Assembly: GCA_037308085.1 (NCBI GenBank)
Contig: CP147779.1
Coordinates: 64,001 to 128,000 of the forward strand
Origin: Promethearchaeati archaeon SRVP18_Atabeyarchaeia-1
GTDB taxonomy: Archaea; Asgardarchaeota; Atabeyarchaeia; Atabeyarchaeales; Atabeyarchaeaceae
Direction: 5' to 3'
DNA: 64,000 nucleotides
In this document: piece by piece, positions 1 to 64,000 of the stretch
Layout: every line of letters starts with the position of its first letter
How positions within the stretch are numbered: the first letter of the stretch is position 1
The notes under the pieces: model-generated
Database searches by the model: none
Told to the model about the DNA's origin: nothing
The model's input: the letters and a program-made list of their open reading frames with translations, nothing else
Made by a program: the position numbers and the translations under genes

Positions 1-81
1 CAAGTGACGAGCTCCGCGCACGTTGAAAGAGCCTAGATCAAAGGTATCTGGAAGAATGTCAACTGGAGGTTGAATCAGGAA

Positions 82-438
82 TTGGGTGGTGGCGGAAAAA
101 GAAAATCCATCGCAGCTTCTGAGAAGTCGCAGTCTCGAGGCGGAGGCAAAGAGGGAGAAGGAAAAGAAGAAAAGAAAGCCTCAACGGAACAGAAAACAGG
201 TCCACGTTCGGTCGTCACTAGCGAAGAGCTGCTGAAGACTATCAAGAAGGAGTCTCTGAAGACGCCTGCAATAACGCCCTACGCTATAGCATCAAAATAC
301 AATCTAAAGATCAGCACAGCAAAGGCGTTGCTCAAGGACTTCGCAACGGCCAACCTGATCAGGAAGGCTGCAAGCAACCGGCGAACCATTGTGTATACAC
401 CTGTGCAAGCCAAACCTGAACAGGCCCCTGCAGCGTAG
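82..438 (+). CDS. rps25e: 30S ribosomal protein S25e
   Basis: Lys-rich N-terminus MGGGGKRK followed by the wHTH core ITPYAIASKYNLKISTAKALL...IVYTP; TTG start at 82 after GGAGGT (ORF track starts at 70). Confidence 0.85.
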   Translation: MGGGGKRKSIAASEKSQSRGGGKEGEGKEEKKASTEQKTGPRSVVTSEELLKTIKKESLKTPAITPYAIASKYNLKISTAKALLKDFATANLIRKAASNRRTIVYTPVQAKPEQAPAA

Positions 439-516
439 CATACAGGTCGAGTGTGGATTCAGAGTCCTTTGGCAAGCGATCTGGAATCTTCCCTACTTCA
501 CAAGGAGCGCTTTTTC

Positions 517-891
517 ATGTCTGATGCAGGGAGATATAGAGTTGTTTTTAGAATCGAGGGGGTAGGGGAGGCTAAGGGTGAGCTTATCCGCATCAAGGCG
601 CCCCTTACTGCTGAGAACGTCTGGAAAGCAATCCCCATTACGGGCATAGCGAGCATCTGGAAGAACGCAGAGGTATACTTCCCAGCAGGAATCAAGAGGG
701 GATCGGAAAAAGCAACAAGGAAGATCGAAGAAGGAGATATAGCATATTGGCCTCTGGGAGATGCAATATGCGTATTCCTTGATAACGTGGAACCCTACTC
801 AGATGTGAATCGAATTGGGAGGATAACGGATGGACTAGCACTCTTCAGCAAAGCCAGACAGGGAACAAAGGTTACTCTAGATAGAGACTGA
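517..891 (+). CDS. cyclophilin-like fold protein (DUF369/TM1367-like)
   Basis: APLTAENVWKAIP...EVYF...GDIAYWPLGDAICVF...VNRIGRI motifs; ATG at 517. Confidence 0.75.
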   Translation: MSDAGRYRVVFRIEGVGEAKGELIRIKAPLTAENVWKAIPITGIASIWKNAEVYFPAGIKRGSEKATRKIEEGDIAYWPLGDAICVFLDNVEPYSDVNRIGRITDGLALFSKARQGTKVTLDRD

Positions 892-1192
892 AACCCCAGA
901 ATGCGGAGACGCTCTACAAATGAAGCATCCTGGAACCTCCAATCTACTTGGGCTCAGGAAAATATATAGGGATCAGCAATCATTATCCGTTTTTCTCAAA
1001 TGCTTGGGTTCAAGCTGAGTCATCGAACGAATGTGGAATTCTCAAGCTAGGAACGTAACGAGATATCGAATGGCAAATCACGAGACGTGAGGGTTAGAGG
1101 TTATGTCTTTCAAGGCAAGACATGATGATCAGCTTAGGCATCTGCGATAAACCCATTGAACAAGGAGCCTTAGAGGGGGAAAAGACACCACG

Positions 1193-2566
1193 ATAGTCGA
1201 CGAAGTACAGATCTCGAAGATCTTTGAACCTGACAAAGTGACCTTGATAGGTTCATCTCAGCTTCGAGAGTCTGTCGGAATGATGAACCCGCGCATATTT
1301 GATTCTATATATCATAACCTTACGAAGTTCTTCAAGGGCAAGGTCGCAAAGTGCGACGTGGGTACCGATGTAAGAACGCTTAAGAGTATCCACCTTGATG
1401 CCGATCTAGTCGTTGTAGTCCTGTCAGCCGCATTAGCGAATGAGGCTCTTGAGATCTCTGGAGAAAGCGGCGTGAAGAACGCAATTGTCATCCCCGGAGG
1501 TTTTAAGGATACCGAGAGAAGGAAGCTTGTTGACATCGCTAGAGCCAAGAGGATGCGAGTCCTGGGTCCCAACGCTATCATGGGAGTGATCAATACAAGG
1601 AACGGGCTGAACACGACCTTTGAAATGGATATGATGCCTAAGCTCGGAGGGCTTTCCATCATCAGCCAGAGTGGGGGAGTTGGGGCAGCACTCATAGACT
1701 GGGCGATATACTACGGGGTTGGAATTAGCAAGTTCATCTGGCTGGGCGACAAGGCTGACATTAACGAAACAGACTTGCTCAACTATTTGAGCTACGACAA
1801 CGACACTCGCGTCATCTTGATGTATCTGGAGAGCGTCAAGGACGGAAGGACATTCCTGAAAACGGTCAGGCAAGTAACCGAGAGAAAGCCTATCGTGATT
1901 CTTAAAGGTGGGGTCTCAGAAGAGGCCAAGGCTAGGGCGCTAAGCCATACCGCAGCGATAAGCGCCGGCAGTGACACCATATTCAGGGTTGGGGCAAAAC
2001 AAAACGGTGCCATAATGGTTGACTCAATGGAGCAACTTTTCATCGCTGGCGAGGTCTTGGAGAAGCAACCTCCAATGAACGGCGACAAAGTGGTAATTGT
2101 CTCAAACGTGGGGGGTCCGGCCGTGCTAATGGCCGATGCTTCTCAACAGTATGGGTTGAGGCTCGCCAAACTCTCCGAGGAGGTGGCGAAGAAGATAGAA
2201 GCCAAGTATCCTGGGGTTGAAGCGCTGAACCCACTAGACATCATAGCAGACGCGAGGGGAGATCGCTACAAGGATATTCTCGAAAGCGTTTTGGCAGAGG
2301 AAGAAGTCAACGGCGCTCTTGTGATCAACATGTTGAAGTCGTGCCTTACCCTACCTGACGACGTCAGAATTCTTCCAGAGTTGGCGAAGCGCTATCCCGA
2401 CAAGCCGATCATAGACTGCATCCCTGGCGGGGAGGACTACAAGAAAATCCGCGATATACTAAGCAACACAAATGTGCCCGTCTTCAATACTCCAGACAAG
2501 GCGGTTTTCGCGCTAAAGGTGCTGAACAACTATGGGAAATATCTCTCAAGGATGAGAAGGGAATAG
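1193..2566 (+). CDS. acdA: ADP-forming acyl-CoA synthetase, alpha subunit (CoA-binding and ligase domains)
   Basis: RVLGPN, ISQSGG, GDKADINETDLL, YLESVKDGR, phospho-His motif SHT, NPLDI. The conserved N-terminal IFEPDKVTLIGSS lies upstream of the track's GTG at 1238; probable ATA start at 1193. Confidence 0.85.
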   Translation: MVDEVQISKIFEPDKVTLIGSSQLRESVGMMNPRIFDSIYHNLTKFFKGKVAKCDVGTDVRTLKSIHLDADLVVVVLSAALANEALEISGESGVKNAIVIPGGFKDTERRKLVDIARAKRMRVLGPNAIMGVINTRNGLNTTFEMDMMPKLGGLSIISQSGGVGAALIDWAIYYGVGISKFIWLGDKADINETDLLNYLSYDNDTRVILMYLESVKDGRTFLKTVRQVTERKPIVILKGGVSEEAKARALSHTAAISAGSDTIFRVGAKQNGAIMVDSMEQLFIAGEVLEKQPPMNGDKVVIVSNVGGPAVLMADASQQYGLRLAKLSEEVAKKIEAKYPGVEALNPLDIIADARGDRYKDILESVLAEEEVNGALVINMLKSCLTLPDDVRILPELAKRYPDKPIIDCIPGGEDYKKIRDILSNTNVPVFNTPDKAVFALKVLNNYGKYLSRMRRE

Positions 2567-2636
2567 AGTCCCTAGAAAACACTGGGCTTCCTAACATCAT
2601 TGACTTCGTTAACGCGGTTGCTGGTGCTTCCTAGTT

Positions 2637-3968
2637 TCACTGCTTTTTGATCTTCTTCAGGAAATCAGAGACTATGTCGTCCAAGTCGGGTTTTGTTAAC
2701 TCTTCCAGTTCATAACATACTTGTGCAAGGGGTTTTTCGATCTTCATTATTCTGTTGAGATCGATCGGGGTCGCTGATAGCACCGTATCACAGGGTGTAT
2801 CCCTTATTGTTTTCTCCAAGTCCTTTATCTGTTCAGGCGAGTACCCCATAGTAGGTAATAGCGCTCCCACATTCTTGTATTTGTTGAACGTATCCTTTAT
2901 AGTCCCGGCCGCATACGGGTGAGGATCCACTATGACTGCCTTCAGGTTCTTGGCCGCGACGGTCCCTGCGCCATATGGAGTCTGCCCATGCGTCACAGTC
3001 GGTCCATCTTCGATGACTAGCACCTTCTTGCCTTTGACCAATTCAGGGTGGTCAACATCTATCTTTGACTTCGCATCAATAATGATGGCCTTCGAATTCA
3101 CCCTCGCGATGTTTGACTTCACCAGATCTACTGCTTCCTTCTTTGCCACGTCAACCTTGTTTATCACGATGACGTCAGACATTATTACGTTTGTTTCGCC
3201 AGGGTATGATCCTACTTCTTGACCAGGTCTCAGCGCATCTGCCACCGTGATCAGTAGGTCTGGAGTGAAAAAGGACATGTCGTTGTTTCCGCCGTCCCAG
3301 AGAACTATGTCGGCCTCCTTCTCAGCTTTCCGAAGGATTTTCTCATAGTCCACTCCAGCGTACACAATCGTTCCCATGTTTATGTGAGGCTCGTATTCTT
3401 CCCGCTCCTCAATTGTGCACCTGGCGGCATCCAGATCTTCAAGGCTTGCAAAGCGTTGAACCGCCTGAGACGCGAGGTCAGGGTCATATGGCATCGGATG
3501 CCGGACTGCGACCAACTTGACTCCCCTGCTCTTCAGGATCCTCGAGATTCTGCGAGTAACCGTACTCTTGCCGGCCCCCGTCCTGACGGCGCATATTGCT
3601 ATGACAGGGACCTTAGACTTGATGCAGGTGGACTTTGGCCCCATCAATACGAAGTCGGCGCCAGACGCGAGAACTAAGGAGGCCTTGTGCATGACAACGT
3701 CATGTTGAAGGTCACTGTAGGCTAAGACTACCTCGTCAACACCGTTCTTCTTCACAAGCGTGCTTAGCTCTTGCTCAGGTTTGATGGGTATGCCCTTCGG
3801 GTACAAGGGACCAGAAAGCTCGGGGGGATAGCTTCTGTCCTCAATCCCCGGTATCTGAGTCGCCGTGAATGCGACGACTTCATATGCCTTGTTACTCTTG
3901 AAGAAGACGTTAAAGTTGTGGAAGTCTCTTCCGGCAGCTCCCATTATAATGACTTTTCTTCTCTCCAA
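2637..3968 (-). CDS. arcE: arginine synthetase-like / cyclic 2,3-diphosphoglycerate synthetase-like P-loop protein (COG2403)
   Basis: Signature IIMGAAGRDFHNFN...VVAFTATQIP, P-loop AVRTGAGKS, RHPMPY, TIEEREEYE, WDGGNND, EDGPTVTHG. Confidence 0.7.
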   Translation of the reverse strand: MERRKVIIMGAAGRDFHNFNVFFKSNKAYEVVAFTATQIPGIEDRSYPPELSGPLYPKGIPIKPEQELSTLVKKNGVDEVVLAYSDLQHDVVMHKASLVLASGADFVLMGPKSTCIKSKVPVIAICAVRTGAGKSTVTRRISRILKSRGVKLVAVRHPMPYDPDLASQAVQRFASLEDLDAARCTIEEREEYEPHINMGTIVYAGVDYEKILRKAEKEADIVLWDGGNNDMSFFTPDLLITVADALRPGQEVGSYPGETNVIMSDVIVINKVDVAKKEAVDLVKSNIARVNSKAIIIDAKSKIDVDHPELVKGKKVLVIEDGPTVTHGQTPYGAGTVAAKNLKAVIVDPHPYAAGTIKDTFNKYKNVGALLPTMGYSPEQIKDLEKTIRDTPCDTVLSATPIDLNRIMKIEKPLAQVCYELEELTKPDLDDIVSDFLKKIKKQ

Positions 3969-4264
3969 ACTCAGTCACCTGTTCGCGACCCTCATCCGTG
4001 AATCCAATCAGAATTGTATTAATCGCACAGATCCGCTAGAAACGAATCCGATGGCCTCTTAGAGGGCAGTTGAAGCTTGATCAAGATTATTGTAGGCGAT
4101 TTAAAAAGGTATTGCATCAAGAACTCGGTCTGAATCAGTAGAAAAAGGATGGAAACAACTGAAAAGTTTGTTCTTTCCTGGTTGGATGAGAGCACCATCT
4201 GAAGAACGCCAAGCGATAAGAGAAAGCTCAATTCCTTTGCTGCTCTTAGGTTGTGGGGAGGCGT

Positions 4265-4492
4265 TCAGTCTCTCAGCCAAAACTCGGCACGACAATTCTC
4301 ACAGACAACCCTTCGCTTCAGTTTTCCGGAAGAGTAGTAGACCTCGATTTTGAAGGGTCTGTCACAGGAGCCACATCTACAATCCTCGGACTCCCTGACC
4401 TCCACAAGAACTAGGTTCTTCTTCTCTTCCTCATTGTCCTTTTGCTTCTCCTGAAACCTTTCCTGCCAACTCTTCAATCTTTTTCGCTCCAT
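4265..4492 (-). CDS. small hypothetical Zn-binding protein
   Basis: ATG ORF co-oriented with albA; CGSC and CENC pairs. Confidence 0.5.
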   Translation of the reverse strand: MERKRLKSWQERFQEKQKDNEEEKKNLVLVEVRESEDCRCGSCDRPFKIEVYYSSGKLKRRVVCENCRAEFWLRD

Positions 4493-4621
4493 AAGTCATC
4501 CGACGTCATGATTCCAGAAAATCCGGCGGGAGCAAGAATCTGCGTTGCCAATGCTCCCCTCTACTAAATTTCTTCAGCAGTATTGCAGTAACAAAAGAGA
4601 GATTGAGTCGTAGAGTACCAT

Positions 4622-4969
4622 CTACGCCTTCTCAAGCATTATAGTGATTGTGGACACGTTTCTCTTTATGTTGTCTTCACTGATTACCTCTGTTCCGATC
4701 TCAATCGACTTGACTTTGCATTTGTCCTGTAGAAACCTTGCTCTGGTGATCTCAGCGACGTCCACGGCCTTCGATATGACTCGACCTCGCGCTTTGATCG
4801 CAACGTTGTCAGAACCTTTGCTGAATTGCAGCACTGTAGCGAGTACATAATTCATTGTATTCTTATTGCCAACATAGATTGTGTTCTCAGGTGGACGCTC
4901 TCTCTTCTCTGGGTGTTCTTTCGGAGCATCCTTTACTTCTTTACTGTCACGTACCTTTTTTTCGGGCAT
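4622..4969 (-). CDS. albA: DNA/RNA-binding protein Alba
   Basis: IYVGNKNTMNYVLA...IKARGRVISKAVDVAEI...NVSTITIML. Confidence 0.95.
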   Translation of the reverse strand: MPEKKVRDSKEVKDAPKEHPEKRERPPENTIYVGNKNTMNYVLATVLQFSKGSDNVAIKARGRVISKAVDVAEITRARFLQDKCKVKSIEIGTEVISEDNIKRNVSTITIMLEKA

Positions 4970-5238
4970 TCGTGTTCAACTCTCTATCTTTGTTTCTATT
5001 ATGCGGGCGTATCCCACTGTCCTGCTAAGCTGTGCTGTCATTTAGACCGCTTTGGAGGAGAAAGGTGTACTTCTATCTATTTAATACTTTTCTCGTAACT
5101 CACCAAAGTCGATAGACATTGTGGCAGTGAAACTCGCTTCGTATCTCTCTCTCGCGCGGATCCTCGGCCCGATCTAGTAAGCACTCTGTCTGCGTTTCAT
5201 ATGCCTTCACCAATAGATTTTTTAGGCGCAATAGGAAG

Positions 5239-6018
5239 ATGGCGTCTAGAGCAGCAGATACACAGGAGAATCGTCAATTGACTCCACGTTATGATTTCCC
5301 CCGGAAGATGCAGTCACAAGATTCGAGACAGACACCTAGAAGGGGTTTCGTGAAACGACCACTTAAGGTACTGCTGGCCGCAATTGTCTTCCTGTTCTTT
5401 GGGATCTTCAGGCTCAGGAGCATAACGTGGTTCACCTACGATATGTGGGGGATGTACCAGAGCTACTTGTCCGGGTACTTGGGGGGCGCAGTTCTCTCAG
5501 GGGTAATCAACTTCACTCAGCTAGGATACGTTACGGTTCAGCCTTGGCTTAATGCATGGCAGAATCTCTCCAATGGGAGTATGTTCTCTTTCGACAGCTT
5601 TACAACCACATGGTACCTGATCAGCGGAATTGAAATCGTCATCGCAGCGATAGCAATTCTGGCAGCATACTCGACGCTCATGCTCCGGAGAAGCTGGATA
5701 GCGAAAATCGGCGCGGTGACACTTATCATTGCAGGCATCCTCGATGTGGCCAGCCCATATCCCTTGATTGAGAGCATTCTGGGAATAGCTGCAATTTTCG
5801 TGCTGCTCAGGCCGGACGTAAGAGATGCTTATACCTTGAAAGAGGGAAGGACAACTCCACCGGCAAGAGGAGGACTTGAAGAGGAAGTTACATTCAAGGC
5901 TGACTTGGAAACTCCGAAGGAGAAAAGGAGAACCGGGAGAAAGTGTCCGAAGTGTGGACTGCTCCTTCCACCCTCTGCAAAAGTGTGTCGCAGGTGCGGG
6001 ACAAGATTACTCGAATAG
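5239..6018 (+). CDS. membrane protein with C-terminal zinc ribbon
   Basis: About 4 hydrophobic segments followed by CPKCG...CRRCGTRL. Confidence 0.65.
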   Translation: MASRAADTQENRQLTPRYDFPRKMQSQDSRQTPRRGFVKRPLKVLLAAIVFLFFGIFRLRSITWFTYDMWGMYQSYLSGYLGGAVLSGVINFTQLGYVTVQPWLNAWQNLSNGSMFSFDSFTTTWYLISGIEIVIAAIAILAAYSTLMLRRSWIAKIGAVTLIIAGILDVASPYPLIESILGIAAIFVLLRPDVRDAYTLKEGRTTPPARGGLEEEVTFKADLETPKEKRRTGRKCPKCGLLLPPSAKVCRRCGTRLLE

Positions 6019-6103
6019 TTACTCAATGACAGTGGCATTAGCCGAATCTATCTCAATTCTATAAATAAGTGTCCAGATTGGTTTTGAAAGGAGTTGATTC
6101 TTC

Positions 6104-6496
6104 TTGAAAAAATCCAGAGCTGTCGCTTTAATCGTGGTTCTCGTAATTGGCATACTACTGCTTCTCCCCTATTTCATAGAGGGGCTAGTTTGGGACACGC
6201 TCATGATGTCTGTTCTATATGGCATTGGAATGGTCGCCCTTGTAGCGCTGCTCCTCATAAGTCCAACACGACAGAATGCACAGGGCAAGGCAAAGGGTGG
6301 AGAGACAGATGAGATCAAGATGACAACTTCTCTTGCCTGCCATGACTGCGACTTCTCGCAAGAGAGGGAATTCCAGAAAGGTGATTTCATTGGAAAAGTG
6401 CTTGGCAAGTGTCCCAAGTGCAAGAAGGGAGAACTCTACATAAGGGCAATATACACGGTCGAAGAGAAGAAAAGTGGGAAGCGCCGACTCCCATAA
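6104..6496 (+). CDS. archaeal membrane-anchored zinc-ribbon protein
   Basis: Two TM helices then CHDC...REFQKGDFIGK...CPKC...YIRAIY. Confidence 0.7.
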   Translation: MKKSRAVALIVVLVIGILLLLPYFIEGLVWDTLMMSVLYGIGMVALVALLLISPTRQNAQGKAKGGETDEIKMTTSLACHDCDFSQEREFQKGDFIGKVLGKCPKCKKGELYIRAIYTVEEKKSGKRRLP

Positions 6497-6541
6497 ACCC
6501 TGCTGCCCGCTTTCCTTCAAAAGAGTGCCTCTTCCAGCCAA

Positions 6542-6997
6542 CTATGAAAAAGAAGTCTCCATGCCGAGCTTTCCAAGCGTCTTCTTGAGCCAATAGTTGT
6601 CTTCTATGATGTGAGAGAACTGGTTACAGGTTTCCTGCATCGCCTTCTTCTTCCCACTTTCTGCAGCTTTAACGAAGCTCTTGGCGAATTTCATGCTCTC
6701 CATTCCACCTAGTCCTTTGGAATCGGCAGTCTTGATTAGGTCGGAAGCCTCCTTCTTCTTTGCTGAACGCAGCAACACCACAACGGCGTTCAAGATAGAG
6801 TCTGATGCACCCGTTCTGTTCTTCCCAGCGATCGATTCTTCGCTGGATTTTGCAAAGCAATCAGATGCCTTCGGAAAGTCCTCAGTATCTGAGAAACAGA
6901 AACCAGCGCTGTTCCAGCGCTCGGCGGATAGGCTGTGATCGCCTCTCTTCGATTCCGCCTCAGCCTGTTCCACGAATTTCTTGCATTCTTCGGACAC
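6542..6997 (-). CDS. helical-repeat protein resembling a minimal SNAP (NSF attachment protein)
   Basis: GTG at 6997 after GAGGTG; TPR-like SAERWNSAGFCF/KASDCFAKS and an alpha-SNAP-like C-terminus (see findings). Confidence 0.5.
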   Translation of the reverse strand: MSEECKKFVEQAEAESKRGDHSLSAERWNSAGFCFSDTEDFPKASDCFAKSSEESIAGKNRTGASDSILNAVVVLLRSAKKKEASDLIKTADSKGLGGMESMKFAKSFVKAAESGKKKAMQETCNQFSHIIEDNYWLKKTLGKLGMETSFS

Positions 6998-7219
6998 GCA
7001 GTCTACACCTCTCTTCTTAGATGAGTGCTTCCGATCATGAGATTCTCCTGACCTTAAAAAGCATTCTGATGACGAGGATAACTGGCAAGAGGAAGAAAGC
7101 ATTATAATAGTGGTTTCAGAAATAACCATCAGGAAATGTAGAGTTAATCGTCTCGGTCGGGGAACTGCCGGCTGACTCCGAACGAGTTAGATGACTGCGG
7201 ATCACGGAGAGTAACGGAA

Positions 7220-8071
7220 TTGCGAATAGCAGTGAGCACAAGCTGTTTTCTGGAGAAGCATGAGGGGTACATCATACCAACCAAGATTCCCGCAAAGGTT
7301 ACTTCAGCTTATGATTTAGAGTTGCAGGTCGATCGGGGATTCACTTATGAGAGCCTTGCAGATCTCAAGATAAAGTCGATACACTTGCCATTCGCCCGAT
7401 ATATACCGGCGGTCAAGTCTGGTAGGAAGGTATACCTTGAAGGAAGAACGGTGAACATCGCCAACATTGATGGAAAGAGATGGAAGCGTGATCTTGACTA
7501 CTGCAAGAGTGTTGTGAGACTCTCTCGTGGAAGAGGAATTGAGAACGCGATACTGCACTACGGCAATTGCACTTGTAGCGCAGAGGCGTACCAGAATCCG
7601 CATCATAGAGAGCTTCACTGGGAGATAGAGCTCAGGTTTCTGAAGGAAGTCAGCAAGTCACTGAAAGCGGCCGGGATCAGGCTTCTTATCGAAAACCACC
7701 CTTACCAAGACCGGATCTTCAAAAGCCACAGTACACATATCCAGAGCATCATCGATGAAAAGGTTGGAAGCCTCTGTTTCGATCTTGCGCATGCGTTCAT
7801 CAGGCACAAGCGGTTCGGTGATGAGGAGCCCGCCAAGTTGATAGACAGGTTCAAGGGCGACATCTTCGAGGTGCACCTAGCCGACAATGATGGAGAGACG
7901 TCGGAGCCACTTCAGCTTGGGATCGGGAAAATGCCTTGGCAGGAGTTCACTAAGGCTATCAACATTGAGCGGGAAGAAGTCCTGACAGTAGTTGAACTTC
8001 ACAGAGAACCGATGCAATCTATAGATCTATTAAGAACGCTAAGCAAGGGGAGCCCCGCCATCGAAAAGTAG
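7220..8071 (+). CDS. sugar-phosphate isomerase/epimerase family TIM barrel (AP endonuclease 2 fold)
   Basis: SIHLP, LLIEN, CFDLAHA, EVHLADN, LGIGKMPW, VVE motifs. Confidence 0.8.
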   Translation: MRIAVSTSCFLEKHEGYIIPTKIPAKVTSAYDLELQVDRGFTYESLADLKIKSIHLPFARYIPAVKSGRKVYLEGRTVNIANIDGKRWKRDLDYCKSVVRLSRGRGIENAILHYGNCTCSAEAYQNPHHRELHWEIELRFLKEVSKSLKAAGIRLLIENHPYQDRIFKSHSTHIQSIIDEKVGSLCFDLAHAFIRHKRFGDEEPAKLIDRFKGDIFEVHLADNDGETSEPLQLGIGKMPWQEFTKAINIEREEVLTVVELHREPMQSIDLLRTLSKGSPAIEK

Positions 8072-8319
8072 TTGTCACAGAATAGTCTCGCGGTCCGGAG
8101 ACCACCGAGGGCAGACTCCCGTCTGAGCTGCGGCTGGTTTAGAACCGCTACCGCACCCTGACACAATCTCCGACCAGAAAGTTGAAAAGTCACTTAGGTG
8201 GCGCGCCCAGTGTCCAGATCGCAGGTCTTGCGTGCCAGATCAATAAATCTTTAATATGGGTAACTACGCAATCTCAAGCATAAGATGTTTTCAGCGATTA
8301 TTTGGAGGCAGCATAGGTT

Positions 8320-9519
8320 TTGAGGAAGGTTGCTATTGTCGGCGCGGGTTTGACGCGGTTCTCCAGCTCCAGAAGCGATGCAAGTCAGGAGGAATTGCTT
8401 GCCGAAGCTATGAGGCAAGCCACGGCAGATATGGGAATGACGTGGGGCGATCTACGAAATGAAGTCGATATGGGCATAGGAGCATACTGCAGTGACTTCT
8501 TCAACCAGCAACTAATGTTTGGTGCGACAGTCCAAGACTACTTTGGGCTGTGCCCGAAACCGAACATCCGAGTCGAAGCTGTTGGAGCAACTGGCGGTCA
8601 GGGCATTAGAACCGCACTTGCGTATATTGCGGCAAGTACATTGTACGATGTCATCGTCTTATTCAGCTGGGAAAAGATGTCTGAGGTTAGCTACCCCCAG
8701 GCTCTGGACTTCCTGGGAAGGAACCTTGACCTTGACTTCGAGTACTACCCCGTTGGTGTGACTATTCCGACGATTCACGGCATGATGGCCGGAGCGCATG
8801 CCAGAAGGTTTGGAACCACGAGGGAGCAGATGGCTAAGGTCGCCATCAAGAATACAAAGAACGCGATTAACAATCCCTTTGTGGAGTTCGGGGCGGAAAT
8901 AGGAGTTGATGATGTCCTGAATGCGAAGCCTCTTTTCAGTCCTCTGGGCGAAAGGGATTTTGCACCCGCATCCGACGGCGCGGCAATTCTAGTACTGGCA
9001 TCAGAAGACAAAGCTAGGAAGTTCACGGACACCCCCATATGGATATCTGGGACTGGCTGTGGAACCGAGAAACTCTTCCACCGAAGATCCATGGAAGAGA
9101 TCCCCAAACTAAGCTCAACCAGTGTAGCCGCCAAGCAGGCATACGCCATGGCTGGAATAAAAGATCCCGTGAAGGAACTCAACTGCGCTGAGGTATATGA
9201 CATTTCCACGATCTACGAAATCATGGCTTACGAGTCTCTAGGTTTCTGCGGGGCTGGCGAAGGAGGAAAGCTCATTGATGAAGGCTTAACACAAAAGGAT
9301 GGAAGCCTTCCAGTGAACGTGGGCGGAGGATGCTTCGGCGCTGGCATGGCGCTCGGACCGATTGGAGTGAAGCAAGCAGCCGAGATGTTTTGGCAGCTCA
9401 GAGATGAAGCTGACAAGCATATGAGAGGTAGCGTCCAAATCAAGGGAGCCGAGAAGGGTCTAATACACGCCGAGTCTGGCTACGGCGTATACAGCGTAGT
9501 TCACATTCTGGAGAGGTGA
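8320..9519 (+). CDS. SCP2-type thiolase-fold protein lacking canonical thiolase catalytic residues
   Basis: MRKVAIVGAG, VEAVGATGG (no Cys), SDGAA, AEVYD, PVNVGGG; GHP replaced by GMA. Confidence 0.9.
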   Translation: MRKVAIVGAGLTRFSSSRSDASQEELLAEAMRQATADMGMTWGDLRNEVDMGIGAYCSDFFNQQLMFGATVQDYFGLCPKPNIRVEAVGATGGQGIRTALAYIAASTLYDVIVLFSWEKMSEVSYPQALDFLGRNLDLDFEYYPVGVTIPTIHGMMAGAHARRFGTTREQMAKVAIKNTKNAINNPFVEFGAEIGVDDVLNAKPLFSPLGERDFAPASDGAAILVLASEDKARKFTDTPIWISGTGCGTEKLFHRRSMEEIPKLSSTSVAAKQAYAMAGIKDPVKELNCAEVYDISTIYEIMAYESLGFCGAGEGGKLIDEGLTQKDGSLPVNVGGGCFGAGMALGPIGVKQAAEMFWQLRDEADKHMRGSVQIKGAEKGLIHAESGYGVYSVVHILER

Positions 9520-9559
9520 ACAGGAGACAAAGCATGCAGGAAGGAGGATTGAGTAACAC

Positions 9560-10024
9560 ATGACTCGAGTTTATGGGACAGAACCTCTGACTATCATAAA
9601 GGATTACCGGATTCGCTATCAATCCACGCTGGGAGAAGTATCGAAGTTTTACTTGGATATGGCGAACAAGGGAAAGCTAATGGGAACGAAGTGCGAGAAG
9701 TGCGGCAAGACATACCTCCCCCCATATCCGCACTGCCCTGAGTGTCTTGGTGAGACTTCCTGGGTTGAGGTACCTGCCAGCGGAACCGTGGAAGCCTTCA
9801 CAATATGCTACGCACAGCCCCGCCACTTCACGCGAAAACTTCCCTACGTCATCGCTTATGTGAGGTTGGAGGGCGTCGATAATCTGCTCCCAGGCATTAT
9901 TGAATCAGATCCTAGTAAGGTCGAAGAAGGGGCAAAGGTTGCGCTGAAGATCCGGGTTCCGGAGAAAGGACCCAGCTGGGGAGTGTACGAATCAGAGTAT
10001 CACTTTGAGTTAGTCGAGGGGTGA
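9560..10024 (+). CDS. DUF35/ChsH2-like Zn-ribbon plus OB-fold protein
   Basis: GTKCEKCG...PP..HCPEC, GTVEAFT, PYVIAYVRLEG. Confidence 0.9.
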   Translation: MTRVYGTEPLTIIKDYRIRYQSTLGEVSKFYLDMANKGKLMGTKCEKCGKTYLPPYPHCPECLGETSWVEVPASGTVEAFTICYAQPRHFTRKLPYVIAYVRLEGVDNLLPGIIESDPSKVEEGAKVALKIRVPEKGPSWGVYESEYHFELVEG

Positions 10025-10033
10025 AAGACAGAA

Positions 10034-11314
10034 ATGAGCAGAAGAGTAGCCATAGTCGGGGCAGGAATGGGGAAATTCGACAAACCCCGGGAAGATAGAA
10101 GGGTTAGAGAGATGGTCGCCGAGTCCGTGAGGATGGCCTTCGATTTCGCGCCGAACCTATCCAAAGACGACATAGACATGGGCGTTGCATCGTACTTCGC
10201 CACGCACTTTGACCAGGAACATAACCCGGCTTCAGCTTGCTGGGACTACTTAGGCATGACGCCGAAACCTCTCTTACGCGTGGAGGGGGGAGGCGCAACA
10301 GGATGCTTGGCCATATGGGCTGCGTGGCACTACATCAAGGCAGGACTAGCCGATGTGGCACTAGTATACGGACTCGAAACACAGTCAACCGTTGATTCTT
10401 CTCTGGCAAACGAGTTCATCGCCTCAGCATCCGATACGGATTTCGATTTCGCGCTTGGGGGATTCTATACTGGTTACTACGCACTCATGTGCGCACGACA
10501 CTACAACCTATACAAGACCAACCCGGTTCACACTGCAATGATTGCGGTGAAGAACAAGAGGAATGCCCTGAACAAGCCATTCGCAGAATTCGGGGCAAAC
10601 ATCACGGTTGAAGATGTGCTGAAGTCGAGGATGATCGCGACCCCGCTGAAGATCTTCGATTGCTGCATGCTAACCGACGGCGCTGCCTCCGTTATTCTAG
10701 CCTCAGAAGAGAAGGCGAAGAAGCTCACCGACACGCCTATTTGGATCGCGGGTGCCGGGGGTGGAAGCGACGCTATGAGACTGGGTGACAGACCAATAAG
10801 CGCGTCAGAGACTTGGGCCAAAGGTAGCAAAACGCCAATCATCAATCCGAATGAGAATGCCCAAGCACTTGCAAAGGTGCTCTATCCCGACATTCAGTCC
10901 TTCGGAGCCTGCAGGGAGGCGGCTAGAGAGGCGTACAAGCTGGCCAATATAACCAATCCAATCAAAGAGATCCACTTGGCGGAACTGCACGATGCGTACA
11001 CGTCAAGCGAGATGCAGACCTACGAGGACATAGGATTCATCCCCCACGGGCAGACTGGTAAGTGGGTTGAGGAAGGCGGACCCTTCGTGGACGGCGATCT
11101 GCCCTGCAACCCCAGCGGCGGACTCATAGGGGTTGGGCACCCAGTTGGGGCAACAGGCATCATGAGCACGTTCTTTGCTTACCACCAGCTACTAGGTGAT
11201 GAACCGAAGTTCTGCACAAACAGAAGCACGGAAGTTCAACGAGCCGAGAAAGCAGTGGTGCATTCACATGCAGGCACGGGGACGTACATCGTCGTCTTCG
11301 TGTTGGAGAAATAG
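10034..11314 (+). CDS. SCP2-type thiolase-fold protein (nucleophile Cys absent, both His motifs kept)
   Basis: RVAIVGAG, VEGGGATG, TDGAAS, AELHDAY, NPSGGLIGVGHPVGATG. Confidence 0.9.
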   Translation: MSRRVAIVGAGMGKFDKPREDRRVREMVAESVRMAFDFAPNLSKDDIDMGVASYFATHFDQEHNPASACWDYLGMTPKPLLRVEGGGATGCLAIWAAWHYIKAGLADVALVYGLETQSTVDSSLANEFIASASDTDFDFALGGFYTGYYALMCARHYNLYKTNPVHTAMIAVKNKRNALNKPFAEFGANITVEDVLKSRMIATPLKIFDCCMLTDGAASVILASEEKAKKLTDTPIWIAGAGGGSDAMRLGDRPISASETWAKGSKTPIINPNENAQALAKVLYPDIQSFGACREAAREAYKLANITNPIKEIHLAELHDAYTSSEMQTYEDIGFIPHGQTGKWVEEGGPFVDGDLPCNPSGGLIGVGHPVGATGIMSTFFAYHQLLGDEPKFCTNRSTEVQRAEKAVVHSHAGTGTYIVVFVLEK

Positions 11315-11325
11315 GATGGGAGGAG

Positions 11326-11820
11326 ATGATTGTTCACATGTCCGATAGACCCGATGTATTGAACACAAAGCCATTGAGAATAACGAGAATCCACGATATG
11401 ACCTTCAACCACAGTTATGGGAAGATAGACAGATTCTTCAAGGGAGTAGTAGAAGGGAAACTGTACGCCACGAAGTGCGGTCACTGCAACAAAGTCTTCG
11501 TACCTCCGCGCGCCGATTGCCCGTTCTGCATGGCTGATCTGACAAACAGCTGGGTTGAACTGCCAAAGGAGTGTGAGCTTCACACGTTTTCGGTACTCCA
11601 CTTCGCTGGACCGACTTTCTTCAAAGACCTGCCTTTCATTCTGGGACTCGCAAAGTGGCCCAACGTTGACACTTACCTGATGGCGCGAATAAGAGAGGTC
11701 AAACCAGAGAATGTTCAGATTGGAATGAAGTTGAAGGTGAAGTTTGCAGAGCCTCACAGGAGAACTTGGACAGTACTCGACTTCTGGTACGAACCTGCTG
11801 AAGAGGAAAACGGAAAGTGA
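11326..11820 (+). CDS. DUF35/ChsH2-like Zn-ribbon plus OB-fold protein
   Basis: ATKCGHC...PPRADCPFC, PFILGL, IGMKLKVKF. Confidence 0.9.
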   Translation: MIVHMSDRPDVLNTKPLRITRIHDMTFNHSYGKIDRFFKGVVEGKLYATKCGHCNKVFVPPRADCPFCMADLTNSWVELPKECELHTFSVLHFAGPTFFKDLPFILGLAKWPNVDTYLMARIREVKPENVQIGMKLKVKFAEPHRRTWTVLDFWYEPAEEENGK

Positions 11821-11832
11821 GGGAGAAGGAAG

Positions 11833-12102
11833 ATGCCCGAGCAAGATGAAAAGAAGTGCCCCAAGTGCGGCATAGGTATGAAAAAGTATGACGGCGGTGC
11901 CGGAGTAGTCTGGCTATGCGCTAATAAGGGATGTGATCAGACGGCGATTCAGGAATACGACGTCTCAGTATACCAACGATTCGAGGGAACAAGGCTAGTA
12001 TCTGATTCAAAGATATTTCTCCCACCAGAGAAAAGGCTGGGCGCAAGAAAAAAGGAGATTCTTGAGCAAGCCAAACCTTTTCTTAAGGGCAAGAAGTACT
12101 GA
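11833..12102 (+). CDS. small zinc-ribbon protein at the end of the thiolase operon
   Basis: CPKCG...CANKGC; starts 12 nt after the previous gene. Confidence 0.6.
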   Translation: MPEQDEKKCPKCGIGMKKYDGGAGVVWLCANKGCDQTAIQEYDVSVYQRFEGTRLVSDSKIFLPPEKRLGARKKEILEQAKPFLKGKKY

Positions 12103-12197
12103 CTTCCTCCCGACTGCGCCCCCTTCTTTCTGTACGACAGGAGGCAATCCCTGGCCGTAGCTAGGTGATAGGACTCAAGAAAGAAAACGGGAAGAAG
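12103..12197. terminator. imperfect long inverted repeat between convergent genes (possible bidirectional terminator)
   Basis: CTTCCTCCCG (12103-12112) pairs with CGGGAAGAAG (12188-12197); TTCTTTCT (12124-12131) pairs with AGAAAGAA (12178-12185). Confidence 0.35.
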
Positions 12198-12220
12198 AAG
12201 CGGTGATCGCCTTCCGTGCC

Positions 12221-13384
12221 TCAGTAGCCGAATTCCTTGTATACTTCCCGCTGTATGAGGAATCTGAGAACCTCAGCGGTTCCGCCGCCTATCATCATGA
12301 GCCTCGAGTCCCTTAGCATCTTTTCCACCGGGTACTCCCTGGTATATCCGATTCCTCCAAGTATCTGGAGTGCGCTGCTTGCAACATCGAAAGCGGTTTC
12401 AGTCGAGTATACCTTAGCCATCGTCGCTTGCTTGGTAGCAGAAACTCCTTTGTCGAGCATTCTCGCAGCTTCAAGTGTCATGAGCTTCGCCGCCTCAATC
12501 TTCATCGCTGCCTCAGCGATCTTGAAGCTAACTCCTTCGAACGACTTGATCTTCTTGTCAAACTGAGCCCGTTCATTTGAATACTTGATTGCAGCTTCGA
12601 ATGGTGTCCTAGCGTATCCCAGTGCTTGGGCAGCTATGCAGACCCTTTCCCTATCAAGCTCATCCATCAAGACTCTGAAGCCCTCGTTCTCTTTTCCGAT
12701 TAGATTCTCCCTTGGAACCCGCACATCCTCGAACTTTAGATGAGATACCTTGGCTCCGTGTTGACCCAACAGTTCATAGTCTTTGACTGCTGAGAAGCCA
12801 CGCATACCCTTCTCGACCAAGAAAGCGGACATGCCTTGATGCGGATGAACAGTCGTGTTAGTAATCGCGAAGACACAAAGGAAGTCCGCCTGACTCCCGT
12901 TCGTTATGAATCTTTTCTCACCGTTGATCACGTAGTCTTTTCCGTCAAGCTTTGCCCTGGTTTTCATTCCTGCGGTGTCTGAACCAACGTCCGGTTCAGT
13001 TATCCCGATGGCTCCAACCTTCTCTCCCTTGATTGCCGGAATCAGGTACTTCTTCTTCTGATCCTCATTCCCGAATTTGAAGACCGGCATCGAGTAGAAG
13101 AGTGATGACGCTGCTCGGGACATGTCTGTCCCAGGGCTTACCGCAGACACTTCTTCGGCGACAATAATCTCGAATCCCATACCCTTTTCCGTTCCACCGT
13201 ATTTGGAAGGGTAAGGTGAGCCGAGATACCCCTTCTTTCCCATGCTGGCAATAAAATCCCTGACCAGCGAGAAATCCTCTTTCCGCTCAATCTCTTCAGA
13301 TACTGGCAGCAATTCCTGCTCTACGAATTTCCTGACTTCCTTTCTGAATCTGATCTCGTTTTCAGTGAACAGTATTTCGCTCAT
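12221..13384 (-). CDS. acyl-CoA dehydrogenase
   Basis: ITEPDVGSD, INGEKRFITNG, ERAQFDKKI, LQILGGIGY, IGGGTAEV; ATG at 13384. Confidence 0.95.
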   Translation of the reverse strand: MSEILFTENEIRFRKEVRKFVEQELLPVSEEIERKEDFSLVRDFIASMGKKGYLGSPYPSKYGGTEKGMGFEIIVAEEVSAVSPGTDMSRAASSLFYSMPVFKFGNEDQKKKYLIPAIKGEKVGAIGITEPDVGSDTAGMKTRAKLDGKDYVINGEKRFITNGSQADFLCVFAITNTTVHPHQGMSAFLVEKGMRGFSAVKDYELLGQHGAKVSHLKFEDVRVPRENLIGKENEGFRVLMDELDRERVCIAAQALGYARTPFEAAIKYSNERAQFDKKIKSFEGVSFKIAEAAMKIEAAKLMTLEAARMLDKGVSATKQATMAKVYSTETAFDVASSALQILGGIGYTREYPVEKMLRDSRLMMIGGGTAEVLRFLIQREVYKEFGY

Positions 13385-13631
13385 GTTGCTCCACCACACG
13401 ACGGTGGTACACTTCTACCCTCTAGGTCAAGAGCATGATTGTTAAGTACTTTTCTGTTGCGAATCATTTTCGGTGATCTCGTCCTCTGCTTTTTTCTGCG
13501 AAGTTCTCAAAGATAACACAAGGTTTTTCCCTAAACTAGCACCTAGCTTAAGAACACCGACACGAATAGTGAAGCTTGACGTACCTCTGAGTATGATCTC
13601 ATCACCAAGTTTGACGAGGATGAAACACACT

Positions 13632-15434
13632 ATGAACAATAAAGAGACTGAGAGCACTCAAGGAAAAAAGGTCATTGTCAGTCTAGATGAAAAAGAGAGA
13701 ATCACCGTTGACCGCGAGAACAATCCGAAGGAGATCTCAATCAACGGGGTTCTGAGCATTAACAATACGAGTGACAGTTACAGGATCTATAATACTTACC
13801 TGCCAGTGAGCAACCACGGGATTACCGATGTTTCCGAAGGACGATATCCAGTAGGTGAAATCGGTCCCAAGAAAGCATGGAAGAAAGATTATGTCGCCAC
13901 AACCGAGACTCCTACACTATCCCTTGAGGAGTTAATTGACACAAACTATGGAGAAGAGGCCAGTCAGCCCCACAGAGCATTCTATGTCGATAAAGAGAAT
14001 CCCACCATAATCAAGATATCCCTGAGGAACAATTTTGACCGTGACGTCTCTGCCATCACCCTAAAGAAGACTCTTCCTGCCGACTTGTCTGACGTTGAAT
14101 CTACCGCGGGATCAGGAGAAGTTGAAGTTGATGAAGGCAACAAGACCGTCAAATGGACTCTTGAATCTATGCAACCGAACGAGGAAGCCATGCTAACTCT
14201 CAAGGGAATACTTAGGCCAAGCAGTTCCGAGCCGATAAAATGTGGAGGCATGGAGGTTGCCTACAAAGTTGACGGTGGAGCCCGTTCAAATCTCGAGCTT
14301 GGACTTGAGTCTTTGACTAAGAGCCTCTCAAGTGTGAATATTAGCGAGACGGCATCAGCTGGGAAGTGGCTCTTCGAGATTTCCTTTGACAACAACACCG
14401 ACTTGGTCACCGTGCTAAATGAGTTCGCCATAAACGGCGGAGGCGAAACAATCGCCAAGTTCACGCCCAACGAGGAGATCCCAGCAGGAGAATCTTGGAA
14501 GCAGACCATAGAATTCGATTCAAGGGAAGTACCTGAACTTGAGAAGAGCATAAAATTCACGGTTGCCCACGAAGTTCACAAGTCAATCGATGGATTAATC
14601 ATCAGAGAAGATGATGTCATACCTGTTGGACAGATATCATGCGCCAAGCAGTTCGACCCCCCTGAGATACCAGCCTACGAAACCTATGAACTTAAGGCAC
14701 TATTGACTGCGGAGAACGCGGGGTCTGTCGAATTCGACTCTTTGAAATTCGTAGACATGCTGCCGAAAGATTTCAAGCCACCCAAGGCCGAGGACGTGAA
14801 AGCGAATTTGGGAGGCGGCAACGTCGATTGTGAAGTGGAGATCGAACCCCAAGATGAGGATCATGGAAAGGAGCACACGTTGACAATTACGGTCCCAGAT
14901 ATTCTGGATAAGAAGGGAGGCTTACCGCCAGGGGACAAGCTAATCGTCGAGTACCCGATCACAGCCGTTGGTGCAAGGCCTCCTTCCGAAACGAAGTATC
15001 CTGCTCCTCTACACGTCACCGCTTTCTGTCGTCCCCCGGGATTGGGAACAGACTCGACTACGCCACCCAATACACCTGAAATAGTAGTCAAGTATGTCAA
15101 GAGGGTACTGACAGGAGGCACTGGATTCGAGAGCGTCGAAGCAGGCGTCTATGAGATCACCATACAGGTAAACAACAAGGGAGAAGCAGCTTTGGAGAAC
15201 GTCGCTGTCGAGCACTGGATCCCACCTGACTTTGAATTCGTCGAGTATAGCCCGAAGAGAATAGTAATGGAAGAGGAAGAAGCTGCGGATGGAAGGAAAG
15301 TGAAATTCATTATTCCAAGGATGAACAAGGGAGCTGGTGAAACGATAACCTACAGAGTCAAGGGAAGACAGGACGCTCACTACTCACAAACCGAAGCCAA
15401 GTTTAGAGTCCTAGGTCCGCACAAGAAGGAATAA
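13632..15434 (+). CDS. cytoplasmic all-beta protein with an adaptin mu-homology-like region and Ig-like (DUF11-like) domains
   Basis: No signal peptide; MHD-like segments VIVSLDEKERITVD...INGVL and GEVEVDEGNKTVKWTL...MEVAYKV...SNL; C-terminal ITIQVNNKGEAALENVAVEHWIP. Confidence 0.5.
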   Translation: MNNKETESTQGKKVIVSLDEKERITVDRENNPKEISINGVLSINNTSDSYRIYNTYLPVSNHGITDVSEGRYPVGEIGPKKAWKKDYVATTETPTLSLEELIDTNYGEEASQPHRAFYVDKENPTIIKISLRNNFDRDVSAITLKKTLPADLSDVESTAGSGEVEVDEGNKTVKWTLESMQPNEEAMLTLKGILRPSSSEPIKCGGMEVAYKVDGGARSNLELGLESLTKSLSSVNISETASAGKWLFEISFDNNTDLVTVLNEFAINGGGETIAKFTPNEEIPAGESWKQTIEFDSREVPELEKSIKFTVAHEVHKSIDGLIIREDDVIPVGQISCAKQFDPPEIPAYETYELKALLTAENAGSVEFDSLKFVDMLPKDFKPPKAEDVKANLGGGNVDCEVEIEPQDEDHGKEHTLTITVPDILDKKGGLPPGDKLIVEYPITAVGARPPSETKYPAPLHVTAFCRPPGLGTDSTTPPNTPEIVVKYVKRVLTGGTGFESVEAGVYEITIQVNNKGEAALENVAVEHWIPPDFEFVEYSPKRIVMEEEEAADGRKVKFIIPRMNKGAGETITYRVKGRQDAHYSQTEAKFRVLGPHKKE

Positions 15435-15509
15435 GATGGGGTTATATACTGCCCCGTCTTCCACAGTTCTATCGCTGATGTTGTGAGTCAATGGAGGAAG
15501 CAAGATACA

Positions 15510-16547
15510 ATGGATTTTCTAACCTTGATTTCTAAAGGAGTAATTCCGATTATCGACTTCAAGTCTGTCAAGGGTGACGTGAAGCCGTTCCTAGCTAAGT
15601 ATGGAGGGCATGTTAACGCAATAGGCATCGTAGCCAAGGACGATACGGGTCGCGCATTCTTCCAGACCAGTGTAATGCCTCCAGGGTCGCCTGAACAGAT
15701 CAAGTTTCTGCCATCGGCCGCGGAGTTGTTCCACTCAATAGGCATCAAAGTCTACGCCATTGTTAGTTCTTACCTGGACTCAAGGGTCGCCCGAGATCCT
15801 CGGCTGAGAACGGTGAATCGGTTCGGGAAGCACAATGATAAGTTCGCCTGCCCGACCAACGTGACCAATCAGAACAATACTGCCAAACTTCTCGGAGAGT
15901 TGGCATCCGCTAAGTTGGTTGACGACATAATCGTGGTTGACAACGGATATGTGAGAAAAGACTACTGTTTCTGTGACACTTGCCAGAAGGAGTTCGCGCA
16001 GAAGAAGCAACTGCCTCTGCCAATAACAATGGACATCTTGAACTCAAAACCAGGCCTGGTGGATGACTGGATCATGTGGCGAGCAGAAGTCATAAACGCT
16101 TCGCTGGACAGTTTCTCGAAGCAGGTGATGGAGGCGGCCTCAAAGGTTCAGCATGAAGTCAAATTCTATGGCTCAGTCGACATGGATGAGAGAACTAGAT
16201 TCATGCAGGGAGCATTTCAGAACTTCGGTCAGGAAGCCGAGGGCATAGCAAAGTTGACGAACGTTGCCATAAGAGTTCAGCCGTGGACCCCAATAATACC
16301 GCCGAGAGAGTCAAAGGAATATGGCAAGATGCTGAACGATCTCAGAACGATCTCAAATACACTAAATGACTACAACCACAAGGGATTGATTTTGGCCTGG
16401 AACATGGAAGACGAAGATGAGATAAGTATTGCGAAGGACATGGCGAAAGCCCTCTCGGGCAACGAGATACTGTCCTTCCAAGGGTTCCCTGCAAGCATTG
16501 GATCACAGCGAGATGCTCACTTGGGATTGGACCTAGAAGCCAGGTGA
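15510..16547 (+). CDS. glycoside-hydrolase-like TIM-barrel protein (GHL10/GH42-like, with Cys cluster)
   Basis: FACPTN, DYCFCDTCQKEF, WIMWRAEVI, NFGQE; ATG at 15510 after GGAGG. Confidence 0.55.
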   Translation: MDFLTLISKGVIPIIDFKSVKGDVKPFLAKYGGHVNAIGIVAKDDTGRAFFQTSVMPPGSPEQIKFLPSAAELFHSIGIKVYAIVSSYLDSRVARDPRLRTVNRFGKHNDKFACPTNVTNQNNTAKLLGELASAKLVDDIIVVDNGYVRKDYCFCDTCQKEFAQKKQLPLPITMDILNSKPGLVDDWIMWRAEVINASLDSFSKQVMEAASKVQHEVKFYGSVDMDERTRFMQGAFQNFGQEAEGIAKLTNVAIRVQPWTPIIPPRESKEYGKMLNDLRTISNTLNDYNHKGLILAWNMEDEDEISIAKDMAKALSGNEILSFQGFPASIGSQRDAHLGLDLEAR

Positions 16548-16569
16548 TAAAACTACCTTCAGACGCAGC

Positions 16570-17145
16570 TTATTTCTTGCCTTCCTCGGATTCTTTTTTC
16601 TTGCCTTTTCCAGTTGTCTCCCTTTCCAAGTGACTCATCTCAAATTGCATTCTTTTCTCGAGAACCTTGGCCTCGGTTTTCATCTCTCCTTCCTCTTTAG
16701 AAGGCAGTTCTCCCACGCGCCATACACCCTTGCTCTGCTCAGTATGGGGCTTCTTCAACAGAGCTTCGAGTTCTGCTAGATCCGCGCGAGTGGTGCTATC
16801 TGATCCAGTAAGTGATTCATCAATCTGAATGACCCTGCAATCCCGTCCTATTGGAAACGTTGCCCCTTTGGTCTTAAGTCCGAATGTCGGGATTGACTTG
16901 ACGTTTCTAATCGCACCCATCCTATTATTCAAGGAACTTTTTTTACCTAGCCAAAGATGGATTTTCTTCGCTGGTTCGTCGATTACGGCGACAACTCTGC
17001 TTGGTTCAATGATGTTGATTGACAACTCTGCCGGAATAAACTCCCCAGAGGAGTTCACGACAAATGAAGCGATATATTTCGCTGAACTCAACCGCGCCTC
17101 AATCCTCCCTACTGCTGGCACTGCCATTTGCCATCTGAATGGCAT
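16570..17145 (-). CDS. single-domain gelsolin-like protein
   Basis: VVAVIDEPAKKIHLWLGKKSSLNNRMGA matches the gelsolin core (I-x-W-x-G-x-x-S-x-x-x-R); charged C-terminal tail. Confidence 0.6.
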   Translation of the reverse strand: MPFRWQMAVPAVGRIEARLSSAKYIASFVVNSSGEFIPAELSINIIEPSRVVAVIDEPAKKIHLWLGKKSSLNNRMGAIRNVKSIPTFGLKTKGATFPIGRDCRVIQIDESLTGSDSTTRADLAELEALLKKPHTEQSKGVWRVGELPSKEEGEMKTEAKVLEKRMQFEMSHLERETTGKGKKKESEEGKK

Positions 17146-17199
17146 CAGCTGCCAGGAAACCTAGTGGACCGGCGACGCTCAGATCTAGTGGCGGTCGTA

Positions 17200-17760
17200 C
17201 TAGTTATCCAGTAGCAGGAATTTAAGGAGATCGCTCATGGTAGGCTTCGCCCCTGCCCCGCTGATCCCCTTTGTGTTCCATTCTTTAACCCTTTTCACGA
17301 AGGCGCGTCTCTGCGATTCCCTTTCAAGCACAGATCTCTCTAGTTCAGCGAAGTCGAAGCTTCTGGATCCACTTCCAAGCCCCTTACAGAAGGAGCGGGC
17401 TTCTTCATTAACATCGAATACAACCTTTCCCCGCTTTTCGATGCTGTACTCAAAAGGAAATGGGCGACAAACAGACGGTCTCGATCTGTAGATGCTGCAA
17501 CTATTGTTATTCAGGAACATGCAACCGTCATTCCGCTCTGGCAATACCAAAACGAAGTTGTTCCTGTCTTTGAATCTTATTTTGGGGGAGTCCTTGTACG
17601 TTCGAATGACGCTATCGTCAGGTTCAATTAGTGTTAAGAACTCCTCTGGGCTCATACCCGTGAGCCCAGTGATACGATGGACATCTGCCGGCGTGACAGC
17701 TATCATATATCTTCTGCAGCATTCGCCACACATTTGACAGTCGAAACTCGTCTTCTTCGT
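17200..17760 (-). CDS. YkgJ/CxxCxxCC family cysteine-cluster protein
   Basis: FDCQMCGECCR, CMFL, CSIYRSRPSVCRPFPF, CKGLG; the first Cys lies upstream of the track's ATG, so the start is probably ACG at 17760. Confidence 0.85.
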   Translation of the reverse strand, partial: TKKTSFDCQMCGECCRRYMIAVTPADVHRITGLTGMSPEEFLTLIEPDDSVIRTYKDSPKIRFKDRNNFVLVLPERNDGCMFLNNNSCSIYRSRPSVCRPFPFEYSIEKRGKVVFDVNEEARSFCKGLGSGSRSFDFAELERSVLERESQRRAFVKRVKEWNTKGISGAGAKPTMSDLLKFLLLDN

Positions 17761-17846
17761 TTTGGTACCTCCAACAAAAACGTTTAAGTTTCACGTAAGT
17801 TCAATATATCCAAGAAACTCCGCCACTCCGAGATGAGGGTTTGACA

Positions 17847-20090
17847 ATGACCTCAGGTGAACTCGTTGCCTCAATCCTTCTGAATCTGATCCCTGTGTTC
17901 GCGGTACTGCTTTTCTATCCTATCATACGCAAGCCCTTGTGGCGGAGATTGTATATTAGGCTCGGGTTGTGCTTCACCGCGTTTTGGTTAGGGTACTTTG
18001 TACTCCCTGTCCTGCTTTTCGGGCTTAGTGCCCCATCTGAAGCGGCGTTTGACTTAACAGGAGTATATAACCCTTGGCTATCAGCCCTAGGTTACTATAT
18101 AACTGTGTTTCTTAATCTTGTTGCCATATTCATAAGAACAGCCTTGTTTGTGATGCCCTTTGCGTTTCTCTTTGCCCCCTTGATATCCATTGTCATAATC
18201 TCTCTGTACTTGAGGGGCGAGAAGACCTCGTTCAGAGCTAAGATGGATGAGATAAGCTACCGGTACGAAGCAAGCCCGATTCAGAAGGTTCGGGAACGCC
18301 TCCTTGAGAACGCCTGGAAGGAAGAGAAAGAACTGTTCAAGTTGATGATCGTATTTCTGCCGATCTCGCTCTATGTTCTTACGTTGGTGCTCACAGCGTT
18401 CAGTGTCGAAGTGTCTGCTACGACAACTTTAGGGATTGATGCTCAGCTCGCAGTATTCATAGAGGACTTGGTGGCTTACCTGGCGAGCTTTCTGGCAGCA
18501 GTCTATCTTCTTTACTCGTCGAAGCTCAGCTTCCGCGGGAGATCTCTAGGCGACAAAATCAGATTCTCGGTTAACAGGTTCCTTTTGAGGACGGGAACTA
18601 TTCTGGCGGTCTTCTCGATCCTCGCGTTTGTAGTGCAGTTCCATCAGTACCTAATTGGGTTGACCTACTTCGTCATACACTATGCCATGATGACCGTGAT
18701 CTTCGCGATTCTGTTGCCACTCTTCGAGCCTTTTGGTTCACTGGTTCTTGTCAAGATGATTGGCGCGATTGGAAGATTCAAGCCAAAGGAGAGAATAAGG
18801 AAGATCTTCAACCGCAGGACTGTGTTGGCTCTGGTTTCGGGTATAGCGGTGGCCAGCGCAGCATTGCTCATCCACCTTCTCATTTCAGCGGGCACGTCAC
18901 TTCTGGCGCCCCCTGAAAACTACTATCTTCTGCCCCAAATAGGAGGGTCTACCGTATCATTTTCCGATGAACTTCTCTTCATCAGACTATTCATGGTCTT
19001 CTCATTAGAGGACTTGGTGGAGTTGCTTCTCATAGCATTCATCCTCTTCTGGTTTGTGAGGCAGCAGGCCGCTCCAGTTTTTGAGACCGTCATGTTCACT
19101 GCAATCTTCTCGACGGTGTACTTTCTCGTTTCTGGAGTACAGATCGTCACCAGTCTGATTCCCACCGGGGTCGCGTATTACTGGGTCACTGGTATACCAG
19201 CTACGATGAGCGCTCCCAACTTCTTCCTCCAAGCCTCAAGACTCGGCACGCTCTACGCCAACGGCCCTCTCCTGACAGGTGGCGCCGGGCTTTTCATGTC
19301 TCTCTCACCCCTGCTGCTTCTGCTGTTCTTCGCCTACCTTAACATGTACGCGAGGAACCCGCCCATCGTCACAAAAGTCGTCGAAGAGGAGAACATAGTA
19401 GAGACGGCTTACTCGAACCTTTCCTCAGTACCCATTCTGGATGAGATGAGGCTTTCCCCAGAAGACTATGCGTTCAGCTATAATAAGGCAGGAAAACTCG
19501 GCAAATCGCTTGATGGACTTGCCACCGAGGCAAGAGAAGATGTTGAGAGAATCCTTGACATACTTAACAAGGGCGGACTTGTCAGCTTCCCCACAATAAT
19601 CAATGAAGCTAAGATCAAGGAAAAGCGGACCTACGAGATACTCAGATACCTCACATCCCAACAGATTGTTCTAGCCTATCAGGTAGAGATCAAATCTGTG
19701 AGCCATAACGCCACACCCCAGAGCCTCTTCGTAACAACAAGTGAAGGATTAGACGTATTCAACTATACCTTCGGCACACTGAAGATAGACCCAGCGCTAA
19801 TCTCAGGCATGCTGACGGCGATAATAAGCTTCGTGAAGGAAGCGACTAGATCCAGACAGTTTCTTAGAACGATCGAGCACGGAGATGTCGTTCTGGTCGT
19901 AGAGTACGGGAAACGTGTGTTCGGCACAATAGTCACTGATCAGGAGACCCCTGATCTGAGAATCAGACTGAGAAAGTTTCTGGACAAATTTGAAGAGAAG
20001 CATGCTGATATCCTTACAAAGTGGACCGGCCAGATACCAGATCCTGAGAAGGACAGAAAACTCGTGGAGTCAGTCTTCGAGCAATTCTAG
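17847..20090 (+). CDS. multi-pass membrane protein with a winged-helix-like segment and a C-terminal longin-like domain
   Basis: Roughly a dozen hydrophobic helices; ILDILNKGGLVSFPTI...YEILRYL (wHTH-like); SLFVTTSEGLDVF...DPALISGMLTAIISFVKE...FLDKFEEKH...W (longin-like). Confidence 0.75.
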   Translation: MTSGELVASILLNLIPVFAVLLFYPIIRKPLWRRLYIRLGLCFTAFWLGYFVLPVLLFGLSAPSEAAFDLTGVYNPWLSALGYYITVFLNLVAIFIRTALFVMPFAFLFAPLISIVIISLYLRGEKTSFRAKMDEISYRYEASPIQKVRERLLENAWKEEKELFKLMIVFLPISLYVLTLVLTAFSVEVSATTTLGIDAQLAVFIEDLVAYLASFLAAVYLLYSSKLSFRGRSLGDKIRFSVNRFLLRTGTILAVFSILAFVVQFHQYLIGLTYFVIHYAMMTVIFAILLPLFEPFGSLVLVKMIGAIGRFKPKERIRKIFNRRTVLALVSGIAVASAALLIHLLISAGTSLLAPPENYYLLPQIGGSTVSFSDELLFIRLFMVFSLEDLVELLLIAFILFWFVRQQAAPVFETVMFTAIFSTVYFLVSGVQIVTSLIPTGVAYYWVTGIPATMSAPNFFLQASRLGTLYANGPLLTGGAGLFMSLSPLLLLLFFAYLNMYARNPPIVTKVVEEENIVETAYSNLSSVPILDEMRLSPEDYAFSYNKAGKLGKSLDGLATEAREDVERILDILNKGGLVSFPTIINEAKIKEKRTYEILRYLTSQQIVLAYQVEIKSVSHNATPQSLFVTTSEGLDVFNYTFGTLKIDPALISGMLTAIISFVKEATRSRQFLRTIEHGDVVLVVEYGKRVFGTIVTDQETPDLRIRLRKFLDKFEEKHADILTKWTGQIPDPEKDRKLVESVFEQF

Positions 20091-20143
20091 ATCTCCCGGC
20101 AAATTCCTACCCGCATGACTCCGGCGAGGCGGTGAATCGGAGA

Positions 20144-21322
20144 ATGGAATCCCTACTAGATCTTGTGAAGAAACATGAAGAGTGGCGCGGAAGGCAAACG
20201 CTGAACCTCATCGCGTCCGAGAACGCTGCAAGCCCGCAGGTCCTAAGACTTCTGAGCACCGATCTCTCGAATCGGTACACTGCACCTGATGGATTCTACA
20301 TGGGTACGAGGTTCATTGATGAAATCACTGAACTAGCATCGAGAGTAGCTAGGCAACTCTTCAGGACCGAATATGCCGATCTCCGTCCACTATCAGGGCA
20401 TATTGCCGACTGGATACTACTCTCCTGCTTCACTAGAGCTGGAGACAGCATATTGAGCGTATCACCAGAGCACGGGGGGTATCCCGGGATTAGCCATCAA
20501 GGCGTGACTAGCTTTATGCACCTAAGGAATCTCTACTATCCTTTCGACGAAGAGAAAATGAACCTAAAGGTAAATGAATCAGCAGAGCTGATTGAGAGAG
20601 AGAAGCCACGCCTTGTGATCTTCGGTGCGAGCTTCATACTGTTTCCAGCACCGGTAAGAGAGCTATCCAAGATCGCGAGCAACGTGGGCGCAGAGATCGC
20701 ATTCGACGGCGCGCATGTCCTTGGATTAATCGCAGGGGGAAAATTCCAGGATCCACTGCACGAAGGCGCAAACATCCTCATCGGTTCGACGCACAAGAGC
20801 CTCTTCGGACCTCAAGGTGGGTTAATTCTCAGTAACTCACCCCACGGGAAGACAATCAAGGAAGCCGTCTTCCCAAGCTTCGTTGACAATGCTCACTACA
20901 ATAGGATTGCCGCACTAGCCTTCGCTCTATGCGAATTGAAAACATTCGGAAAAGACTACGCGACACAAGTGATCAAGAACGCGAAAACCATGGGAAAGGC
21001 CCTGGACGAGAACGGCGTCCCAGTCAAATGCAGGGAATACGGCTACACAGAGTCTCATCAAGTACACCTGGACAACAGCAGAATTCCGAAAGGGCTAGAC
21101 CACACAAAGATCCTTGAAGACGCGAACATAATCGTTGACAGAGGAACAAGAATCGGAACATGTGAAGTCACACGCAGAGGCATGAAGCAAAGCGAAATGG
21201 AGAAGATAGCCGAGCTCATCGCCAGACTGCTAGTGAAGAGGGAGCCGTCGGGGCAAATCAAGAAGGAAGCTTCGAAGCTCAGGTCAGAATTCGAGACCTT
21301 GGAATATTGCTTCAAGGAATGA
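20144..21322 (+). CDS. glyA: serine hydroxymethyltransferase
   Basis: LNLIASEN, DGAHVLGLIAGG, PLP lysine motif STHKSLFGPQGG, TESHQV, RIGTCEVTRRGM. Confidence 0.95.
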   Translation: MESLLDLVKKHEEWRGRQTLNLIASENAASPQVLRLLSTDLSNRYTAPDGFYMGTRFIDEITELASRVARQLFRTEYADLRPLSGHIADWILLSCFTRAGDSILSVSPEHGGYPGISHQGVTSFMHLRNLYYPFDEEKMNLKVNESAELIEREKPRLVIFGASFILFPAPVRELSKIASNVGAEIAFDGAHVLGLIAGGKFQDPLHEGANILIGSTHKSLFGPQGGLILSNSPHGKTIKEAVFPSFVDNAHYNRIAALAFALCELKTFGKDYATQVIKNAKTMGKALDENGVPVKCREYGYTESHQVHLDNSRIPKGLDHTKILEDANIIVDRGTRIGTCEVTRRGMKQSEMEKIAELIARLLVKREPSGQIKKEASKLRSEFETLEYCFKE

Positions 21323-21424
21323 TCGACACCTCTCTTCTAACCGATGCCTTTCCGACTCTCTTGCTGCCCAGTTTCCGTCCGCCCTTCAAATCAAGGAAAT
21401 AGGACTCTCCTGTCTGACTGCGAG

Positions 21425-21540
21425 CTTGGACATATCGAAAAGGTTACCCGAACGAAGACAGATGTATCCAAATGAGCCTCCTCCCATCTTTTTTGCGAAC
21501 ATCTCGTCATGGGGAAAATTGAAAACGAAACTTATCTATC
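21425..21540. repeat. diverged 116-bp intergenic repeat, copy A
   Basis: Ungapped alignment to 22658-22773, 74/116 identical by hand count; core AAAGGTTACC..CAGATGTATCCAAA.GAG.CTCC. Confidence 0.8.
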
Positions 21541-21773
21541 CCCACAATTCTTTCACTCTCGCGTGCAACGCGCTTTCAAGGTCATAGCGCACCGTTATTT
21601 GCCAGATAGAGGAATTAAGTTGCCTTCCCTCTCCTTTCTAGCGCGGAGTAGGTGAAGCAATATATAGCCTTGGGGCGCATATACGCGATTGGATCTTTGC
21701 CGGCGTGCGCTAACCTATTCATGCTGCTTGTTGAGTTCTTGTCAATGCCAAACTCGAAAAGGAAGTTACCTAT

Positions 21774-22412
21774 ATGAACGAAGAGCGCTCAAGCTTCAGG
21801 TCGAGGCCCCGCATACAGTCCCTTTCTGACCTTATCTTCGGCTTGGCCCTGTCAATAGGCGCCCTGACTCTAATAGGTCAGCAACCTACAGATTTCCAGA
21901 ATCTTCTCATGTCCTTAGGCTATTATGGCTTGAGCTTCCTCATCCTGATCACCGTGTGGCGAAACTATTCGAACACGATGGATCTGCTTCCTGTCGAGAA
22001 TGCAGGACTGGTTAGACTCAACATCGCGCTGCTCTTCCTCGTTTCAATCGAGCCCTACCTTTTCAGCCAGCTTTTTGTGTCCTCCACTTCAGCAATCAGG
22101 GAGAACGTGTCTGTCCTTTACGCAATTGATCTTGCAGGGTTGTACCTGATTCTGGCGTTCTTCAACCACTCTCTAGTCGACGAAAAGAAGAAGCTCGTTC
22201 CCGAAAGCCTTCTGCCGACATACAGACACTTCAGGAATATCGAGCTACTAGTTTCGGCCATCTTCCTCATATCCATAATACCAGTCTTCTGGTCCTTGGG
22301 CATATCGGTGGGCAATTCCTTCAATAACTTAAGGTTCATACTGTGGATTCTCACTCTGCTCCTAGGAGCGATCCCACATGGACGGCGCGCGCGGCAATCG
22401 AAGCATCAGTAG
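21774..22412 (+). CDS. TMEM175-family potassium channel (DUF1211)
   Basis: RIQSLSDLIFGLALSI (RxxxFSDxxFxIxxT-like), about 6 TM helices. Confidence 0.8.
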   Translation: MNEERSSFRSRPRIQSLSDLIFGLALSIGALTLIGQQPTDFQNLLMSLGYYGLSFLILITVWRNYSNTMDLLPVENAGLVRLNIALLFLVSIEPYLFSQLFVSSTSAIRENVSVLYAIDLAGLYLILAFFNHSLVDEKKKLVPESLLPTYRHFRNIELLVSAIFLISIIPVFWSLGISVGNSFNNLRFILWILTLLLGAIPHGRRARQSKHQ

Positions 22413-22657
22413 AAAAAGTCTGATATCGCCAAAAACTTGACTCGAAATTGGCCAATGTTTCGCCTCAGTCGCTTCATCTAGTCTCAAATCAGGTTCACGT
22501 CTCGATGCCAGAAAGGCTTGTACTTTCGCTTTTGAAATCCTCCGTCATCTTATGTCACTCTGCTCCAGACAATGGCAATAGGCATCCACACGTCATAGCA
22601 GGATCTCATCTGACAGAACTGAGGCACAAGTCCTCAATTGCTCCACTTCTGTCAACA

Positions 22658-22773
22658 CTTGGAAGAACAAGAAAGGTTACCTGAATGTAATCAGATGTAT
22701 CCAAACGAGTCTCCACCCACATCTTTACCTGCAGCACTTTCACGCGGGGAATTAGGAACGGATTGCATCTATC
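22658..22773. repeat. diverged 116-bp intergenic repeat, copy B
   Basis: Aligns to 21425-21540. Confidence 0.8.
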
Positions 22774-22845
22774 GCTTTGATGGTGTAACTCTAGCCCGCG
22801 CCCAACAATGTTAAATAGCGCCTCGCCCGAAATACAGCTTCAATT

Positions 22846-23433
22846 ATGCAGAATCAGAAGGGAGTGGGGAAAGACATGTGTGCGAACGCGCGTGAAACTA
22901 TAAGCAAGTCGGAAGAAAGATTCAATCAAAAGATAAAGAATCTGGAAATCTCATTACCTGCGTTGAAGAAAGGGGTGAATTGCGCCGAACTCACGCTCAC
23001 AAGTATTCTGGACATACTGGGAGTCGACAACATCCTCTTTCATAACGCTGCTATTCCCCTTGCTAGTGGGTTTGGCGGCTACAAGTCAAAGAAAGGATGG
23101 ATGGGCCCCTGTGGAGCCGTAAGCGGAGGCTGTGCAGCTATCGGCGTCATAATGGGCGGCAACAAAGAAACAACGAGATATCAAGACATGCCGGCAGTGT
23201 ATCTAACGGCTAAGAAATTCGCTCAGGATTTTGAGAAGGATTTCGGTTCTGTTGTATGCTCTGAGCTCTGCGGTTATGATTTAAGCGACCCCACTAATTT
23301 CCTGGCGTACCTGAGAGATGGCACATGGACAAAGAAATGCTATAAGTTCGTGGTCTGGTCAGTAGATGAGGTTGGAAAACTGACTAAGCGACACCTAGCA
23401 ACGAAATGGGGAATGCAAGAGGCAGAAAAGTGA
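22846..23433 (+). CDS. C_GCAxxG_C_C family putative redox-active protein
   Basis: NCAE, GFGG, PCGAVSGG, FGSVVCSEL, final Cys in KKCYK. Confidence 0.85.
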   Translation: MQNQKGVGKDMCANARETISKSEERFNQKIKNLEISLPALKKGVNCAELTLTSILDILGVDNILFHNAAIPLASGFGGYKSKKGWMGPCGAVSGGCAAIGVIMGGNKETTRYQDMPAVYLTAKKFAQDFEKDFGSVVCSELCGYDLSDPTNFLAYLRDGTWTKKCYKFVVWSVDEVGKLTKRHLATKWGMQEAEK

Positions 23434-23560
23434 CATATCGACACTTGATACCGGCGTGCGCGCTAACTCAGAGAGTGCCAAGTCAACAAGTGGTTGGAAG
23501 ATGCAAAGAAACTAGGAATAGCCGACTCCAAAATCTGTGAGATAAAGAAGATGCTCACAG

Positions 23561-23911
23561 ATGGAGAAAGACAAAGTGACAGAGAAACTAGCAACGATGA
23601 TCATGGACAGAATAGAGACGAACCTCTTGAGCGCCAAGGAGAGTCATTTGGATACAAATAGATGCATCCAAAAGGTTATCTCTCTAATTGCTTCTATTAA
23701 GCCACAGGTAAAAGATGAAAAAAGCTGTGAACCCACTCTTGAATGGTGGGGAATTGAAGTGGGAGGAAAATTCTGCCCGTGGTGTTCGAGTGATGACTAC
23801 TTCAAGCATCATCGTACCGCGAAGTGCCCCACTTGTGGTGCTGACTCGAACATACTCGAATGTGAAGAGTGTGGGCGCACATTTCTGCAATGTGGGCATA
23901 AGTTGAACTGA
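23561..23911 (+). CDS. hypothetical protein with C-terminal Cys pairs (possibly a mobile-element remnant)
   Basis: CPWC, CPTC, CEEC; overlaps an inverted copy of the repeat core. Confidence 0.45.
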   Translation: MEKDKVTEKLATMIMDRIETNLLSAKESHLDTNRCIQKVISLIASIKPQVKDEKSCEPTLEWWGIEVGGKFCPWCSSDDYFKHHRTAKCPTCGADSNILECEECGRTFLQCGHKLN

Positions 23912-23979
23912 AACAACTCCCCACTTTTTCTTTGACACCCATCCAAATTAGGATGCTCGTTGCGAGGAAACCCACATCC

Positions 23980-24498
23980 CTATGTTTTTTCAAGTTTCTG
24001 CGCCTTGTACCGCCTGCTTAGATCTACGTATCCCTTGTTTCCAACCTTGATCAGCGCCACGTCATTGTCGGTGGCTTGCCTCAAGGGTTTGGCGGGTACG
24101 CCGCCCATTACAGTTCGTGGAGGAACCTTAGTGCCCCCCAATACGACTGCACCGAGCGCAACGATCGACTCTTCGCCGATGACTGACCTATCAAACACGA
24201 TGGCGTTAATACTTACCAGCGAACGGCTTCCAATTGTTGCCCCGTGCACGCAGCAGCCGTGGGCGAGCACGCAGTTGTCCCCTATTGTTGTAGGTACGTC
24301 TCCATGAATCACCGAGTTATCTTGAATTGAGTTGAACTTGCCGATCCGTATCTTGGCAATGTCCCCCCTTATCACGGCGCCATACCAGACGCTCGTACCT
24401 TCGCCTATCTCCACATCACCTATTATAGTAGCAGTCGGCGCTATGAAAGCGCTTGGATCTATCTTAGGTCTCTTGCCATCCAGTTCAACGATGGTCAT
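23980..24498 (-). CDS. gamma-carbonic anhydrase family / hexapeptide-repeat protein (PaaY/CaiE-like)
   Basis: AFIAPTATIIGDVEIG, WYGAVIRGD, IQDNSVIHG, three His ligands, GVPAK. Confidence 0.9.
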   Translation of the reverse strand: MTIVELDGKRPKIDPSAFIAPTATIIGDVEIGEGTSVWYGAVIRGDIAKIRIGKFNSIQDNSVIHGDVPTTIGDNCVLAHGCCVHGATIGSRSLVSINAIVFDRSVIGEESIVALGAVVLGGTKVPPRTVMGGVPAKPLRQATDNDVALIKVGNKGYVDLSRRYKAQKLEKT

Positions 24499-24668
24499 TG
24501 CGGTCCTCACCTTTTCTGCTTCTTTCTCATTATCTAGACTTATTTACCTGTACGTTCTAAGAGAGGTAATGTGTTTTAATGTTTTGCAGTTCATATCAAG
24601 AGAACCCCTAAGAATAGAGCCACGGATTCCTCGGAGCCTGGCGTCTACGCTGTTGTTGGTGAGCTAGA

Positions 24669-25391
24669 ATGGCTGATGAGCCAAGAGACGGAAAGAAGGG
24701 ACACTCAGAAGACAACGAATTCCTCTGGAGAAAAAAGAAGGTTGAACTTCTTCAAAAGGAAAGCGGTCAGTTGCTTGAAACCCGGCAGATGCTGAAGGAA
24801 TGGATTCGAAGTAGCATAGATCAGTACGGCAATCTCCCGCAGAAGGTGAGGGAGAGGATTGACAGCGCCGGAAGGAACCTAGGAATAACAGTCGATGACG
24901 TCATCGCTGAGGTAATGGCGGAGCAAGTTGTTGGCAAGTCTGGAAAGATTGATCAAGAGAAACTTGCGCTTCTCCTGCTTCAAGAGGCACAGGCCTTGCG
25001 CGAAAAGAATGGCGGAGTAATGACCTTCGCAGAACTCCAGTTGGCACTCGAAGAAGGGCCACTTTCAGGCAAGGTTAAACCTGGTGACGTGAAGAAGGCT
25101 GTCGAAATCCTGACCGACAGGAAACTAATACCAGGACCGAAGGAATTGGATTCGGGACTAATTCTTGTGCGCTTCTTCCCGATCGAGATCAGCCCAGACC
25201 AGAATGCAGTCCTGACCCTAGCAGGAGAGAAGGGCTGGATCACGCTAGAAGAAGTGATGGTCCGAACTGGCTGGTCCAGGGAGAGGTCTGAAATCGCACT
25301 GAAGGAGCTCGAAGATTCAGGAATATCGCGTGCCGACCCAAACTACTCCACAGGTAAGAAGTGGTATTTCCCGGGGCTTACAGGGCATTGA
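24669..25391 (+). CDS. ESCRT-II EAP30/Vps22-Vps36-like tandem winged-helix protein
   Basis: REKNGGVMT...DVKKAVEIL, ISPDQNAVLTLA...GWITLEEV...GWSRERSEIALKEL...WYFPGL. Confidence 0.75.
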   Translation: MADEPRDGKKGHSEDNEFLWRKKKVELLQKESGQLLETRQMLKEWIRSSIDQYGNLPQKVRERIDSAGRNLGITVDDVIAEVMAEQVVGKSGKIDQEKLALLLLQEAQALREKNGGVMTFAELQLALEEGPLSGKVKPGDVKKAVEILTDRKLIPGPKELDSGLILVRFFPIEISPDQNAVLTLAGEKGWITLEEVMVRTGWSRERSEIALKELEDSGISRADPNYSTGKKWYFPGLTGH

Positions 25392-25552
25392 CCCGCAGCA
25401 CATCAGCGACGACTATCGCAACGTTGCAAGAAAGCTTAATATTCCGTATGCTAGATAGGTGATCTGGGAAAGTAGCCACCTGATCATGCCGACTTCTCGC
25501 GGGGGGAAGACTGACCATCACCGTCAATACCAAGGAAGATACCGACAATTGG

Positions 25553-25975
25553 CTGATCAAGGACATCTACATGATCGTGGATGGCTCCGTGATATTTCAT
25601 AGGAGCTACGAGAAGTCGTCCAAGGAGCCTGCGCTCATATCTGGCTTCATTGGAGCGATCGCTTCGTTCGCTAGGGAGATAACATCCACTGGCGTTCTCA
25701 AGAAGGTCCTGATCCCACCCGTAAAGTTCATGGCATCGCAGATAATGGAGCAACCCCAGGTCATAGTGGCTATCCTAGTCTCTGAGAAGTTTCCCGATGA
25801 CCTCTCCGAACAACTTCTCCAATCTATATCTGAGCTTATTCTAGCCAAGTATGTAGGGTCAGTTGTCGAATCGAAGGGAGAAGATCTATCAAGCAAGGCC
25901 TCAAAGGAAGTCCACGCAACTGTGCTGGCGACCATGAGAAGATACATCTACGCCAGGACGGCACATGGAAAGTAA
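25553..25975 (+). CDS. stand-alone longin-like domain protein
   Basis: IKDIYMIVDGSVIFHRSY...EPALISGFIGAIASFARE; the first strand precedes the track's ATG at 25571, so a CTG start (25553 or 25511) is likely. Confidence 0.7.
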   Translation: MIKDIYMIVDGSVIFHRSYEKSSKEPALISGFIGAIASFAREITSTGVLKKVLIPPVKFMASQIMEQPQVIVAILVSEKFPDDLSEQLLQSISELILAKYVGSVVESKGEDLSSKASKEVHATVLATMRRYIYARTAHGK

Positions 25976-26162
25976 ATTGAGACTTCTTGGTCCTTCCCTT
26001 AGATATTCCAGAGATTTTCAGCCCCCTGGCGCTTGGGTGTTGAGTCTTCGCGGCCAGCGAATGTGAGTTGAAAGTGCTTCCCGATACATGGCAAGTTTTA
26101 TATGCTGGGGATTCACCCGTAACTAATAGTTACTTGTAGGTAACAATCCGGAAGTGATCCAG

Positions 26163-26579
26163 ATGTCACTGAAGCTATTGCTGGTAAAAGGCAAGAGGGT
26201 TCTCGCTGAAGTTCCCCTGGTGGTCGGTGACGAAGAGAACAGGGAGTTCCTTGAGAAGCAGATAGACGAGCTGGGACGAAGCGAGTTAAGAGAGTTATCA
26301 GAAATATTTGACACCCTATCGAATCAGGACAGGCTGAAAATGCTCTCAAAAATGCTTACGAGCGACGGACCTGTAAGATTTGTGGACTTCATGAATGATC
26401 TTGAGCTTAACCAGAAACTCGTGTCAGACTACTGCAGACGCATGATAGAAAACGGGCTTGTGACATCGCACGAAAGAGGGAAATATGAGGCATCTCCTGT
26501 CGGATTAAGCAGTTTCATGGTGGCAACCGTAGCACTCAAGAAGATCTTGGAGATCCTCGAAAGCGAAGCAGAAGAGTAA
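26163..26579 (+). CDS. ArsR-like winged-helix transcriptional regulator
   Basis: FDTLSNQDRLKML...LNQKLVSDYCRRMIENGLV...RGKYE. Confidence 0.75.
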   Translation: MSLKLLLVKGKRVLAEVPLVVGDEENREFLEKQIDELGRSELRELSEIFDTLSNQDRLKMLSKMLTSDGPVRFVDFMNDLELNQKLVSDYCRRMIENGLVTSHERGKYEASPVGLSSFMVATVALKKILEILESEAEE

Positions 26580-26615
26580 GCGCTTACATCTTTTTCCCAG
26601 ATCAGATGGGATCAG

Positions 26616-27599
26616 TCAGCTATCAGGGTTGAGAAGAGTATCTGGCACTTCGTGAACACATTGCTTCAGCCCGGCGCAATATGTAGAAGCGCAACACGAC
26701 CTCCTAAACACTATAGTATTCGCGCTGAGCGTCTTCTCGATCTTGTCTCGGATATCCGACACTGAGACAACCCGCTGCTTCTCGTCAATCACTCTTATGC
26801 GACGGACTATTTCAGATACGTCAAATCCTCTCTTCTGCATCGCCTCAACTATCCTCCTGGTCACCCTGAGATTTCCCAGGACCACTCCTCGGCTACCCCG
26901 ACGGACAGCCTCATCGATGAGACCGACATTTTCATCGACTGCAACTATGCCAGGGAGGATTGGCCGTAGAAACAAAAACGGCTTCAAACCTGCTTCAGCC
27001 AAGTTGCTGATGGTGTCTAACCGTTCTCGGGGACTAGGAGCGAGAGGCTCCAGAAGTCGCGACTTCGACTCATCTAGCGTCAGTATGGTTACCAAGGGGC
27101 TAACCCAATTGCACGATGCCTGTACAGCCTTTGCTTCGTCCCGATCCAGCTTTGACTTAGTTGAGAACTGGATCGGGTTACCTAGTTTTGCCAGCTCCCG
27201 GATATATCCCATCGTCAGCGACTTCAGTTCTGGCTGAAAGGGCTCTACAGTGCTCCCGATAGCGATGTAAGTTCCGTTTACACCTGGAATAAAGCTAGGG
27301 TTGTAGAGGATTGATAATGCGAGCTCCTCTTGCGAAAGAGCGCAGGGTTCCGGTTTCCCGAATCTGAAACCCATGTCGGGAATATAGCAGTAGGTGCAAG
27401 AGTATGCGCAGTTGTCTCCAGAATGAATGGTCAAACCACACTGTATTGGCCTTCTTCTCGAATGGTGGTCGGATCTCGCCCTCCTCACACCCGCCCTGCC
27501 GACAAGCCGCTCATATTGCCTAATCATGACTGACTTCTCCTCTTCAAGTTGCTTTCCTTGAAGGCGCGCTGCAGGGTTCCTAGGGTTTTCTGGCCTCAA
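26616..27599 (-). CDS. radical SAM protein (SplB/COG1533-like)
   Basis: CAYSCTYC, GSTVEPF, QFSTK, LEPLAPSPRERL, RPILPGI. Confidence 0.85.
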   Translation of the reverse strand: MRPENPRNPAARLQGKQLEEEKSVMIRQYERLVGRAGVRRARSDHHSRRRPIQCGLTIHSGDNCAYSCTYCYIPDMGFRFGKPEPCALSQEELALSILYNPSFIPGVNGTYIAIGSTVEPFQPELKSLTMGYIRELAKLGNPIQFSTKSKLDRDEAKAVQASCNWVSPLVTILTLDESKSRLLEPLAPSPRERLDTISNLAEAGLKPFLFLRPILPGIVAVDENVGLIDEAVRRGSRGVVLGNLRVTRRIVEAMQKRGFDVSEIVRRIRVIDEKQRVVSVSDIRDKIEKTLSANTIVFRRSCCASTYCAGLKQCVHEVPDTLLNPDS

Positions 27600-27759
27600 A
27601 CTGCCTCACTTTTGAAACAGCTATTCTTAAAACGGACACGCTAGTGACTCTCTCTATAAGGGTGAGAAAGTTAAAACTCTTTGTTAGCGCACCCTACTAA
27701 TAATAATGGTAATAGCTGCGGCAAATGCGCTTGTCCAATACCAGTGGGCGAAAATCACA

Positions 27760-28275
27760 ATGGCTGAGGAAAGACTCTTCGAACGGATCGGAAGCACGGA
27801 GAACTTCAAGAAATATGTTAAGCTTCTTTTGAATCAGTACCAGATTGTTGACGGATACTGGTTCTCATACATCGAGAAGCAGTATGGGCTGGATATCGCC
27901 CTCAAGATGAATGAGGAAATATGGAGCAAGATCGGCACCAAGACAGCCAGAGACATAAAGTCAATGTTCAAACTCGAAGGAAAGGGCGTCGATAAGGTAC
28001 TGCGCGCACTGCAGCTGCTCCCTTGGTACACTATCACCGACTACCAGGTCTTCATGGAGGGCGAATCCGTGCGGATAGAGATACCGCACTGCCTCCCCCA
28101 AGAGATACGAAAGACGAAGGGAATGGGAGAGTACCCCTGCCGGAAGATGCACACAGGAATCCTTGAAAACTTCGTGAAAGAGATTGATGATTCGGTCAAA
28201 GTCAAGTGCGTCTTCGCGCCACCAGATGAGCACCCCAAGGACCTGTACTGCAGATGGATCCTAGAACCAAAATAA
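27760..28275 (+). CDS. DUF6125-like (V4R/HNOX-like) protein
   Basis: VDGYWF...YGLDIALKMNEEIW, HCLPQ..R...YPC, KCVFAPPDEHP...CRW. Confidence 0.7.
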   Translation: MAEERLFERIGSTENFKKYVKLLLNQYQIVDGYWFSYIEKQYGLDIALKMNEEIWSKIGTKTARDIKSMFKLEGKGVDKVLRALQLLPWYTITDYQVFMEGESVRIEIPHCLPQEIRKTKGMGEYPCRKMHTGILENFVKEIDDSVKVKCVFAPPDEHPKDLYCRWILEPK

Positions 28276-28379
28276 GGATGAGCCCAGATAAGGAATCATG
28301 AGAAGTTGCGCCAAGCGCAGATTCTGGCCCTTATACCGGTTATTCGGCGGTCTCATTGGAATATTCTGAATTTGAGCAA

Positions 28380-28456
28380 ATGCTGAGATACAGCGAATTC
28401 GAGAATTTCGTAACAAGATTCCCATGAAAGGCGCCAAACAAGGAGCCCGATTGCAG
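28380..28456 (+). repeat. decayed copy of the 3' end of the HTH-repeat nuclease gene
   Basis: Encodes LRYSEFENFVTRFP-stop versus the nuclease's LKYAEFERFVSTCL-stop; 34/48 nt identical with TGA in the same position. Confidence 0.75.
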
Positions 28457-28463
28457 TTCGATA

Positions 28464-29081
28464 TTACCTCTTTCTCCCGAGAAGGACAGCTGCAAGGAGA
28501 ACCACCGCAGGCGCCACAACTACTGCAGCAACCGCGGTACTCGCCGGGATTGGCGCGTATACGTCCACCTCTAATGGGCCAAAACTCAACCCGTATCCCA
28601 ACCCGCCATAGAATAGACCCACGATGAAATAACGCCCAGGCTGAACTGGGACTCCCCAAGGATTCCATAGAGTCTGGTTGCAGGTCTGCGGCCAAATCAG
28701 AACAGCTGTGACACTTTCCCCAGGGCTAAGGGGAATTCCCCAAAGAACAGAAGGAACAGCCAGAAAAGCGCCATCGACATACACGATATTGTTTGACAAG
28801 TCATACACCGTAAAACCAAACATCAACGCCGAGCCCACGAGAGTTACATTATGATCGCAGATGTTCGTGACGGTGAAGGTAATGTTTACAGGTTCTCCAA
28901 CCCAAAATGTTGTCTTCTGCACCGCAATGGTAAAACTGATCTCGCCTTGCCCATCAACCCTCTCCGCTGCGAGCGGAGTGGTGGCGGAAGGCTGCTTCAC
29001 GCCAAAACCAAAGGCGCACACCATCCCGACCCCAACAACCAAGGCAAGAACCAACAGCGCACGCGCCCTACCGGAAAGCAA
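28464..29081 (-). CDS. secreted, C-terminally anchored Ig-like protein (BsuPI-like domain)
   Basis: TTG start, signal peptide, GEPVNITFTVTN, LSPGES, WPQ, VQPGRY, C-terminal TM plus RKR. The upstream part of the track's ORF is a shadow of the GNAT gene. Confidence 0.7.
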   Translation of the reverse strand: MLSGRARALLVLALVVGVGMVCAFGFGVKQPSATTPLAAERVDGQGEISFTIAVQKTTFWVGEPVNITFTVTNICDHNVTLVGSALMFGFTVYDLSNNIVYVDGAFLAVPSVLWGIPLSPGESVTAVLIWPQTCNQTLWNPWGVPVQPGRYFIVGLFYGGLGYGLSFGPLEVDVYAPIPASTAVAAVVVAPAVVLLAAVLLGRKR

Positions 29082-29232
29082 AGCATCCACTCCACAAATA
29101 CAAGCGCACCCGAAGGAATAAATGTCTGTGCCTCCGAACGCCATAGCCCTACCAAGAATACGCCAACATTTCCAGAAAAGTCGCCCAACTAGACACTTAC
29201 CCTTGAAGAAAGAAATCAAGCTTGGAACTTCG

Positions 29233-29736
29233 CTACAAGTTCTTGATGAATGGAATCGTCTTGAAGTCGTATTCAGTGCGCAGCCGCTCCCCAGTATCCC
29301 TGAACCCCATCCTGATCCAAAAACCATAGGACTTCCAAGGAACACCCTGCGCATTCTCCGTAGTATCAGTCCTCACCAGGGAAAACCCACACTCCCTGGC
29401 AACGCCTTCAACGTGAGCCACAAGAGCCCTACCAACCCCCTTCCCCTGCTCATCCCTCCTCACATCAAGGTTGTCGATATCGACGTAACCACGTTCCCTC
29501 TTGAACACGATGAACCCAACTACCCTCCCATCCCGCTCAGCCACGGCAACCTCAAAACCACCCTTCAACCTATTCCCCCGAGCCCAAGCCTTCGCCAGCA
29601 CATCAGGCGAGGAAAAGGTAGCAAACTCAGTTGCGGTAAACCCCGCAACCTCGGTCCTCGTCTTCGACGATAGGTTAACCTCACATATAGACGGAATGTC
29701 TTCCCGAATCGCAGGCCGAACAATAAGCCTTGGCAT
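29233..29736 (-). CDS. GNAT family N-acetyltransferase
   Basis: VRPAIREDI, VVGFI, LDVRRDEQGKGVGRAL, FWIRMGF. Confidence 0.9.
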   Translation of the reverse strand: MPRLIVRPAIREDIPSICEVNLSSKTRTEVAGFTATEFATFSSPDVLAKAWARGNRLKGGFEVAVAERDGRVVGFIVFKRERGYVDIDNLDVRRDEQGKGVGRALVAHVEGVARECGFSLVRTDTTENAQGVPWKSYGFWIRMGFRDTGERLRTEYDFKTIPFIKNL

Positions 29737-29910
29737 GGCAGAGACAGTTAGCAGATTGTAGTATAATTCTTTCTGCTTCTTGGGATGTTTCGCTGTGGAA
29801 TCTCGGGAACGTCGAGCTACAGGTGGATCCAATACAGAGGGAGCCAAGCTGCTACTGTGGTAACCCTGCTTTCCTTTCGCATTTCAGTGTAGTTCTGGCA
29901 ATGAGCCTCA

Positions 29911-31242
29911 TTATTGGCGGTTCATCCTGACTGTTTCGGCGCCAAGCTTCCTCCCGCCATGCCTCAAGGCCATGCTGACATCAATGAGCACCGCCGCAGC
30001 CACGATCACTACACACAGAATGACAATCATATCCGAGCTTGATAGTACACCAAAAGGCTTCTCAGAGTGTGAACCCTCATTCAAAACAGAAGAATAGATG
30101 TAGCCAGGCATGAGCTGGTACGATGGATCAGGTCCATCAAAGCTTGGATCAGCCGCGAAAACGACGACAAGGTCCAAGTACGGGACGACGTATATGTGTT
30201 GGCCGCCGTACCCACTGGCGAAGTAGCCATCGATCAAAGGATACGTCCACCATTGATAGCCATATCCAACGAAATCCGCAACAATGGGGTTCGTCATATG
30301 TTGACGAAGCGACGTCTTCGTTGACTCTGCCACCCAGCCGGCAGAAACAATCTCCTCACCATTCCAAGTGCCGTTGTTCAGCATCAAATACCCAACCTTG
30401 GCCATGTCACGAGGAGTCATATACAGCCCGCCCGCTGTATCGTAGTAGCCACCTAGCGCAGTATCCCACGCAACATCTCCTACGCCAATAGGGTCAAAGA
30501 GGAACTTGCGGGCGAAGGAAGCAACACTATAATTAGAGGTCTGCTGAATTATCACCCCAAGCAATAAAGAAGCCCCTGAACAGTAGACCCATTTCTCTCC
30601 AGGCTGAAATGCCATAGGCAAATTGAGAAAATACTGAGCCCAATTCCCGCTATCATACATCGCGTGAAATGAGTTCCGATAGTCTGAATAGGGCAGCGTC
30701 CATTCATCCCAAGCCAGGCCAGTGGTCATTGTCAACAGGTGCCAGAGCGTCATGTTCCGCTTGCGCGAATCTAGATTCGCGATCTGCCAACCAGGAAAGA
30801 AATCGACAACCCTCTGGCTGACATTCCTTATGAATCCCTTGTCTATTGCGATCCCTATGAGAATTGAAGTAATACTCTTCCCAGCCGACTGCAAGTGATG
30901 CAGTAAACCATAGTACATCCCGTGCCAGTATTCCTCGCAAACAACATACCCATGGCGAACGACAATAAAGGAGTCGGTCGGATAGCCGCCATCAACGATC
31001 AGTTTGATCGCGTCGTCAAGATAGGCAGAACTCATTCCCTGTTCTTCTGGCGTGGAAGTCCGCCAGCCGTCCGTCGGCCAGTAATCCCGCGAAACCGCAC
31101 CATACCGTGTCGCGCTATTCCCCATAGAACCCACTACTCTGGATGCAGCGCCCGCTGCCGACACTGAAACAGACATAAGGACCAGGGAAGCGATAGCTAA
31201 ACAGTAAACCGTTCTCCTAGCTCTGCCCGGACACCATTTCAT
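29911..31242 (-). CDS. secreted, membrane-anchored serine hydrolase (beta-lactamase class C-like)
   Basis: SAGK (SxxK), HLLTMTTGL, YCS, ASGYGGQ; signal peptide and C-terminal TM. Confidence 0.9.
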   Translation of the reverse strand: MKWCPGRARRTVYCLAIASLVLMSVSVSAAGAASRVVGSMGNSATRYGAVSRDYWPTDGWRTSTPEEQGMSSAYLDDAIKLIVDGGYPTDSFIVVRHGYVVCEEYWHGMYYGLLHHLQSAGKSITSILIGIAIDKGFIRNVSQRVVDFFPGWQIANLDSRKRNMTLWHLLTMTTGLAWDEWTLPYSDYRNSFHAMYDSGNWAQYFLNLPMAFQPGEKWVYCSGASLLLGVIIQQTSNYSVASFARKFLFDPIGVGDVAWDTALGGYYDTAGGLYMTPRDMAKVGYLMLNNGTWNGEEIVSAGWVAESTKTSLRQHMTNPIVADFVGYGYQWWTYPLIDGYFASGYGGQHIYVVPYLDLVVVFAADPSFDGPDPSYQLMPGYIYSSVLNEGSHSEKPFGVLSSSDMIVILCVVIVAAAVLIDVSMALRHGGRKLGAETVRMNRQ

Positions 31243-31482
31243 AATGACCGCCCAGAACCTCACAGCCCGTCTGGAGGCATTGCCCTTTCCGCACAGTCCC
31301 ATGCCTAATCCATCTCTTAACAATTACTATCGAGAAACTGTAATATGGGGGCCTTAATGCCTCGATTACTTGGTTTATTCTCGTTACCCCGGAATTCGAC
31401 AGTAAAGGAAAAAGACGAGGAGCACCACCACAGGGACTGCAACCGCCTTGCGCGCCACAGAGAAGTTCGAGGAAGAGCAAGC

Positions 31483-32019
31483 TCAACTCATCGCGTAGCG
31501 GTCAATCGCTTCTCTTGCCCCAGTCAGCCTCTCTTTCACTTCCTTCCATAAGGCCTCAAGCTGCTTCTGGTAATCCTGCAACACCTGTTCGCCAAGCTTC
31601 CCCTGACCCTCCCCAATCTGCTTCTTCAGGTAAGATATCTGATCAAGAATAGTGTCCGCCTTGATTATATTCAGGCTAGTCTGAGAAAGGAGCTTCGACT
31701 TATCCTCCACAAGCTTACTGACAAGCGCGCTCTGCCTCGCCGCCTGATCTGCAGCAACCTTTGCGATTGCCTGCGCTCCCGCCACATTCTGCTGAAGAAA
31801 ATAGAACCCTATTACCGCTGCCACCCAGCCACTGAAAAAGCCTACCAGATTCGCGATGCCTGTGTACCCCCAAAAGATTGTCGCTAACACAGCCAAACCC
31901 ATTATCAGCATGAAAGAGCCAATGAACACCATCGCCAAAACGTATCTATGCTTCTCCGTTGATTCTTGCAGTTGCACGTCATGGCTAGCTGGTTGTGTCC
32001 TAATCTCTTTTTCATCCAT
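31483..32019 (-). CDS. hypothetical protein with two TM helices and a coiled coil
   Basis: Two hydrophobic helices ending VIGFYF, then a heptad-like tail; GGGGGA upstream. Confidence 0.6.
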   Translation of the reverse strand: MDEKEIRTQPASHDVQLQESTEKHRYVLAMVFIGSFMLIMGLAVLATIFWGYTGIANLVGFFSGWVAAVIGFYFLQQNVAGAQAIAKVAADQAARQSALVSKLVEDKSKLLSQTSLNIIKADTILDQISYLKKQIGEGQGKLGEQVLQDYQKQLEALWKEVKERLTGAREAIDRYAMS

Positions 32020-32193
32020 AATCTTGTGTCCCCCCCATAAATCCTAGTTCCTGTGAGCAGAGTCAATATAGGTCGTCAGTACTTATGCCGCTAGAATCTA
32101 GCTGTTCTCGACCTTATAAGGGTAGCAGCAATCTGGTATTGATCGCCTTATGAATCCTCTGCAGGTTCCAACCACAACTTGTACTGCTTATAG

Positions 32194-32500
32194 CTAGGGC
32201 TTTTCACTATTTGACTGCAACACTGCGATCAAAGCAACGATACCCAACACCAACGCCTACTGGAAACGCCCCCGTTCAAGTCGCACACGATTGAAAAGTA
32301 ACGTTCACAGGCTCTCCGGTCACAAAAGCGTTCTTCTACAGCGCCGTGGTGAGCTTAAACCCGCCTTGCTCATCAACTACCTCCGCGACGAGGGGCGTGC
32401 CAGCCGAAGATGGCCTGAGACTCAAACCCGAAACGCACACCATCCCCACAACAACAATCACAGCGGAAACCAAAACCGCACGCGCCCTACCGGAAATCAA
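32194..32500 (-). pseudogene. decayed paralog of the 28464-29081 secreted Ig-like protein
   Basis: ISGRARAVLV...GMVC..GEPVNVTF matches the intact paralog; in-frame TAG at 32338-32336, internal deletion, and the TM tail ALVLGIVALIAVL in another frame. Confidence 0.8.
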
Positions 32501-32559
32501 ACAATCCCCTCCCTCAGTAAAGGCACGCTTGCTATAGCCACTCAAATTCCCTTGCTGGC

Positions 32560-32799
32560 TTACTCTTCTCCAACTTTGCTTTTCTCCCGCCTCTGTTTCC
32601 TCTTGGCTTCCAGCTCACTTGTCCCGTCTGCGGCTTTGCTCGTAGTTGTTTCCGCTTCCAAGTCGATGCCAGTGCCGTACTCTTTCATAAGGGAACGAGC
32701 CAGCGCCTCACTTAACTTCTTGGTTATTTCATCCATCTCTTTGCCCTTTTTAGCCTGCCCGGGACTACGAGTTTCTTCTTCTTTCTCATTGCCCGACAT
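32560..32799 (-). CDS. small charged hypothetical protein
   Basis: ATG at 32799 after GGAGG; AT-rich TATA-like sequence upstream. Confidence 0.4.
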   Translation of the reverse strand: MSGNEKEEETRSPGQAKKGKEMDEITKKLSEALARSLMKEYGTGIDLEAETTTSKAADGTSELEAKRKQRREKSKVGEE

Positions 32800-33090
32800 T
32801 ACGCGATCCTCCAATATTGACGCAATGTACTGGGAAGCGCCTTTGATATAAATGATTTCATCGCGATGCGCCTTTCTTCTTTCTGACGAAGGAAAGGCAC
32901 ATGACGAAGATGAAGGCGCACACGATGAGTTGAACGATCCGTACTGCAAAGCGCCCAACAAGAGCAAGGCAAGAGGGAGTAGACATGCAAGCCTTTGTTC
33001 CTCAGGCGGACTCGCACCGGGAGCTGCGAGAAAAGTGAAGCAGAAGCTGGTCCATCCGATATCCGAGTCAATCCAGGGTAGCGAGCCAAG

Positions 33091-33108
33091 GAAAAAAAAG
33101 AGGGAAAT
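33091..33108 (-). terminator. oligo-T archaeal terminator after the 33142 gene
   Basis: TTTCCCTCTTTTTTTTC on the minus strand about 40 nt after the stop codon. Confidence 0.45.
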
Positions 33109-33141
33109 TAGAGTTGCCATTTTGAATGCTGCGATCAACTA

Positions 33142-34311
33142 CTATTTCATGTTGTGTCCAATCAGCTCGAAGACAAAGAACTCTGTGTTGGGCACATAAG
33201 GTGCCATGAACTGCAGCACTATCTTATCACCATAGTAGGTCTGAGCCACTTTGGTATCGCTGTAAAGAAGCAGAGATAATACACTGCCGTCCCTGGAGCC
33301 ATTGGTTGAAATAAGATCGGCCGACACAAGACCACACTTGTGACAGAGACCATTCTTGTCGACAGCGTAAAGCAATGCCTGGTTGAGCCATGAGTGGCTA
33401 GCATTGTATCCCGCCGGGTGTTCGTACAACTCTAGTCTATATAGCCTGTGATCGGTCAGAGCTGGCGCAGTATTCAGATTATGGTAGACGGCGACATCGC
33501 TTTCTGGGGCAACCAAGTTGTGGATGTTGAGCAAGCCTTCGTCAGCATAAGCGCTACCGTTCCACACTAGAAGATTGGGACACCCACCGCCCGTAATAGG
33601 GGTGTTCTGGTAACACTTGAACTCGGTGTACTCTGTATATGAGGGAGTATAATACCAAGAGAACCACCCGTAAACCCCCCAGGTCGTCTTGAGAGTTATG
33701 GAGGCTATCAATGAATTATACTTCTGTACTCTAATCAATGTTGTGAAGATTAGGTTGTATTCCTTAGTTTTGTCGTTGAAATTGTAGTTCCATATGGCGG
33801 GAGCTCCCCAATTCAGTAGGAGCATGTTTGGATTAACCTGGATCCCTGGATACGTGACCGTGTTGGTAGCCGAGAATGTAGGGTTCGCACCTATCGTTGC
33901 TGTGATGCCGTACGAGTATGATCCGACGCTTGTCGTTGGCTGATAAGCAACAGCTGTGCAATAGCTGGACATATCAATTCTGACCTGACCTGAGGCTATC
34001 CGTCCTGTCCCTGTTCCTTGGTTCACAGATGGATTCATGTCCACACTAACGTAAACAGCGTAGTAGTCATAGCTGGGATCGCTAGAAGGGAGATAATCAA
34101 CCATCCACTGAAGGGCCATATGACCAACATAGTATGTTTGACTCGCCCACAGGAACCATTCGGTGTCATAGTAATCCCTTGGGAACCCGCCCGACATCGT
34201 GTTGCTTACCCACAGATTATAGTTTGTGTCAGCTCTAACTGTTGTTACTTCGAGTGCTGCCATGCTTGAGAACATTAGAAGAATTATTGCTGTAGCTACC
34301 GCTTTTCTCGT
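33142..34311 (-). CDS. secreted beta-rich protein: leukocidin/hemolysin-like N-domain (tentative) plus a GGGCP-initiated C-domain
   Basis: Signal peptide (M)RKAVATAIILLMFSSMAALEVTTVRA from ACG at 34311; DPSYDYYAV, YQP followed by a Ser/Thr-alternating hairpin; GGGCPNLLVWNG...SWLNQALLYAVD. Confidence 0.6.
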   Translation of the reverse strand, partial: TRKAVATAIILLMFSSMAALEVTTVRADTNYNLWVSNTMSGGFPRDYYDTEWFLWASQTYYVGHMALQWMVDYLPSSDPSYDYYAVYVSVDMNPSVNQGTGTGRIASGQVRIDMSSYCTAVAYQPTTSVGSYSYGITATIGANPTFSATNTVTYPGIQVNPNMLLLNWGAPAIWNYNFNDKTKEYNLIFTTLIRVQKYNSLIASITLKTTWGVYGWFSWYYTPSYTEYTEFKCYQNTPITGGGCPNLLVWNGSAYADEGLLNIHNLVAPESDVAVYHNLNTAPALTDHRLYRLELYEHPAGYNASHSWLNQALLYAVDKNGLCHKCGLVSADLISTNGSRDGSVLSLLLYSDTKVAQTYYGDKIVLQFMAPYVPNTEFFVFELIGHNMK

Positions 34312-34377
34312 TTTTCCTTCCCTCTCCTCTCTTAGTACGCGGATCTGTCCGCGCCCGAACCTCCTCTTTCTATTAGG

Positions 34378-34388
34378 ATATATATAAT
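34378..34388 (-). promoter_or_regulatory. TATA box upstream of the secreted toxin-like gene
   Basis: ATTATATATAT about 70 nt upstream of the proposed start, in the divergent intergenic region. Confidence 0.5.
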
Positions 34389-34498
34389 CCTTGCGGTATA
34401 GCGGTATAACAGTAAAGTATAAGACAAAAGGCTTAAAATAGGGACAGATACGTAGACCACAACAAGGAAGAAAGCACCAGACAGGAGCCACCCGCACC

Positions 34499-34684
34499 TT
34501 GAGTAGAGTACATGAGACTATAGCGCACACTGGCAAGCAGAAGACATCGTTCACCGTCGATCAGGATCTCTGGAAGAAGTGGATCCTCTTTGTCGTGGAC
34601 AAACGTGGTTCTGCGCGCAAGCTGAGTCAGGAGCTTGAAGTAGCTATGAACGAGTACATGAGGAACCATAGGAGAGACAAGTAG
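34499..34684 (+). CDS. ribbon-helix-helix (CopG-like) DNA-binding protein
   Basis: KTSFTVDQDLWKKW...KLSQELEVAMNEYM. Confidence 0.7.
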   Translation: MSRVHETIAHTGKQKTSFTVDQDLWKKWILFVVDKRGSARKLSQELEVAMNEYMRNHRRDK

Positions 34685-34736
34685 GGACTCGAGCTATTCT
34701 GAGTCTGCCTTTCCTTCAATATCAGTGAGGGCTGGC

Positions 34737-34807
34737 AGCCTTTTCACGCCCCGATAAGAAAGAGGGCAGAAATTGTCTACTCCTTCTCAAAGAGCTACTC
34801 AGCAGCC
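34737..34807 (+). repeat. decayed copy of the sequence upstream of the HTH-repeat nuclease gene
   Basis: Shares colinear blocks AGCCTT, CCCGA.AAG, GCAGAAA, TCCTT, CAAAGA.CT, GCAGCC with 37460-37518. Confidence 0.65.
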
Positions 34808-34975
34808 GGCGACCGGGCAGTCACTAAGTTTTCTGACTGCAAACTTCATTTAACAATCTTGAATCTAATGTGTGTCCTGCCGGCGGGAAGTTGGAGATCA
34901 TTCTACCTTGTTCGGATTAGGAAATCCATTGAGTCCTGGTGAACTACCGATAATAGGCTTCGAGAGTCCTTGATT

Positions 34976-35476
34976 ATGGAAAAATATGACAAACAAGATC
35001 AGAGATTGATGGCAACTTGGGCTGCAGACTGTGCCGAAAGAGTACTTCCATTTTTTGAGAAGGCATATCCGAAGGATGATCGGCCCCGCAGAGCTATCGA
35101 GGCATGCAGAACGTGGGTTCGGACAGGCATGTTTAAGATGGCTGATATACGCGGAGCCTCTCTTGCAGCTCATGCCGCCGCCCGCGAAGCGAAAGAGAAT
35201 AGCGCAGCTTGTTTTGCTGCGCATGCCGCAGGTCAAGCGGTGGCAACTGCGCATGTTCCCGAACACGCCTTCGGCGCTGCTTATTATGCTCTTAAAGCCG
35301 TTGCGGCAGCTGACCCTGATAATGCCGAGGTTAAGATTGCCAAAGAACGACATTGGCAATCACGGCGTCCTCCAAAAAGCCTAAGGCAAGAAGTCCTAAA
35401 CAAGATAATAATCCAAAAACATGGCGACAGAATTCTCATCAAGATACGAAAAGGCAAGGATACTGAGGTACGATGA
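34976..35476 (+). CDS. Imm5-like putative immunity protein
   Basis: WAADCAERVLPFFE..P.DDRPRRAIEA...AAHAAARE...AAGQAVATAHVPEHAFGAAYYALKA. Confidence 0.85.
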   Translation: MEKYDKQDQRLMATWAADCAERVLPFFEKAYPKDDRPRRAIEACRTWVRTGMFKMADIRGASLAAHAAAREAKENSAACFAAHAAGQAVATAHVPEHAFGAAYYALKAVAAADPDNAEVKIAKERHWQSRRPPKSLRQEVLNKIIIQKHGDRILIKIRKGKDTEVR

Positions 35477-35565
35477 GCTCGAGAAATTCGTAACCATATC
35501 TTTAGAGAAGTTGCCTGACAAGGAAGACTTTCTCCCCACAGGAAAAAGCCGATACCAGGCTGCTG
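35451..35565 (+). repeat. decayed copy of the nuclease 3' end and its downstream sequence
   Basis: KARILRYDELEKFVTISL versus KVKILKYAEFERFVSTCL (43/68 nt); CACAG(G)AAAA.GCC.AT.C..GG is shared beyond the stop. Confidence 0.75.
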
Positions 35566-35851
35566 CCAGCGCACGCCTTGCCGAGGGGAAAAACCAAGCT
35601 CAGGAAAACTACTTGTGGTTCGGCGGTCTTCCCTAAGGAAGGAGAGACAAGGATTCTTGGAACCCAGATCCCCTGCCGAGTGTGTGATGCAGTTTCGCCA
35701 TACCTTGCAGACCGTGTCTCGGAAACCCCTTGATTTCAGCTTGGGGTAACCTACTAGTCTCCATATGATTGGAGCCATTGTGTCCTTGAAGAAGCTAAAA
35801 CCTGCAACCACATCCAAGCACGCGCCGAATCTGAATACTTCAGGTGACCCG

Positions 35852-36348
35852 TCAGCTATCCGGGAGACGACCGCGTCTCACCTTCCTTGTCAGTTTAGGC
35901 AGTGACTGCAATTCACTGCCGATTACGTGTACTCCGCAAGCCGGGCACGTCCCTTTGACATGCACCCACTCCAGGAAGTCATCCCGATGAGCAGCACCCC
36001 CGCAACTCGGGCAAGACGCAATCGAGTCGCCCCTATACAACTTCTTCCTGCATACAATGCACACACCAACCCCTCCCGCCCTTCATCTAGGGGCGTAGTG
36101 ACATCCTCGACTGCTTCCCCATCCTCAAATACCTTCGCCTCCCCCATCCTCACCTGCTCATTGATGAACCCAAGCAGGAACCCCACCCCAGAAAACAAAC
36201 CCAAACCACCAACGAGGAAAGCGAACACCTCCCCCCCGAATTTGCCCCTCACAACGGTAGGTGGGTAGCACACGACGACGAACAACCCGAACAGAACCAG
36301 CATGACTCCTGCAAAAAGAGGGAACAATCGAAGCGACCCATCACTCAC
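35852..36348 (-). pseudogene. frameshifted protein with two TM helices and a RING-like domain
   Basis: The TM ORF (start 36348) and RING-like ORF (CIVC..CPSC..H..EW..CPAC) join if one GT is removed from TTGGTGTGTGC at about 36060-36069. Confidence 0.6.
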
Positions 36349-36597
36349 CTCACCCAAGAAACCCGCCTCTTCACACGAGAGATCAGCGTACCCATACAAA
36401 AACGTTTTCCAGCCTGCGCATCTCTCTCCCTCTCGGATATAAATGAGAAAAACCCTCCGTACGAAGGCGCCCCGAGGATCCAAACCACAGCGCATCCTAA
36501 TCCGACCAATCGCGTCAGCGATCCCTAGACTGAGATGAGTGTGTCCCGCATCCCGCTATTTGCTCAGTCTCAGCTCGAGGTAGAATACTGATTCTCA

Positions 36598-36617
36598 GAC
36601 CCATGGTGACCCATGGT
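36598..36617. repeat. perfect 10-bp tandem duplication GACCCATGGT x2
   Basis: Directly visible in the intergenic sequence. Confidence 0.9.
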
Positions 36618-36701
36618 ATAACCGTTTCTGTCTCACGGACAAAGTTGAGTGGTTAGGGTGAATTCGCCTCAGACAGTGCTACCCATGAGAACGGAGAGCA
36701 C

Positions 36702-37360
36702 TCAGCGTCTTCGCCTAGTTGCGTCCCTCGCAGCGACGGCGAACACAGCCGCCACCGCACCCACTGCCAACGCGACAATAATGGCATTCAGCACAGAGTC
36801 TCCATGTGAAGAGGATTGAGACCCAAATATGTTGCTGGAGGTCAAGGTAAGGTAAGGTTTTCCCAATAACCCCACTTCACCCAAGTCTCCGACTTGACTC
36901 TCAGCCCAGTATCCACATCATACCACGTTCGGCTGAGATAGTCATAATAACGCACCTCGATATACGCCACACTTCTCTCTAAGCCCGTAACCAGCATTGT
37001 CATCGTACCATTTATCCGGAGATCTGAGCCCGGCCACAGTGGATCGCCCCTGCCCAGGTTAGGCATGACCAAGAACATCCAATCTGAGCCGCTCGAAAGA
37101 TTCGCCGTCCATTGGTATTCATGGACCTGATCCCCGACAAACTCCGTGAAGTTAAAGTGAACTATGGACCCTACCACACCAGTTATCTCGACACGCTGTC
37201 TACAAGTAATATTGTTCAGAGTCCAAGCACAAGTGTATTCCGCCCATTGCCCTGCCTGCACACCGACCTCGCCATAAGTCACGGCACTTGAAACCACCGA
37301 TACCGCCGTACACCCAATCAGAATCGAAACCACCAGAAACAGGCAAACGCCCCGCCTCAC
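36702..37360 (-). pseudogene. secreted protein whose C-terminal membrane anchor is out of frame
   Basis: Signal peptide and GVQAGQWAEY domain; removing one unit of AAGGT x3 (36844-36858) restores ENLTLTSSNIFG...TM-RRR. Confidence 0.75.
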
Positions 37361-37459
37361 TACCGTTTCTCCTCACTCTCCCCGCAAAGCCTGACCAAAT
37401 ACAACACGCATATCCTTCGTGTTCCTGAGTATAAATGTCATCGGTCTACAGCACAAGAA

Positions 37460-37518
37460 AGCCTTCCTGCCCGAAAAGGGGAAGCAGAAAACGATCCTTT
37501 CCAAAGACCTGTGCAGCC
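37460..37518 (+). repeat. upstream (left) element of the HTH-repeat nuclease locus
   Basis: Homologous to 34737-34807. Confidence 0.65.
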
Positions 37519-37548
37519 TTTTAATACTCCCACCCATGACACACTACC

Positions 37549-39315
37549 ATGTCCCAAACTCCACACACCAACACGCCACACAGCCACCCACAACCGCCAA
37601 CAAACATGCAACTGCAGATGCAGGAAGATCCAGACGAAACCATAAGGAATACTAGGAGTAAGAAAAGAGGAAGGAACAAGAAAGCAAGGGGCAAACCAAG
37701 AAAAGAGCTACCAATAGCAGGAAGTGAGCTATTCGCGAAATGGAAGGCTGGGAGATCAGCAGGAGACCTCTCAAAGGAATATGGCGTAAGCCCCGGAACA
37801 ATCCGGAACCGGTTAAAGGAATGCGACAAGGAATCCTATGCTAGCATAGCTAGGAGCAGGAAACCTCCCAGAAGCAATGGGCGAAGAAGAGAACTGCCAA
37901 TACCTAACTCAGAACTCTACGAACAATGGAAGAATGGGGAATCAGCCGAAACCTTGGCAAGAAAGTACAGGGCCAGCCGCCAAACCATTTCGAGGAGACT
38001 AAGAGAGTACAATGAACAGGAATACGGCGAAATAGCCAAGAGAAAGATAGCCACTTCAATCGCTGAGCGGAGGAAGAATATTCCAGTAGCACCAGCTAAA
38101 CTCATGGATAGATGGAAGAGTGGTGAATCAGCAGGCAAACTCGCGCACCAATTCAATGTTAGCCGCTCAACCATCACCAAAATACTGGAGAAGTACGGTG
38201 ACAATGACTACCGGCGAATGGCTAAGGAGAGAATGACCAGAGGAAAAGCGAAAGAAATACCGATATCTGAAGCCTCCGACCGGTGGAAGAAAGGCGAAAG
38301 GATCAAGGACCTCGCAAAGAGGTACGGGGTTAGCTTCGGAGCAGCTCGGAGGAAACTAATGGAGAACGACGAAAATGCGTACAGGGAGATAGCAAGGATC
38401 AACAGGGCAAGAAGAGGGAAGGAGAAACTTTCAGTATCAGACGTCAAACTGTTCCAGTTGTGGAAGAACGGCAAATCGACAAGAGCCCTAGCAAAGAAGT
38501 TAGGAGTAAGCCGTCAGACGATTTCGAGAAGACTAAAGGAGTATAATGCACAGGAATACAGTGAAGTGGCCAAGAAAAAAATCGCCGCGAAAATCTCTGA
38601 AATTGCGAAAGAGAAAAAGATCTCGATACCTACTGATGAGTTGTCGAAGCTGTGGGAGAACGGGAAGTCAACAGCGACTCTGGCAAGAGAGAACAAAGTA
38701 AGTCGACAAACCATATCAAGGATACTAATCAAGCGGAACAGAGCGGAGTATCAAACAATAGCCAAGCACAGAATAATCACTGCAAGGACGAAAGAACTAC
38801 TGATACCAATGCCTGAACTTTTCGACCGATGGGAAAACGGAGAATCACCAGAAAAACTCGAAAAAGAATGCGGAATAAGCTACAGACAAATCCTGAACAA
38901 ACTGAGAGCATATGACAAAGACAGGTACAAGAAGAACGCCGAAAGAAGAGGACTAGGTTCCATCAGAGCAAAGAATTGTGGAGTCGACAGCCTATTCGAA
39001 CTGAACGTCGGAAGAATTCTGGAAAGACACGGCATCTTATCCAAGAGAACTACGCTGAAGTTCGGCAAACATAATTACCGCCCAGATTTCCTACTACTTG
39101 AACGCAACACAATAATCGAAGCAATGGGGCTTTCCTTCGACTGGTATTGGAGGCGCAACAAACAAAAGACAAGAGACTATCTCCACCACAAGTACAAAGT
39201 AGTCGCTGTAGTGCCCACCGGGCAAGTATACTGGAAAGCAAAGGGATATCTCAGCAGGAAAGTAAAGATACTCAAGTACGCGGAATTCGAGAGATTCGTG
39301 TCGACATGCCTATGA
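37549..39315 (+). CDS. seven tandem HTH repeats fused to a C-terminal Vsr/DUF559-like PD-(D/E)XK nuclease domain
   Basis: About 60-aa repeat consensus IP..EL...W..G.S...LA....VSR.TI...L...Y..IA x7; C-terminal SLFE...YRPDFLL...IIEAMG. Confidence 0.8.
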   Translation: MSQTPHTNTPHSHPQPPTNMQLQMQEDPDETIRNTRSKKRGRNKKARGKPRKELPIAGSELFAKWKAGRSAGDLSKEYGVSPGTIRNRLKECDKESYASIARSRKPPRSNGRRRELPIPNSELYEQWKNGESAETLARKYRASRQTISRRLREYNEQEYGEIAKRKIATSIAERRKNIPVAPAKLMDRWKSGESAGKLAHQFNVSRSTITKILEKYGDNDYRRMAKERMTRGKAKEIPISEASDRWKKGERIKDLAKRYGVSFGAARRKLMENDENAYREIARINRARRGKEKLSVSDVKLFQLWKNGKSTRALAKKLGVSRQTISRRLKEYNAQEYSEVAKKKIAAKISEIAKEKKISIPTDELSKLWENGKSTATLARENKVSRQTISRILIKRNRAEYQTIAKHRIITARTKELLIPMPELFDRWENGESPEKLEKECGISYRQILNKLRAYDKDRYKKNAERRGLGSIRAKNCGVDSLFELNVGRILERHGILSKRTTLKFGKHNYRPDFLLLERNTIIEAMGLSFDWYWRRNKQKTRDYLHHKYKVVAVVPTGQVYWKAKGYLSRKVKILKYAEFERFVSTCL

Positions 39316-39464
39316 AAGTTCCAACAGAAACACGCCTTTGCTCACAGAAAATGCCTATGCAGGGAGCAGTTTGCCCTAGAAACCTGTCTCGTCTTCAACT
39401 TCTGAATAGACACCTCCACAAGGAAGAGTGGAGGAGGATCGTCCTTCCGCCAACGACTTCCAAC

Positions 39465-41669
39465 TTACTCCTTCTCATAGTATTCCTCAGCAGTAGGTGG
39501 CCGCGGGTCCAGTCCCCTACGCTTCCTGATCTGGCCAACTATGTCAACCTGCATGCTCTCAGGCACGGGCTGCCAGTGGCTGAATTGTGAGGCCCAAAAA
39601 GCTCTGCCCTCCGTCGCTGATCGCAGTTCCTCTGCCAGCCCGAAACTCTCCGCTACAGGCAGGTTGGCTTTGACGATCATCATCTCTTCTTCGGTTGGGA
39701 TATCTATAACGCGACCGCGCCGCCTCTGAACGATAGAGATGACGTTACTAACAAAATCTGACGGCACCTTACACTCAAACGTCATAATCGGCTCCAGGAG
39801 CTTGGGATCAGACAGGAGGAAACAACACCAAATCGGTCTCCAAGTCATTGGCAATATTTGTGCAGGTCCCCTGTGCACAGGGTCTTCGTGCAACTCTAGG
39901 TCTGTGATGTTTACTTTGAGTCCGTAGGCGTGTTCTTTGGTTAGGACGCTGTCGTCTACGGCGTCTCTGAAGCCTGCTTTGACTTGTTCTATGACTTCGT
40001 CTACGTATTGTCTTCCTTTGACTTTGTTGACTAGGATGTTGGTGTCTTCTACTGCTACTACGTTGCGGCTGTCTTCGGTTGGCCAGTGGTACTGGTTTTT
40101 GAGTATTTGGTGGCGTTCGTCTTTAGATTGCATGTCGGTTAGTTTTTCTTCTTTTATTGCTTGTATGATTTCTTCTGGTAGTTTTTCGAGTGTTACCCAG
40201 CATCTGTTGTGCTTGTTTGGTGATTTGCCGAGTATGGGTCTTCCTTCGTAGTTTTTGGTTATGGTTTCTCTGTAGATGACTATGGGTTTGCTGGTTTTGA
40301 CTTTTAGTCCTGCTTCTTGCATGCGGTAGGCTGTGACTTCGAGGTGTAGTTCGCCCATTCCGCTGAGGAGGTATTCTCCTGATTCCTTGTTTATGATGAA
40401 TCGGAGGTTGGGGTCTTCGAGTGTTAGTTTATGGATTACTTTCTCGAATTTTGGTAGGTCTTTGACGTCCACGGGTTCGACTGCTACTGTGACGACTGGG
40501 TCTGAGACGTATCGTAGGCCTTCGAAGGGTTGGGTTTCTTGGCCTTGTTCCGCGATTGTTTCGCCTACTCGGATGCCTTGGATGCCGGCGATGGCGGCTA
40601 TGTTTCCTGCTGGGATTTTGTCGACTATGACTCTGTCTGCTGCCATGGACATGTAGACTTGCTGTATTGTTCCGTCTCCGTGGTAGGTGACGAGCCTGAT
40701 TGGTTTTCCTTTTTCGACGGTGCCGCTGAAGACTCTTCCGATGGCTATGACGCCGCGTTGTGGGTCTACTTCGATTGTGGATACGCACATGAGGAGTGGG
40801 CCGTTGGGGTCGACGGCTGAGACTGATTTGCCGAGTTCGCTGTTTGGGTCGCCTGGCCAGATTACGGGGGCTCTGTAGGATTGGGCTTCGACTGGGTTTG
40901 GTAGGTGTTGGATGAACATGTCTAGGACGGTTTCGTATAGGGGTGCGTGCTTGGATAGTTCTTCGAGGTTTCCGCCTTCTTGGTGGGCGGCGAGTATTTC
41001 ATTGAAGGTTACTCCTCTTGCCTGCATGTGGGGGTAGTTTGTTCCCCACTTGTGGAGTGCTGCGCCGAAGGCGACTCTTCCGTCTTCGACTGATACTTGC
41101 CAGTCTTTCTTGTGCTCTGCGGGTGCGTATTTCTCGATGAGTCCGTTTGCTTTCTTTATGATTTTGGCGAACTTTTCCTGGATGGATGTGGAGGTTAGCC
41201 TGAGTTCCTTTATTAGTCGGTCGACTTTGTTTATGAAGAGGAGTGGCTTTACTCGTTCTCTTAGTGCCTGCATTAGGACGGTTTCGGTTTGGGTCATGGG
41301 GCCTTCTACTGCGTCGACTACGACGAGGGCTCCGTCGACTGCTCTGAGGGAGCGTGTGACTGCTCCTGAGAAGTCGATGTGTCCTGGTGTGTCTATGAGG
41401 TTGACTAGGTATTCGACGCCCTTGTAGGTGTGGGCGAGGGATACGTTGCTTGCGAATACGGTCATTTGCCGCTTCTGTTCGAGTTCCCATGAGTCCAGGA
41501 AGAGCTTTTTGCCGGCTGTCTCCTCGCTGATTATTCCGGCTGCGGCGAGTAGGCTGTCGGATAGGGTGGTCTTGCCGTGGTCTACGTGGGCTATGATGCT
41601 TGTGTTTCTGATCCTCTGTCTCTCATTCATCAGTTTCACTATTTCGTCCACTTGCTTGTATCTTCCCAA
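39465..41669 (-). CDS. translation elongation factor EF-2 family protein, probably the divergent paralog aEF-2p
   Basis: AHVDHGKT, DTPGH, NKVD, GMGELHLE, KSPNKHN, HEDPVHRGPAQ; G2 is RQMT rather than RGIT; no rpS12, rpS7 or EF-1a neighbours. Confidence 0.9.
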   Translation of the reverse strand: MGRYKQVDEIVKLMNERQRIRNTSIIAHVDHGKTTLSDSLLAAAGIISEETAGKKLFLDSWELEQKRQMTVFASNVSLAHTYKGVEYLVNLIDTPGHIDFSGAVTRSLRAVDGALVVVDAVEGPMTQTETVLMQALRERVKPLLFINKVDRLIKELRLTSTSIQEKFAKIIKKANGLIEKYAPAEHKKDWQVSVEDGRVAFGAALHKWGTNYPHMQARGVTFNEILAAHQEGGNLEELSKHAPLYETVLDMFIQHLPNPVEAQSYRAPVIWPGDPNSELGKSVSAVDPNGPLLMCVSTIEVDPQRGVIAIGRVFSGTVEKGKPIRLVTYHGDGTIQQVYMSMAADRVIVDKIPAGNIAAIAGIQGIRVGETIAEQGQETQPFEGLRYVSDPVVTVAVEPVDVKDLPKFEKVIHKLTLEDPNLRFIINKESGEYLLSGMGELHLEVTAYRMQEAGLKVKTSKPIVIYRETITKNYEGRPILGKSPNKHNRCWVTLEKLPEEIIQAIKEEKLTDMQSKDERHQILKNQYHWPTEDSRNVVAVEDTNILVNKVKGRQYVDEVIEQVKAGFRDAVDDSVLTKEHAYGLKVNITDLELHEDPVHRGPAQILPMTWRPIWCCFLLSDPKLLEPIMTFECKVPSDFVSNVISIVQRRRGRVIDIPTEEEMMIVKANLPVAESFGLAEELRSATEGRAFWASQFSHWQPVPESMQVDIVGQIRKRRGLDPRPPTAEEYYEKE

Positions 41670-41986
41670 AGCTTTGGCCTCCGATGTGATGGAGAATGAA
41701 CATGTTCTTTGATTAGGATAGGTTGGTAGAAACGCTCAGATCGGTTGTAGGTTGCTGGTTCCGGTCTATGGGCGTAAGAGTATTTTGGATTGAAAGGAAT
41801 TAAAGTTGTGTCATATAAAGGTTTTTCTTAGGATTTCTATACAGTCACATCGGTTTGTGAGGCTTATCGGTGTTCGCCTTGGTGGGTCGTTATTCGTTCC
41901 GCGGTAGACAGGCGTGTGTTAATCAGTGGGTAGTAGTTATTTGGCTATTGTCTGTGTAGGATGGCTTTTGGATGTGTTCGCTCCTG

Positions 41987-44284
41987 ATGCAGAGGGCTGA
42001 GGTTCTTGTTACTGGAGTAGTTCAAGGAGTGGGGTTCCGCCCTTTCATCTACAGGATTGCAGTGAAGGGTGGCCTTACCGGCTACGTTAGGAACCGTGGC
42101 GATGCCGGGGTTGAGATACTGGTTGAGGGCAGTAGAAGTGATATTAACAGGTTTGTGAAGGATATTCGGGAGTTGAAGCCCCCGCTTGCCGACATCTATG
42201 ACCTGAAGGCGAGTCTTTCGGACATCGTCGAGAGGGCTTACCGGGATTTTGCGATTCGAGATAGCACGGCTGAGAGGCAGCATTCTGGGTCTGTGATTCC
42301 TCCTGACGTTGCTATCTGTGGGAGGTGCGCAAGTGAGCTTCGGGATCCTAATGATAGGAGGCATGACTACTTCTTCATAACTTGCACTGATTGTGGCCCG
42401 AGGTATTCTACGATCCTTGGCCTGCCGTACGATCGGCCTAACACGACGATGCAGGAATTTGAGATGTGTGAAAGGTGCAGCGCGGAGTATGGCAGCCCCG
42501 CGGATAGAAGGTTCCACGCCCAGACGATCGCGTGCCCTGATTGCGGGCCGAGGGTTTATCTGCTTGAGAAGGACGGCTGCAGGGTTGACTGCAAGGATCC
42601 TGTGAGGGCTGCGGGGAGGCTGATCGAGGAAGGGTATGTGCTTGCCGTGAAGGGAAATGGCGGGTTTCATATCGCGACGTCCACGTTGAGGAGCGGGCCT
42701 TTGGAGAGGATTCGGAGGGTTAAGCACCGGTCTCAGAAGCCCTTGGCTATAATGTCACCCGGTACTGGTAGGGTCAGGTCATTCGCTAGGGTGAGGGAGT
42801 ATGAGGAGAGTCTACTTACTTCTTACATGAGGCCGATAGTGCTGCTTGACAAGGGTGAGGATTACTTCTTGTCGGATCTTGTCGCGCCGGGCCTGCATAA
42901 TGTTGGTGTCATGCTTCCGTACACTGGCTTGCATCTCATGTTGTTTGATCAGGTCAGCGAGCCTGCATTTGTGATGACGAGTGCAAATCCGCCCGGCGAG
43001 CCCATAGTGATCGAGGATGAGAAGGCAGTTCGGGAGCTGGGGGGAAATCCTGCTGATTACTTCCTCGTGCACAACAGGAAGATAGCCCAGAGGTGTGACG
43101 ATTCCGTGGTTAGAGTCACTCCCTTTGGGACGCACAGTATCATAAGAAGATCAAGGGGGTTTGCTCCTACCCCCATTCAGCTACACGCTGATGCCGAGTT
43201 TACCACGCTGGCGGTTGGGGGAGAGTACAATGTCACGTCTTGCTTGCTGCTCAAGAGCAAGGCTTTCATTTCACAGCACATAGGCGATGTGGAGAAGCTT
43301 GAGACGTATGAATTCCATAGGCGGGCTGCAAGACACATAGTCGACCTGACGAACGCTAAGGTTGATCTTGTTGCCTGCGACTTGCATCCGAGGTTTGCTA
43401 CCACTGCGCTTGCGAGAGAGTTTGGAGAAGAGTTCAAGGTTGATGTGGTGCAGGTTCAGCACCACCATGCGCATGCCGCGTCTCTTATGGCTGAATACTC
43501 TCTTCCTGAGATGGTTGGCATATGCTGTGATGGAGCTGGATACGGAAGTGATGGAAATGTTTGGGGGGGCGAGTTACTCTACTGCAGTGATGGTGGCAGG
43601 AAATTCGAGAGGGTTGGACATCTGCAGGAACATCCGATGCCTGGCGCTGACCTGGCAGCGGTCTATCCGCTCAGGATGCTGGGCGGCCTGCTTCGTGGGT
43701 ATCCGGAGGTTGCCGAGCGCTTGCTGAGCTCAGCGAGTAGGCATTTTCCTCATGGGGAAGCCGAGGTTGACGTGGTGATGAAGCAGCTGAAGGCTGGAAG
43801 AAACCCTTTGACCTCAAGTTGTGGGCGCGTCCTGGACGCTATTTCCTCTTTGTTGGGTATTTGCTATGAAAGGACGTATGAGGGGGAGCCTGCTATGAAG
43901 CTTGAGTCGGCGGCGCTGAATGGTGAGGACAAGCTTGAACTCAAGCCAGAGTTGGACTCTGCAAACATTATTCGGACAGACAACCTTGCGTTGGCGATAT
44001 TGGAGAACATTGGGAAGGCAACCATTCAGGACCTTGCCTGCTCCGCACAAGCATACATCGCTAGGAGCCTCGCCGAGGTTGCGTTAGCCGAAGCTGACCG
44101 GCTAGGGGTAGGGCGCATTGGGTTCACTGGAGGCGTAGCATACAACAATTCCTTCTGCTCAATTATCAGACGGATAGTCACTTCGCGTGGGCTTAAGTTC
44201 AACTTGCACAACTTGGTTCCTCCGGGGGATGGAGGGCTCGCTTTCGGTCAGGCCGTCGTTGCAGGTTACGGATCGATGATGTGA
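41987..44284 (+). CDS. hypF: carbamoyltransferase HypF
   Basis: GVVQGVGFRPF, CTDCGPRY, RRFHAQTIACPDCGP, QHHHAH, TSSCGR, PPGDGG. Confidence 0.97.
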   Translation: MQRAEVLVTGVVQGVGFRPFIYRIAVKGGLTGYVRNRGDAGVEILVEGSRSDINRFVKDIRELKPPLADIYDLKASLSDIVERAYRDFAIRDSTAERQHSGSVIPPDVAICGRCASELRDPNDRRHDYFFITCTDCGPRYSTILGLPYDRPNTTMQEFEMCERCSAEYGSPADRRFHAQTIACPDCGPRVYLLEKDGCRVDCKDPVRAAGRLIEEGYVLAVKGNGGFHIATSTLRSGPLERIRRVKHRSQKPLAIMSPGTGRVRSFARVREYEESLLTSYMRPIVLLDKGEDYFLSDLVAPGLHNVGVMLPYTGLHLMLFDQVSEPAFVMTSANPPGEPIVIEDEKAVRELGGNPADYFLVHNRKIAQRCDDSVVRVTPFGTHSIIRRSRGFAPTPIQLHADAEFTTLAVGGEYNVTSCLLLKSKAFISQHIGDVEKLETYEFHRRAARHIVDLTNAKVDLVACDLHPRFATTALAREFGEEFKVDVVQVQHHHAHAASLMAEYSLPEMVGICCDGAGYGSDGNVWGGELLYCSDGGRKFERVGHLQEHPMPGADLAAVYPLRMLGGLLRGYPEVAERLLSSASRHFPHGEAEVDVVMKQLKAGRNPLTSSCGRVLDAISSLLGICYERTYEGEPAMKLESAALNGEDKLELKPELDSANIIRTDNLALAILENIGKATIQDLACSAQAYIARSLAEVALAEADRLGVGRIGFTGGVAYNNSFCSIIRRIVTSRGLKFNLHNLVPPGDGGLAFGQAVVAGYGSMM

Positions 44285-44303
44285 GGAAAGTTGCGATCAA
44301 GCC

Positions 44304-45428
44304 ATGAGGGAACTTTCGCGAGTTGATGGGGGAAGGAATCGGCGCGTTTTGTTTATCCCTTCGCACACCATCTGGTTGCTGAGCGACAGCGACGTCCAGG
44401 CCCGCCTCGATATTTCGCGAAGTTATCTGCGAAGCACGGGTAGCACATTGATCGGCTTGGAAGTTCTGGAGAGAGAGGAATCCCTCTCAGACAGGAATCT
44501 CAGCGTGCAGGTCTCGGCGATGAGCCGCGCGAGAAGGGAATTGTCACACATGGGAGCGGAGCCAGTACTCTCAGTTCACGCACCTTACGTTCCGATAGAG
44601 AAGTTCGATCTGGCGTCCGACTCAAGCGAGACCAGAAGGAGCACGGTTCAGGCTGTCACCAGATGCGCAAAGCTGGCTGAAAGCATAGGGGCACGCGTTG
44701 TAAATACTCACCTTGGAGGGATAGTTCGAACCAGGAGTAATGCAAGCTTCAAGGATCCATCTGCCAAGGAGGTCTTGCTCGGCAGAGTTAAGGACTCGTT
44801 GGTCGACATAATTGGCGGGATCGAGCAGCATGACGTCACGTTGGCGATGGAGAACGTACCATATCCCCTGGAAGAGACACCTAAGTATTCGCCAGTAGTC
44901 GGCATCTTTCCAAGAGACTTCTCGGAAATCTTGAAGACTATTGGCTCAATGAACATTGCTGTCACGGTTGATTTCTGCCATCTCTGGATAACACACAAGA
45001 CTATGAAGGAATTTTCGACCATCGTCGATTCGCACCGTGCAGGTGGCAGAGTCAACGCTGCTAGCTATCACGGTTTAACTTGCTATGAGGCGGACTCAAT
45101 CAAAGCGCTCGCAGTGAACCCTTTCGAGGCTTTCATCAAGCCATTGCGTGAGAGAATCATTCACATTCATGTTGCTGACTCAATTGGGACTTATGTCCCC
45201 GGAACCAGTAGGGTGTCTGAGGGAGAGCCCCTGGGCGAAGGAGATCTCGATCTTTGTGCGTTTGCTGATTCGCTGAGGCAGATCGAGTCTTGTTCGCCAA
45301 ACGGTAAGTCGATCATGATAGTACTGGAACCCAAGGAAGCAGATTTTGCCAAACCGTTGAATGCACTGAGAAGCTTGCTTAGATTAGATAATCTAATAAA
45401 AACCGAGATATACCAGAAAAAAGGATAA
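44304..45428 (+). CDS. sugar-phosphate isomerase/epimerase family TIM barrel
   Basis: SVHAPY, NTHLG, AMENVP, VDFCH, HIHVADS, LGEGDLD, VLEP. Confidence 0.8.
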   Translation: MRELSRVDGGRNRRVLFIPSHTIWLLSDSDVQARLDISRSYLRSTGSTLIGLEVLEREESLSDRNLSVQVSAMSRARRELSHMGAEPVLSVHAPYVPIEKFDLASDSSETRRSTVQAVTRCAKLAESIGARVVNTHLGGIVRTRSNASFKDPSAKEVLLGRVKDSLVDIIGGIEQHDVTLAMENVPYPLEETPKYSPVVGIFPRDFSEILKTIGSMNIAVTVDFCHLWITHKTMKEFSTIVDSHRAGGRVNAASYHGLTCYEADSIKALAVNPFEAFIKPLRERIIHIHVADSIGTYVPGTSRVSEGEPLGEGDLDLCAFADSLRQIESCSPNGKSIMIVLEPKEADFAKPLNALRSLLRLDNLIKTEIYQKKG

Positions 45429-45469
45429 ATCCTCAGATGAGTTCGTCGAAAGTCTAGCTAGTTGCACTG

Positions 45470-46657
45470 TCAGTCCGCCCTGTCACATGCCTTCGCTCCG
45501 CCGTTCTTCTTCATCATTCCTCCCCTTCTCTTCTTTTCCACCTCCACCTTAAGCCTCTCCACCTCGTCTCGCGGTACCACCAAGTACCTATGCTTACTTC
45601 CTCTGCCTTCCTCCACGAGGCTAGCCTGAACCTTGCCCTCACAATGCCAGCGGGATAGCGTACCACGGGGAATCGCTAGCGTTTTCGCTACCTCCGCGAA
45701 TTCCATACCCTTATTCTTGATCCGCGCAACCTCCTTCGCCCTCCTAACAAGATCTTTCTCAAGCCTGTCCAGTTCATCAGCAGGAATAAGATAGCGATCA
45801 TGAAGAGCCTCAGCGCTATCGCAGCTTCTCACACCAACACGCCTGACGCAACCTATCTTACACCACTTGATAACAGTTGTAGAACTCAACCCCAACCTGC
45901 CAGCAACCTCACGCGGTGTAAGAAACTCCGACCGCCAACTCTCCAACTTCGCCCGAATTCGCTCAACCTGCTGCAATCCGTTGGCAACCTTCCACGAAAA
46001 CCGAGATATTCCACCGCGAACTAGAGCATCCCTACCAAAAGACAAGATTGAAACCGTCCTCCCACCACGACGACTAATGCTAACACTTGCACCCCCGGCA
46101 ACCAACCTGTTAGTATAGTCGGAAATGAAGTCGACTAAGAACGGGAACGTGGTCTGACTGAAACTCCATTCCACTTTCAGCCAACCAAAGATGGATCTCC
46201 TCAGACCATCTAACTTGGCAGTCACATTTCCATCCCCATCAATTAGACCCGCAATGAATGGGATCTCCAACCCCTTGCTTATCATCCACCTCAGACCCGC
46301 ATGGCTATCCAAGGACGTAACCGCAGTCTTATCACAAAAGAAAGAAATGACGTTCACACCAGTTGACCACACCTCTATCGCGCGACCTCGCCTTATGGAA
46401 TACATGTGAGGAATGAGCCCAGCACGCTTAAGCATCTCAAAAACCCTACTGGCAATCACCTTCTCATTTCCCTGCAAGCTAAACCCAACTATCTGCGTGG
46501 ACACACCCTGTCTTTTCTTCAGGTAACCATCGGCAAAGTACAAGCCAAGAAGGTAAGCCCTCTCCTCACCCGAGAGAATATCAACGTTCATTGCAAGTCT
46601 GTAATGAGAACGTTTGGTCGCGTCCGAAATGCCAAAGTAATCATTATCATTAGTCAT
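45470..46657 (-). CDS. free-standing double-motif LAGLIDADG endonuclease with two C-terminal excisionase/MerR-type HTH domains
   Basis: YLLGLYFADG and FIAGLIDGDG; LTPREVAGRLGLSSTTVIKW and MEFAEVAKTLAIPRGTLSRW; ATG at 46657. Confidence 0.85.
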   Translation of the reverse strand: MTNDNDYFGISDATKRSHYRLAMNVDILSGEERAYLLGLYFADGYLKKRQGVSTQIVGFSLQGNEKVIASRVFEMLKRAGLIPHMYSIRRGRAIEVWSTGVNVISFFCDKTAVTSLDSHAGLRWMISKGLEIPFIAGLIDGDGNVTAKLDGLRRSIFGWLKVEWSFSQTTFPFLVDFISDYTNRLVAGGASVSISRRGGRTVSILSFGRDALVRGGISRFSWKVANGLQQVERIRAKLESWRSEFLTPREVAGRLGLSSTTVIKWCKIGCVRRVGVRSCDSAEALHDRYLIPADELDRLEKDLVRRAKEVARIKNKGMEFAEVAKTLAIPRGTLSRWHCEGKVQASLVEEGRGSKHRYLVVPRDEVERLKVEVEKKRRGGMMKKNGGAKACDRAD

Positions 46658-47204
46658 GTCAAAGCATCTCCGCCAGGAGAGAAGAGTGATTTGACCCAAC
46701 AATACAAGGCGACCCCACCGAGCCTAACCAGAGAGGAGCAAGAGGAAAAGAGCAACGTGGACCAGCGTGCAACCCAATCTGAACATATCCTACCTTTTCT
46801 TTCAGTATGAAGACCACGGAGGCTGAACCAAAACTCATAAGCATAACGACCCAGTAACAGGTTAACCGCGAGGCTATAAGAACCCACGTCAACATTGAAA
46901 AACAAGAAGACGCACCACAAGACAAGGATCATTCACTGACCACCACAGGTGGGCTTCATATCGTCTGAAAAGGTGGTTCATATACATGTCCACAAAGACC
47001 CAGACAATACTAGAAAAGACAAGAAATAAACCGACTAGATCTACAAAACGAGGAAAAAGACTTTGATAGCCCATTGAATAACTCAAAAGCCCGTTCAAGC
47101 TCCATGAATTGATTAGGGAGAGCTAGCTGGCGCTAGCCGAATTGCATGTTCTTTCGGTTTCTGCGAATAAACGGTTAAATATGTGTGGGGGTTCTGCTTG
47201 TACC

Positions 47205-47432
47205 ATGTGCTTAGCAATACCGGCTAGAGTGCTGGAAGTGAAAGGGGATTCAGCTAAGGTAGATTTCGGCAATGGTACGGTGAGAGCGGTAAACGTGGCG
47301 CTGCTGGATAATGTGAGAGTCGGGCAGTATGTTATTGTCCATGCCGGCTTTGCAATTCAGGTAATGGATGAGCGTGAAGCAAAGAAGACCTTGGATCTGT
47401 GGGAAGAGATGCTTCAGGCTCCTCTGGACTAG
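47205..47432 (+). CDS. hypC: hydrogenase chaperone HypC
   Basis: MCLAIPARV...VGQYVIVHAGFAI. Confidence 0.97.
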   Translation: MCLAIPARVLEVKGDSAKVDFGNGTVRAVNVALLDNVRVGQYVIVHAGFAIQVMDEREAKKTLDLWEEMLQAPLD

Positions 47433-47566
47433 CGGACGCGACCAAGCGGCAGCCTGCGCGGGTTTGGTTAGGCGCTGATGAGTGTCAATCCGTGGATGAT
47501 GATGTTGATCGTTTTGGTGCTGATTTCCTTTTTGTATCGAGGGCATGTGTGATAGGTGGTAGGCAA

Positions 47567-48265
47567 TTGCGGAAAGTGATAAAGTCGGTCGAAGGGGAAT
47601 CGCTGGATATTGAGCTCGATGCCGACCTGCTGAGGGAAAACGAGCGGATCGCTGAGGAGAATAGGCAACTTCTGAGTTCGCATGGGGTTGTAGCCATCGA
47701 CGTGATGGGGTCTGTTGGGTCCGGCAAGACCACGCTCATAGAGCAGATTGTCCAGAGAATCAAGGGGAAGTACAGGGTGGCCGCGCTGGATGGGGACCTG
47801 AACACGACCATCGATGCCGACTTGATTGGTAGACACGGCGTCGAGAGCATTCAGATCAACACGGGGAAGGAATGCCACCTGGATGCCAACTTGGTTCGAA
47901 AGGCCTTGAAGGAAATCGACTTGGATAGCATTGACCTGATCATTATCGAGAACGTGGGCAATCTCATATGCCCCACAGACTTCCCTCTCGGGTCATCAAA
48001 GAGGGTTGTTGTTATCAGTGTCACAGAGGGACCTTACATGGTGCTGAAGCACCCCCTTACTTTCGCTAGAGCCGATATACTTGTCATTAACAAGGTGGAA
48101 CTGGCTGATGCGATGAGCGTTGACCCTGGCAAGCTGGAGAGCGATGCAAGAAAAGTGAAGCCGGAGCTCAAGGTTGTTAGGGCATCCCTGAGGAAGGGTA
48201 TAGGCGTAGAAGAAGTCATCCGGGCGCTGGACCTGCCTTCGCTACTCGAGAACCACCGCGCATAA
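47567..48265 (+). CDS. hypB: hydrogenase nickel-insertion GTPase HypB
   Basis: GSVGSGKTT, CHLDA, ENVGNLICP, SVTEG, INKVE. Confidence 0.95.
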   Translation: MRKVIKSVEGESLDIELDADLLRENERIAEENRQLLSSHGVVAIDVMGSVGSGKTTLIEQIVQRIKGKYRVAALDGDLNTTIDADLIGRHGVESIQINTGKECHLDANLVRKALKEIDLDSIDLIIIENVGNLICPTDFPLGSSKRVVVISVTEGPYMVLKHPLTFARADILVINKVELADAMSVDPGKLESDARKVKPELKVVRASLRKGIGVEEVIRALDLPSLLENHRA

Positions 48266-48314
48266 GCTTCCGTATTCTCTCACTATATTAGTGATGTTAG
48301 GTGATTGATCAGGT

Positions 48315-48758
48315 ATGCATGAGTTTTCAGTGACCCAGCAGATCGTACAGACTGTTCTCTCAGAGGCGCAAAAGCACCACGCTAAGCGGGTCACCTCAGT
48401 GCACCTCTTGATAGGCAAGCTAACTTTCCTTGGTACGGAGCAAATCAGGTTCTCCTACGGGCTACTCGCTAAGGGAACAATTATGGAGCACTCTAAGTTG
48501 TTTATCGAGGAGACCGAGCCTGTTGTCAAATGCGGCAAGTGCGGTTATGAGGGACCTGCAAAGTACCTGGAGGATCCTGCATTTCATTACTCTATCCCAA
48601 CCCTGGCCTGCCCGAAGTGCGGCAATCAGGTCAGCATCTCTTCTGGAAGAGAGTGCACCATCAAGGACATCGGGATAGTCGCGGATGGGGAAGCAGAGGA
48701 AGATAGGAGAGGAAACGAAGGTGAAAGAGGAGATGGGAGAGGAAGGAAGCATCTCTAA
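48315..48758 (+). CDS. hypA: hydrogenase nickel chaperone HypA
   Basis: MHEFS, CGKC, CPKC, GRE. Confidence 0.95.
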   Translation: MHEFSVTQQIVQTVLSEAQKHHAKRVTSVHLLIGKLTFLGTEQIRFSYGLLAKGTIMEHSKLFIEETEPVVKCGKCGYEGPAKYLEDPAFHYSIPTLACPKCGNQVSISSGRECTIKDIGIVADGEAEEDRRGNEGERGDGRGRKHL

Positions 48759-48759
48759 G

Positions 48760-49863
48760 ATGGCATTTGACTTCAGGGGCAGGGCGACCGCGGAAAAGAT
48801 CCTCCGGATTATTAAGAGCCTCAACCTACAGATCCAAATCATGCACGTATGCGGTACCCACCAAGATACAATCGTGAAGTATGGATTGGATCCACTTCTG
48901 AAGGAGCGTGGTGTGACGGTGAGGCAGGGGCCTGGTTGCCCCGTCTGCGTCACTACTCAGAGGGAAATCGAGGAAGGGATACGCTTAGCCGAAACGGGCA
49001 AGATCGTGGCAACTTACGGCGATATGATGCGGGTCCCTGGCGAGAAGAAGTCTCTCACGGAAATAAGAGCTTCAGGTGGAAACGTCCAGATAGTGTACAG
49101 CATACAGGATGCGCTGTCGATTGCAGAGAAAAGGAAGGAAGGGGTTGTTTTTGTGGCTGTAGGCTTTGAGACGACTGCTCCGAGCACAGCAGTGACGCTG
49201 CTAGGACACCCACCGGCCAACTTCTCTATACTCAACTGCCACAGGTATGTTCCTCCAGCGCTCCATGCGTTGCTTGATATGGGCGAAGTAAAGATCCAGG
49301 GCTTCATTGAGCCAGGCCACGTGAGCACCATAATCGGACTAAAGCCCTACGAAGAGTTGTCAGCGAAATACGGGATACCTCAGGTCGTCGCAGGATTCGA
49401 GCCCCTAGATGTGTTGATGTCTGTTTATATGCTCGCAAGACAGATAGTAAAAGGAGAAGCAAAAGTGGAGAACGAGTACACGAGAGTAGTTAAATACGAA
49501 GGGAATCCAAAAGCACTTGAAGCATTGCACGAAGTCTTCGAGCCCTGTGATGTTAAGTGGAGAGGCTTCCCAGTGATCCCTAGTTCGGGAATGAAGTTAA
49601 AAGAGGAGTTTGAGGAATTCGACGCGAGGAAAGTCTACGAGGATGAACTTAGAGAGGTTTCCCGGAGGGAATTCAGTGAGCCAAAGGGATGCATGTGCAG
49701 CGAAGTCTTGAGGGGGTTGATTGAGTCGACGGAGTGCCCGCTTTTCTCAGAAGCTTGTACGCCTCAGCATCCTGTCGGTCCCTGTATGGTTTCTATGGAA
49801 GGGGCATGCAACATACTGTTCAAGTACTGTGGGACAGAAACGAAAAGGAAGAGGAAGAAGTAG
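48760..49863 (+). CDS. hypD: hydrogenase maturation protein HypD
   Basis: MHVCGTH, GPGCPVC, GFETT, PGHVS, GPCMVSMEGAC. Confidence 0.97.
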   Translation: MAFDFRGRATAEKILRIIKSLNLQIQIMHVCGTHQDTIVKYGLDPLLKERGVTVRQGPGCPVCVTTQREIEEGIRLAETGKIVATYGDMMRVPGEKKSLTEIRASGGNVQIVYSIQDALSIAEKRKEGVVFVAVGFETTAPSTAVTLLGHPPANFSILNCHRYVPPALHALLDMGEVKIQGFIEPGHVSTIIGLKPYEELSAKYGIPQVVAGFEPLDVLMSVYMLARQIVKGEAKVENEYTRVVKYEGNPKALEALHEVFEPCDVKWRGFPVIPSSGMKLKEEFEEFDARKVYEDELREVSRREFSEPKGCMCSEVLRGLIESTECPLFSEACTPQHPVGPCMVSMEGACNILFKYCGTETKRKRKK

Positions 49864-49929
49864 TTCAATCTCAGGTCGTTGTCGTGTAGGCAAGTCTACA
49901 TCGACTCGTTGTCCGTGGTGAGTATGGAA

Positions 49930-50484
49930 ATGGGTATCGTTAGAATAGTCATGATGGTTGACGAAAACAAGGATGCATCATGCTACAAGTTGCGGCATGA
50001 GGCAGGAGAAGGAGGAGAAGGGCAGAAGAACAGGTGGGATACGACTTCAGAGGACGAGAAAAACGAGGTTTGCAGTAAGTGCCCACTCGCTTGGAACCGA
50101 GGCTTCTGCGAGGGGAAATTCGGACCAACCTATTCCAGTTTGCCCAGCTTCGCCAAAAGGTTCGGATGCGATATAATCGCGGATATTCCGAAGAGTTATG
50201 AAAAGCGAGTGATATTCTCCCCGCCCCAAGCGCAGAGGCTTCTGGAGGAAGTCGGTCTGCTCCGGGAGAAGCTGAAATTTGAGAAGGATACCGTGTTCAT
50301 ACCGAAGGAAAATGAGAGCCTGCCTGAAGAAAAGATAGAGCAATGGCTGGCTTATACGGTCGGCTTCGACGGGGTTGTCACTAGAAAGATCAATGCGCTG
50401 AGAGTTCACGAGGCGACCTTAACCCAGCTGGAGAATATGGCTAAGACTTGCGTTGAGCATAGTTGTAGCTTCACGTTCTCTTAG
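49930..50484 (+). CDS. Cys-containing hypothetical protein
   Basis: CYK, CSKCPLAW, FCEG; lies directly after hypD. Confidence 0.6.
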   Translation: MGIVRIVMMVDENKDASCYKLRHEAGEGGEGQKNRWDTTSEDEKNEVCSKCPLAWNRGFCEGKFGPTYSSLPSFAKRFGCDIIADIPKSYEKRVIFSPPQAQRLLEEVGLLREKLKFEKDTVFIPKENESLPEEKIEQWLAYTVGFDGVVTRKINALRVHEATLTQLENMAKTCVEHSCSFTFS

Positions 50485-50504
50485 CAGCTTAGCAATCTAG
50501 TGGA

Positions 50505-51566
50505 TCAGCATATCCTCGGAACAGGGTCTCCAGCAGGAGGAGGCAGAATTCGTTTTCCACCCACCGTTGTCTCGATTACAACTTGACTGTACGACTTGGT
50601 GGCTTCTCCTATTATTGCAGCGTTTCTGCCTTCGTCTGTCCGTTTCAGCGCTTGTAGAACTTCTTCAGCCTTCTGAGCGACAACTGCTATCGCTATTTTT
50701 CCTTCGTTTCCTATCTCTAAGGGGTCGAGGCCCAGCATTTCGCATGCAGTTCGGACACCCTCGCTTATAGGGATGTCCTCCTGCCTGACTATTATTCCAG
50801 TGTCAGATTTCTCGCTCCACTCGTTTAGCAGATTCGCGAGTCCACCCCTTGTCGGATCCTTCATCTTCACTACTCCCCCCACCTGAAGAAGTTTCTCGGT
50901 TAGCTTGTTCAGAGGTCTTACGTCTGACTTTACCTCGCTCTCAAACCCATATCCTTCCCGAAAGGATAGAATCGCTATCCCATGGTCTCCCATAGTTCCA
51001 GAGACGATGATCTTATCGCCGTCCCGGATGTTGGAGTCAAGCAGCCACCGCGAATCGAATGATGGCCGATATTTCTTAGCGATCTCAATGTTCCTGTCTA
51101 GGAACCTGCTTCTGCGTCCGACGCCTGATGTGTTTATGACGCACTTCTCAAGGGAACCTTTCTCAACAACCTTTGTGTCACCAGTTATTACGGAGACGCC
51201 AGCTTCCTTGCATGTCTCCCCCATGCTCTTCAATATACGTTCAAGGTCCTTGATGGGAAAACCCTCCTCAAGTATGAGACCTGCCGCCAATGCTATTGGC
51301 TCGGCGCCCATGACAGCGATGTCATTGACGGTTCCCGATATTGAGAGCCTGCCGATGTCTCCACCTGGGAAAAACAGTGGTTTGACGGTGTGCGAATCTG
51401 ATTTCAAGACGATTCCATCTACAACCCCCGAGTCGTCAAGAGCCTCTAAGGGAACCTCTGCATTGCTTCCACCAAGGTACTTCAGAATATAGCTCTTTAT
51501 GAGCTCCTGCATCACGCTGCCGCCAGCTCCATGTGACATAGTAATATGGCTCAACTGACTTCTCAC
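50505..51566 (-). CDS. hypE: carbamoyl dehydratase HypE
   Basis: SHGAGG, DSHTVKPLFFPGGDIG, GDTKV, DPTRGG, C-terminal PRIC. Confidence 0.97.
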   Translation of the reverse strand: MRSQLSHITMSHGAGGSVMQELIKSYILKYLGGSNAEVPLEALDDSGVVDGIVLKSDSHTVKPLFFPGGDIGRLSISGTVNDIAVMGAEPIALAAGLILEEGFPIKDLERILKSMGETCKEAGVSVITGDTKVVEKGSLEKCVINTSGVGRRSRFLDRNIEIAKKYRPSFDSRWLLDSNIRDGDKIIVSGTMGDHGIAILSFREGYGFESEVKSDVRPLNKLTEKLLQVGGVVKMKDPTRGGLANLLNEWSEKSDTGIIVRQEDIPISEGVRTACEMLGLDPLEIGNEGKIAIAVVAQKAEEVLQALKRTDEGRNAAIIGEATKSYSQVVIETTVGGKRILPPPAGDPVPRIC

Positions 51567-51733
51567 CTCAAGAAGAACGTCGCGATGCTACCTATAGCAC
51601 AAGTGAGAATTACAAGCCCCAGCAACGTAAATAACCTTTTTTGCACTTCAAAGTAGCCACTCTTGGGGTGCAGGAGTGCAGAGCCCACTCGCTCAATTCC
51701 AAGAAGAGAGAAAAGGAAAGTTGGTTGGCTTAC

Positions 51734-52540
51734 CTAGAGCCTTTGAAGTATTGCGTCGCGCGTGAATTTTCTCGAAGCCACTTTGAAGAGCCCATAGTCA
51801 GCGACAGCAAATATGGCGACGACGGTGAGCACGAAGTAAATGCTCGTTATGGCGCCAACCAAGATCGGAAGGAACGCAATGACTAAGACGGGAACAACGA
51901 CCACGCCACCAAGCTGAGTTGCCTCCATCACCTTGGTGGCCCTAGTTGAGACCCAGACCATGGTCAGTATGCCGAAGAACGCCAATAGCGGATAGAGTAG
52001 AGCCAACTGGATCAGCACGGTGATGTTTGGAAATATCAACTGAAATGCGCCGTTCACGAAGTACCATGACAAGTTTACCACTATCGTCGTTGAGAGAATG
52101 CAGGCATACGTTGTTATGATTGTAGGTATGAAGGACGTAAGTATCTTGCCAAGAAGGATCTCTGAATCTGTTAGAGGCGTTTCTAGAAGCTGTTGTATGG
52201 TCTTCCTTTCTTTCTCACCAGCAAAGCTGTCAGCAGCAATATAGACTGGGAGAATTACTGGAACCATAAGCAACATTTCTGCAAGGAACGCATACAGAAA
52301 GAACAGATATGTACGCTGGCCCAATGTGAAGCCGGGGAAGAAGTCAGGCGGGATAGGCATGCCAGAGGTACCGCCACCAGAAGATATGCCCACAAGTTCG
52401 CCAAGGAACCCATACAACATGGGGATGACAAACCCAAATAGCAGTCCCATTCCGACAAAGCTGTACTTTATGACCCTGCTTCTGAATGCCTCGCGCATTT
52501 CCTTTCTAGCTATTATCATTGATCTCTTGAGCACTGCCAT
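51734..52540 (-). CDS. ABC-2 type transporter permease
   Basis: IARKE, DSFAGEKERKTIQQLLETP..ILLGK, 6 TM helices. Confidence 0.9.
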   Translation of the reverse strand: MAVLKRSMIIARKEMREAFRSRVIKYSFVGMGLLFGFVIPMLYGFLGELVGISSGGGTSGMPIPPDFFPGFTLGQRTYLFFLYAFLAEMLLMVPVILPVYIAADSFAGEKERKTIQQLLETPLTDSEILLGKILTSFIPTIITTYACILSTTIVVNLSWYFVNGAFQLIFPNITVLIQLALLYPLLAFFGILTMVWVSTRATKVMEATQLGGVVVVPVLVIAFLPILVGAITSIYFVLTVVAIFAVADYGLFKVASRKFTRDAILQRL

Positions 52541-52548
52541 ACCTCCAT

Positions 52549-53502
52549 CTACCTGCTTTCATCTGCCTGGCCGACGATCTTCAAGTAGACGTCTTCCAGC
52601 GTCTTCCTTTCTTCTTGCAGTGTCACTATCTTACCACCAAGCTGGAGTATCTTCTGGATAATCTGCGGGTTAGCCTCATTCGGTACGTCTGTCTCATAGC
52701 GAACAGTGTTTCGACTAATCTTGATGTTCTCAATTGAACCTATCTCGGCAAGCTTCCCCGAATCCCCTTTCTCCAGTGCAGAGAGCAGTGTGACCGTGAA
52801 TACCCTTCTTTTCCATAAGGAACCCTCTAGTTCACGCGTTCCTCCTATTGTGGCTATTTTACCCTTGTTTATGATTGCTATCCGATCGCAAATCGATTCT
52901 GCCTCAGGCAAGTTATGGGTGCACAGGAATACGGTCCGGTTCAATTGCTTGCAGAAATTCGCCAGCCAATCCCGGAATGATTTAGCGGTAGCCGGGTCGA
53001 GTCCAGTCGTAGGCTCGTCCATAAACAGGACTTGGGGGTCGTTGATGATCGCCCGAGCTATGCTCACCTTCTGGCGCATACCTCGACTGAAGGTTGCTAT
53101 TCTATCATTTCTTCTCGGCCAAAGCTCCATCATATCTAGGAGCTCTCTTTCTCGACCTTTGATTTCGCTTTCAGGAACACCATAGAGTCTAGCGAAGTAC
53201 TCAAGGTTCTCTAAGGGGGTCATTCGTTCGTAGAGTCCAGCAAGCTCAGGTTCAGGTAGTAGGCCAACAATTGATCTGACCTCATTCGCCTGCGTGGCCA
53301 CGTTATGCCCGTCGACGCTTGCTTTGCCATCATCTGGCCTTATTAGACCGCAAAGAAGTCTGACCGTAGTTGTTTTCCCAGCCCCATTTGGTCCAAGAAA
53401 ACCAAAAATCTCCCCCTTCTTGACGGAAAATGAAACGTGATCCACTGCCATGACATTTCCGAATGCCCTAGTCAGACCCTCAGCGGCTATTATCTCCGAC
53501 AA
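52549..53502 (-). CDS. ABC transporter ATP-binding protein
   Basis: GPNGAGKTT, FSRGMRQK, DEPTTGLDP, TLEDVY. Confidence 0.95.
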   Translation of the reverse strand: MSEIIAAEGLTRAFGNVMAVDHVSFSVKKGEIFGFLGPNGAGKTTTVRLLCGLIRPDDGKASVDGHNVATQANEVRSIVGLLPEPELAGLYERMTPLENLEYFARLYGVPESEIKGRERELLDMMELWPRRNDRIATFSRGMRQKVSIARAIINDPQVLFMDEPTTGLDPATAKSFRDWLANFCKQLNRTVFLCTHNLPEAESICDRIAIINKGKIATIGGTRELEGSLWKRRVFTVTLLSALEKGDSGKLAEIGSIENIKISRNTVRYETDVPNEANPQIIQKILQLGGKIVTLQEERKTLEDVYLKIVGQADESR

Positions 53503-53670
53503 GTCAACCTCATCTCCATACAAGAGAGCTTCGACCATAATTTGGATTGGCTTCTATCTACTTTCTGGTTTCACTTACTGAAATAGGCTCTGAGGAAAAC
53601 TTTATATAGCTCCAGGTATATATCTATTACGGTAGTTGTAATCGATTACACCTACAGAGATGAAGATCTA

Positions 53671-54291
53671 ATGGATGAATCCATGGTTTTGAAGGATGCA
53701 GAGAAGATACGCATCAGCCTAGAGCCGCTCAACAGGAAGATACTTGACCTCCTGATCGATAGAGAAATGACGATCACAATGTTGGCCAACTCAATAAGGG
53801 ACAAGGGCAAAAAGGGTGTTCCTGCCCCAACAATTCTGCGAAGGGTCAGAAAACTCGTTGAAGCGGGACTTATCGAACAAACGAGAGTCGGAACTCCCCC
53901 CCAGAGCAAGGCAAAGAACCTCCTCGAGAAGTTCTACAGAACAAAAGCAAACAAGTTCATAGTGGACACAGAAATAAGCAAGGCGAAAGCGAAAGAAAGA
54001 GCTGCCGAACCTAAGGCTCCGCATGACGCTGTCACCATCCTGGAATCTTACGGATACGGTGTTGCCGAGCAAGGGAAGACTGATTTCGCTTCAAAGTTCA
54101 CTGAATTTCAGAGGCTTCTTGAGGAGAAGAGCAGAGTCCTGACGACAAAGAAACAGTCTTCGAAAACAACGGAGAAGGTGGATCCTAGGATCGACCAGAG
54201 CGTTTTCCAGTTGCTTATGGCCCTAGAAGAATCCAAAGATGAGAAAATAGCTAAACTCATTGATGAGATAAAACGCAGCCTCAGAGAATAG
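53671..54291 (+). CDS. ArsR-like wHTH regulator, divergent from the ABC genes
   Basis: RKILDLL..EMTITMLA...TILRRVRKLVEAGLIE...EKFY. Confidence 0.8.
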   Translation: MDESMVLKDAEKIRISLEPLNRKILDLLIDREMTITMLANSIRDKGKKGVPAPTILRRVRKLVEAGLIEQTRVGTPPQSKAKNLLEKFYRTKANKFIVDTEISKAKAKERAAEPKAPHDAVTILESYGYGVAEQGKTDFASKFTEFQRLLEEKSRVLTTKKQSSKTTEKVDPRIDQSVFQLLMALEESKDEKIAKLIDEIKRSLRE

Positions 54292-54343
54292 GTACTCTAA
54301 TGACAAGCTGATGCGTTGAGAAGACCGCCTTCCCATTTTTGCA

Positions 54344-55018
54344 TCAGCCTATCTCCCTGATGAACTGGGTGACGAATGATGCAAGGTACTTCTGGCGACG
54401 CTTTACCAGTTGCCTTCCCGTTTCGGTGTGGATCGTCTCCCCGAGTTTGAGGAGCTTCTTCTGGAAGTGGTCCAAGACGTATCTGTCGTCGTCTAACTCT
54501 CTGTTTTTCGCGAGCGGATCAGCTGTATCGTAGAGTTCCATGTTCTTTGCCCCGCCATAGGCGAAAGCCATGGCTACCCCAATTGCCCCGCTTATGTCTA
54601 TTCTGTCTGCGTCTTGCAGAATCTTCGCCTCGAGCGTCCCTGGTGTCCTATGCTGGCTGAACCGATGCACTCTTATCGCATATAGGATTTGAGACGCCTT
54701 TTCCTCAGGGTATCTGCATTCTCCAAGTAACTTTTCTGCAATCTTAGCGGACACTTCTGCGTGATCAATTCCTGGGTTTTCTCGCTCATAGCTTCTGCCA
54801 ACATCGTGGAGTAGCGCTGCCGCCTCGACGACCAAAAGGTCAGCCTTTTCTTTCCTACCGATTCTCGCGCACAGCCCGTGAACCCTGACCATATGCGTCT
54901 CGTCGTGCCCGGCAAAGCCATGATGCTTCATCCATTCAAGCGCCTTCTGTTTCAGGCAATCTGTTAGAGACACCGTTTCGTTACCAGTTTTCCGCGCCAA
55001 ACCTGTGATCAGCTCCAA
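54344..55018 (-). CDS. HD-domain phosphohydrolase
   Basis: HDETHMVRV, LLHDVGR, HRFS, LQDADRID, HFQKKLLKL. Confidence 0.9.
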   Translation of the reverse strand: MELITGLARKTGNETVSLTDCLKQKALEWMKHHGFAGHDETHMVRVHGLCARIGRKEKADLLVVEAAALLHDVGRSYERENPGIDHAEVSAKIAEKLLGECRYPEEKASQILYAIRVHRFSQHRTPGTLEAKILQDADRIDISGAIGVAMAFAYGGAKNMELYDTADPLAKNRELDDDRYVLDHFQKKLLKLGETIHTETGRQLVKRRQKYLASFVTQFIREIG

Positions 55019-55236
55019 CTATTGAGAATGAAATCGGGTATATATCTACATTCAAATCCATAGCACGCAGATTCGTGCCCTCAAGCTTTGCTGACGGAAT
55101 CCCGGCAGGTTTACTAATCGACATCGGTAAGGATAAGAACGGCTTTGAACACGATTAATGATAAATAGGATGACGCTCAATTACGGGAAAAGCATACTTT
55201 TCTCGGAAACGCGCAGAGAGGAGAGTTGGATCCTAA

Positions 55237-56004
55237 ATGCTTCACTTCACCTCAAAACTTGCCTTGGGCAAACCAGATGACGCGGTGCACCAGAGGCTCG
55301 TGAAGTACAGTAAGGGAGATTTCGACGGTCCTGTTATCGAACTGGCGGTAAGGGGAAAGACTCTGACCATGAACGGGAGTCCCGAGTACGAGGACGCGAT
55401 TGGATGGATCTTGGCGAGTCTTGCTCCTCCCCAGTTAGAGCTGAGAGTCGCCGGCTCCATAAGATCCAGTGAAAACCACAGTGAATCTCTCAAGGGCGCA
55501 GGACTGGACTTGGAGATGAAAAAGGCGAAGGGAAAGGCGAGATATGAAGTCAAGATTGGCGAGAAAGTCTTGGCGGCCGAGAAACTCAGGGATCTCTACT
55601 TGAAGTTGATGGGGCAATCGATTATCCTCCTTTCCGTCAAGCCAGTCTCCGGGGGGAAGGAGTGGAGCATGAACACGAAGAAAGCCTACCCCAGACCAGC
55701 TGGGAAAGGTGACTTGAAAGGACCAGACACAGACTTCTGCAAAGCAGTGATACCCGTGAGCGAGGAGACAATTCTGCGGGTTCTTTCTGACGTCGTACCA
55801 GACTTCAAGGAAGAGATTCAAAGCCCATTCAAGCAGCTTAGAGTCGCCAACCTCTACCAGATAACCGACGTAATTCTGCCAGAAAACAAGGACAGCCTTG
55901 ATTTCACAGGGGTCAGACTCAAGGCAAAGAGAAAGGGCATTCTAACAAGAAAGGTTGCGGTTGACGGCAAAGAGATTAGCAGAAAAGTGGAGTTCTCTGC
56001 GTAG
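55237..56004 (+). CDS. archaeal hypothetical protein
   Basis: Long ORF with SD; VHQRLVKYSKGDFDGP and KAKRKG...VDG motifs; function not recognised. Confidence 0.7.
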   Translation: MLHFTSKLALGKPDDAVHQRLVKYSKGDFDGPVIELAVRGKTLTMNGSPEYEDAIGWILASLAPPQLELRVAGSIRSSENHSESLKGAGLDLEMKKAKGKARYEVKIGEKVLAAEKLRDLYLKLMGQSIILLSVKPVSGGKEWSMNTKKAYPRPAGKGDLKGPDTDFCKAVIPVSEETILRVLSDVVPDFKEEIQSPFKQLRVANLYQITDVILPENKDSLDFTGVRLKAKRKGILTRKVAVDGKEISRKVEFSA

Positions 56005-56083
56005 CATAACATCAGCCCAAGGATTGGAAGATCCATCCTTAAATTACCAGAGGTAATAATATTTTTGAAAATATGTTGAATAT

Positions 56084-56097
56084 GAAAAGATTTTTAT
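56084..56097 (+). promoter_or_regulatory. BRE/TATA-like promoter of mat
   Basis: GAAAAGATTTTTAT about 140 nt upstream of the ATG, implying a leader of about 115 nt. Confidence 0.5.
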
Positions 56098-56234
56098 CTC
56101 ATTTTCAATAGGAGACAAATAGCAGGCTACCACGGGCTTCGGAATACGAATGGTGGATGGCGGCAATCAGCCAATAACGTCCCGCCAAGCTGTTAATCAT
56201 GTGGTGCTGAATTGACTATGATGGTGTTCAAGAA

Positions 56235-57458
56235 ATGCCCGAACGAAATATCATGGTTGAGACCGTAAATCAAACTCCGGTCGAGAAACAGCGCGTTGAG
56301 TTGGCTGAGAGAAAAGGAGTTGGTCATCCAGATTCTATCTGCGATGGTTTTGCTGAGGAGTTAAGCAGAAAGCTGTGCTCCCTCTATAGAGAGAAAGTCG
56401 GCTACATTCTTCATCACAATGTTGACAAGCTACTTCTCACGGGTGGCGTTGCCCTACCCACGTTTGGTGGCGGAGAAGTGCTCAAACCGATAATAATAAC
56501 TACTTCAGGTAGAGCGACCCAAGAGCATGACCATGTGAAGTTCTCTATGGCCGACATAGCAAAAGATACTCTCTCTGAATTCGTTAAACGCAATTTCAGA
56601 TACCTGAAGTTTCCTCCCCATATACAACTTGATATTCTTACAAAGCCTGGGTCAATAGATTTGACGAGCCTGTTCATTCGATACCAAAAGACAAAGGAAG
56701 TGCCGGGCGCCAACGACACTAGCTTCGGTATCGGCTATGCTCCTCACAGCGAGTTGGAGAGAGCCGTATTAGCGATAGAGGCGCTAATCAACTCGAAGGA
56801 ACTCAAGAGCAGAAAACCGATGTTTGGTGAAGACGTCAAAGTAATGGGTCACAGGCTAGGCGACAAGCTCTTTTTCACAATAGCAACTCCGCAGATCAGC
56901 TCGCTTGTATCTGGTCCTAAGGAGTACCTTGAGAACAAGGCAAAACTGATTGAGGAGGTAACGAGACTCCTTAAAGCGAAGTGCAAGAGGCAATTTCAGG
57001 CCCAGAATAATACTGCTGACAACGAGAAGGATCCGAATTCTCTATACATCACGGTGACAGGAACATCGGCTGAAATGGGTGATGATGGCGAAGTTGGAAG
57101 AGGGAATCGCGTTAACGGTCTCATTACCCCCAACAGACCGATGAGCTTGGAGGCCGCAGCCGGAAAGAACCCTGTTACGCACGTCGGAAAGATATACAAT
57201 GTCCTGGCTTTCAAGATTGCGAACAGGATCTACCAAGAAGTCGGCGAGGACAGCATCGAGGAAGTTGTCGTAAAACTGCTAAGCGCCATAGGTCAGCCGA
57301 TCGATACTCCACAGATCGCCTCAGCCCAAATAGTACCGAAAGACGGACTCAGGTTGGACGAGATAAAGGGTGATGTCACGTCCATAATCAACGACCACCT
57401 GGAAAAGATAACTGAAATGACTGAAGATTTCATCAAAGGGAGACTCAGAGTCTTCTAA
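56235..57458 (+). CDS. mat: archaeal-type S-adenosylmethionine synthetase
   Basis: ERKGVGHPDSICD, HHNVDK, ANDTSFGIGYAP, GEDVKVMG, GRGNRVNG, AAGKNPVTHVGKIYN. Confidence 0.97.
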   Translation: MPERNIMVETVNQTPVEKQRVELAERKGVGHPDSICDGFAEELSRKLCSLYREKVGYILHHNVDKLLLTGGVALPTFGGGEVLKPIIITTSGRATQEHDHVKFSMADIAKDTLSEFVKRNFRYLKFPPHIQLDILTKPGSIDLTSLFIRYQKTKEVPGANDTSFGIGYAPHSELERAVLAIEALINSKELKSRKPMFGEDVKVMGHRLGDKLFFTIATPQISSLVSGPKEYLENKAKLIEEVTRLLKAKCKRQFQAQNNTADNEKDPNSLYITVTGTSAEMGDDGEVGRGNRVNGLITPNRPMSLEAAAGKNPVTHVGKIYNVLAFKIANRIYQEVGEDSIEEVVVKLLSAIGQPIDTPQIASAQIVPKDGLRLDEIKGDVTSIINDHLEKITEMTEDFIKGRLRVF

Positions 57459-57659
57459 ATCAGGGATCCTATTTTTCACCCTTCTGCGGAGAAAGCGCCG
57501 AGAACATCCGCGTTAGCGCGACGCAGGGCGGCACCTTTTTTCTCGTATTTGCATACAAAGGTATAAGTATTCAGTTTCGCTCCCCGTAGGAGCACATTCT
57601 ATTATGCTAGTTTGCTTGAGCTACAACGGGCAATAGTGTGCTTGGAAGGCGAATATCGC

Positions 57660-58079
57660 TTGGAGAATGAAGACCTAAAGAAAATCAAGCAAAAGAAACT
57701 TCAGGAACACATGAAGAAGGCCGCGGATGAAGATAGGAAGACTACGGCTGGGGTTAGTGGACCGAAGCATCTTACGGATAAGGACTTCTTTGGAACTATT
57801 AACGGAGCGAGCGTCGCATTGGTTGACTTTTATGCAGATTGGTGCGGACCGTGCAGGATGATGGCCCCCATTATAGATGCACTCACGAAGGAGTATAGTG
57901 GAAAAGTCCTGGTGGCGAAGGTCAACGTCGACGATAACCCGCAGGTCTCCGAGAAGTTTGGAATCACCTCGATACCGACATTCGGTATATTCAGAGGTGG
58001 AAAATTGATGAACACGATTATTGGCGCTGTCGGCAAAGAAGCACTAAAAAGTGCAATTGACAGAGTCATGAAATCTTAG
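57660..58079 (+). CDS. trxA: thioredoxin
   Basis: VDFYADWCGPC, SIPT. Confidence 0.95.
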   Translation: MENEDLKKIKQKKLQEHMKKAADEDRKTTAGVSGPKHLTDKDFFGTINGASVALVDFYADWCGPCRMMAPIIDALTKEYSGKVLVAKVNVDDNPQVSEKFGITSIPTFGIFRGGKLMNTIIGAVGKEALKSAIDRVMKS

Positions 58080-58192
58080 GATTTGTGCAAGCAATATCCT
58101 TCTGGAACACTGAGGACAGCTTTCTTCTTTTCCGAGACTTTCCATTTTTTTGGCAGAGCACCTTTAGGCCTCAGAACGCGAGAGCTGGCGAA

Positions 58193-58648
58193 TTACCCCT
58201 CGCAACCAGCTTCATTACCGCTTATCAGCTTCCTCCTAATTCTCTCCGCTATATCGTCGAGAACCCCTCTTTCAGCCGGCTTCCTAAAGGGAGTCCACCT
58301 AGTGTCTTCGTTGGCAGTGCTTGCGCGGGGGATGACGTGAATATGGAAATGAGGGATCTTCTGCCCAGCGGAATCCCCATTGTTCTGCAGGAGGTTGACC
58401 CCATTGACGTTGCCGATGGCTGATCTTGCAGCTACACATATTCGCTTGGATAGTTTGAAAGCTTCTGCAACGAGTTCTTCTGGCATCTCAAATATACTCG
58501 CATAGTGCGCTGTGGGAACGACCAAGACGTGACCATAGGAGATTGGGAATGCGTCCATAAATGCAACTATCTCAGGGCTATCGAAGACGAAGCTTGCCGG
58601 TAGCCTGTGTCCCGCAATGTCACAGAACCTGCAACTTGGAACATTCAT
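58193..58648 (-). CDS. HIT family nucleotide hydrolase
   Basis: CRFC, GHVLVVP, NNGDSAGQ, HFHIHVIPR. Confidence 0.95.
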   Translation of the reverse strand: MNVPSCRFCDIAGHRLPASFVFDSPEIVAFMDAFPISYGHVLVVPTAHYASIFEMPEELVAEAFKLSKRICVAARSAIGNVNGVNLLQNNGDSAGQKIPHFHIHVIPRASTANEDTRWTPFRKPAERGVLDDIAERIRRKLISGNEAGCEG

Positions 58649-58962
58649 TATCAGAACTCTCCTAACTAGCGAGGCAGGGTCAAGCTGCTTTCCTAATAGA
58701 TGTAGTTCGCGGAGTGCATTTATGCATTGTTCAGGCTTTGATCTACGTAGATATTCATAGGCATGCGGGTAGGTATGCGCCCGCTTGCCTATCGTATTGG
58801 TTGCCAACGGACTATTGATAGCCTTTCGACAGAGACTCCGCAATAGTACGCCCAACATGATTGAGACAGAGCTACTCCAGGGACTTCTCCGATAGCGTTA
58901 AATCAAAGAAGATGAACTTAACTTGAATTAGTATATCATTCAATGGAGGAAGATCAAGAAAG

Positions 58963-60669
58963 ATGAGCAAAAAGAGTCCTTATGCTAGTAGACCATGGCT
59001 AAAGAACTATCCTAGTGGCATCAAACCGAATCTCGATTACCCGAACATACCTCTTTACGGACTTCTGGAGATAGCCGCCAAAGACTTCCCTAACAATGAT
59101 GCGACGGTCATGATGGGTAGGATCATGAAGTACAGCGAACTGAAGACGGCCGTTGACAAGATGGCGACTGCCTTTGCGGATCTTGGAATCAAGAAGGGAG
59201 ATACTGTCGCCATATACCAGCCTAACGTTGTGCAGTTTATCATCGGCTATCACGGAGCGCTCAAAGCGGGCGCCAAGGTGACTTGCTGCAGCGCACTACT
59301 TACGCCACCTGAGCTTGAATTCCAGCTCAATGATAGTGGCGCACAGGCAATAATAGTGTTCGACGATCGACCGCGGAAGGGAGGGCAATTTGATACAATT
59401 GCAGCCATCAGAGAGAAGACAAAACTGAAGACGATCATACTCACTGCTCTGAGGGACTTCTTGCCTGGAAAGCAATGGGTTCCGCCGGAGACACCCGGAT
59501 ACTTGCAGCTACTGAACCTTCTTTCCAAATATGAGCCGAACCCTCCAAAGGTAAACATTAATCCGAAGGAGGATATTGCCGTCCTTCAGTACACAGGTGG
59601 AACAACAGGAATTCCGAAGGGCGCGATGCTTACCCACATGAACCTGGTGGCAAATGCCGTTCAGTGTGCCGCATGGAACGCTGCATCGACAAGAGGTAAG
59701 GAGGTTCTTCTTATCAACCTGCCATTGTTCCATATCTACGGTCAGACAGTCTGCATGAACCACGGCATATACATGGCCTGCAAGCTGGTGCTAAACCCCG
59801 ACCCAAGAGACTTCCCGTCCCTATTCTCATTGATCAAGCAGTACAAGCCCTCTTTGTTCCCCGGGATTCCAACGCTCTACATGAGAATGCTGACTTATCA
59901 AGACATGCCCAAGTACGCGGATTCAATGAAGGCTATAAGATTCATGCAAAGCGGGGCTGCCCCTATGCCGCCGGAGACTATCAAGAGATTTGAGGATCTC
60001 ACTGGAGGAAAGATAGGTGAAGGGTATGGTCTTACTGAGTGTAGCCCTGTGACACATTCAAACCCTCTAATTGGCTTGAGAAAGATTGGTTCGGTGGGAA
60101 TGCCTTTCCCGGACACCGACTCCAAGATCATGGACATGGAGACGGACAGCAAGGAAGTTGCACTTGGTGAGGTTGGCGAGTTGGCGATTAAGGGACCACA
60201 GACCATGAAGGGATACTGGAATAAGCCAAACGAGACAGCCAAGCAGCTCAAGAACGAACTTGCTGGCGAGAAGGGACCCTGGGTACTGACTGGAGACTTG
60301 GCAAAGATGGATGAGCAGGGATACTTCTACATTGTTGATAGGAAGAAGGATATGATCGATGTGAGTGGTTTCAAAGTCTACCCGCGTGAAGTTGATGATG
60401 TCCTGTTCGAGTATCCGTCTGTGGCGATGGCAGCGACGGTAGGTGTTCCCGATCCATCTGTTCCAGGAAACGAGAGAGTCAAGGCTTTCGTTGTCTTAAA
60501 GCCAGGCGTTGCGGAGACTGAAGAACTCAAGGAGCAGATAAGGGAATACTGCAAGAAGAAATTGGCACCTTACAAAGTGCCTAAGTTCATAGAGTTCCGA
60601 AAGGAACTGCCAATGACGCTGGTAGGCAAGGTGCTGAAAAGAAAAATACGTGAGGACGAAACAAAGTAA
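58963..60669 (+). CDS. fadD: long-chain fatty acid--CoA ligase
   Basis: YTGGTTGIPKG, GYGLTE, TGDL, DRKKD, GKVLKR. Confidence 0.93.
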   Translation: MSKKSPYASRPWLKNYPSGIKPNLDYPNIPLYGLLEIAAKDFPNNDATVMMGRIMKYSELKTAVDKMATAFADLGIKKGDTVAIYQPNVVQFIIGYHGALKAGAKVTCCSALLTPPELEFQLNDSGAQAIIVFDDRPRKGGQFDTIAAIREKTKLKTIILTALRDFLPGKQWVPPETPGYLQLLNLLSKYEPNPPKVNINPKEDIAVLQYTGGTTGIPKGAMLTHMNLVANAVQCAAWNAASTRGKEVLLINLPLFHIYGQTVCMNHGIYMACKLVLNPDPRDFPSLFSLIKQYKPSLFPGIPTLYMRMLTYQDMPKYADSMKAIRFMQSGAAPMPPETIKRFEDLTGGKIGEGYGLTECSPVTHSNPLIGLRKIGSVGMPFPDTDSKIMDMETDSKEVALGEVGELAIKGPQTMKGYWNKPNETAKQLKNELAGEKGPWVLTGDLAKMDEQGYFYIVDRKKDMIDVSGFKVYPREVDDVLFEYPSVAMAATVGVPDPSVPGNERVKAFVVLKPGVAETEELKEQIREYCKKKLAPYKVPKFIEFRKELPMTLVGKVLKRKIREDETK

Positions 60670-60750
60670 GAGTGAGAATGGAAACGCAAGACTTGCTCTG
60701 CGGTTCATAGATAAGATGCACAGAAGAACACGAACTTCTCCGCATCTTTC

Positions 60751-61371
60751 TCATTTTTGCTTAGTAATCAGCAACTCAAATGCCTGCAAGACATTCTTCC
60801 CGTCTTTAGCGCTTGTTTCCACGTACTGCATGGGTTTCCGCAGTTTCACTGATACCATGTCTGCAAAAGCGCCAATGTCAGAGGGGCTTATGCTTCTCTT
60901 TAAGTCAGCCTTGCATCCTACGAGAGCATAGGTTTCCGGCGGAGACTTGCTATTCAGTCGGGGAACGACAAGGCTGTCTACAATTTCATTCAATTCGTTT
61001 TGGGACTCTTTTCGGCTTAGATCCAAGGTTAGCATGCACTTCACTGGGACAGATTTCGTTGGAGGAAACATAGTCTTCTGAACCAGCCGATACTCAGGGC
61101 TTCCCGCGTACTCACAGGTTACAACTTGAACCGTCTTGCCACTCACAGATATGCTTTTGCTCTGATAATCCAGAAATCGCTTCATAGTTGTAGTTGCTTC
61201 CCAGACACCTCGAACGAACCTGTTAATGAGTGCTGTTTTGCCGCTGTCTTTTCCTCCAAGAACAGCAATAACAGTATATTCCCTCGCCTTGCCTTCTTTC
61301 AGCCCAGCCAGTACTTGGCCTATTTCCCTCAATGCGCCAAGGCCAATATCGCCCCCGCTCGATGCACCCAT
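60751..61371 (-). CDS. Ras/Rab-like small GTPase with divergent motifs
   Basis: GGKDSGKT, EYAG (G3), CKAD (G4), ETSAK (G5). Confidence 0.85.
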   Translation of the reverse strand: MGASSGGDIGLGALREIGQVLAGLKEGKAREYTVIAVLGGKDSGKTALINRFVRGVWEATTTMKRFLDYQSKSISVSGKTVQVVTCEYAGSPEYRLVQKTMFPPTKSVPVKCMLTLDLSRKESQNELNEIVDSLVVPRLNSKSPPETYALVGCKADLKRSISPSDIGAFADMVSVKLRKPMQYVETSAKDGKNVLQAFELLITKQK

Positions 61372-61617
61372 TTTCCGACCTCATCTCCGAGGAGCCATTG
61401 TGGCAGTTTCCACTAGTTAACAACAGTTGAGGCTTGTTATATGGTTTTAGCTTTGATCGGGTCTGCGGATTTTGGAAACAAACCCCCAGACATGCGCATA
61501 ATGTTCCCCTTGTGGGCCCTTAAGCCTATTAGATTATTCAATTAATCTATTCGAAATATTAATATGCCTGCTCGAGCAACATCTCGCCCTAGGATGCTTT
61601 TGCAGTCGGGTGAGAAC

Positions 61618-61965
61618 ATGACAGTATTTACCGTGGTGCTGATGGAGGCGCCCTATGGGAGAGAGAGAGCATATACCGCCCTCAGATTCGCGCTGACGGC
61701 GGCGCTTGAAGGTCACAAAGTGAGACTATTCCTGGTCCAAGATGGAGTCTTCGTGGCAAAGAAGGGGCAATCCCCGGACCAATTCCCAAACATGGCTGGC
61801 TTGCTTGAGGATGCCCTAAAAGAGGGGGTTGAGGTCAAGACCTGCACCCCATGCTGCAAAGCGAGGGCTGTGACAGCCACAGACGTCCTTAAGGGCGTCA
61901 GCATGGCGACAATGAGCGACTTGGTAAAGTGGTGCACTGAAAGCGACAAGGTCGTAACTTTCTAG
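61618..61965 (+). CDS. DsrE/DsrF-like family protein
   Basis: APYGRERAYTALRFA, LFLVQDGV, CTPCCKAR, SDKVVTF. Confidence 0.9.
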   Translation: MTVFTVVLMEAPYGRERAYTALRFALTAALEGHKVRLFLVQDGVFVAKKGQSPDQFPNMAGLLEDALKEGVEVKTCTPCCKARAVTATDVLKGVSMATMSDLVKWCTESDKVVTF

Positions 61966-61977
61966 CCGCCTCGCAGT

Positions 61978-63126
61978 CTAGAGGCACTCGTTGTTGCGCC
62001 GGCGCAATACAGTTGTAGCAACCATGACAACTATTGCAGATACAAGCATTAAGACCGGCGCGAGGAAAAACAGGTACGAGTAGTCATTCGTTGCTTGCAG
62101 AATCAAGGCAAACGAGATCGGTCCGACAAGCGTTCCGATGTCAAGCCCCATTGTGTAAACGCTAGCCAGAAGCCCTCTGTTTCTTGCCGGGCACTTCATG
62201 AGGGCCAGTGTCTGGGACCCGGGAACATAGGTTCCGATGCCGATTCCGTAGATCGGTGCCGCAATATAGAAGTAGGGCGGAAAGCGAGTCAAAAAGACTA
62301 TCATCAAGGCCAGCGACATTGTGAGTAAGCCTGCGTAAGCCATCATGGCTGGGCGCTTGTCAGCCGCTTTCCCAGCCACAACCCTCAGGGCGAGGCTGAA
62401 CACGGCTTGGATTGCCACCCATATTGTTATCTCATAGATCTGGTAGTGTGCATCGCTCAGATAGATCACGAGAAAAGTGTAGAGGCCCATCCAGGCCAGC
62501 GCATATATTATCAACGCAATGAAGGCGATTATGAAATTCCCTTCTTTGAGGCCAGCAATCGACGAACCTTCGCGACTTGGTTTGCGGTCAGCCCCTTTGA
62601 AGATGACGAGCGGGATCAGCGAGATGAGTAGGAAGGACGAAATCATGAAGGTCGCCCGGAAGCCTAGGACATACGCCAAGGGACCGCCGACTGATGGACC
62701 CACTAGGAAACCTATACCAATCATCAGACTCCGCCATCCAAGGGTCTCTCCCAGTTTCCCCTCCGGTGCCTGGTCGACTGCGCTTGCTATTGAAGATGGA
62801 ACGAATGCGGCGACCCCAGTGCCCTCTATCAGCCTGGCAATCGTTACGTGAAGCATGTCCCCTGCATAGAACAGGTTGAAATAAGCGAAAGAGGCAAGAA
62901 GTAATCCGAGTATCATCAGACCCGATCTCGACCATCTGTCACTGGCGATACCTGAGAGTGGCCTAAGCAGAATGGCAGTAATCGATATGCTGCCCACTGC
63001 AATGCCTATCAGCACTTCGTCGCCCGTAATCGTCTTGGCATACCATGGGATCAGGGGAACCACGAGCTGGACAAGTGTGAAGAAGAGCATGGTCGCAATG
63101 TTTACTCGCCATATCAGTGACACCAT
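61978..63126 (-). CDS. MFS transporter
   Basis: About 12 TM helices, GIASDRWSR motif A, ARLIEG. Confidence 0.9.
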   Translation of the reverse strand: MVSLIWRVNIATMLFFTLVQLVVPLIPWYAKTITGDEVLIGIAVGSISITAILLRPLSGIASDRWSRSGLMILGLLLASFAYFNLFYAGDMLHVTIARLIEGTGVAAFVPSSIASAVDQAPEGKLGETLGWRSLMIGIGFLVGPSVGGPLAYVLGFRATFMISSFLLISLIPLVIFKGADRKPSREGSSIAGLKEGNFIIAFIALIIYALAWMGLYTFLVIYLSDAHYQIYEITIWVAIQAVFSLALRVVAGKAADKRPAMMAYAGLLTMSLALMIVFLTRFPPYFYIAAPIYGIGIGTYVPGSQTLALMKCPARNRGLLASVYTMGLDIGTLVGPISFALILQATNDYSYLFFLAPVLMLVSAIVVMVATTVLRRRNNECL

Positions 63127-63688
63127 CCTGATCACCAGCAACTGGCCAAGGCTGAGCCGATATCCAACCTTCCATTTCCAAATCATGGCTACACTTTTCC
63201 GCGGTCGCTACTGGGCGCCGATTCCTTCGACCCGACATGAGAACCATTTGAACCCAATTATCTCTGTGACAGTCGTCTTTCTGCTAATGGTCTTTGGGAC
63301 GTATTTATATCTCTCCCTCTGAGAGCATCCGTTGATCCTGTTATTGGCTAAGCTGCTTTTTATCAATCCCAGCTGGCGCCTTGTTCTGTTGAGTGGCTTT
63401 TCGGTCCAGGCTGAACTTGCCTGTTCTCGATGCGTTTGTGGTCGTGGCGATCGTTGTCCCAGGAGAGACCATCGTCGTATTTCAAAGTCCTGCTACTTAC
63501 AGATTCACCGCGGTTCGCGCGCCGAGCATCTGGTTTACGGTTTCATATCTTCAGCCTTTCCGAGTCGGGCTGCAGACTTCGATTTCCTCACAAGTATTGT
63601 TGCCCCGGCGATGCGGAAGGTGCTCAGCGGATCATTGTTACCTTGATCTCTGCTTCACACCTGGCGGGGAAGCCGTTGAAGAAGTTGG

Positions 63689-64000
63689 CTAACCTTCCTT
63701 CAACTTCTCCTTCAAGAATTTCCTCCTCTGAGGTTTGCCCATTTTCTCAATTTCGGCTTTGTATTTCTTGTTTATCATTTCTACCCTGCAGTAGTCGTAT
63801 AGCGCATCATATACTGAGGAGGCTTTCTCAATTGCCTCAAAATCGTCTCTTGAAGCGGCAGATATTCCAGTCATCATCGCGTCTAGACCAGCGGCCTGAG
63901 GTGAAAGCTCTGGACTGCCTGTATCAGCGGCCCGGACTATCTCTGCCAATCCGAGCAGAGCGCTGTCCTTGATGCCGTATTTCTCTATTATCGCGTCGAA
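63689..64000 (-). CDS. chromate-resistance ChrB-domain protein (5' end outside the window)
   Basis: FDAIIEKY...LAEIVRAAD...AAGLDAM..G....DD.......VYDALY. Confidence 0.8.
   Translation of the reverse strand, partial: FDAIIEKYGIKDSALLGLAEIVRAADTGSPELSPQAAGLDAMMTGISAASRDDFEAIEKASSVYDALYDYCRVEMINKKYKAEIEKMGKPQRRKFLKEKLKEG

What the first reader, a model, noticed from the sequence alone, without database searches (positions are those of the whole stretch)
27760..39369. Candidate new mobile/gene-capture system: ends of the HTH-repeat nuclease locus reused around unrelated cargo genes
Seen: the last codons, stop and 3' flank of the nuclease gene (39259-39369) recur in the same orientation at 35451-35565, fused onto the 3' end of the Imm5-like gene (43/68 nt). 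They recur again at 28380-28456, after the DUF6125 gene (34/48 nt, TGA in register). The nuclease's upstream sequence (37460-37518) recurs at 34737-34807, so the Imm5-like gene occupies exactly the nuclease's slot between left and right elements. Each right element is followed by convergent minus-strand genes; after the two relics these are mostly secreted or membrane proteins. No integrase or transposase is present. Inference: either an autonomous nuclease element with non-autonomous cargo-carrying derivatives, or a tandemly amplified unit whose nuclease slot is repeatedly overwritten, generating a surface-protein/defence plasticity zone.
Basis: partly seen in the sequence, partly recalled or inferred. 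Interest (0 to 1): 0.85.

Follow-up and report, generated by a model that had tools for sequence, protein, structure and literature searches.

The report
Selfish nuclease relics behind EF-2
The repeated "ends" are leftovers of a selfish DNA-cutting gene that has repeatedly inserted at the tail of the essential EF-2 gene of an Asgard archaeon, each time bringing a spare copy of that tail. This way of invading a gene was previously described in fungal mitochondria.

Summary
The right-hand repeat is real. The last ~20 codons plus ~40-50 nt after the stop of the HTH-repeat nuclease gene recur at 35434-35565 and 28351-28466 (pairwise z 8.8-12.3). A fourth, mid-domain relic lies at 32195-32270.

What lies at 34750-34848 is a decayed copy of the 3' end of the neighbouring EF-2 gene. 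A second copy lies at 36399-36517. The sister genomes carry the same kind of relic (G002 one, G001 four).

Reading away from EF-2, EF-2-tail copies (E) and nuclease copies (N) run E N E N E N N.

Elsewhere in the genome two paralogues of the nuclease are single-gene insertions at the 3' ends of conserved genes, and relatives have empty sites there. At one of them a 70-nt copy of the target gene's tail sits on the far side of the nuclease.

Best reading (about 0.6): a new family of free-standing homing-endonuclease-like genes (HTH array plus T7-endonuclease-I-like PD-(D/E)XK domain) that enter the 3' end of a conserved gene carrying a substitute tail. Repeated entry at EF-2 built an 11-kb island of relics and accessory genes.

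A dedicated gene-capture system is not shown, but three relics truncated at nearly the same point remain unexplained. The scan noted the nuclease itself before, on this same DNA only.

The parts
27706..28275 (+). DUF6125 gene. Resident gene at the left edge of the island, not cargo.
   Evidence: Pfam PF19620 E 1.4e-24. Orthologues in G001 and G002 keep the same radical-SAM neighbour. In G001 an EF-2 3' relic lies 26 nt after its stop.
28351..28466 (+). Nuclease 3' relic N3: last ~17 codons (MLRYSEFENFVTRFP*) plus former coding flank.
   Evidence: z 8.8 and 10.7; nhmmer; frame read.
28464..32019 (-). Accessory genes on the minus strand: 296-aa secreted protein, GNAT acetyltransferase, beta-lactamase-family protein, 178-aa membrane protein.
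   Evidence: ORFs, Pfam. GNAT and the 178-aa gene have orthologues on G001 contig C170.
32195..32270 (+). Nuclease relic Nb: mid-domain piece (RPDF...YWKR). Orthologous to a longer 5'-truncated copy in G001.
   Evidence: G001 C170 copy is 74% identical to 39077-39403 (z 63) and continuous with window 32082-32270 (z 33).
32295..32525 (-). Duplicate of the 5' end and upstream region of the 296-aa gene (copy of 28876-29106).
   Evidence: 71% over 218-230 nt; E 2.5e-23 in translated comparison.
33142..34554 (-). 470-aa secreted protein gene, directly downstream of EF-2 relic A.
   Evidence: ORF; no Pfam family. G001 has a different gene at the corresponding place.
34750..34848 (-). EF-2 3' relic A: last ~25 codons with indels and an internal stop, stop codon in register, plus flank.
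   Evidence: Score 23 vs shuffle maximum 19; reads RSPAAE*LFEKE* vs RPPTAEEYYEKE*; z 14.7 vs G002 relic; nhmmer 8e-16.
34970..35476 (+). Imm5-like gene. Only 34976-35390 is Imm5-like; its last 28 codons come from other DNA, including the nuclease relic.
   Evidence: PF21805 E 1.6e-43 on residues 5-133. G002 orthologue lies elsewhere (587459-587873), 84% identical over 34976-35390 only.
35434..35565 (+). Nuclease 3' relic N2 (reads RILRYDELEKFVTISLEKLP...).
   Evidence: z 12.3; nhmmer; 45% aa identity to the C-terminal extension of the relative P0006, E 1.7e-6.
35923..36495 (-). 190-aa membrane protein ORF (144 aa as called in public assemblies), directly downstream of EF-2 relic B.
36399..36517 (-). 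EF-2 3' relic B: about codons -5 to -28 plus flank.
   Evidence: z 17.1 vs G002's relic, z 14.1 vs G002's real EF-2 end; nhmmer 4e-15.
36842..37360 (-). 172-aa secreted protein gene, divergent from the nuclease gene.
37549..39315 (+). Intact nuclease gene, 588 aa: seven HTH repeats plus a C-terminal PD-(D/E)XK domain (residues ~458-588).
   Evidence: Pfam HTH families; domain profile vs PDB: T7 endonuclease I 7.7e-8, Bax1 2e-5, I-Bth0305I 4.5e-4; AF2 pLDDT 89.8; Foldseek.
39249..39369 (+). The 'right element' in its intact copy: nuclease tail, stop, and former coding sequence.
39414..39542 (-). Functional EF-2 3' end plus ~50 nt of pyrimidine-rich downstream flank. This is the segment copied in relics A and B.
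39465..41669 (-). EF-2 gene. Codon-composition change point after codon 591 (window 39897).

Best explanation
The 588-aa protein belongs to a rare, previously undescribed family of free-standing homing-endonuclease-like genes. The family joins a variable array of HTH repeats to a T7-endonuclease-I-like PD-(D/E)XK domain.

The element is essentially the nuclease gene plus a short substitute copy of the 3' end of its target gene. It sits convergent to a conserved host gene. It enters that gene tens of nucleotides (about 60-125 at EF-2, 70 at the TldD/PmbA-like gene) before the stop codon and supplies a replacement tail, so the host gene stays whole. The displaced native tail is left on the far side of the nuclease gene as a relic.

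Inferred cycle:
1. The HTH array recognises the 3'-terminal region of the target gene in genomes without the element, and the nuclease domain cuts it.
2. Recombinational repair from an element-bearing copy installs the tail plus the nuclease.
3. The new tail is not cut.
4. Once fixed, the nuclease gene decays.
5. A variant can invade again, pushing the older tail and the older nuclease further away.

At EF-2 this happened several times. The result is the 11-kb island between DUF6125 and EF-2, with EF-2-tail copies and nuclease copies alternating and unrelated accessory genes lodged among them. The Imm5-like gene landed in one dead copy and fused to its tail.

Shown: the architecture, the relics, the empty sites and the fold. 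Inferred: cleavage, target choice, immunity of the new tail, and the order of events.
For: 1. Nuclease relics are real and all co-oriented: N3, Nb, N2 and the intact gene.

2. EF-2 3' relics A and B are real and occur nowhere else in the genome. G002 has one relic, 41 aa at 61% identity. G001 has four: two on C170, one on C248, one on C206. The relics include about 50 nt of EF-2's downstream flank.

3. Order away from EF-2. Window: E N E N E N N. G002: E N E N. G001 C170: E N E.

4. Independent locus parA. Nuclease paralogue at genome 1242049-1243062, lying between two TldD/PmbA-like genes that are 126 nt apart in G002 (empty site). A 70-nt copy of the upstream gene's tail (reads SLPLGNGSTSVRVKNVVVGGG*) sits directly before the downstream gene's start, z 6.8. 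The 1.5-kb insert holds only the nuclease gene.

5. Locus parB. A 1.9-kb insert holding only the nuclease gene. Flanking genes are 81 nt apart in G001 (same genus) and 85 nt apart in G002. Homology to the relatives ends within about 10 nt of the target's stop.

6. G001 C218 has a nuclease where this genome has an unrelated 313-aa ORF.

7. The family is multi-copy with broken copies: 5 places here, 3 in G001, 4 in G002. Strong matches occur only in this family among 301 genomes of the phylum. Only 30 clusters at E <= 1e-10 among 1.84 billion representatives, with variable repeat number and many fragments.

8. Seven of eight full-length copies examined are convergent to their downstream neighbour: here EF-2, a TldD/PmbA-like gene and an acetyl-CoA-synthetase-like gene; in relatives and metagenome contigs an acyl-CoA-dehydrogenase-like gene, RuBisCO, a DUF7347 gene and an unnamed 147-aa gene.

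9. The fold and catalytic residues are those of a nuclease.

10. The same architecture is documented for endonuclease mORF elements of fungal mitochondria: inserted C-terminal, endonuclease ORF, native C-terminal relic (PMC3630166, PMC6279837).
Against: - No relic of the neighbour's tail was found at five other nuclease loci, and the parB relic is only marginal (z 2-3). Tail duplication is therefore firm for two target genes only.
- No EF-2 allele without an element was found, so homing at EF-2 itself is not observed.
- At parA the native relic is not clearly closer to G002's tail than the working tail is (38/66 vs 34/66).
- The lengths of the EF-2 relics differ (about 60 to 125 nt).
- Accessory genes lie between EF-2 relics and nuclease relics, where the intact unit has only a 150-nt spacer. 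The model does not explain how they got there.
- Three nuclease relics (N2, N3 and G002's) start within about 15 nt of each other (nuclease coordinates 39249-39265). Random decay does not predict this.
- Contigs of four metagenome runs show the same arrangement and no alternative joints.
Confidence: 0.6

Rival explanations
1. Gene-capture platform. The nuclease tail together with the EF-2 tail forms a portable junction. Non-autonomous derivatives carrying unrelated genes (Imm5-like, the 712-aa gene) are installed next to EF-2 in trans by the intact nuclease.
For: Three relics are cut at nearly the same point and each abuts an unrelated co-oriented gene. In this genome and in G002, different genes occupy the place between an EF-2 relic and a nuclease tail. 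The Imm5-like gene lies elsewhere in G002, so it moved. A 117-nt piece of it occurs at 91% identity and several-fold higher depth in metagenomes, i.e. in other organisms.
Against: The left element is not significant. DUF6125 is a resident gene with conserved synteny. The relic tails are about as far from each other as from intact genes of other organisms, so no family of derivatives is visible. No second copy of any tail-plus-cargo unit exists in the genome. No moved cargo unit was seen in relatives.
Confidence: 0.12
2. The island was built by ordinary integrative elements (tyrosine-recombinase elements or casposons) that use the EF-2 3' end as attachment site. The EF-2 relics are old att repeats and the nuclease genes are passengers.
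For: The 3'-distal region of EF-2 is the commonest casposon target in Thaumarchaeota, with tandem integrations (PMC4046053, PMC6563490). Direct repeats of a gene tail are what integrases with an att site inside a gene leave behind.
Against: No integrase, Cas1, polymerase or transposase domain in the island. The same kind of tail copy occurs at parA, where the insert holds nothing but the nuclease gene. Nuclease copies alternate with EF-2 relics in three genomes. Casposon target duplications are far shorter than 60-125 nt (author's recollection; the figure was not in the passages read).
Confidence: 0.13
3. Local segmental duplication and decay. A nuclease-EF-2 junction was duplicated in place a few times and the copies rotted, without any mobility.
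For: All copies lie within 11 kb and share orientation. Another local duplicate exists (28876-29106 / 32295-32525).
Against: Copies are 31-55% diverged with conservative, codon-respecting changes, such as GAATTC / GAGCTC / GAACTT for E-F / E-L. This means they diverged as working genes. Paralogues elsewhere are clear insertions with empty sites. A close homologue sits in an unrelated context in another organism.
Confidence: 0.1

Closest known systems
Mobile endonuclease ORFs (mORFs) of fungal mitochondria that carry a foreign C-terminal part of the host gene (Allomyces atp6; Glomus atp6, atp9, cox2, nad3; Endoconidiophora cob and atp6). PMC3630166, PMC6279837.
   Same: Order host-gene core, inserted C-terminal, endonuclease ORF, displaced native C-terminal relic. 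Degenerate endonuclease ORFs lie between the gene and its duplicated tail. Targets are conserved, essential genes.
   Different: Here the host is an archaeal chromosome. The enzyme is an HTH array plus a PD-(D/E)XK domain rather than LAGLIDADG or GIY-YIG. The nuclease gene is convergent to its host gene, not in phase or on the same strand. Several rounds have left an alternating array with accessory genes.
Free-standing homing endonucleases of phages (for example the Seg and Mob proteins of T4; F-CphI, PMC6083498).
   Same: Stand-alone nuclease genes lodged beside conserved genes, patchy among close relatives, often decayed.
   Different: Those are not reported to leave a copy of the target's 3' end (author's knowledge). 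They belong to other nuclease families.
I-Bth0305I (EDxHD family), T7 endonuclease I and Bax1: PD-(D/E)XK or Vsr-like nucleases (PMC3239194).
   Same: Profile and fold similarity of the catalytic domain. I-Bth0305I is a proven homing endonuclease with this kind of core.
   Different: Only four columns are invariant across the 32-sequence domain alignment (E27, D56, E67, K83) and none is a histidine, so the EDxHD motif is not conserved as such. No intron. DNA binding is by up to seven tandem HTH units.
Casposons and other integrated elements at the EF-2 3' end in Thaumarchaeota (PMC4046053, PMC6563490).
   Same: Same target gene and region, the target is kept intact, tandem arrays occur.
   Different: No Cas1, polymerase or integrase here. 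The repeats are 60-125 nt of coding tail plus flank, which is longer than the short target duplications recalled for casposons (author's recollection).
Orphan C-terminal modules of polymorphic toxin loci (Rhs, CdiA).
   Same: Displaced 3' ends pile up next to a main gene, and an Imm5-like immunity-type gene is present.
   Different: The displaced ends belong to EF-2 and to a nuclease with no toxin delivery domain. The relics lie upstream of the intact nuclease, not downstream.

Membership tests
PD-(D/E)XK nuclease superfamily | Alpha/beta core fold of restriction-endonuclease type. | tested here: met
   AF2 model pLDDT 89.8. Nearly all of the top Foldseek PDB hits are PD-(D/E)XK nucleases, though all have E > 0.008.
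PD-(D/E)XK nuclease superfamily | Conserved acidic catalytic residues (E ... PD ... E) and a lysine. | tested here: inconclusive
   E27, D56, E67 and K83 are invariant in 32 sequences. However, the canonical E-x-K lysine position is Met in this protein (IIEAMG). K83 may substitute for it.
T7 endonuclease I-like nucleases | Sequence-profile match over the catalytic core. | tested here: met
   2pfj E 7.7e-8, 1m0d 2.4e-7, over profile positions 5-54. Pfam Phage_endo_I only 0.015-0.025, below cutoff.
EDxHD homing endonucleases (I-Bth0305I) | E-D-x-H-D catalytic motif. | tested here: not met
   The only invariant columns across the 32-sequence domain alignment are E27, D56, E67 and K83; none is a histidine. 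The profile match to 3r3p is weak (4.5e-4).
Homing endonuclease genes (functional class) | Presence or absence at the same site in close relatives. | tested here: met
   parA: empty site in G002. parB: empty in G001 and G002.
Homing endonuclease genes (functional class) | Cuts the element-free allele near the insertion point. | not testable with these tools
   Needs biochemistry.
mORF-type elements with C-terminal duplication | Copy of the host gene's 3' end on the far side of the endonuclease ORF. | tested here: met
   EF-2 relics A and B. TldD/PmbA-like relic, z 6.8, stop in register. parB marginal. Absent at five other loci.
mORF-type elements with C-terminal duplication | The native relic is closer to relatives than the inserted tail is. 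| tested here: inconclusive
   parA: 38/66 vs 34/66 identities to G002. The EF-2 C-terminal part has the same nearest relatives as the rest of the gene.
Integrase- or casposase-driven integrated elements | A recombinase gene (tyrosine or serine integrase, Cas1). | tested here: not met
   No such Pfam hit in ORFs of 130 aa or more at 27.7-39.4 kb. The parA and parB inserts hold only the nuclease.
Integron-like gene capture | Integrase plus repeated recombination sites flanking each cassette. | tested here: not met
   No integrase. The 'left element' is not significant. The right element has no conserved fold.
   RNAalifold -0.57 kcal/mol, 0 compensatory pairs. No Rfam hit at 26-42 kb.

The most novel reading that the evidence does not exclude
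The nuclease tail plus the EF-2 tail is a reusable docking junction. Unrelated genes that become joined to the last ~20 codons of a nuclease gene are carried into the site beside EF-2 by the intact nuclease acting in trans. That would make it a nuclease-driven, integrase-free gene-capture platform in Asgard archaea. The near-identical truncation point of three relics would be its signature.
Probability: 0.12. Interest if true: 0.85.

Novelty: new variant of a known kind. Interest (0 to 1): 0.6.

Why it matters
Mobile elements of Asgard archaea are poorly known. If this reading holds, it adds three things.

1. A new homing-endonuclease-like family whose DNA-binding part is a string of up to seven HTH units. 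Repeat number varies between close homologues (seven here, four in P0006), which would make it a candidate modular DNA-recognition scaffold.

2. The first case I know of in a prokaryotic chromosome of the 'bring your own gene tail' strategy, so far described for fungal mitochondria.

3. An explanation for a hypervariable island next to an essential translation gene, and for why assemblies of relatives break there.

It also gives directly testable substrates: empty sites in sister genomes for two paralogues.

Tried and rejected
- Left element as a repeat: rejected, z 1.3.
- Conserved RNA in the right element: rejected. No covariation and no Rfam family.
- The search for related loci in genome contigs. 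The domain alignment had no conserved stretch. The whole protein gave 37 pattern matches but no relative.
- Read-level rearrangements. Only Logan contigs were on hand. Four wetland runs show the same co-linear arrangement (0-2 differences in run X2), with no joints between 26.5 and 39.8 kb and no empty site. Contig ends near 39828-40029 coincide with the drop in conservation inside EF-2 and are not independent evidence.
- Copies of the neighbour's tail at five further nuclease loci (G002 474-aa copy, L066, L065, L064, G001 C218): none found.
- Similarity of the nuclease upstream region to genome 1243567-1243618 (E 0.03): treated as chance. The orientation does not fit.
- Foreign origin of the last 143 EF-2 codons: no support at the protein level. 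Nearest relatives are the same for both parts.
- Tandem recent amplification: rejected, because the copies are only 45-69% identical.
- Complex prediction, the atlas searches and a second structure prediction were not used, because no claim needed them.

Full report
SETTING. The window is bases 64001-128000 of a closed 2.81-Mb genome. The organism is an Asgard-type archaeon. The finding lies between a DUF6125 gene (27706-28275, +) and an EF-2 gene (39465-41669, -). Two genomes of the same family were used throughout. G001 is the same genus and is fragmented. G002 is another genus and is closed.

THE OBSERVATION. The right element is real.
- The tail of the nuclease gene aligns to 35420-35660 with score 27 (null 9.6 +/- 1.4, z 12.3).
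- It aligns to 28300-28540 with z 8.8. The two relics align to each other with z 10.7.
- In a genome-wide word-7 BLASTN, two of the three pairs (each involving the DUF6125 relic) were top or second-best non-self hits; the nuclease/Imm5 pair did not reach the top 12 under that scoring. A profile finds no other copy in the genome.
- In the nuclease's frame the three copies read ILKYAEFERFVSTCL*, RILRYDELEKFVTISLEKLP... and MLRYSEFENFVTRFP*.
- The differences respect codons (E-F / E-L encoded as GAATTC, GAGCTC and, in G001, GAACTT). The copies therefore diverged as working genes before they were truncated.
- The similarity after the stop codon is former coding sequence. A relative's nuclease (P0006) reads on through ...FVTTSLRKVP.
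- The Imm5-like ORF runs into the relic in the nuclease's own frame, then leaves that frame through a 7-nt indel and stops.

The left element is not real: z 1.3.

1. 34750-34848 is a decayed copy of the last ~25 codons of EF-2 with the stop codon in register.
2. A second EF-2 tail copy lies at 36399-36517 (z 17 against G002's relic).
3. A fourth nuclease relic, a mid-domain piece, lies at 32195-32270. G001 carries the longer orthologous copy, 74% identical to 39077-39403.
4. G002 has an EF-2 tail relic 2.6 kb beyond its EF-2. Between relic and EF-2 lie a 712-aa ORF of no known family and a nuclease-tail relic, which sits exactly where the intact nuclease tail sits here.
5. G001 has four EF-2 tail relics. 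One lies 26 nt after the DUF6125 stop. This suggests that DUF6125 was EF-2's original convergent neighbour and that everything between them is inserted.
6. The relics include about 50 nt of EF-2's pyrimidine-rich downstream flank.

Reading away from EF-2, the order of EF-2 tails (E) and nuclease copies (N) is:
- window: E N E N E N N
- G002: E N E N
- G001 contig C170: E N E

THE NUCLEASE.
- Pfam sees only HTH families.
- A profile of the C-terminal domain finds strong relatives only in this family, out of 301 genomes of the phylum: five places here, three in G001, four in G002, several of them broken.
- Only 30 clusters reach E <= 1e-10 in 1.84 billion representatives. All have the domain at the C-terminus, behind a variable number of HTH repeats.
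- Against PDB sequences, the profile hits T7 endonuclease I (7.7e-8), Bax1 (2e-5) and the homing endonuclease I-Bth0305I (4.5e-4).
- A confident model (pLDDT 89.8) matches PD-(D/E)XK nucleases almost exclusively among the top hits, all weakly.
- E27, D56, E67 and K83 of the domain are invariant.

MOBILITY, SHOWN AT OTHER LOCI.
- parA (genome 1242049-1243062, one internal stop) lies between two TldD/PmbA-like genes that are 126 nt apart in G002. A 70-nt copy of the upstream gene's tail, stop in register, sits directly before the start of the downstream gene. The working gene has its own tail beside the nuclease.
- parB (992639-993682) is a 1.9-kb insert. The same two flanking genes are 81 nt apart in G001 and 85 nt apart in G002. 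A short native-tail relic there is only marginal (z 2-3).
- In G001 a nuclease occupies a slot that here holds an unrelated ORF.
- A 70%-identical homologue sits in a wholly different context in another organism.
- Seven of eight full-length copies examined are convergent to their downstream neighbour.

INTERPRETATION. The architecture is host-gene core, new tail, endonuclease gene, displaced native tail. This is what is described for endonuclease mORF elements in fungal mitochondria (PMC3630166, PMC6279837). The EF-2 3' end is also a known landing site for archaeal elements (PMC4046053, PMC6563490).

I therefore read the island as the product of repeated entry of nuclease elements at the EF-2 tail. 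Each round displaced the previous tail and the previous nuclease, which then decayed. I give this reading a confidence of about 0.6.

The Imm5-like gene is a later arrival in a dead nuclease copy. Its G002 orthologue lies 460 kb away, and homology covers only 34976-35390.

Cleavage, target choice and immunity of the new tail are inferred, not shown.

WHAT DOES NOT FIT.
- Tail copies were not found at five other nuclease loci.
- No element-free EF-2 allele was found.
- Accessory genes lie inside the units, and the model does not explain how they got there.
- Three nuclease relics start within about 15 nt of each other. Either the ~200 nt beyond the EF-2 stop are protected because they serve EF-2, or the tail is reused in some way.

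RIVALS. Decayed integrase or casposon islands, plain local duplication, and a cargo platform are weighed in their own sections.

A RELATED ODDITY.
- EF-2 codons 1-591 have A or C at 90% of third positions (T in 4 of 591). Codons 592-734 have 40%. The genome mean is 0.51 +/- 0.06.
- The change point is the same in G002 (codon 592). G001's contig ends 19 codons later.
- The bias occurs in all three family genomes and in none of 17 other Asgard EF-2 loci.
- The unbiased part is the part next to the nuclease. This would fit a tract that is repeatedly overwritten together with the element, but I could not show that.

VERDICT. This is a new variant of a known kind of selfish element. Interest 0.6.

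Noticed in passing
window 39465-41669 (EF-2), change point at 39897: Codons 1-591 have third positions A 253, C 278, G 56, T 4 (AC3 0.90). Codons 592-734 have AC3 0.40. This ORF ranks second of 2789 in the genome (mean 0.51 +/- 0.06). G002 has the same change point, the same bias is seen in G001, and it is absent from 17 other Asgard EF-2 loci. The cause is unknown. The boundary sits just before the diphthamide loop HEDPVHRG.
   Followed up: partly
genome 2712777-2713700 (-), outside the window: The only ORF with a stronger A/C third-position bias than EF-2 (AC3 0.88, 308 aa, unknown function). The next ORF (2713825-2714292, flavodoxin-like) has 0.72.
   Followed up: no
window 35165-35308 (inside the Imm5-like gene): In four wetland metagenome runs a ~117-nt piece occurs at about 91% identity and several-fold higher depth, with unrelated flanks. 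Other, more abundant organisms therefore carry a near-identical Imm5-like segment.
   Followed up: no
L064:2019-3199 (metagenome contig beside nuclease homologue P0014): The RuBisCO large-subunit gene convergent to this nuclease changes reading frame about 61 codons before its stop. Gene calls in two further assemblies show the same split. It could be a junction of the same kind as at EF-2, or a sequencing frameshift.
   Followed up: partly
window 28876-29106 and 32295-32525: A 230-nt duplicate (71%) of the 5' end and upstream region of the 296-aa secreted-protein gene. The second copy abuts nuclease relic Nb, as if a nuclease plus 296-aa-gene pair had been duplicated and then partly deleted.
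   Followed up: partly
window about 45470-46657 (-) = L062:10312-11499; genome 447001-447579 and 451678-452022: Other homing-endonuclease-like ORFs. One is a 395-aa protein with faint LAGLIDADG_3 plus HTH hits near HypF. Two more ORFs elsewhere carry LAGLIDADG-type motifs (LGYYDGDG, GFFDAEGG).
   Followed up: no
window 37549-39315 vs P0006 (L065:2338-3576): Close homologues differ in the number of HTH repeats (seven here vs four). Other family members range from one or two repeats to about six.
   Followed up: no
G001 contigs C266, C170, C248, C206: The real 3' end of EF-2 is missing from the G001 assembly, while four relic copies are present. The repeats probably broke the assembly.
   Followed up: partly

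Follow-up and report, generated by a model that had tools for sequence, protein, structure and literature searches.

We propose that P0001, a 588-aa protein of an Asgard archaeon (Atabeyarchaeia) encoded within the 64,000-nucleotide stretch of DNA analysed here (the window), is a modular, probably active endonuclease that acts on a long DNA site and has a selfish or homing-like life history; its activity is predicted, and we put the chances of the proposal as a whole at about even. The protein joins seven helix-turn-helix (HTH) modules to a C-terminal domain of the PD-(D/E)xK fold, which agrees with the modular architecture of HTH array plus nuclease recognized in an earlier note on this DNA. 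That note knew of no characterised example; however, a precedent exists in I-Bth0305I, where two N-terminal NUMOD/HTH motifs are followed by a C-terminal Vsr-like nuclease (PMC3239194). P0001 is best read as a new version of this "HTH modules plus PD-(D/E)xK nuclease" design. Should the protein prove active, the short list of homing-type nucleases would gain a type that is new in both catalysis and architecture, namely a T7-endonuclease-I-like domain guided by an HTH array of unusual length. This type would originate from Asgard archaea, about whose mobile elements very little is known; the protein is not described in the paper on Atabeyarchaeia mobile elements. The features of the gene and its surroundings are collected in Table 1. 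P0002 is the gene-caller version of the same protein, which starts at M24 (nt 37618) and comprises 565 aa.

Table 1. Position of the P0001 gene, its parts and related relics in the window (identities to the nearest repeat in parentheses)
Feature	Position	Strand	Remarks
Tail relic of a family gene, the second and weaker one	28377..28445	+	LRYSEFENFV...KAPNK, with stop; ~100 nt after the DUF6125 gene
Relic of another family gene, its final ~30-40 codons	35421..35540	+	tblastn E 4e-6 to 1e-5; overlaps the 3' end of the Imm5-like gene in another frame
Whole ORF, 588 aa	37549..39315	+	intact, 0 internal stops
N-terminal segment	37549..37704	+	low-complexity (His/Pro/Thr/Gln), then strongly basic; without family match
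HTH repeat 1 (aa 53-110)	37705..37878	+	type A, SPGTIRNR; nearest is repeat 1 of ortholog P0004 (68%)
HTH repeat 2 (aa 115-172)	37891..38064	+	type B, SRQTISRR; nearest is P0004 repeat 2 (74%)
HTH repeat 3 (aa 177-234)	38077..38250	+	type C, SRSTITKI; nearest is P0004 repeat 3 (48%)
HTH repeat 4 (aa 234-291)	38248..38421	+	type A', SFGAARRK; nearest is P0005 repeat 1 (57%); opens the second, four-module block
HTH repeat 5 (aa 293-350)	38425..38598	+	type B, SRQTISRR; nearest is P0005 repeat 2 (71%); strongest Pfam HTH matches
HTH repeat 6 (aa 357-414)	38617..38790	+	type C', SRQTISRI; nearest is P0005 repeat 3 (59%)
HTH repeat 7 (aa 416-473)	38794..38967	+	type D, SYRQILNK; nuclease-proximal in all close orthologs compared (55-67%)
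PD-(D/E)xK domain, T7-endonuclease-I-like clade	38980..39312	+	~110 aa, C-terminal
Stop TGA where orthologs have a Lys codon, and sequence beyond	39313..39345	+	DNA resembles the coding tail of the orthologs for about 30 nt more, 2-nt gap

The nuclease domain and its putative active site

The AlphaFold2 model of the C-terminal domain (pLDDT 88.5) has an alpha-beta-beta-beta-beta-alpha-beta core, in which the elements follow each other as expected for the alpha-beta-beta-beta-alpha-beta core of the PD-(D/E)xK fold. According to VIA-align, the best eight matches of this model are all PD-(D/E)xK-fold proteins (Z 8.2-8.9), and the comparison of folds ends in a tie among I-Bth0305I, VC1899, Can2, Bax1 and Vsr (Z 7.8-8.9, with 8.9 for I-Bth0305I, 8.1 for Bax1 and 7.8 for Vsr). 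The superposition on I-Bth0305I (3r3p), which shares first place with other PD-(D/E)xK nucleases, has an rmsd of 2.6 over 86 residues. The top Foldseek matches are T7 endonuclease I, Bax1, PspGI and Can2. Of the known nucleases, T7 endonuclease I (Phage_endo_I, 2pfj/1m0d) is also the best match of the family profile (E 1.8e-8 to 2pfj), while Bax1 and I-Bth0305I match more weakly, the sequence similarity to the latter being marginal (E 0.04). The Phage_endo_I model (PF05367) matches 17 of the 27 family members, weakly (best E 6.9e-4), but P0001 on its own has no Pfam match to it, and Pfam and PDB sequence searches with its C-terminal domain alone returned nothing. Thus, the earlier description of this domain as Vsr-like holds for the fold, with Vsr and I-Bth0305I among the best structural matches, but not for the sequence, which is closest to the T7 endonuclease I/Bax1 type, without the His of Vsr or EDxHD sites.

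The motif E...PDF...IE-x-x-G, from which the presence of a nuclease had originally been surmised, is indeed found as E484, P512-D513-F514 and I523-E524-A-M-G527. It supplies the acidic residues typical of the fold: E484 is located in the first core helix, D513 in the "PDF" of strand 2, and E524 on strand 3. In an alignment of 27 relatives, which share 26-70% identity with P0001, the invariant residues are S481 (38989), E484 (38998), D513 (39085), E524 (39118), G527, Y533 and K540 (39166); none of the invariant or near-invariant columns contains a His, in agreement with the earlier remark that a Vsr-type His is not evident. The "PDF...E-x-x-G...K" clade also includes Asgard proteins whose N-terminal regions differ. 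The S-x-x-E (helix 1), PDF (strand 2) and E-x-x-G (strand 3) elements of the family align with the motifs of T7 endonuclease I, whose corresponding residues we take to be E20, D55 and E65. The Lys of the canonical ExK motif, which T7 endonuclease I has, is missing in the P0001 family, where all members carry M, A, T, G or F at this position (M526 in P0001). In T7 endonuclease I this residue is K67, and the K67A mutant is inactive. The sequence of 2pfj, deposited as the T7 Endo I resolvase with a Holliday junction, reads ETAG at the ExK position of the profile alignment.

The invariant K540 is located in the helix that follows strand 3. In the active variant of the fold known as PD-EXX-K, the Lys has moved to the second core helix (PMC3424549), and we infer that K540 may substitute for the missing lysine in the same manner. 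The order D513...E524-x-x...K540 is that of the Pa4535-type "PD-EXX-K" proteins (1y0k), in which the Lys is located off strand 3 and comes from the adjacent second core helix (PMC3424549). However, these proteins form an unrelated family of unknown function, and the equivalence of K540 is judged from its position in the sequence. The canonical Lys missing in every member counts against our main proposal, as do the lack of Pfam and PDB sequence matches to the P0001 domain alone and the loss of the C-terminal tail of P0001. To judge from the DNA, the end of P0001 is a derived truncation, in which at least 12 last codons have been lost compared to the orthologs, since the similarity to their coding tail persists past the TGA (Table 1).

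The HTH array

The repeat HMM identifies seven repeats of ~58 aa (37705-38967, aa 53-473), in good agreement with the seven repeats of ~60 aa claimed at 37705-38960 in the earlier note, and every recognition-helix string quoted there is found in P0001. The repeats recur every 57-64 aa and are anchored by a conserved Trp (aa 65, 127, 189, 246, 305, 369 and 428). The modules are tri-helical HTH units with a long, basic linker helix after each, and the compact PD-(D/E)xK domain is positioned C-terminally to the array. The joining helices had been described as basic, and they contain 3-6 K/R versus 1-2 D/E in the last 16 residues of each repeat (24% K/R over the whole array); AlphaFold2 models them as long helices, and its model of aa 232-588 (pLDDT 88) consists of helix-turn-helix units and linker helices in this region. 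The Pfam families HTH_28, HTH_7 and HTH_23 match P0001 with E 4e-23 to 2e-21, in 3-5 stretches each (E 1e-17 to 4e-23 for HTH families overall). A PDB sequence search with the HTH array alone returned no match, and neither did a Pfam search with the N-terminal 60 aa.

Repeats 1-3 of P0001 pair with repeats 1-3 of P0004, and repeats 4-7 with repeats 1-4 of P0005. This correspondence suggests that the seven-module array arose as a 3+4 fusion, in which three modules of one four-module type were joined to a complete four-module protein of another. Typical relatives carry four HTH modules, among them the intact metagenome members P0004, P0005 and P0020, and the number ranges from 0 to 7 per member, so that the variation in repeat number anticipated in the earlier note is indeed present among the homologs. 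Together, the 3+4 mosaic and the range of 0-7 modules represent natural lengthening and recombining of HTH arrays, and the family is a candidate natural test case for the way in which multi-HTH proteins build specificity for long sites.

It was also suggested that the array may be re-programmable, in analogy to ZFNs and TALENs, and that the homologs may exhibit hypervariable positions in the recognition helices. Neither expectation is borne out. At 1.4-3.1 bits, the entropy of the recognition helices falls within that of other surface positions, none of the positions emerges as hypervariable, and the modules are ordinary diverged HTH units. Since their recognition helices are conserved according to the position in the array among orthologs, rather than hypervariable, a TALE-like code for P0001 is not supported. 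The likeness to TALENs and ZFNs (TALE or zinc-finger arrays with FokI) is restricted to the concept of tandem DNA-reading modules with a separate nuclease domain: in TALE and zinc-finger arrays the repeats are almost identical, specificity resides in one or two residues, and the code is simple, whereas each repeat of P0001 is only 34-55% identical to the nearest repeat of the same protein. With no simple recognition code visible, the array should not be regarded as a ready-made programmable scaffold.

With respect to the general arrangement, P0001 resembles I-Bth0305I, in which N-terminal tandem HTH (NUMOD) units are likewise followed by a small C-terminal nuclease of the PD-(D/E)xK fold, and which contacts a long region of DNA, about 60 bp (PMC3239194). 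The two differ in the number of HTH motifs (two, versus seven in P0001 and four in its typical relatives) and in the active site, as I-Bth0305I possesses a catalytic His in the EDxHD motif (PMC6083498), while P0001 has E/D/E and the helix Lys and no His. By analogy with Cbp2 and Pax, each module would span about 10-12 bp, and the array may thus lay P0001 along roughly 70-85 bp of DNA. The nuclease, which adjoins the conserved "D" module, would then be delivered to a site at one end of the DNA covered by the array. A genome-wide TRF run revealed no tandem array of DNA suited as a periodic target of the HTH modules.

Copies, relics and genomic setting

The family is small, with 37 clusters or representatives among 1.84 billion proteins. 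Its strong matches in genomes are restricted to the three of the same Atabeyarchaeia family, including Ca. Atabeyarchaeum deiterrae, and a search for related loci among genome contigs identified no close relative. In its own genome, P0001 is the only copy with a complete nuclease domain and HTH array; the others are one copy with an in-frame TAA, one truncated at the 3' end, fragments, and two relic tails. The complete sister genome possesses only fragments of the P0001 type, including a tail relic adjoining EF-2. Recoding of stop codons was considered for the copies interrupted by TAA or TAG and is unnecessary, the neighbouring genes being normal under table 11. Such a pattern of presence and absence together with decayed copies is that of the invasion-decay cycle of homing endonucleases. 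Because the family is rare, restricted to one Asgard lineage and multi-copy, with varying neighbourhoods and most copies broken, we infer a selfish or homing-like life history, and the P0001 gene would be a free-standing nuclease gene of this kind rather than a housekeeping gene. In this respect it differs from I-Bth0305I, which is encoded by an intron in a phage recA gene, whereas the gene of P0001 is free-standing in an archaeal chromosome.

Against this interpretation, the GC content of the P0001 gene resembles that of its surroundings, and its flanks contain neither an intron or intein nor any terminal inverted repeats or target duplications. Comparison of the flanks with the own genome by BLASTN revealed no repeated element ends, and the direct DNA repeats in the region are coding repeats only. 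A single 19-nt inverted pair is present near the gene, probably by chance. The gene adjoins EF-2, and the EF-2/HypF neighbourhood is common to P0001 and one metagenome ortholog, which is intact like P0001; three other orthologs are found in unrelated contexts. With an ortholog at the same place beside EF-2, a vertically inherited cellular gene therefore also fits. The sliding identity to this syntenic ortholog is about 65-75% in the nuclease gene and about 80-95% in EF-2, with no abrupt change at the gene tail that would indicate recombination. The earlier note had named EF-2 alleles as substrates for a cleavage test; apart from adjacency, no link between P0001 and EF-2 alleles was found.

Tail relics occur at three gene junctions in two genomes. 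It is tempting to consider a broader scenario, which we regard as tentative and on balance doubtful, in which P0001 and its relatives constitute a new class of archaeal homing or selfish endonucleases of the T7-endonuclease-I-like PD-EXX-K type. Their specificity would be rebuilt in nature as paralogs exchange whole HTH modules, in the manner of the 3+4 fusion, and their invasions would overwrite the resident gene, leaving its last ~25-40 codons as the relic tails at these junctions.

Alternative roles

P0001 could instead be a sequence-specific DNA-binding regulator or chromatin-type organiser like Cbp1, whose nuclease-like domain has lost its cutting activity and serves only in the binding of DNA or DNA structures or in oligomerisation; we consider this unlikely. 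The HTH modules do resemble those of Cbp1 and Cbp2 (2lvs), the binders of CRISPR repeats from Crenarchaeota, which are also archaeal, comprise two or three imperfect homeodomain-like HTH repeats with basic linkers, read about 25 bp of DNA, and bind DNA repeats without cutting (PMC3597662). The resemblance is also picked up by NCBIfam and by Foldseek, weakly in both cases. However, P0001 falls outside Cbp1 (NF040595), with 54.3 bits versus the curated equivalog cutoff of 140, and Cbp1/Cbp2 have no nuclease domain and exist as a single conserved copy. The lack of the ExK Lys in all family members and the same chromosomal position in one ortholog would suit a regulator as well, but the acidic residues are usually lost from PD-(D/E)xK domains that are inactive, whereas here E, D, E and the helix Lys are invariant in 27 relatives. 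Moreover, the decay of most genome copies would be odd for a regulator, and the search with TRF revealed none of the DNA repeat arrays that could be its candidate targets.

P0001 could also be a restriction-like nuclease of host defence, directed against long or repeated motifs on invading DNA, with fast turnover expected from arms-race selection within a variable genomic island. The neighbourhood of P0001 is variable and includes an Imm5-like immunity-type gene and unknown secreted proteins, and the rapid turnover of the genes and the diversity of the paralogs agree with such a role. Nonetheless, PADLOC matched generic HTH only and identified no system, and the family members have no conserved neighbour that encodes a methyltransferase, sensor or partner; we consider a defence function distinctly improbable.

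We attach very little probability to a structure-specific resolvase similar to T7 endonuclease I or Bax1, which the HTH array would anchor at particular loci and which would aid recombination or the integration and excision of mobile DNA, instead of cutting plain duplexes. The T7 junction resolvase and Bax1 are the best sequence relatives of the domain, and the presence of tail relics at three junctions between genes points to repeated recombination close to the 3' end of the gene. On the other hand, the relic boundaries agree to no better than about 3-13 codons, the similarity could just tail off upstream, and no integrase or other recombination gene is present beside the P0001 gene. T7 endonuclease I is a stand-alone, domain-swapped, junction-resolving dimer (PMC3424549) without a sequence-reading array, whereas the domain of the P0001 family is linked to as many as seven HTH modules and is modelled as a compact monomer, unlike the swapped dimer. 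The rmsd of the model to the T7 chains reported by Foldseek is 19-22 Å, which would fit the comparison of a non-swapped model with swapped crystal chains. Finally, a transposase or TnsA-like role was rejected, as its support consists of HTH-level matches to IS630, IS21 and TnsB models only, with no element ends. The matches from the PHROGs search are to "endonuclease" entries only, and weak.

Architecture of P0001

P0001 is encoded by an uninterrupted 588-aa ORF, which the public gene calls start at M24 (565 aa, P0002). The earlier note had described its N-terminal part as seven HTH repeats joined by basic helices, and this description proved accurate, since a repeat HMM delineates seven units of ~58 aa (aa 53-473), all the recognition-helix strings listed there are present, AlphaFold2 models the expected helices and the linkers are basic (Lys and Arg make up 24% of the array, with 3-6 of them in the final 16 residues of each repeat). 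Each repeat has a conserved Trp (aa 65, 127, 189, 246, 305, 369 and 428) and is 34-55% identical to its nearest counterpart within the protein. Several repeats are matched by many Pfam HTH families (HTH_28 4e-23, HTH_7 7e-22, HTH_23 2e-21), while all NCBIfam matches are sub-threshold, including the archaeal three-repeat protein Cbp1 (54 bits vs a cutoff of 140). In the model of aa 232-588, built from an alignment of 20 family members (mean pLDDT 88), a repeat consists of helix 1, a turn, helix 2, a turn and the recognition helix, continued into a linker helix that can reach 34 residues; the pTM is only 0.41, so the placement of the modules relative to each other is not defined.

The C-terminal domain (aa 465-588), taken alone, matches nothing in Pfam or among the PDB sequences, and only 37 relatives turned up when 1.84 billion cluster representatives were searched exhaustively. 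A profile of 27 such domains (alignment A1), with seven invariant columns (S481, E484, D513, E524, G527, Y533, K540), matches T7 endonuclease I (2pfj) with E 1.8e-8, aligning the 'S-x-x-E' of helix 1, 'PDF' and 'E-x-x-G'. Further matches of the profile are Bax1 (E 2e-5 and 1.6e-4) and, at a marginal E of 0.04, the homing endonuclease I-Bth0305I; 17 of the 27 members individually touch Pfam Phage_endo_I, weakly. AlphaFold2 predicts the domain with confidence (pLDDT 88.5, pTM 0.80), and the order of its elements is restriction-endonuclease-like. In Foldseek, T7 endonuclease I and Bax1 come out on top, with weak E-values and a large rmsd, as would be expected for a compact model compared with domain-swapped T7 chains. 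An independent structure search (VIA-align) returned the I-Bth0305I catalytic domain (Z 8.9; 86 aligned, 2.6 Å), VC1899 (Z 8.9; 119, 3.5 Å), Can2 (Z 8.5; 120, 3.7 Å), Bax1 (Z 8.1; 114, 3.9 Å) and Vsr (Z 7.8; 104, 3.4 Å). These five matches to the model are essentially tied, and establish the superfamily but no unique nearest neighbor. Thus, the designation of the nuclease as Vsr-like holds at the level of the fold, but by sequence the domain is to be placed with the T7-endonuclease-I/Bax1-type domains. The Vsr/EDxHD histidine, whose absence had been noted as a caveat, is indeed missing.

Active site and putative mode of action

The canonical ExK Lys, which in T7 endonuclease I is K67 (Ala in the 2pfj chain), is absent throughout the family, its position being taken by Met, Ala, Thr, Gly or Phe. 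This speaks for the rival reading of P0001 as a DNA-binding protein that does not cut. However, E484, D513, E524 and K540, the last in the helix after strand 3, are invariant down to 26% identity with P0001, which argues against a dead domain. A superfamily survey describes for Pa4535 a 'PD-EXX-K' motif, in which the Lys is relocated to the adjacent second core helix, and presents it as an active-site variant with preserved chemistry (PMC3424549). The HTH-array nuclease family (P0001 and its relatives) likewise lacks the ExK Lys and carries K540 on the next helix, so that K540 may serve as the substitute catalytic Lys. On balance, we lean towards predicting that P0001 is active as a nuclease.

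The closest characterized design is that of I-Bth0305I, in which two N-terminal NUMOD/HTH motifs precede a C-terminal Vsr-like nuclease; it dimerizes via the nuclease domains and contacts ~60 bp of DNA, with specificity residing mostly near the cut (PMC3239194). In Cbp2 and Pax, two HTH domains with a basic linker read ~20-25 bp (PMC3597662), and by this measure an array of four modules would cover ~40-50 bp and one of seven 70-85 bp. Taken together, this design and this coverage per module suggest that P0001 is a putative long-site endonuclease, in which the conserved last module (type D) would set the position of the nuclease and the outer modules would contribute affinity and specificity. 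A junction resolvase tethered to particular loci also remains as a reading, as does a defence nuclease, for which the PADLOC matches are to generic HTH only.

The combination of N-terminal HTH modules with a nuclease of the PD-(D/E)xK fold is already known from I-Bth0305I, and repeated HTH/NUMOD modules from homing endonucleases generally. What is new is the predicted HTH-steered role of a T7-endonuclease-I-like PD-EXX-K catalytic module, the length and natural recombination of the array, and the Asgard host. P0001 is not mentioned in the paper on mobile elements of Atabeyarchaeia (PMC11529989). In P0008, an 839-aa metagenomic protein found as a distant match, tandem HTH repeats flank a central nuclease-like domain ('YPD...EYDGEHWH') with weak matches to MTES_1575 and DUF559; this architecture appears to represent an independent joining, suggesting that long HTH arrays and PD-(D/E)xK nucleases were combined more than once.

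Distribution and mosaic structure of the array

Of the 400 genomes surveyed in the phylum, just three, all from the taxonomic family of P0001, match the domain strongly. The weaker matches belong to the same nuclease clade behind other N-termini, one of them Bax1-like, and none of them carries the HTH array. Small uncharacterized proteins of the same Lys-less clade in other Asgard genomes (L016-L028) carry a hydrophobic stretch at the N-terminus, a 'DFYL...EYWG...K' nuclease domain and, in several cases, a C-terminal Cys-x-x-Cys motif.

Within the HTH-array nuclease family the number of modules does vary, from 0 to 7. The five closest homologs (51-64% identical in the best local alignment) have four each, one being cut off N-terminally, and each position of their arrays keeps its own recognition helix: A (SPGTIRNR-like), B (SRQTI-x-RR), C (SRxTITR/SRQTISR) and D (SYRQILxK). 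Repeats 1-3 of P0001 are nearest to repeats 1-3 of the metagenomic ortholog P0004 (68, 74 and 48%), repeats 4-6 to repeats 1-3 of another, P0005 (57, 71 and 59%), and repeat 7 is the conserved D module, which shares 55-67% identity with its terminal counterpart in each ortholog compared. This pattern suggests that three modules of one type were fused to a full four-module protein of a second type. The proposal of a re-programmable, TALEN-like array with hypervariable helix positions was not borne out: across 49 repeats the entropy of the recognition helices (1.4-3.1 bits) does not exceed that of other exposed positions, and the positions that never vary belong to the scaffold (one Gly, one Leu and one Tyr). 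Unlike TALEs, the family thus exhibits modular shuffling without a TALE-like code.

Copies, remnants and neighborhood

The genome of P0001 (2.8 Mb, one contig) and its relatives contain further copies and remnants of the family.

Family copies, relics and neighboring genes
Feature	Genome	Coordinates	Strand	Remarks
P0001 gene	own (window)	37549-39315	+	intact; only copy in this genome with HTH array and complete nuclease domain
HTH array of P0001	own (window)	37705-38967	+	
Four-module copy	own			nuclease domain ends early
Four-module copy	own			in-frame TAA within nuclease domain
Fragment	own			begins at 'PDF', stops before it
254-aa protein	own	G000:C1:449619-450380		same nuclease clade (YIPDF...IIEVSG), different conserved N-terminal region
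Relic	own (window)	35421-35540		overlaps the Imm5-like gene's end, different frame; tblastn E 4e-6 to 1e-5
Weaker relic	own (window)	28377-28445		after DUF6125 gene
Tail relic	complete sister	L033:8953-9029		adjoins EF-2
P0001-type fragment	complete sister	C1:101813-101989		
Imm5-like gene	own (window)	34970-35476	+	168 aa; PF21805, E 1.6e-43
RING-finger gene	own (window)	35852-36064	-	70 aa; Prok-RING_1 / zf-RING_2
EF-2 gene	own (window)	39465-41669	-	

The two relics upstream of P0001 correspond to the final ~25-40 codons of family genes. These two and the tail relic of the sister genome all lie where convergent genes meet, behind an unrelated gene on the same strand, and their starts lie within about 3-13 codons of one another. 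This coincidence could reflect a preferred recombination point, but equally the limit of detectable similarity, or a kept T-rich stretch acting as a terminator for the convergent gene. The extreme tail of P0001 is itself already truncated, since its TGA stop is a Lys codon in the orthologs and similarity runs on for ~30 nt with a 2-nt gap. A same-genus genome retains only a 192-aa ORF corresponding to the last half of the domain (62% identity), and beside the 3' end of EF-2 the complete sister genome has two unrelated ORFs (712 and 407 aa) instead. P0004 has the same EF-2/HypF neighbors as P0001, while three other metagenomic orthologs, two of them from a single sample, lie amid unrelated small genes. 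The family is rare, confined to one lineage, present in several copies and in differing contexts, and often decayed, which fits a selfish or homing cycle of invasion, fixation and decay better than a housekeeping role.

Close homologs of the 254-aa protein occur in two other Asgard families (L014, L015). The Imm5-like putative immunity protein lies in a variable stretch upstream of P0001, with no cognate toxin evident near it, and the prokaryotic RING-finger gene is situated between the two. The EF-2 beside P0001 shares 87% identity with that of Ca. Atabeyarchaeum deiterrae (CP147780), which assigns the window to an Atabeyarchaeia (Asgard) genome. With its Atabeyarchaeia relatives it shares 87-89%, the next-best being Bathyarchaeia EF-2 (72-76%).
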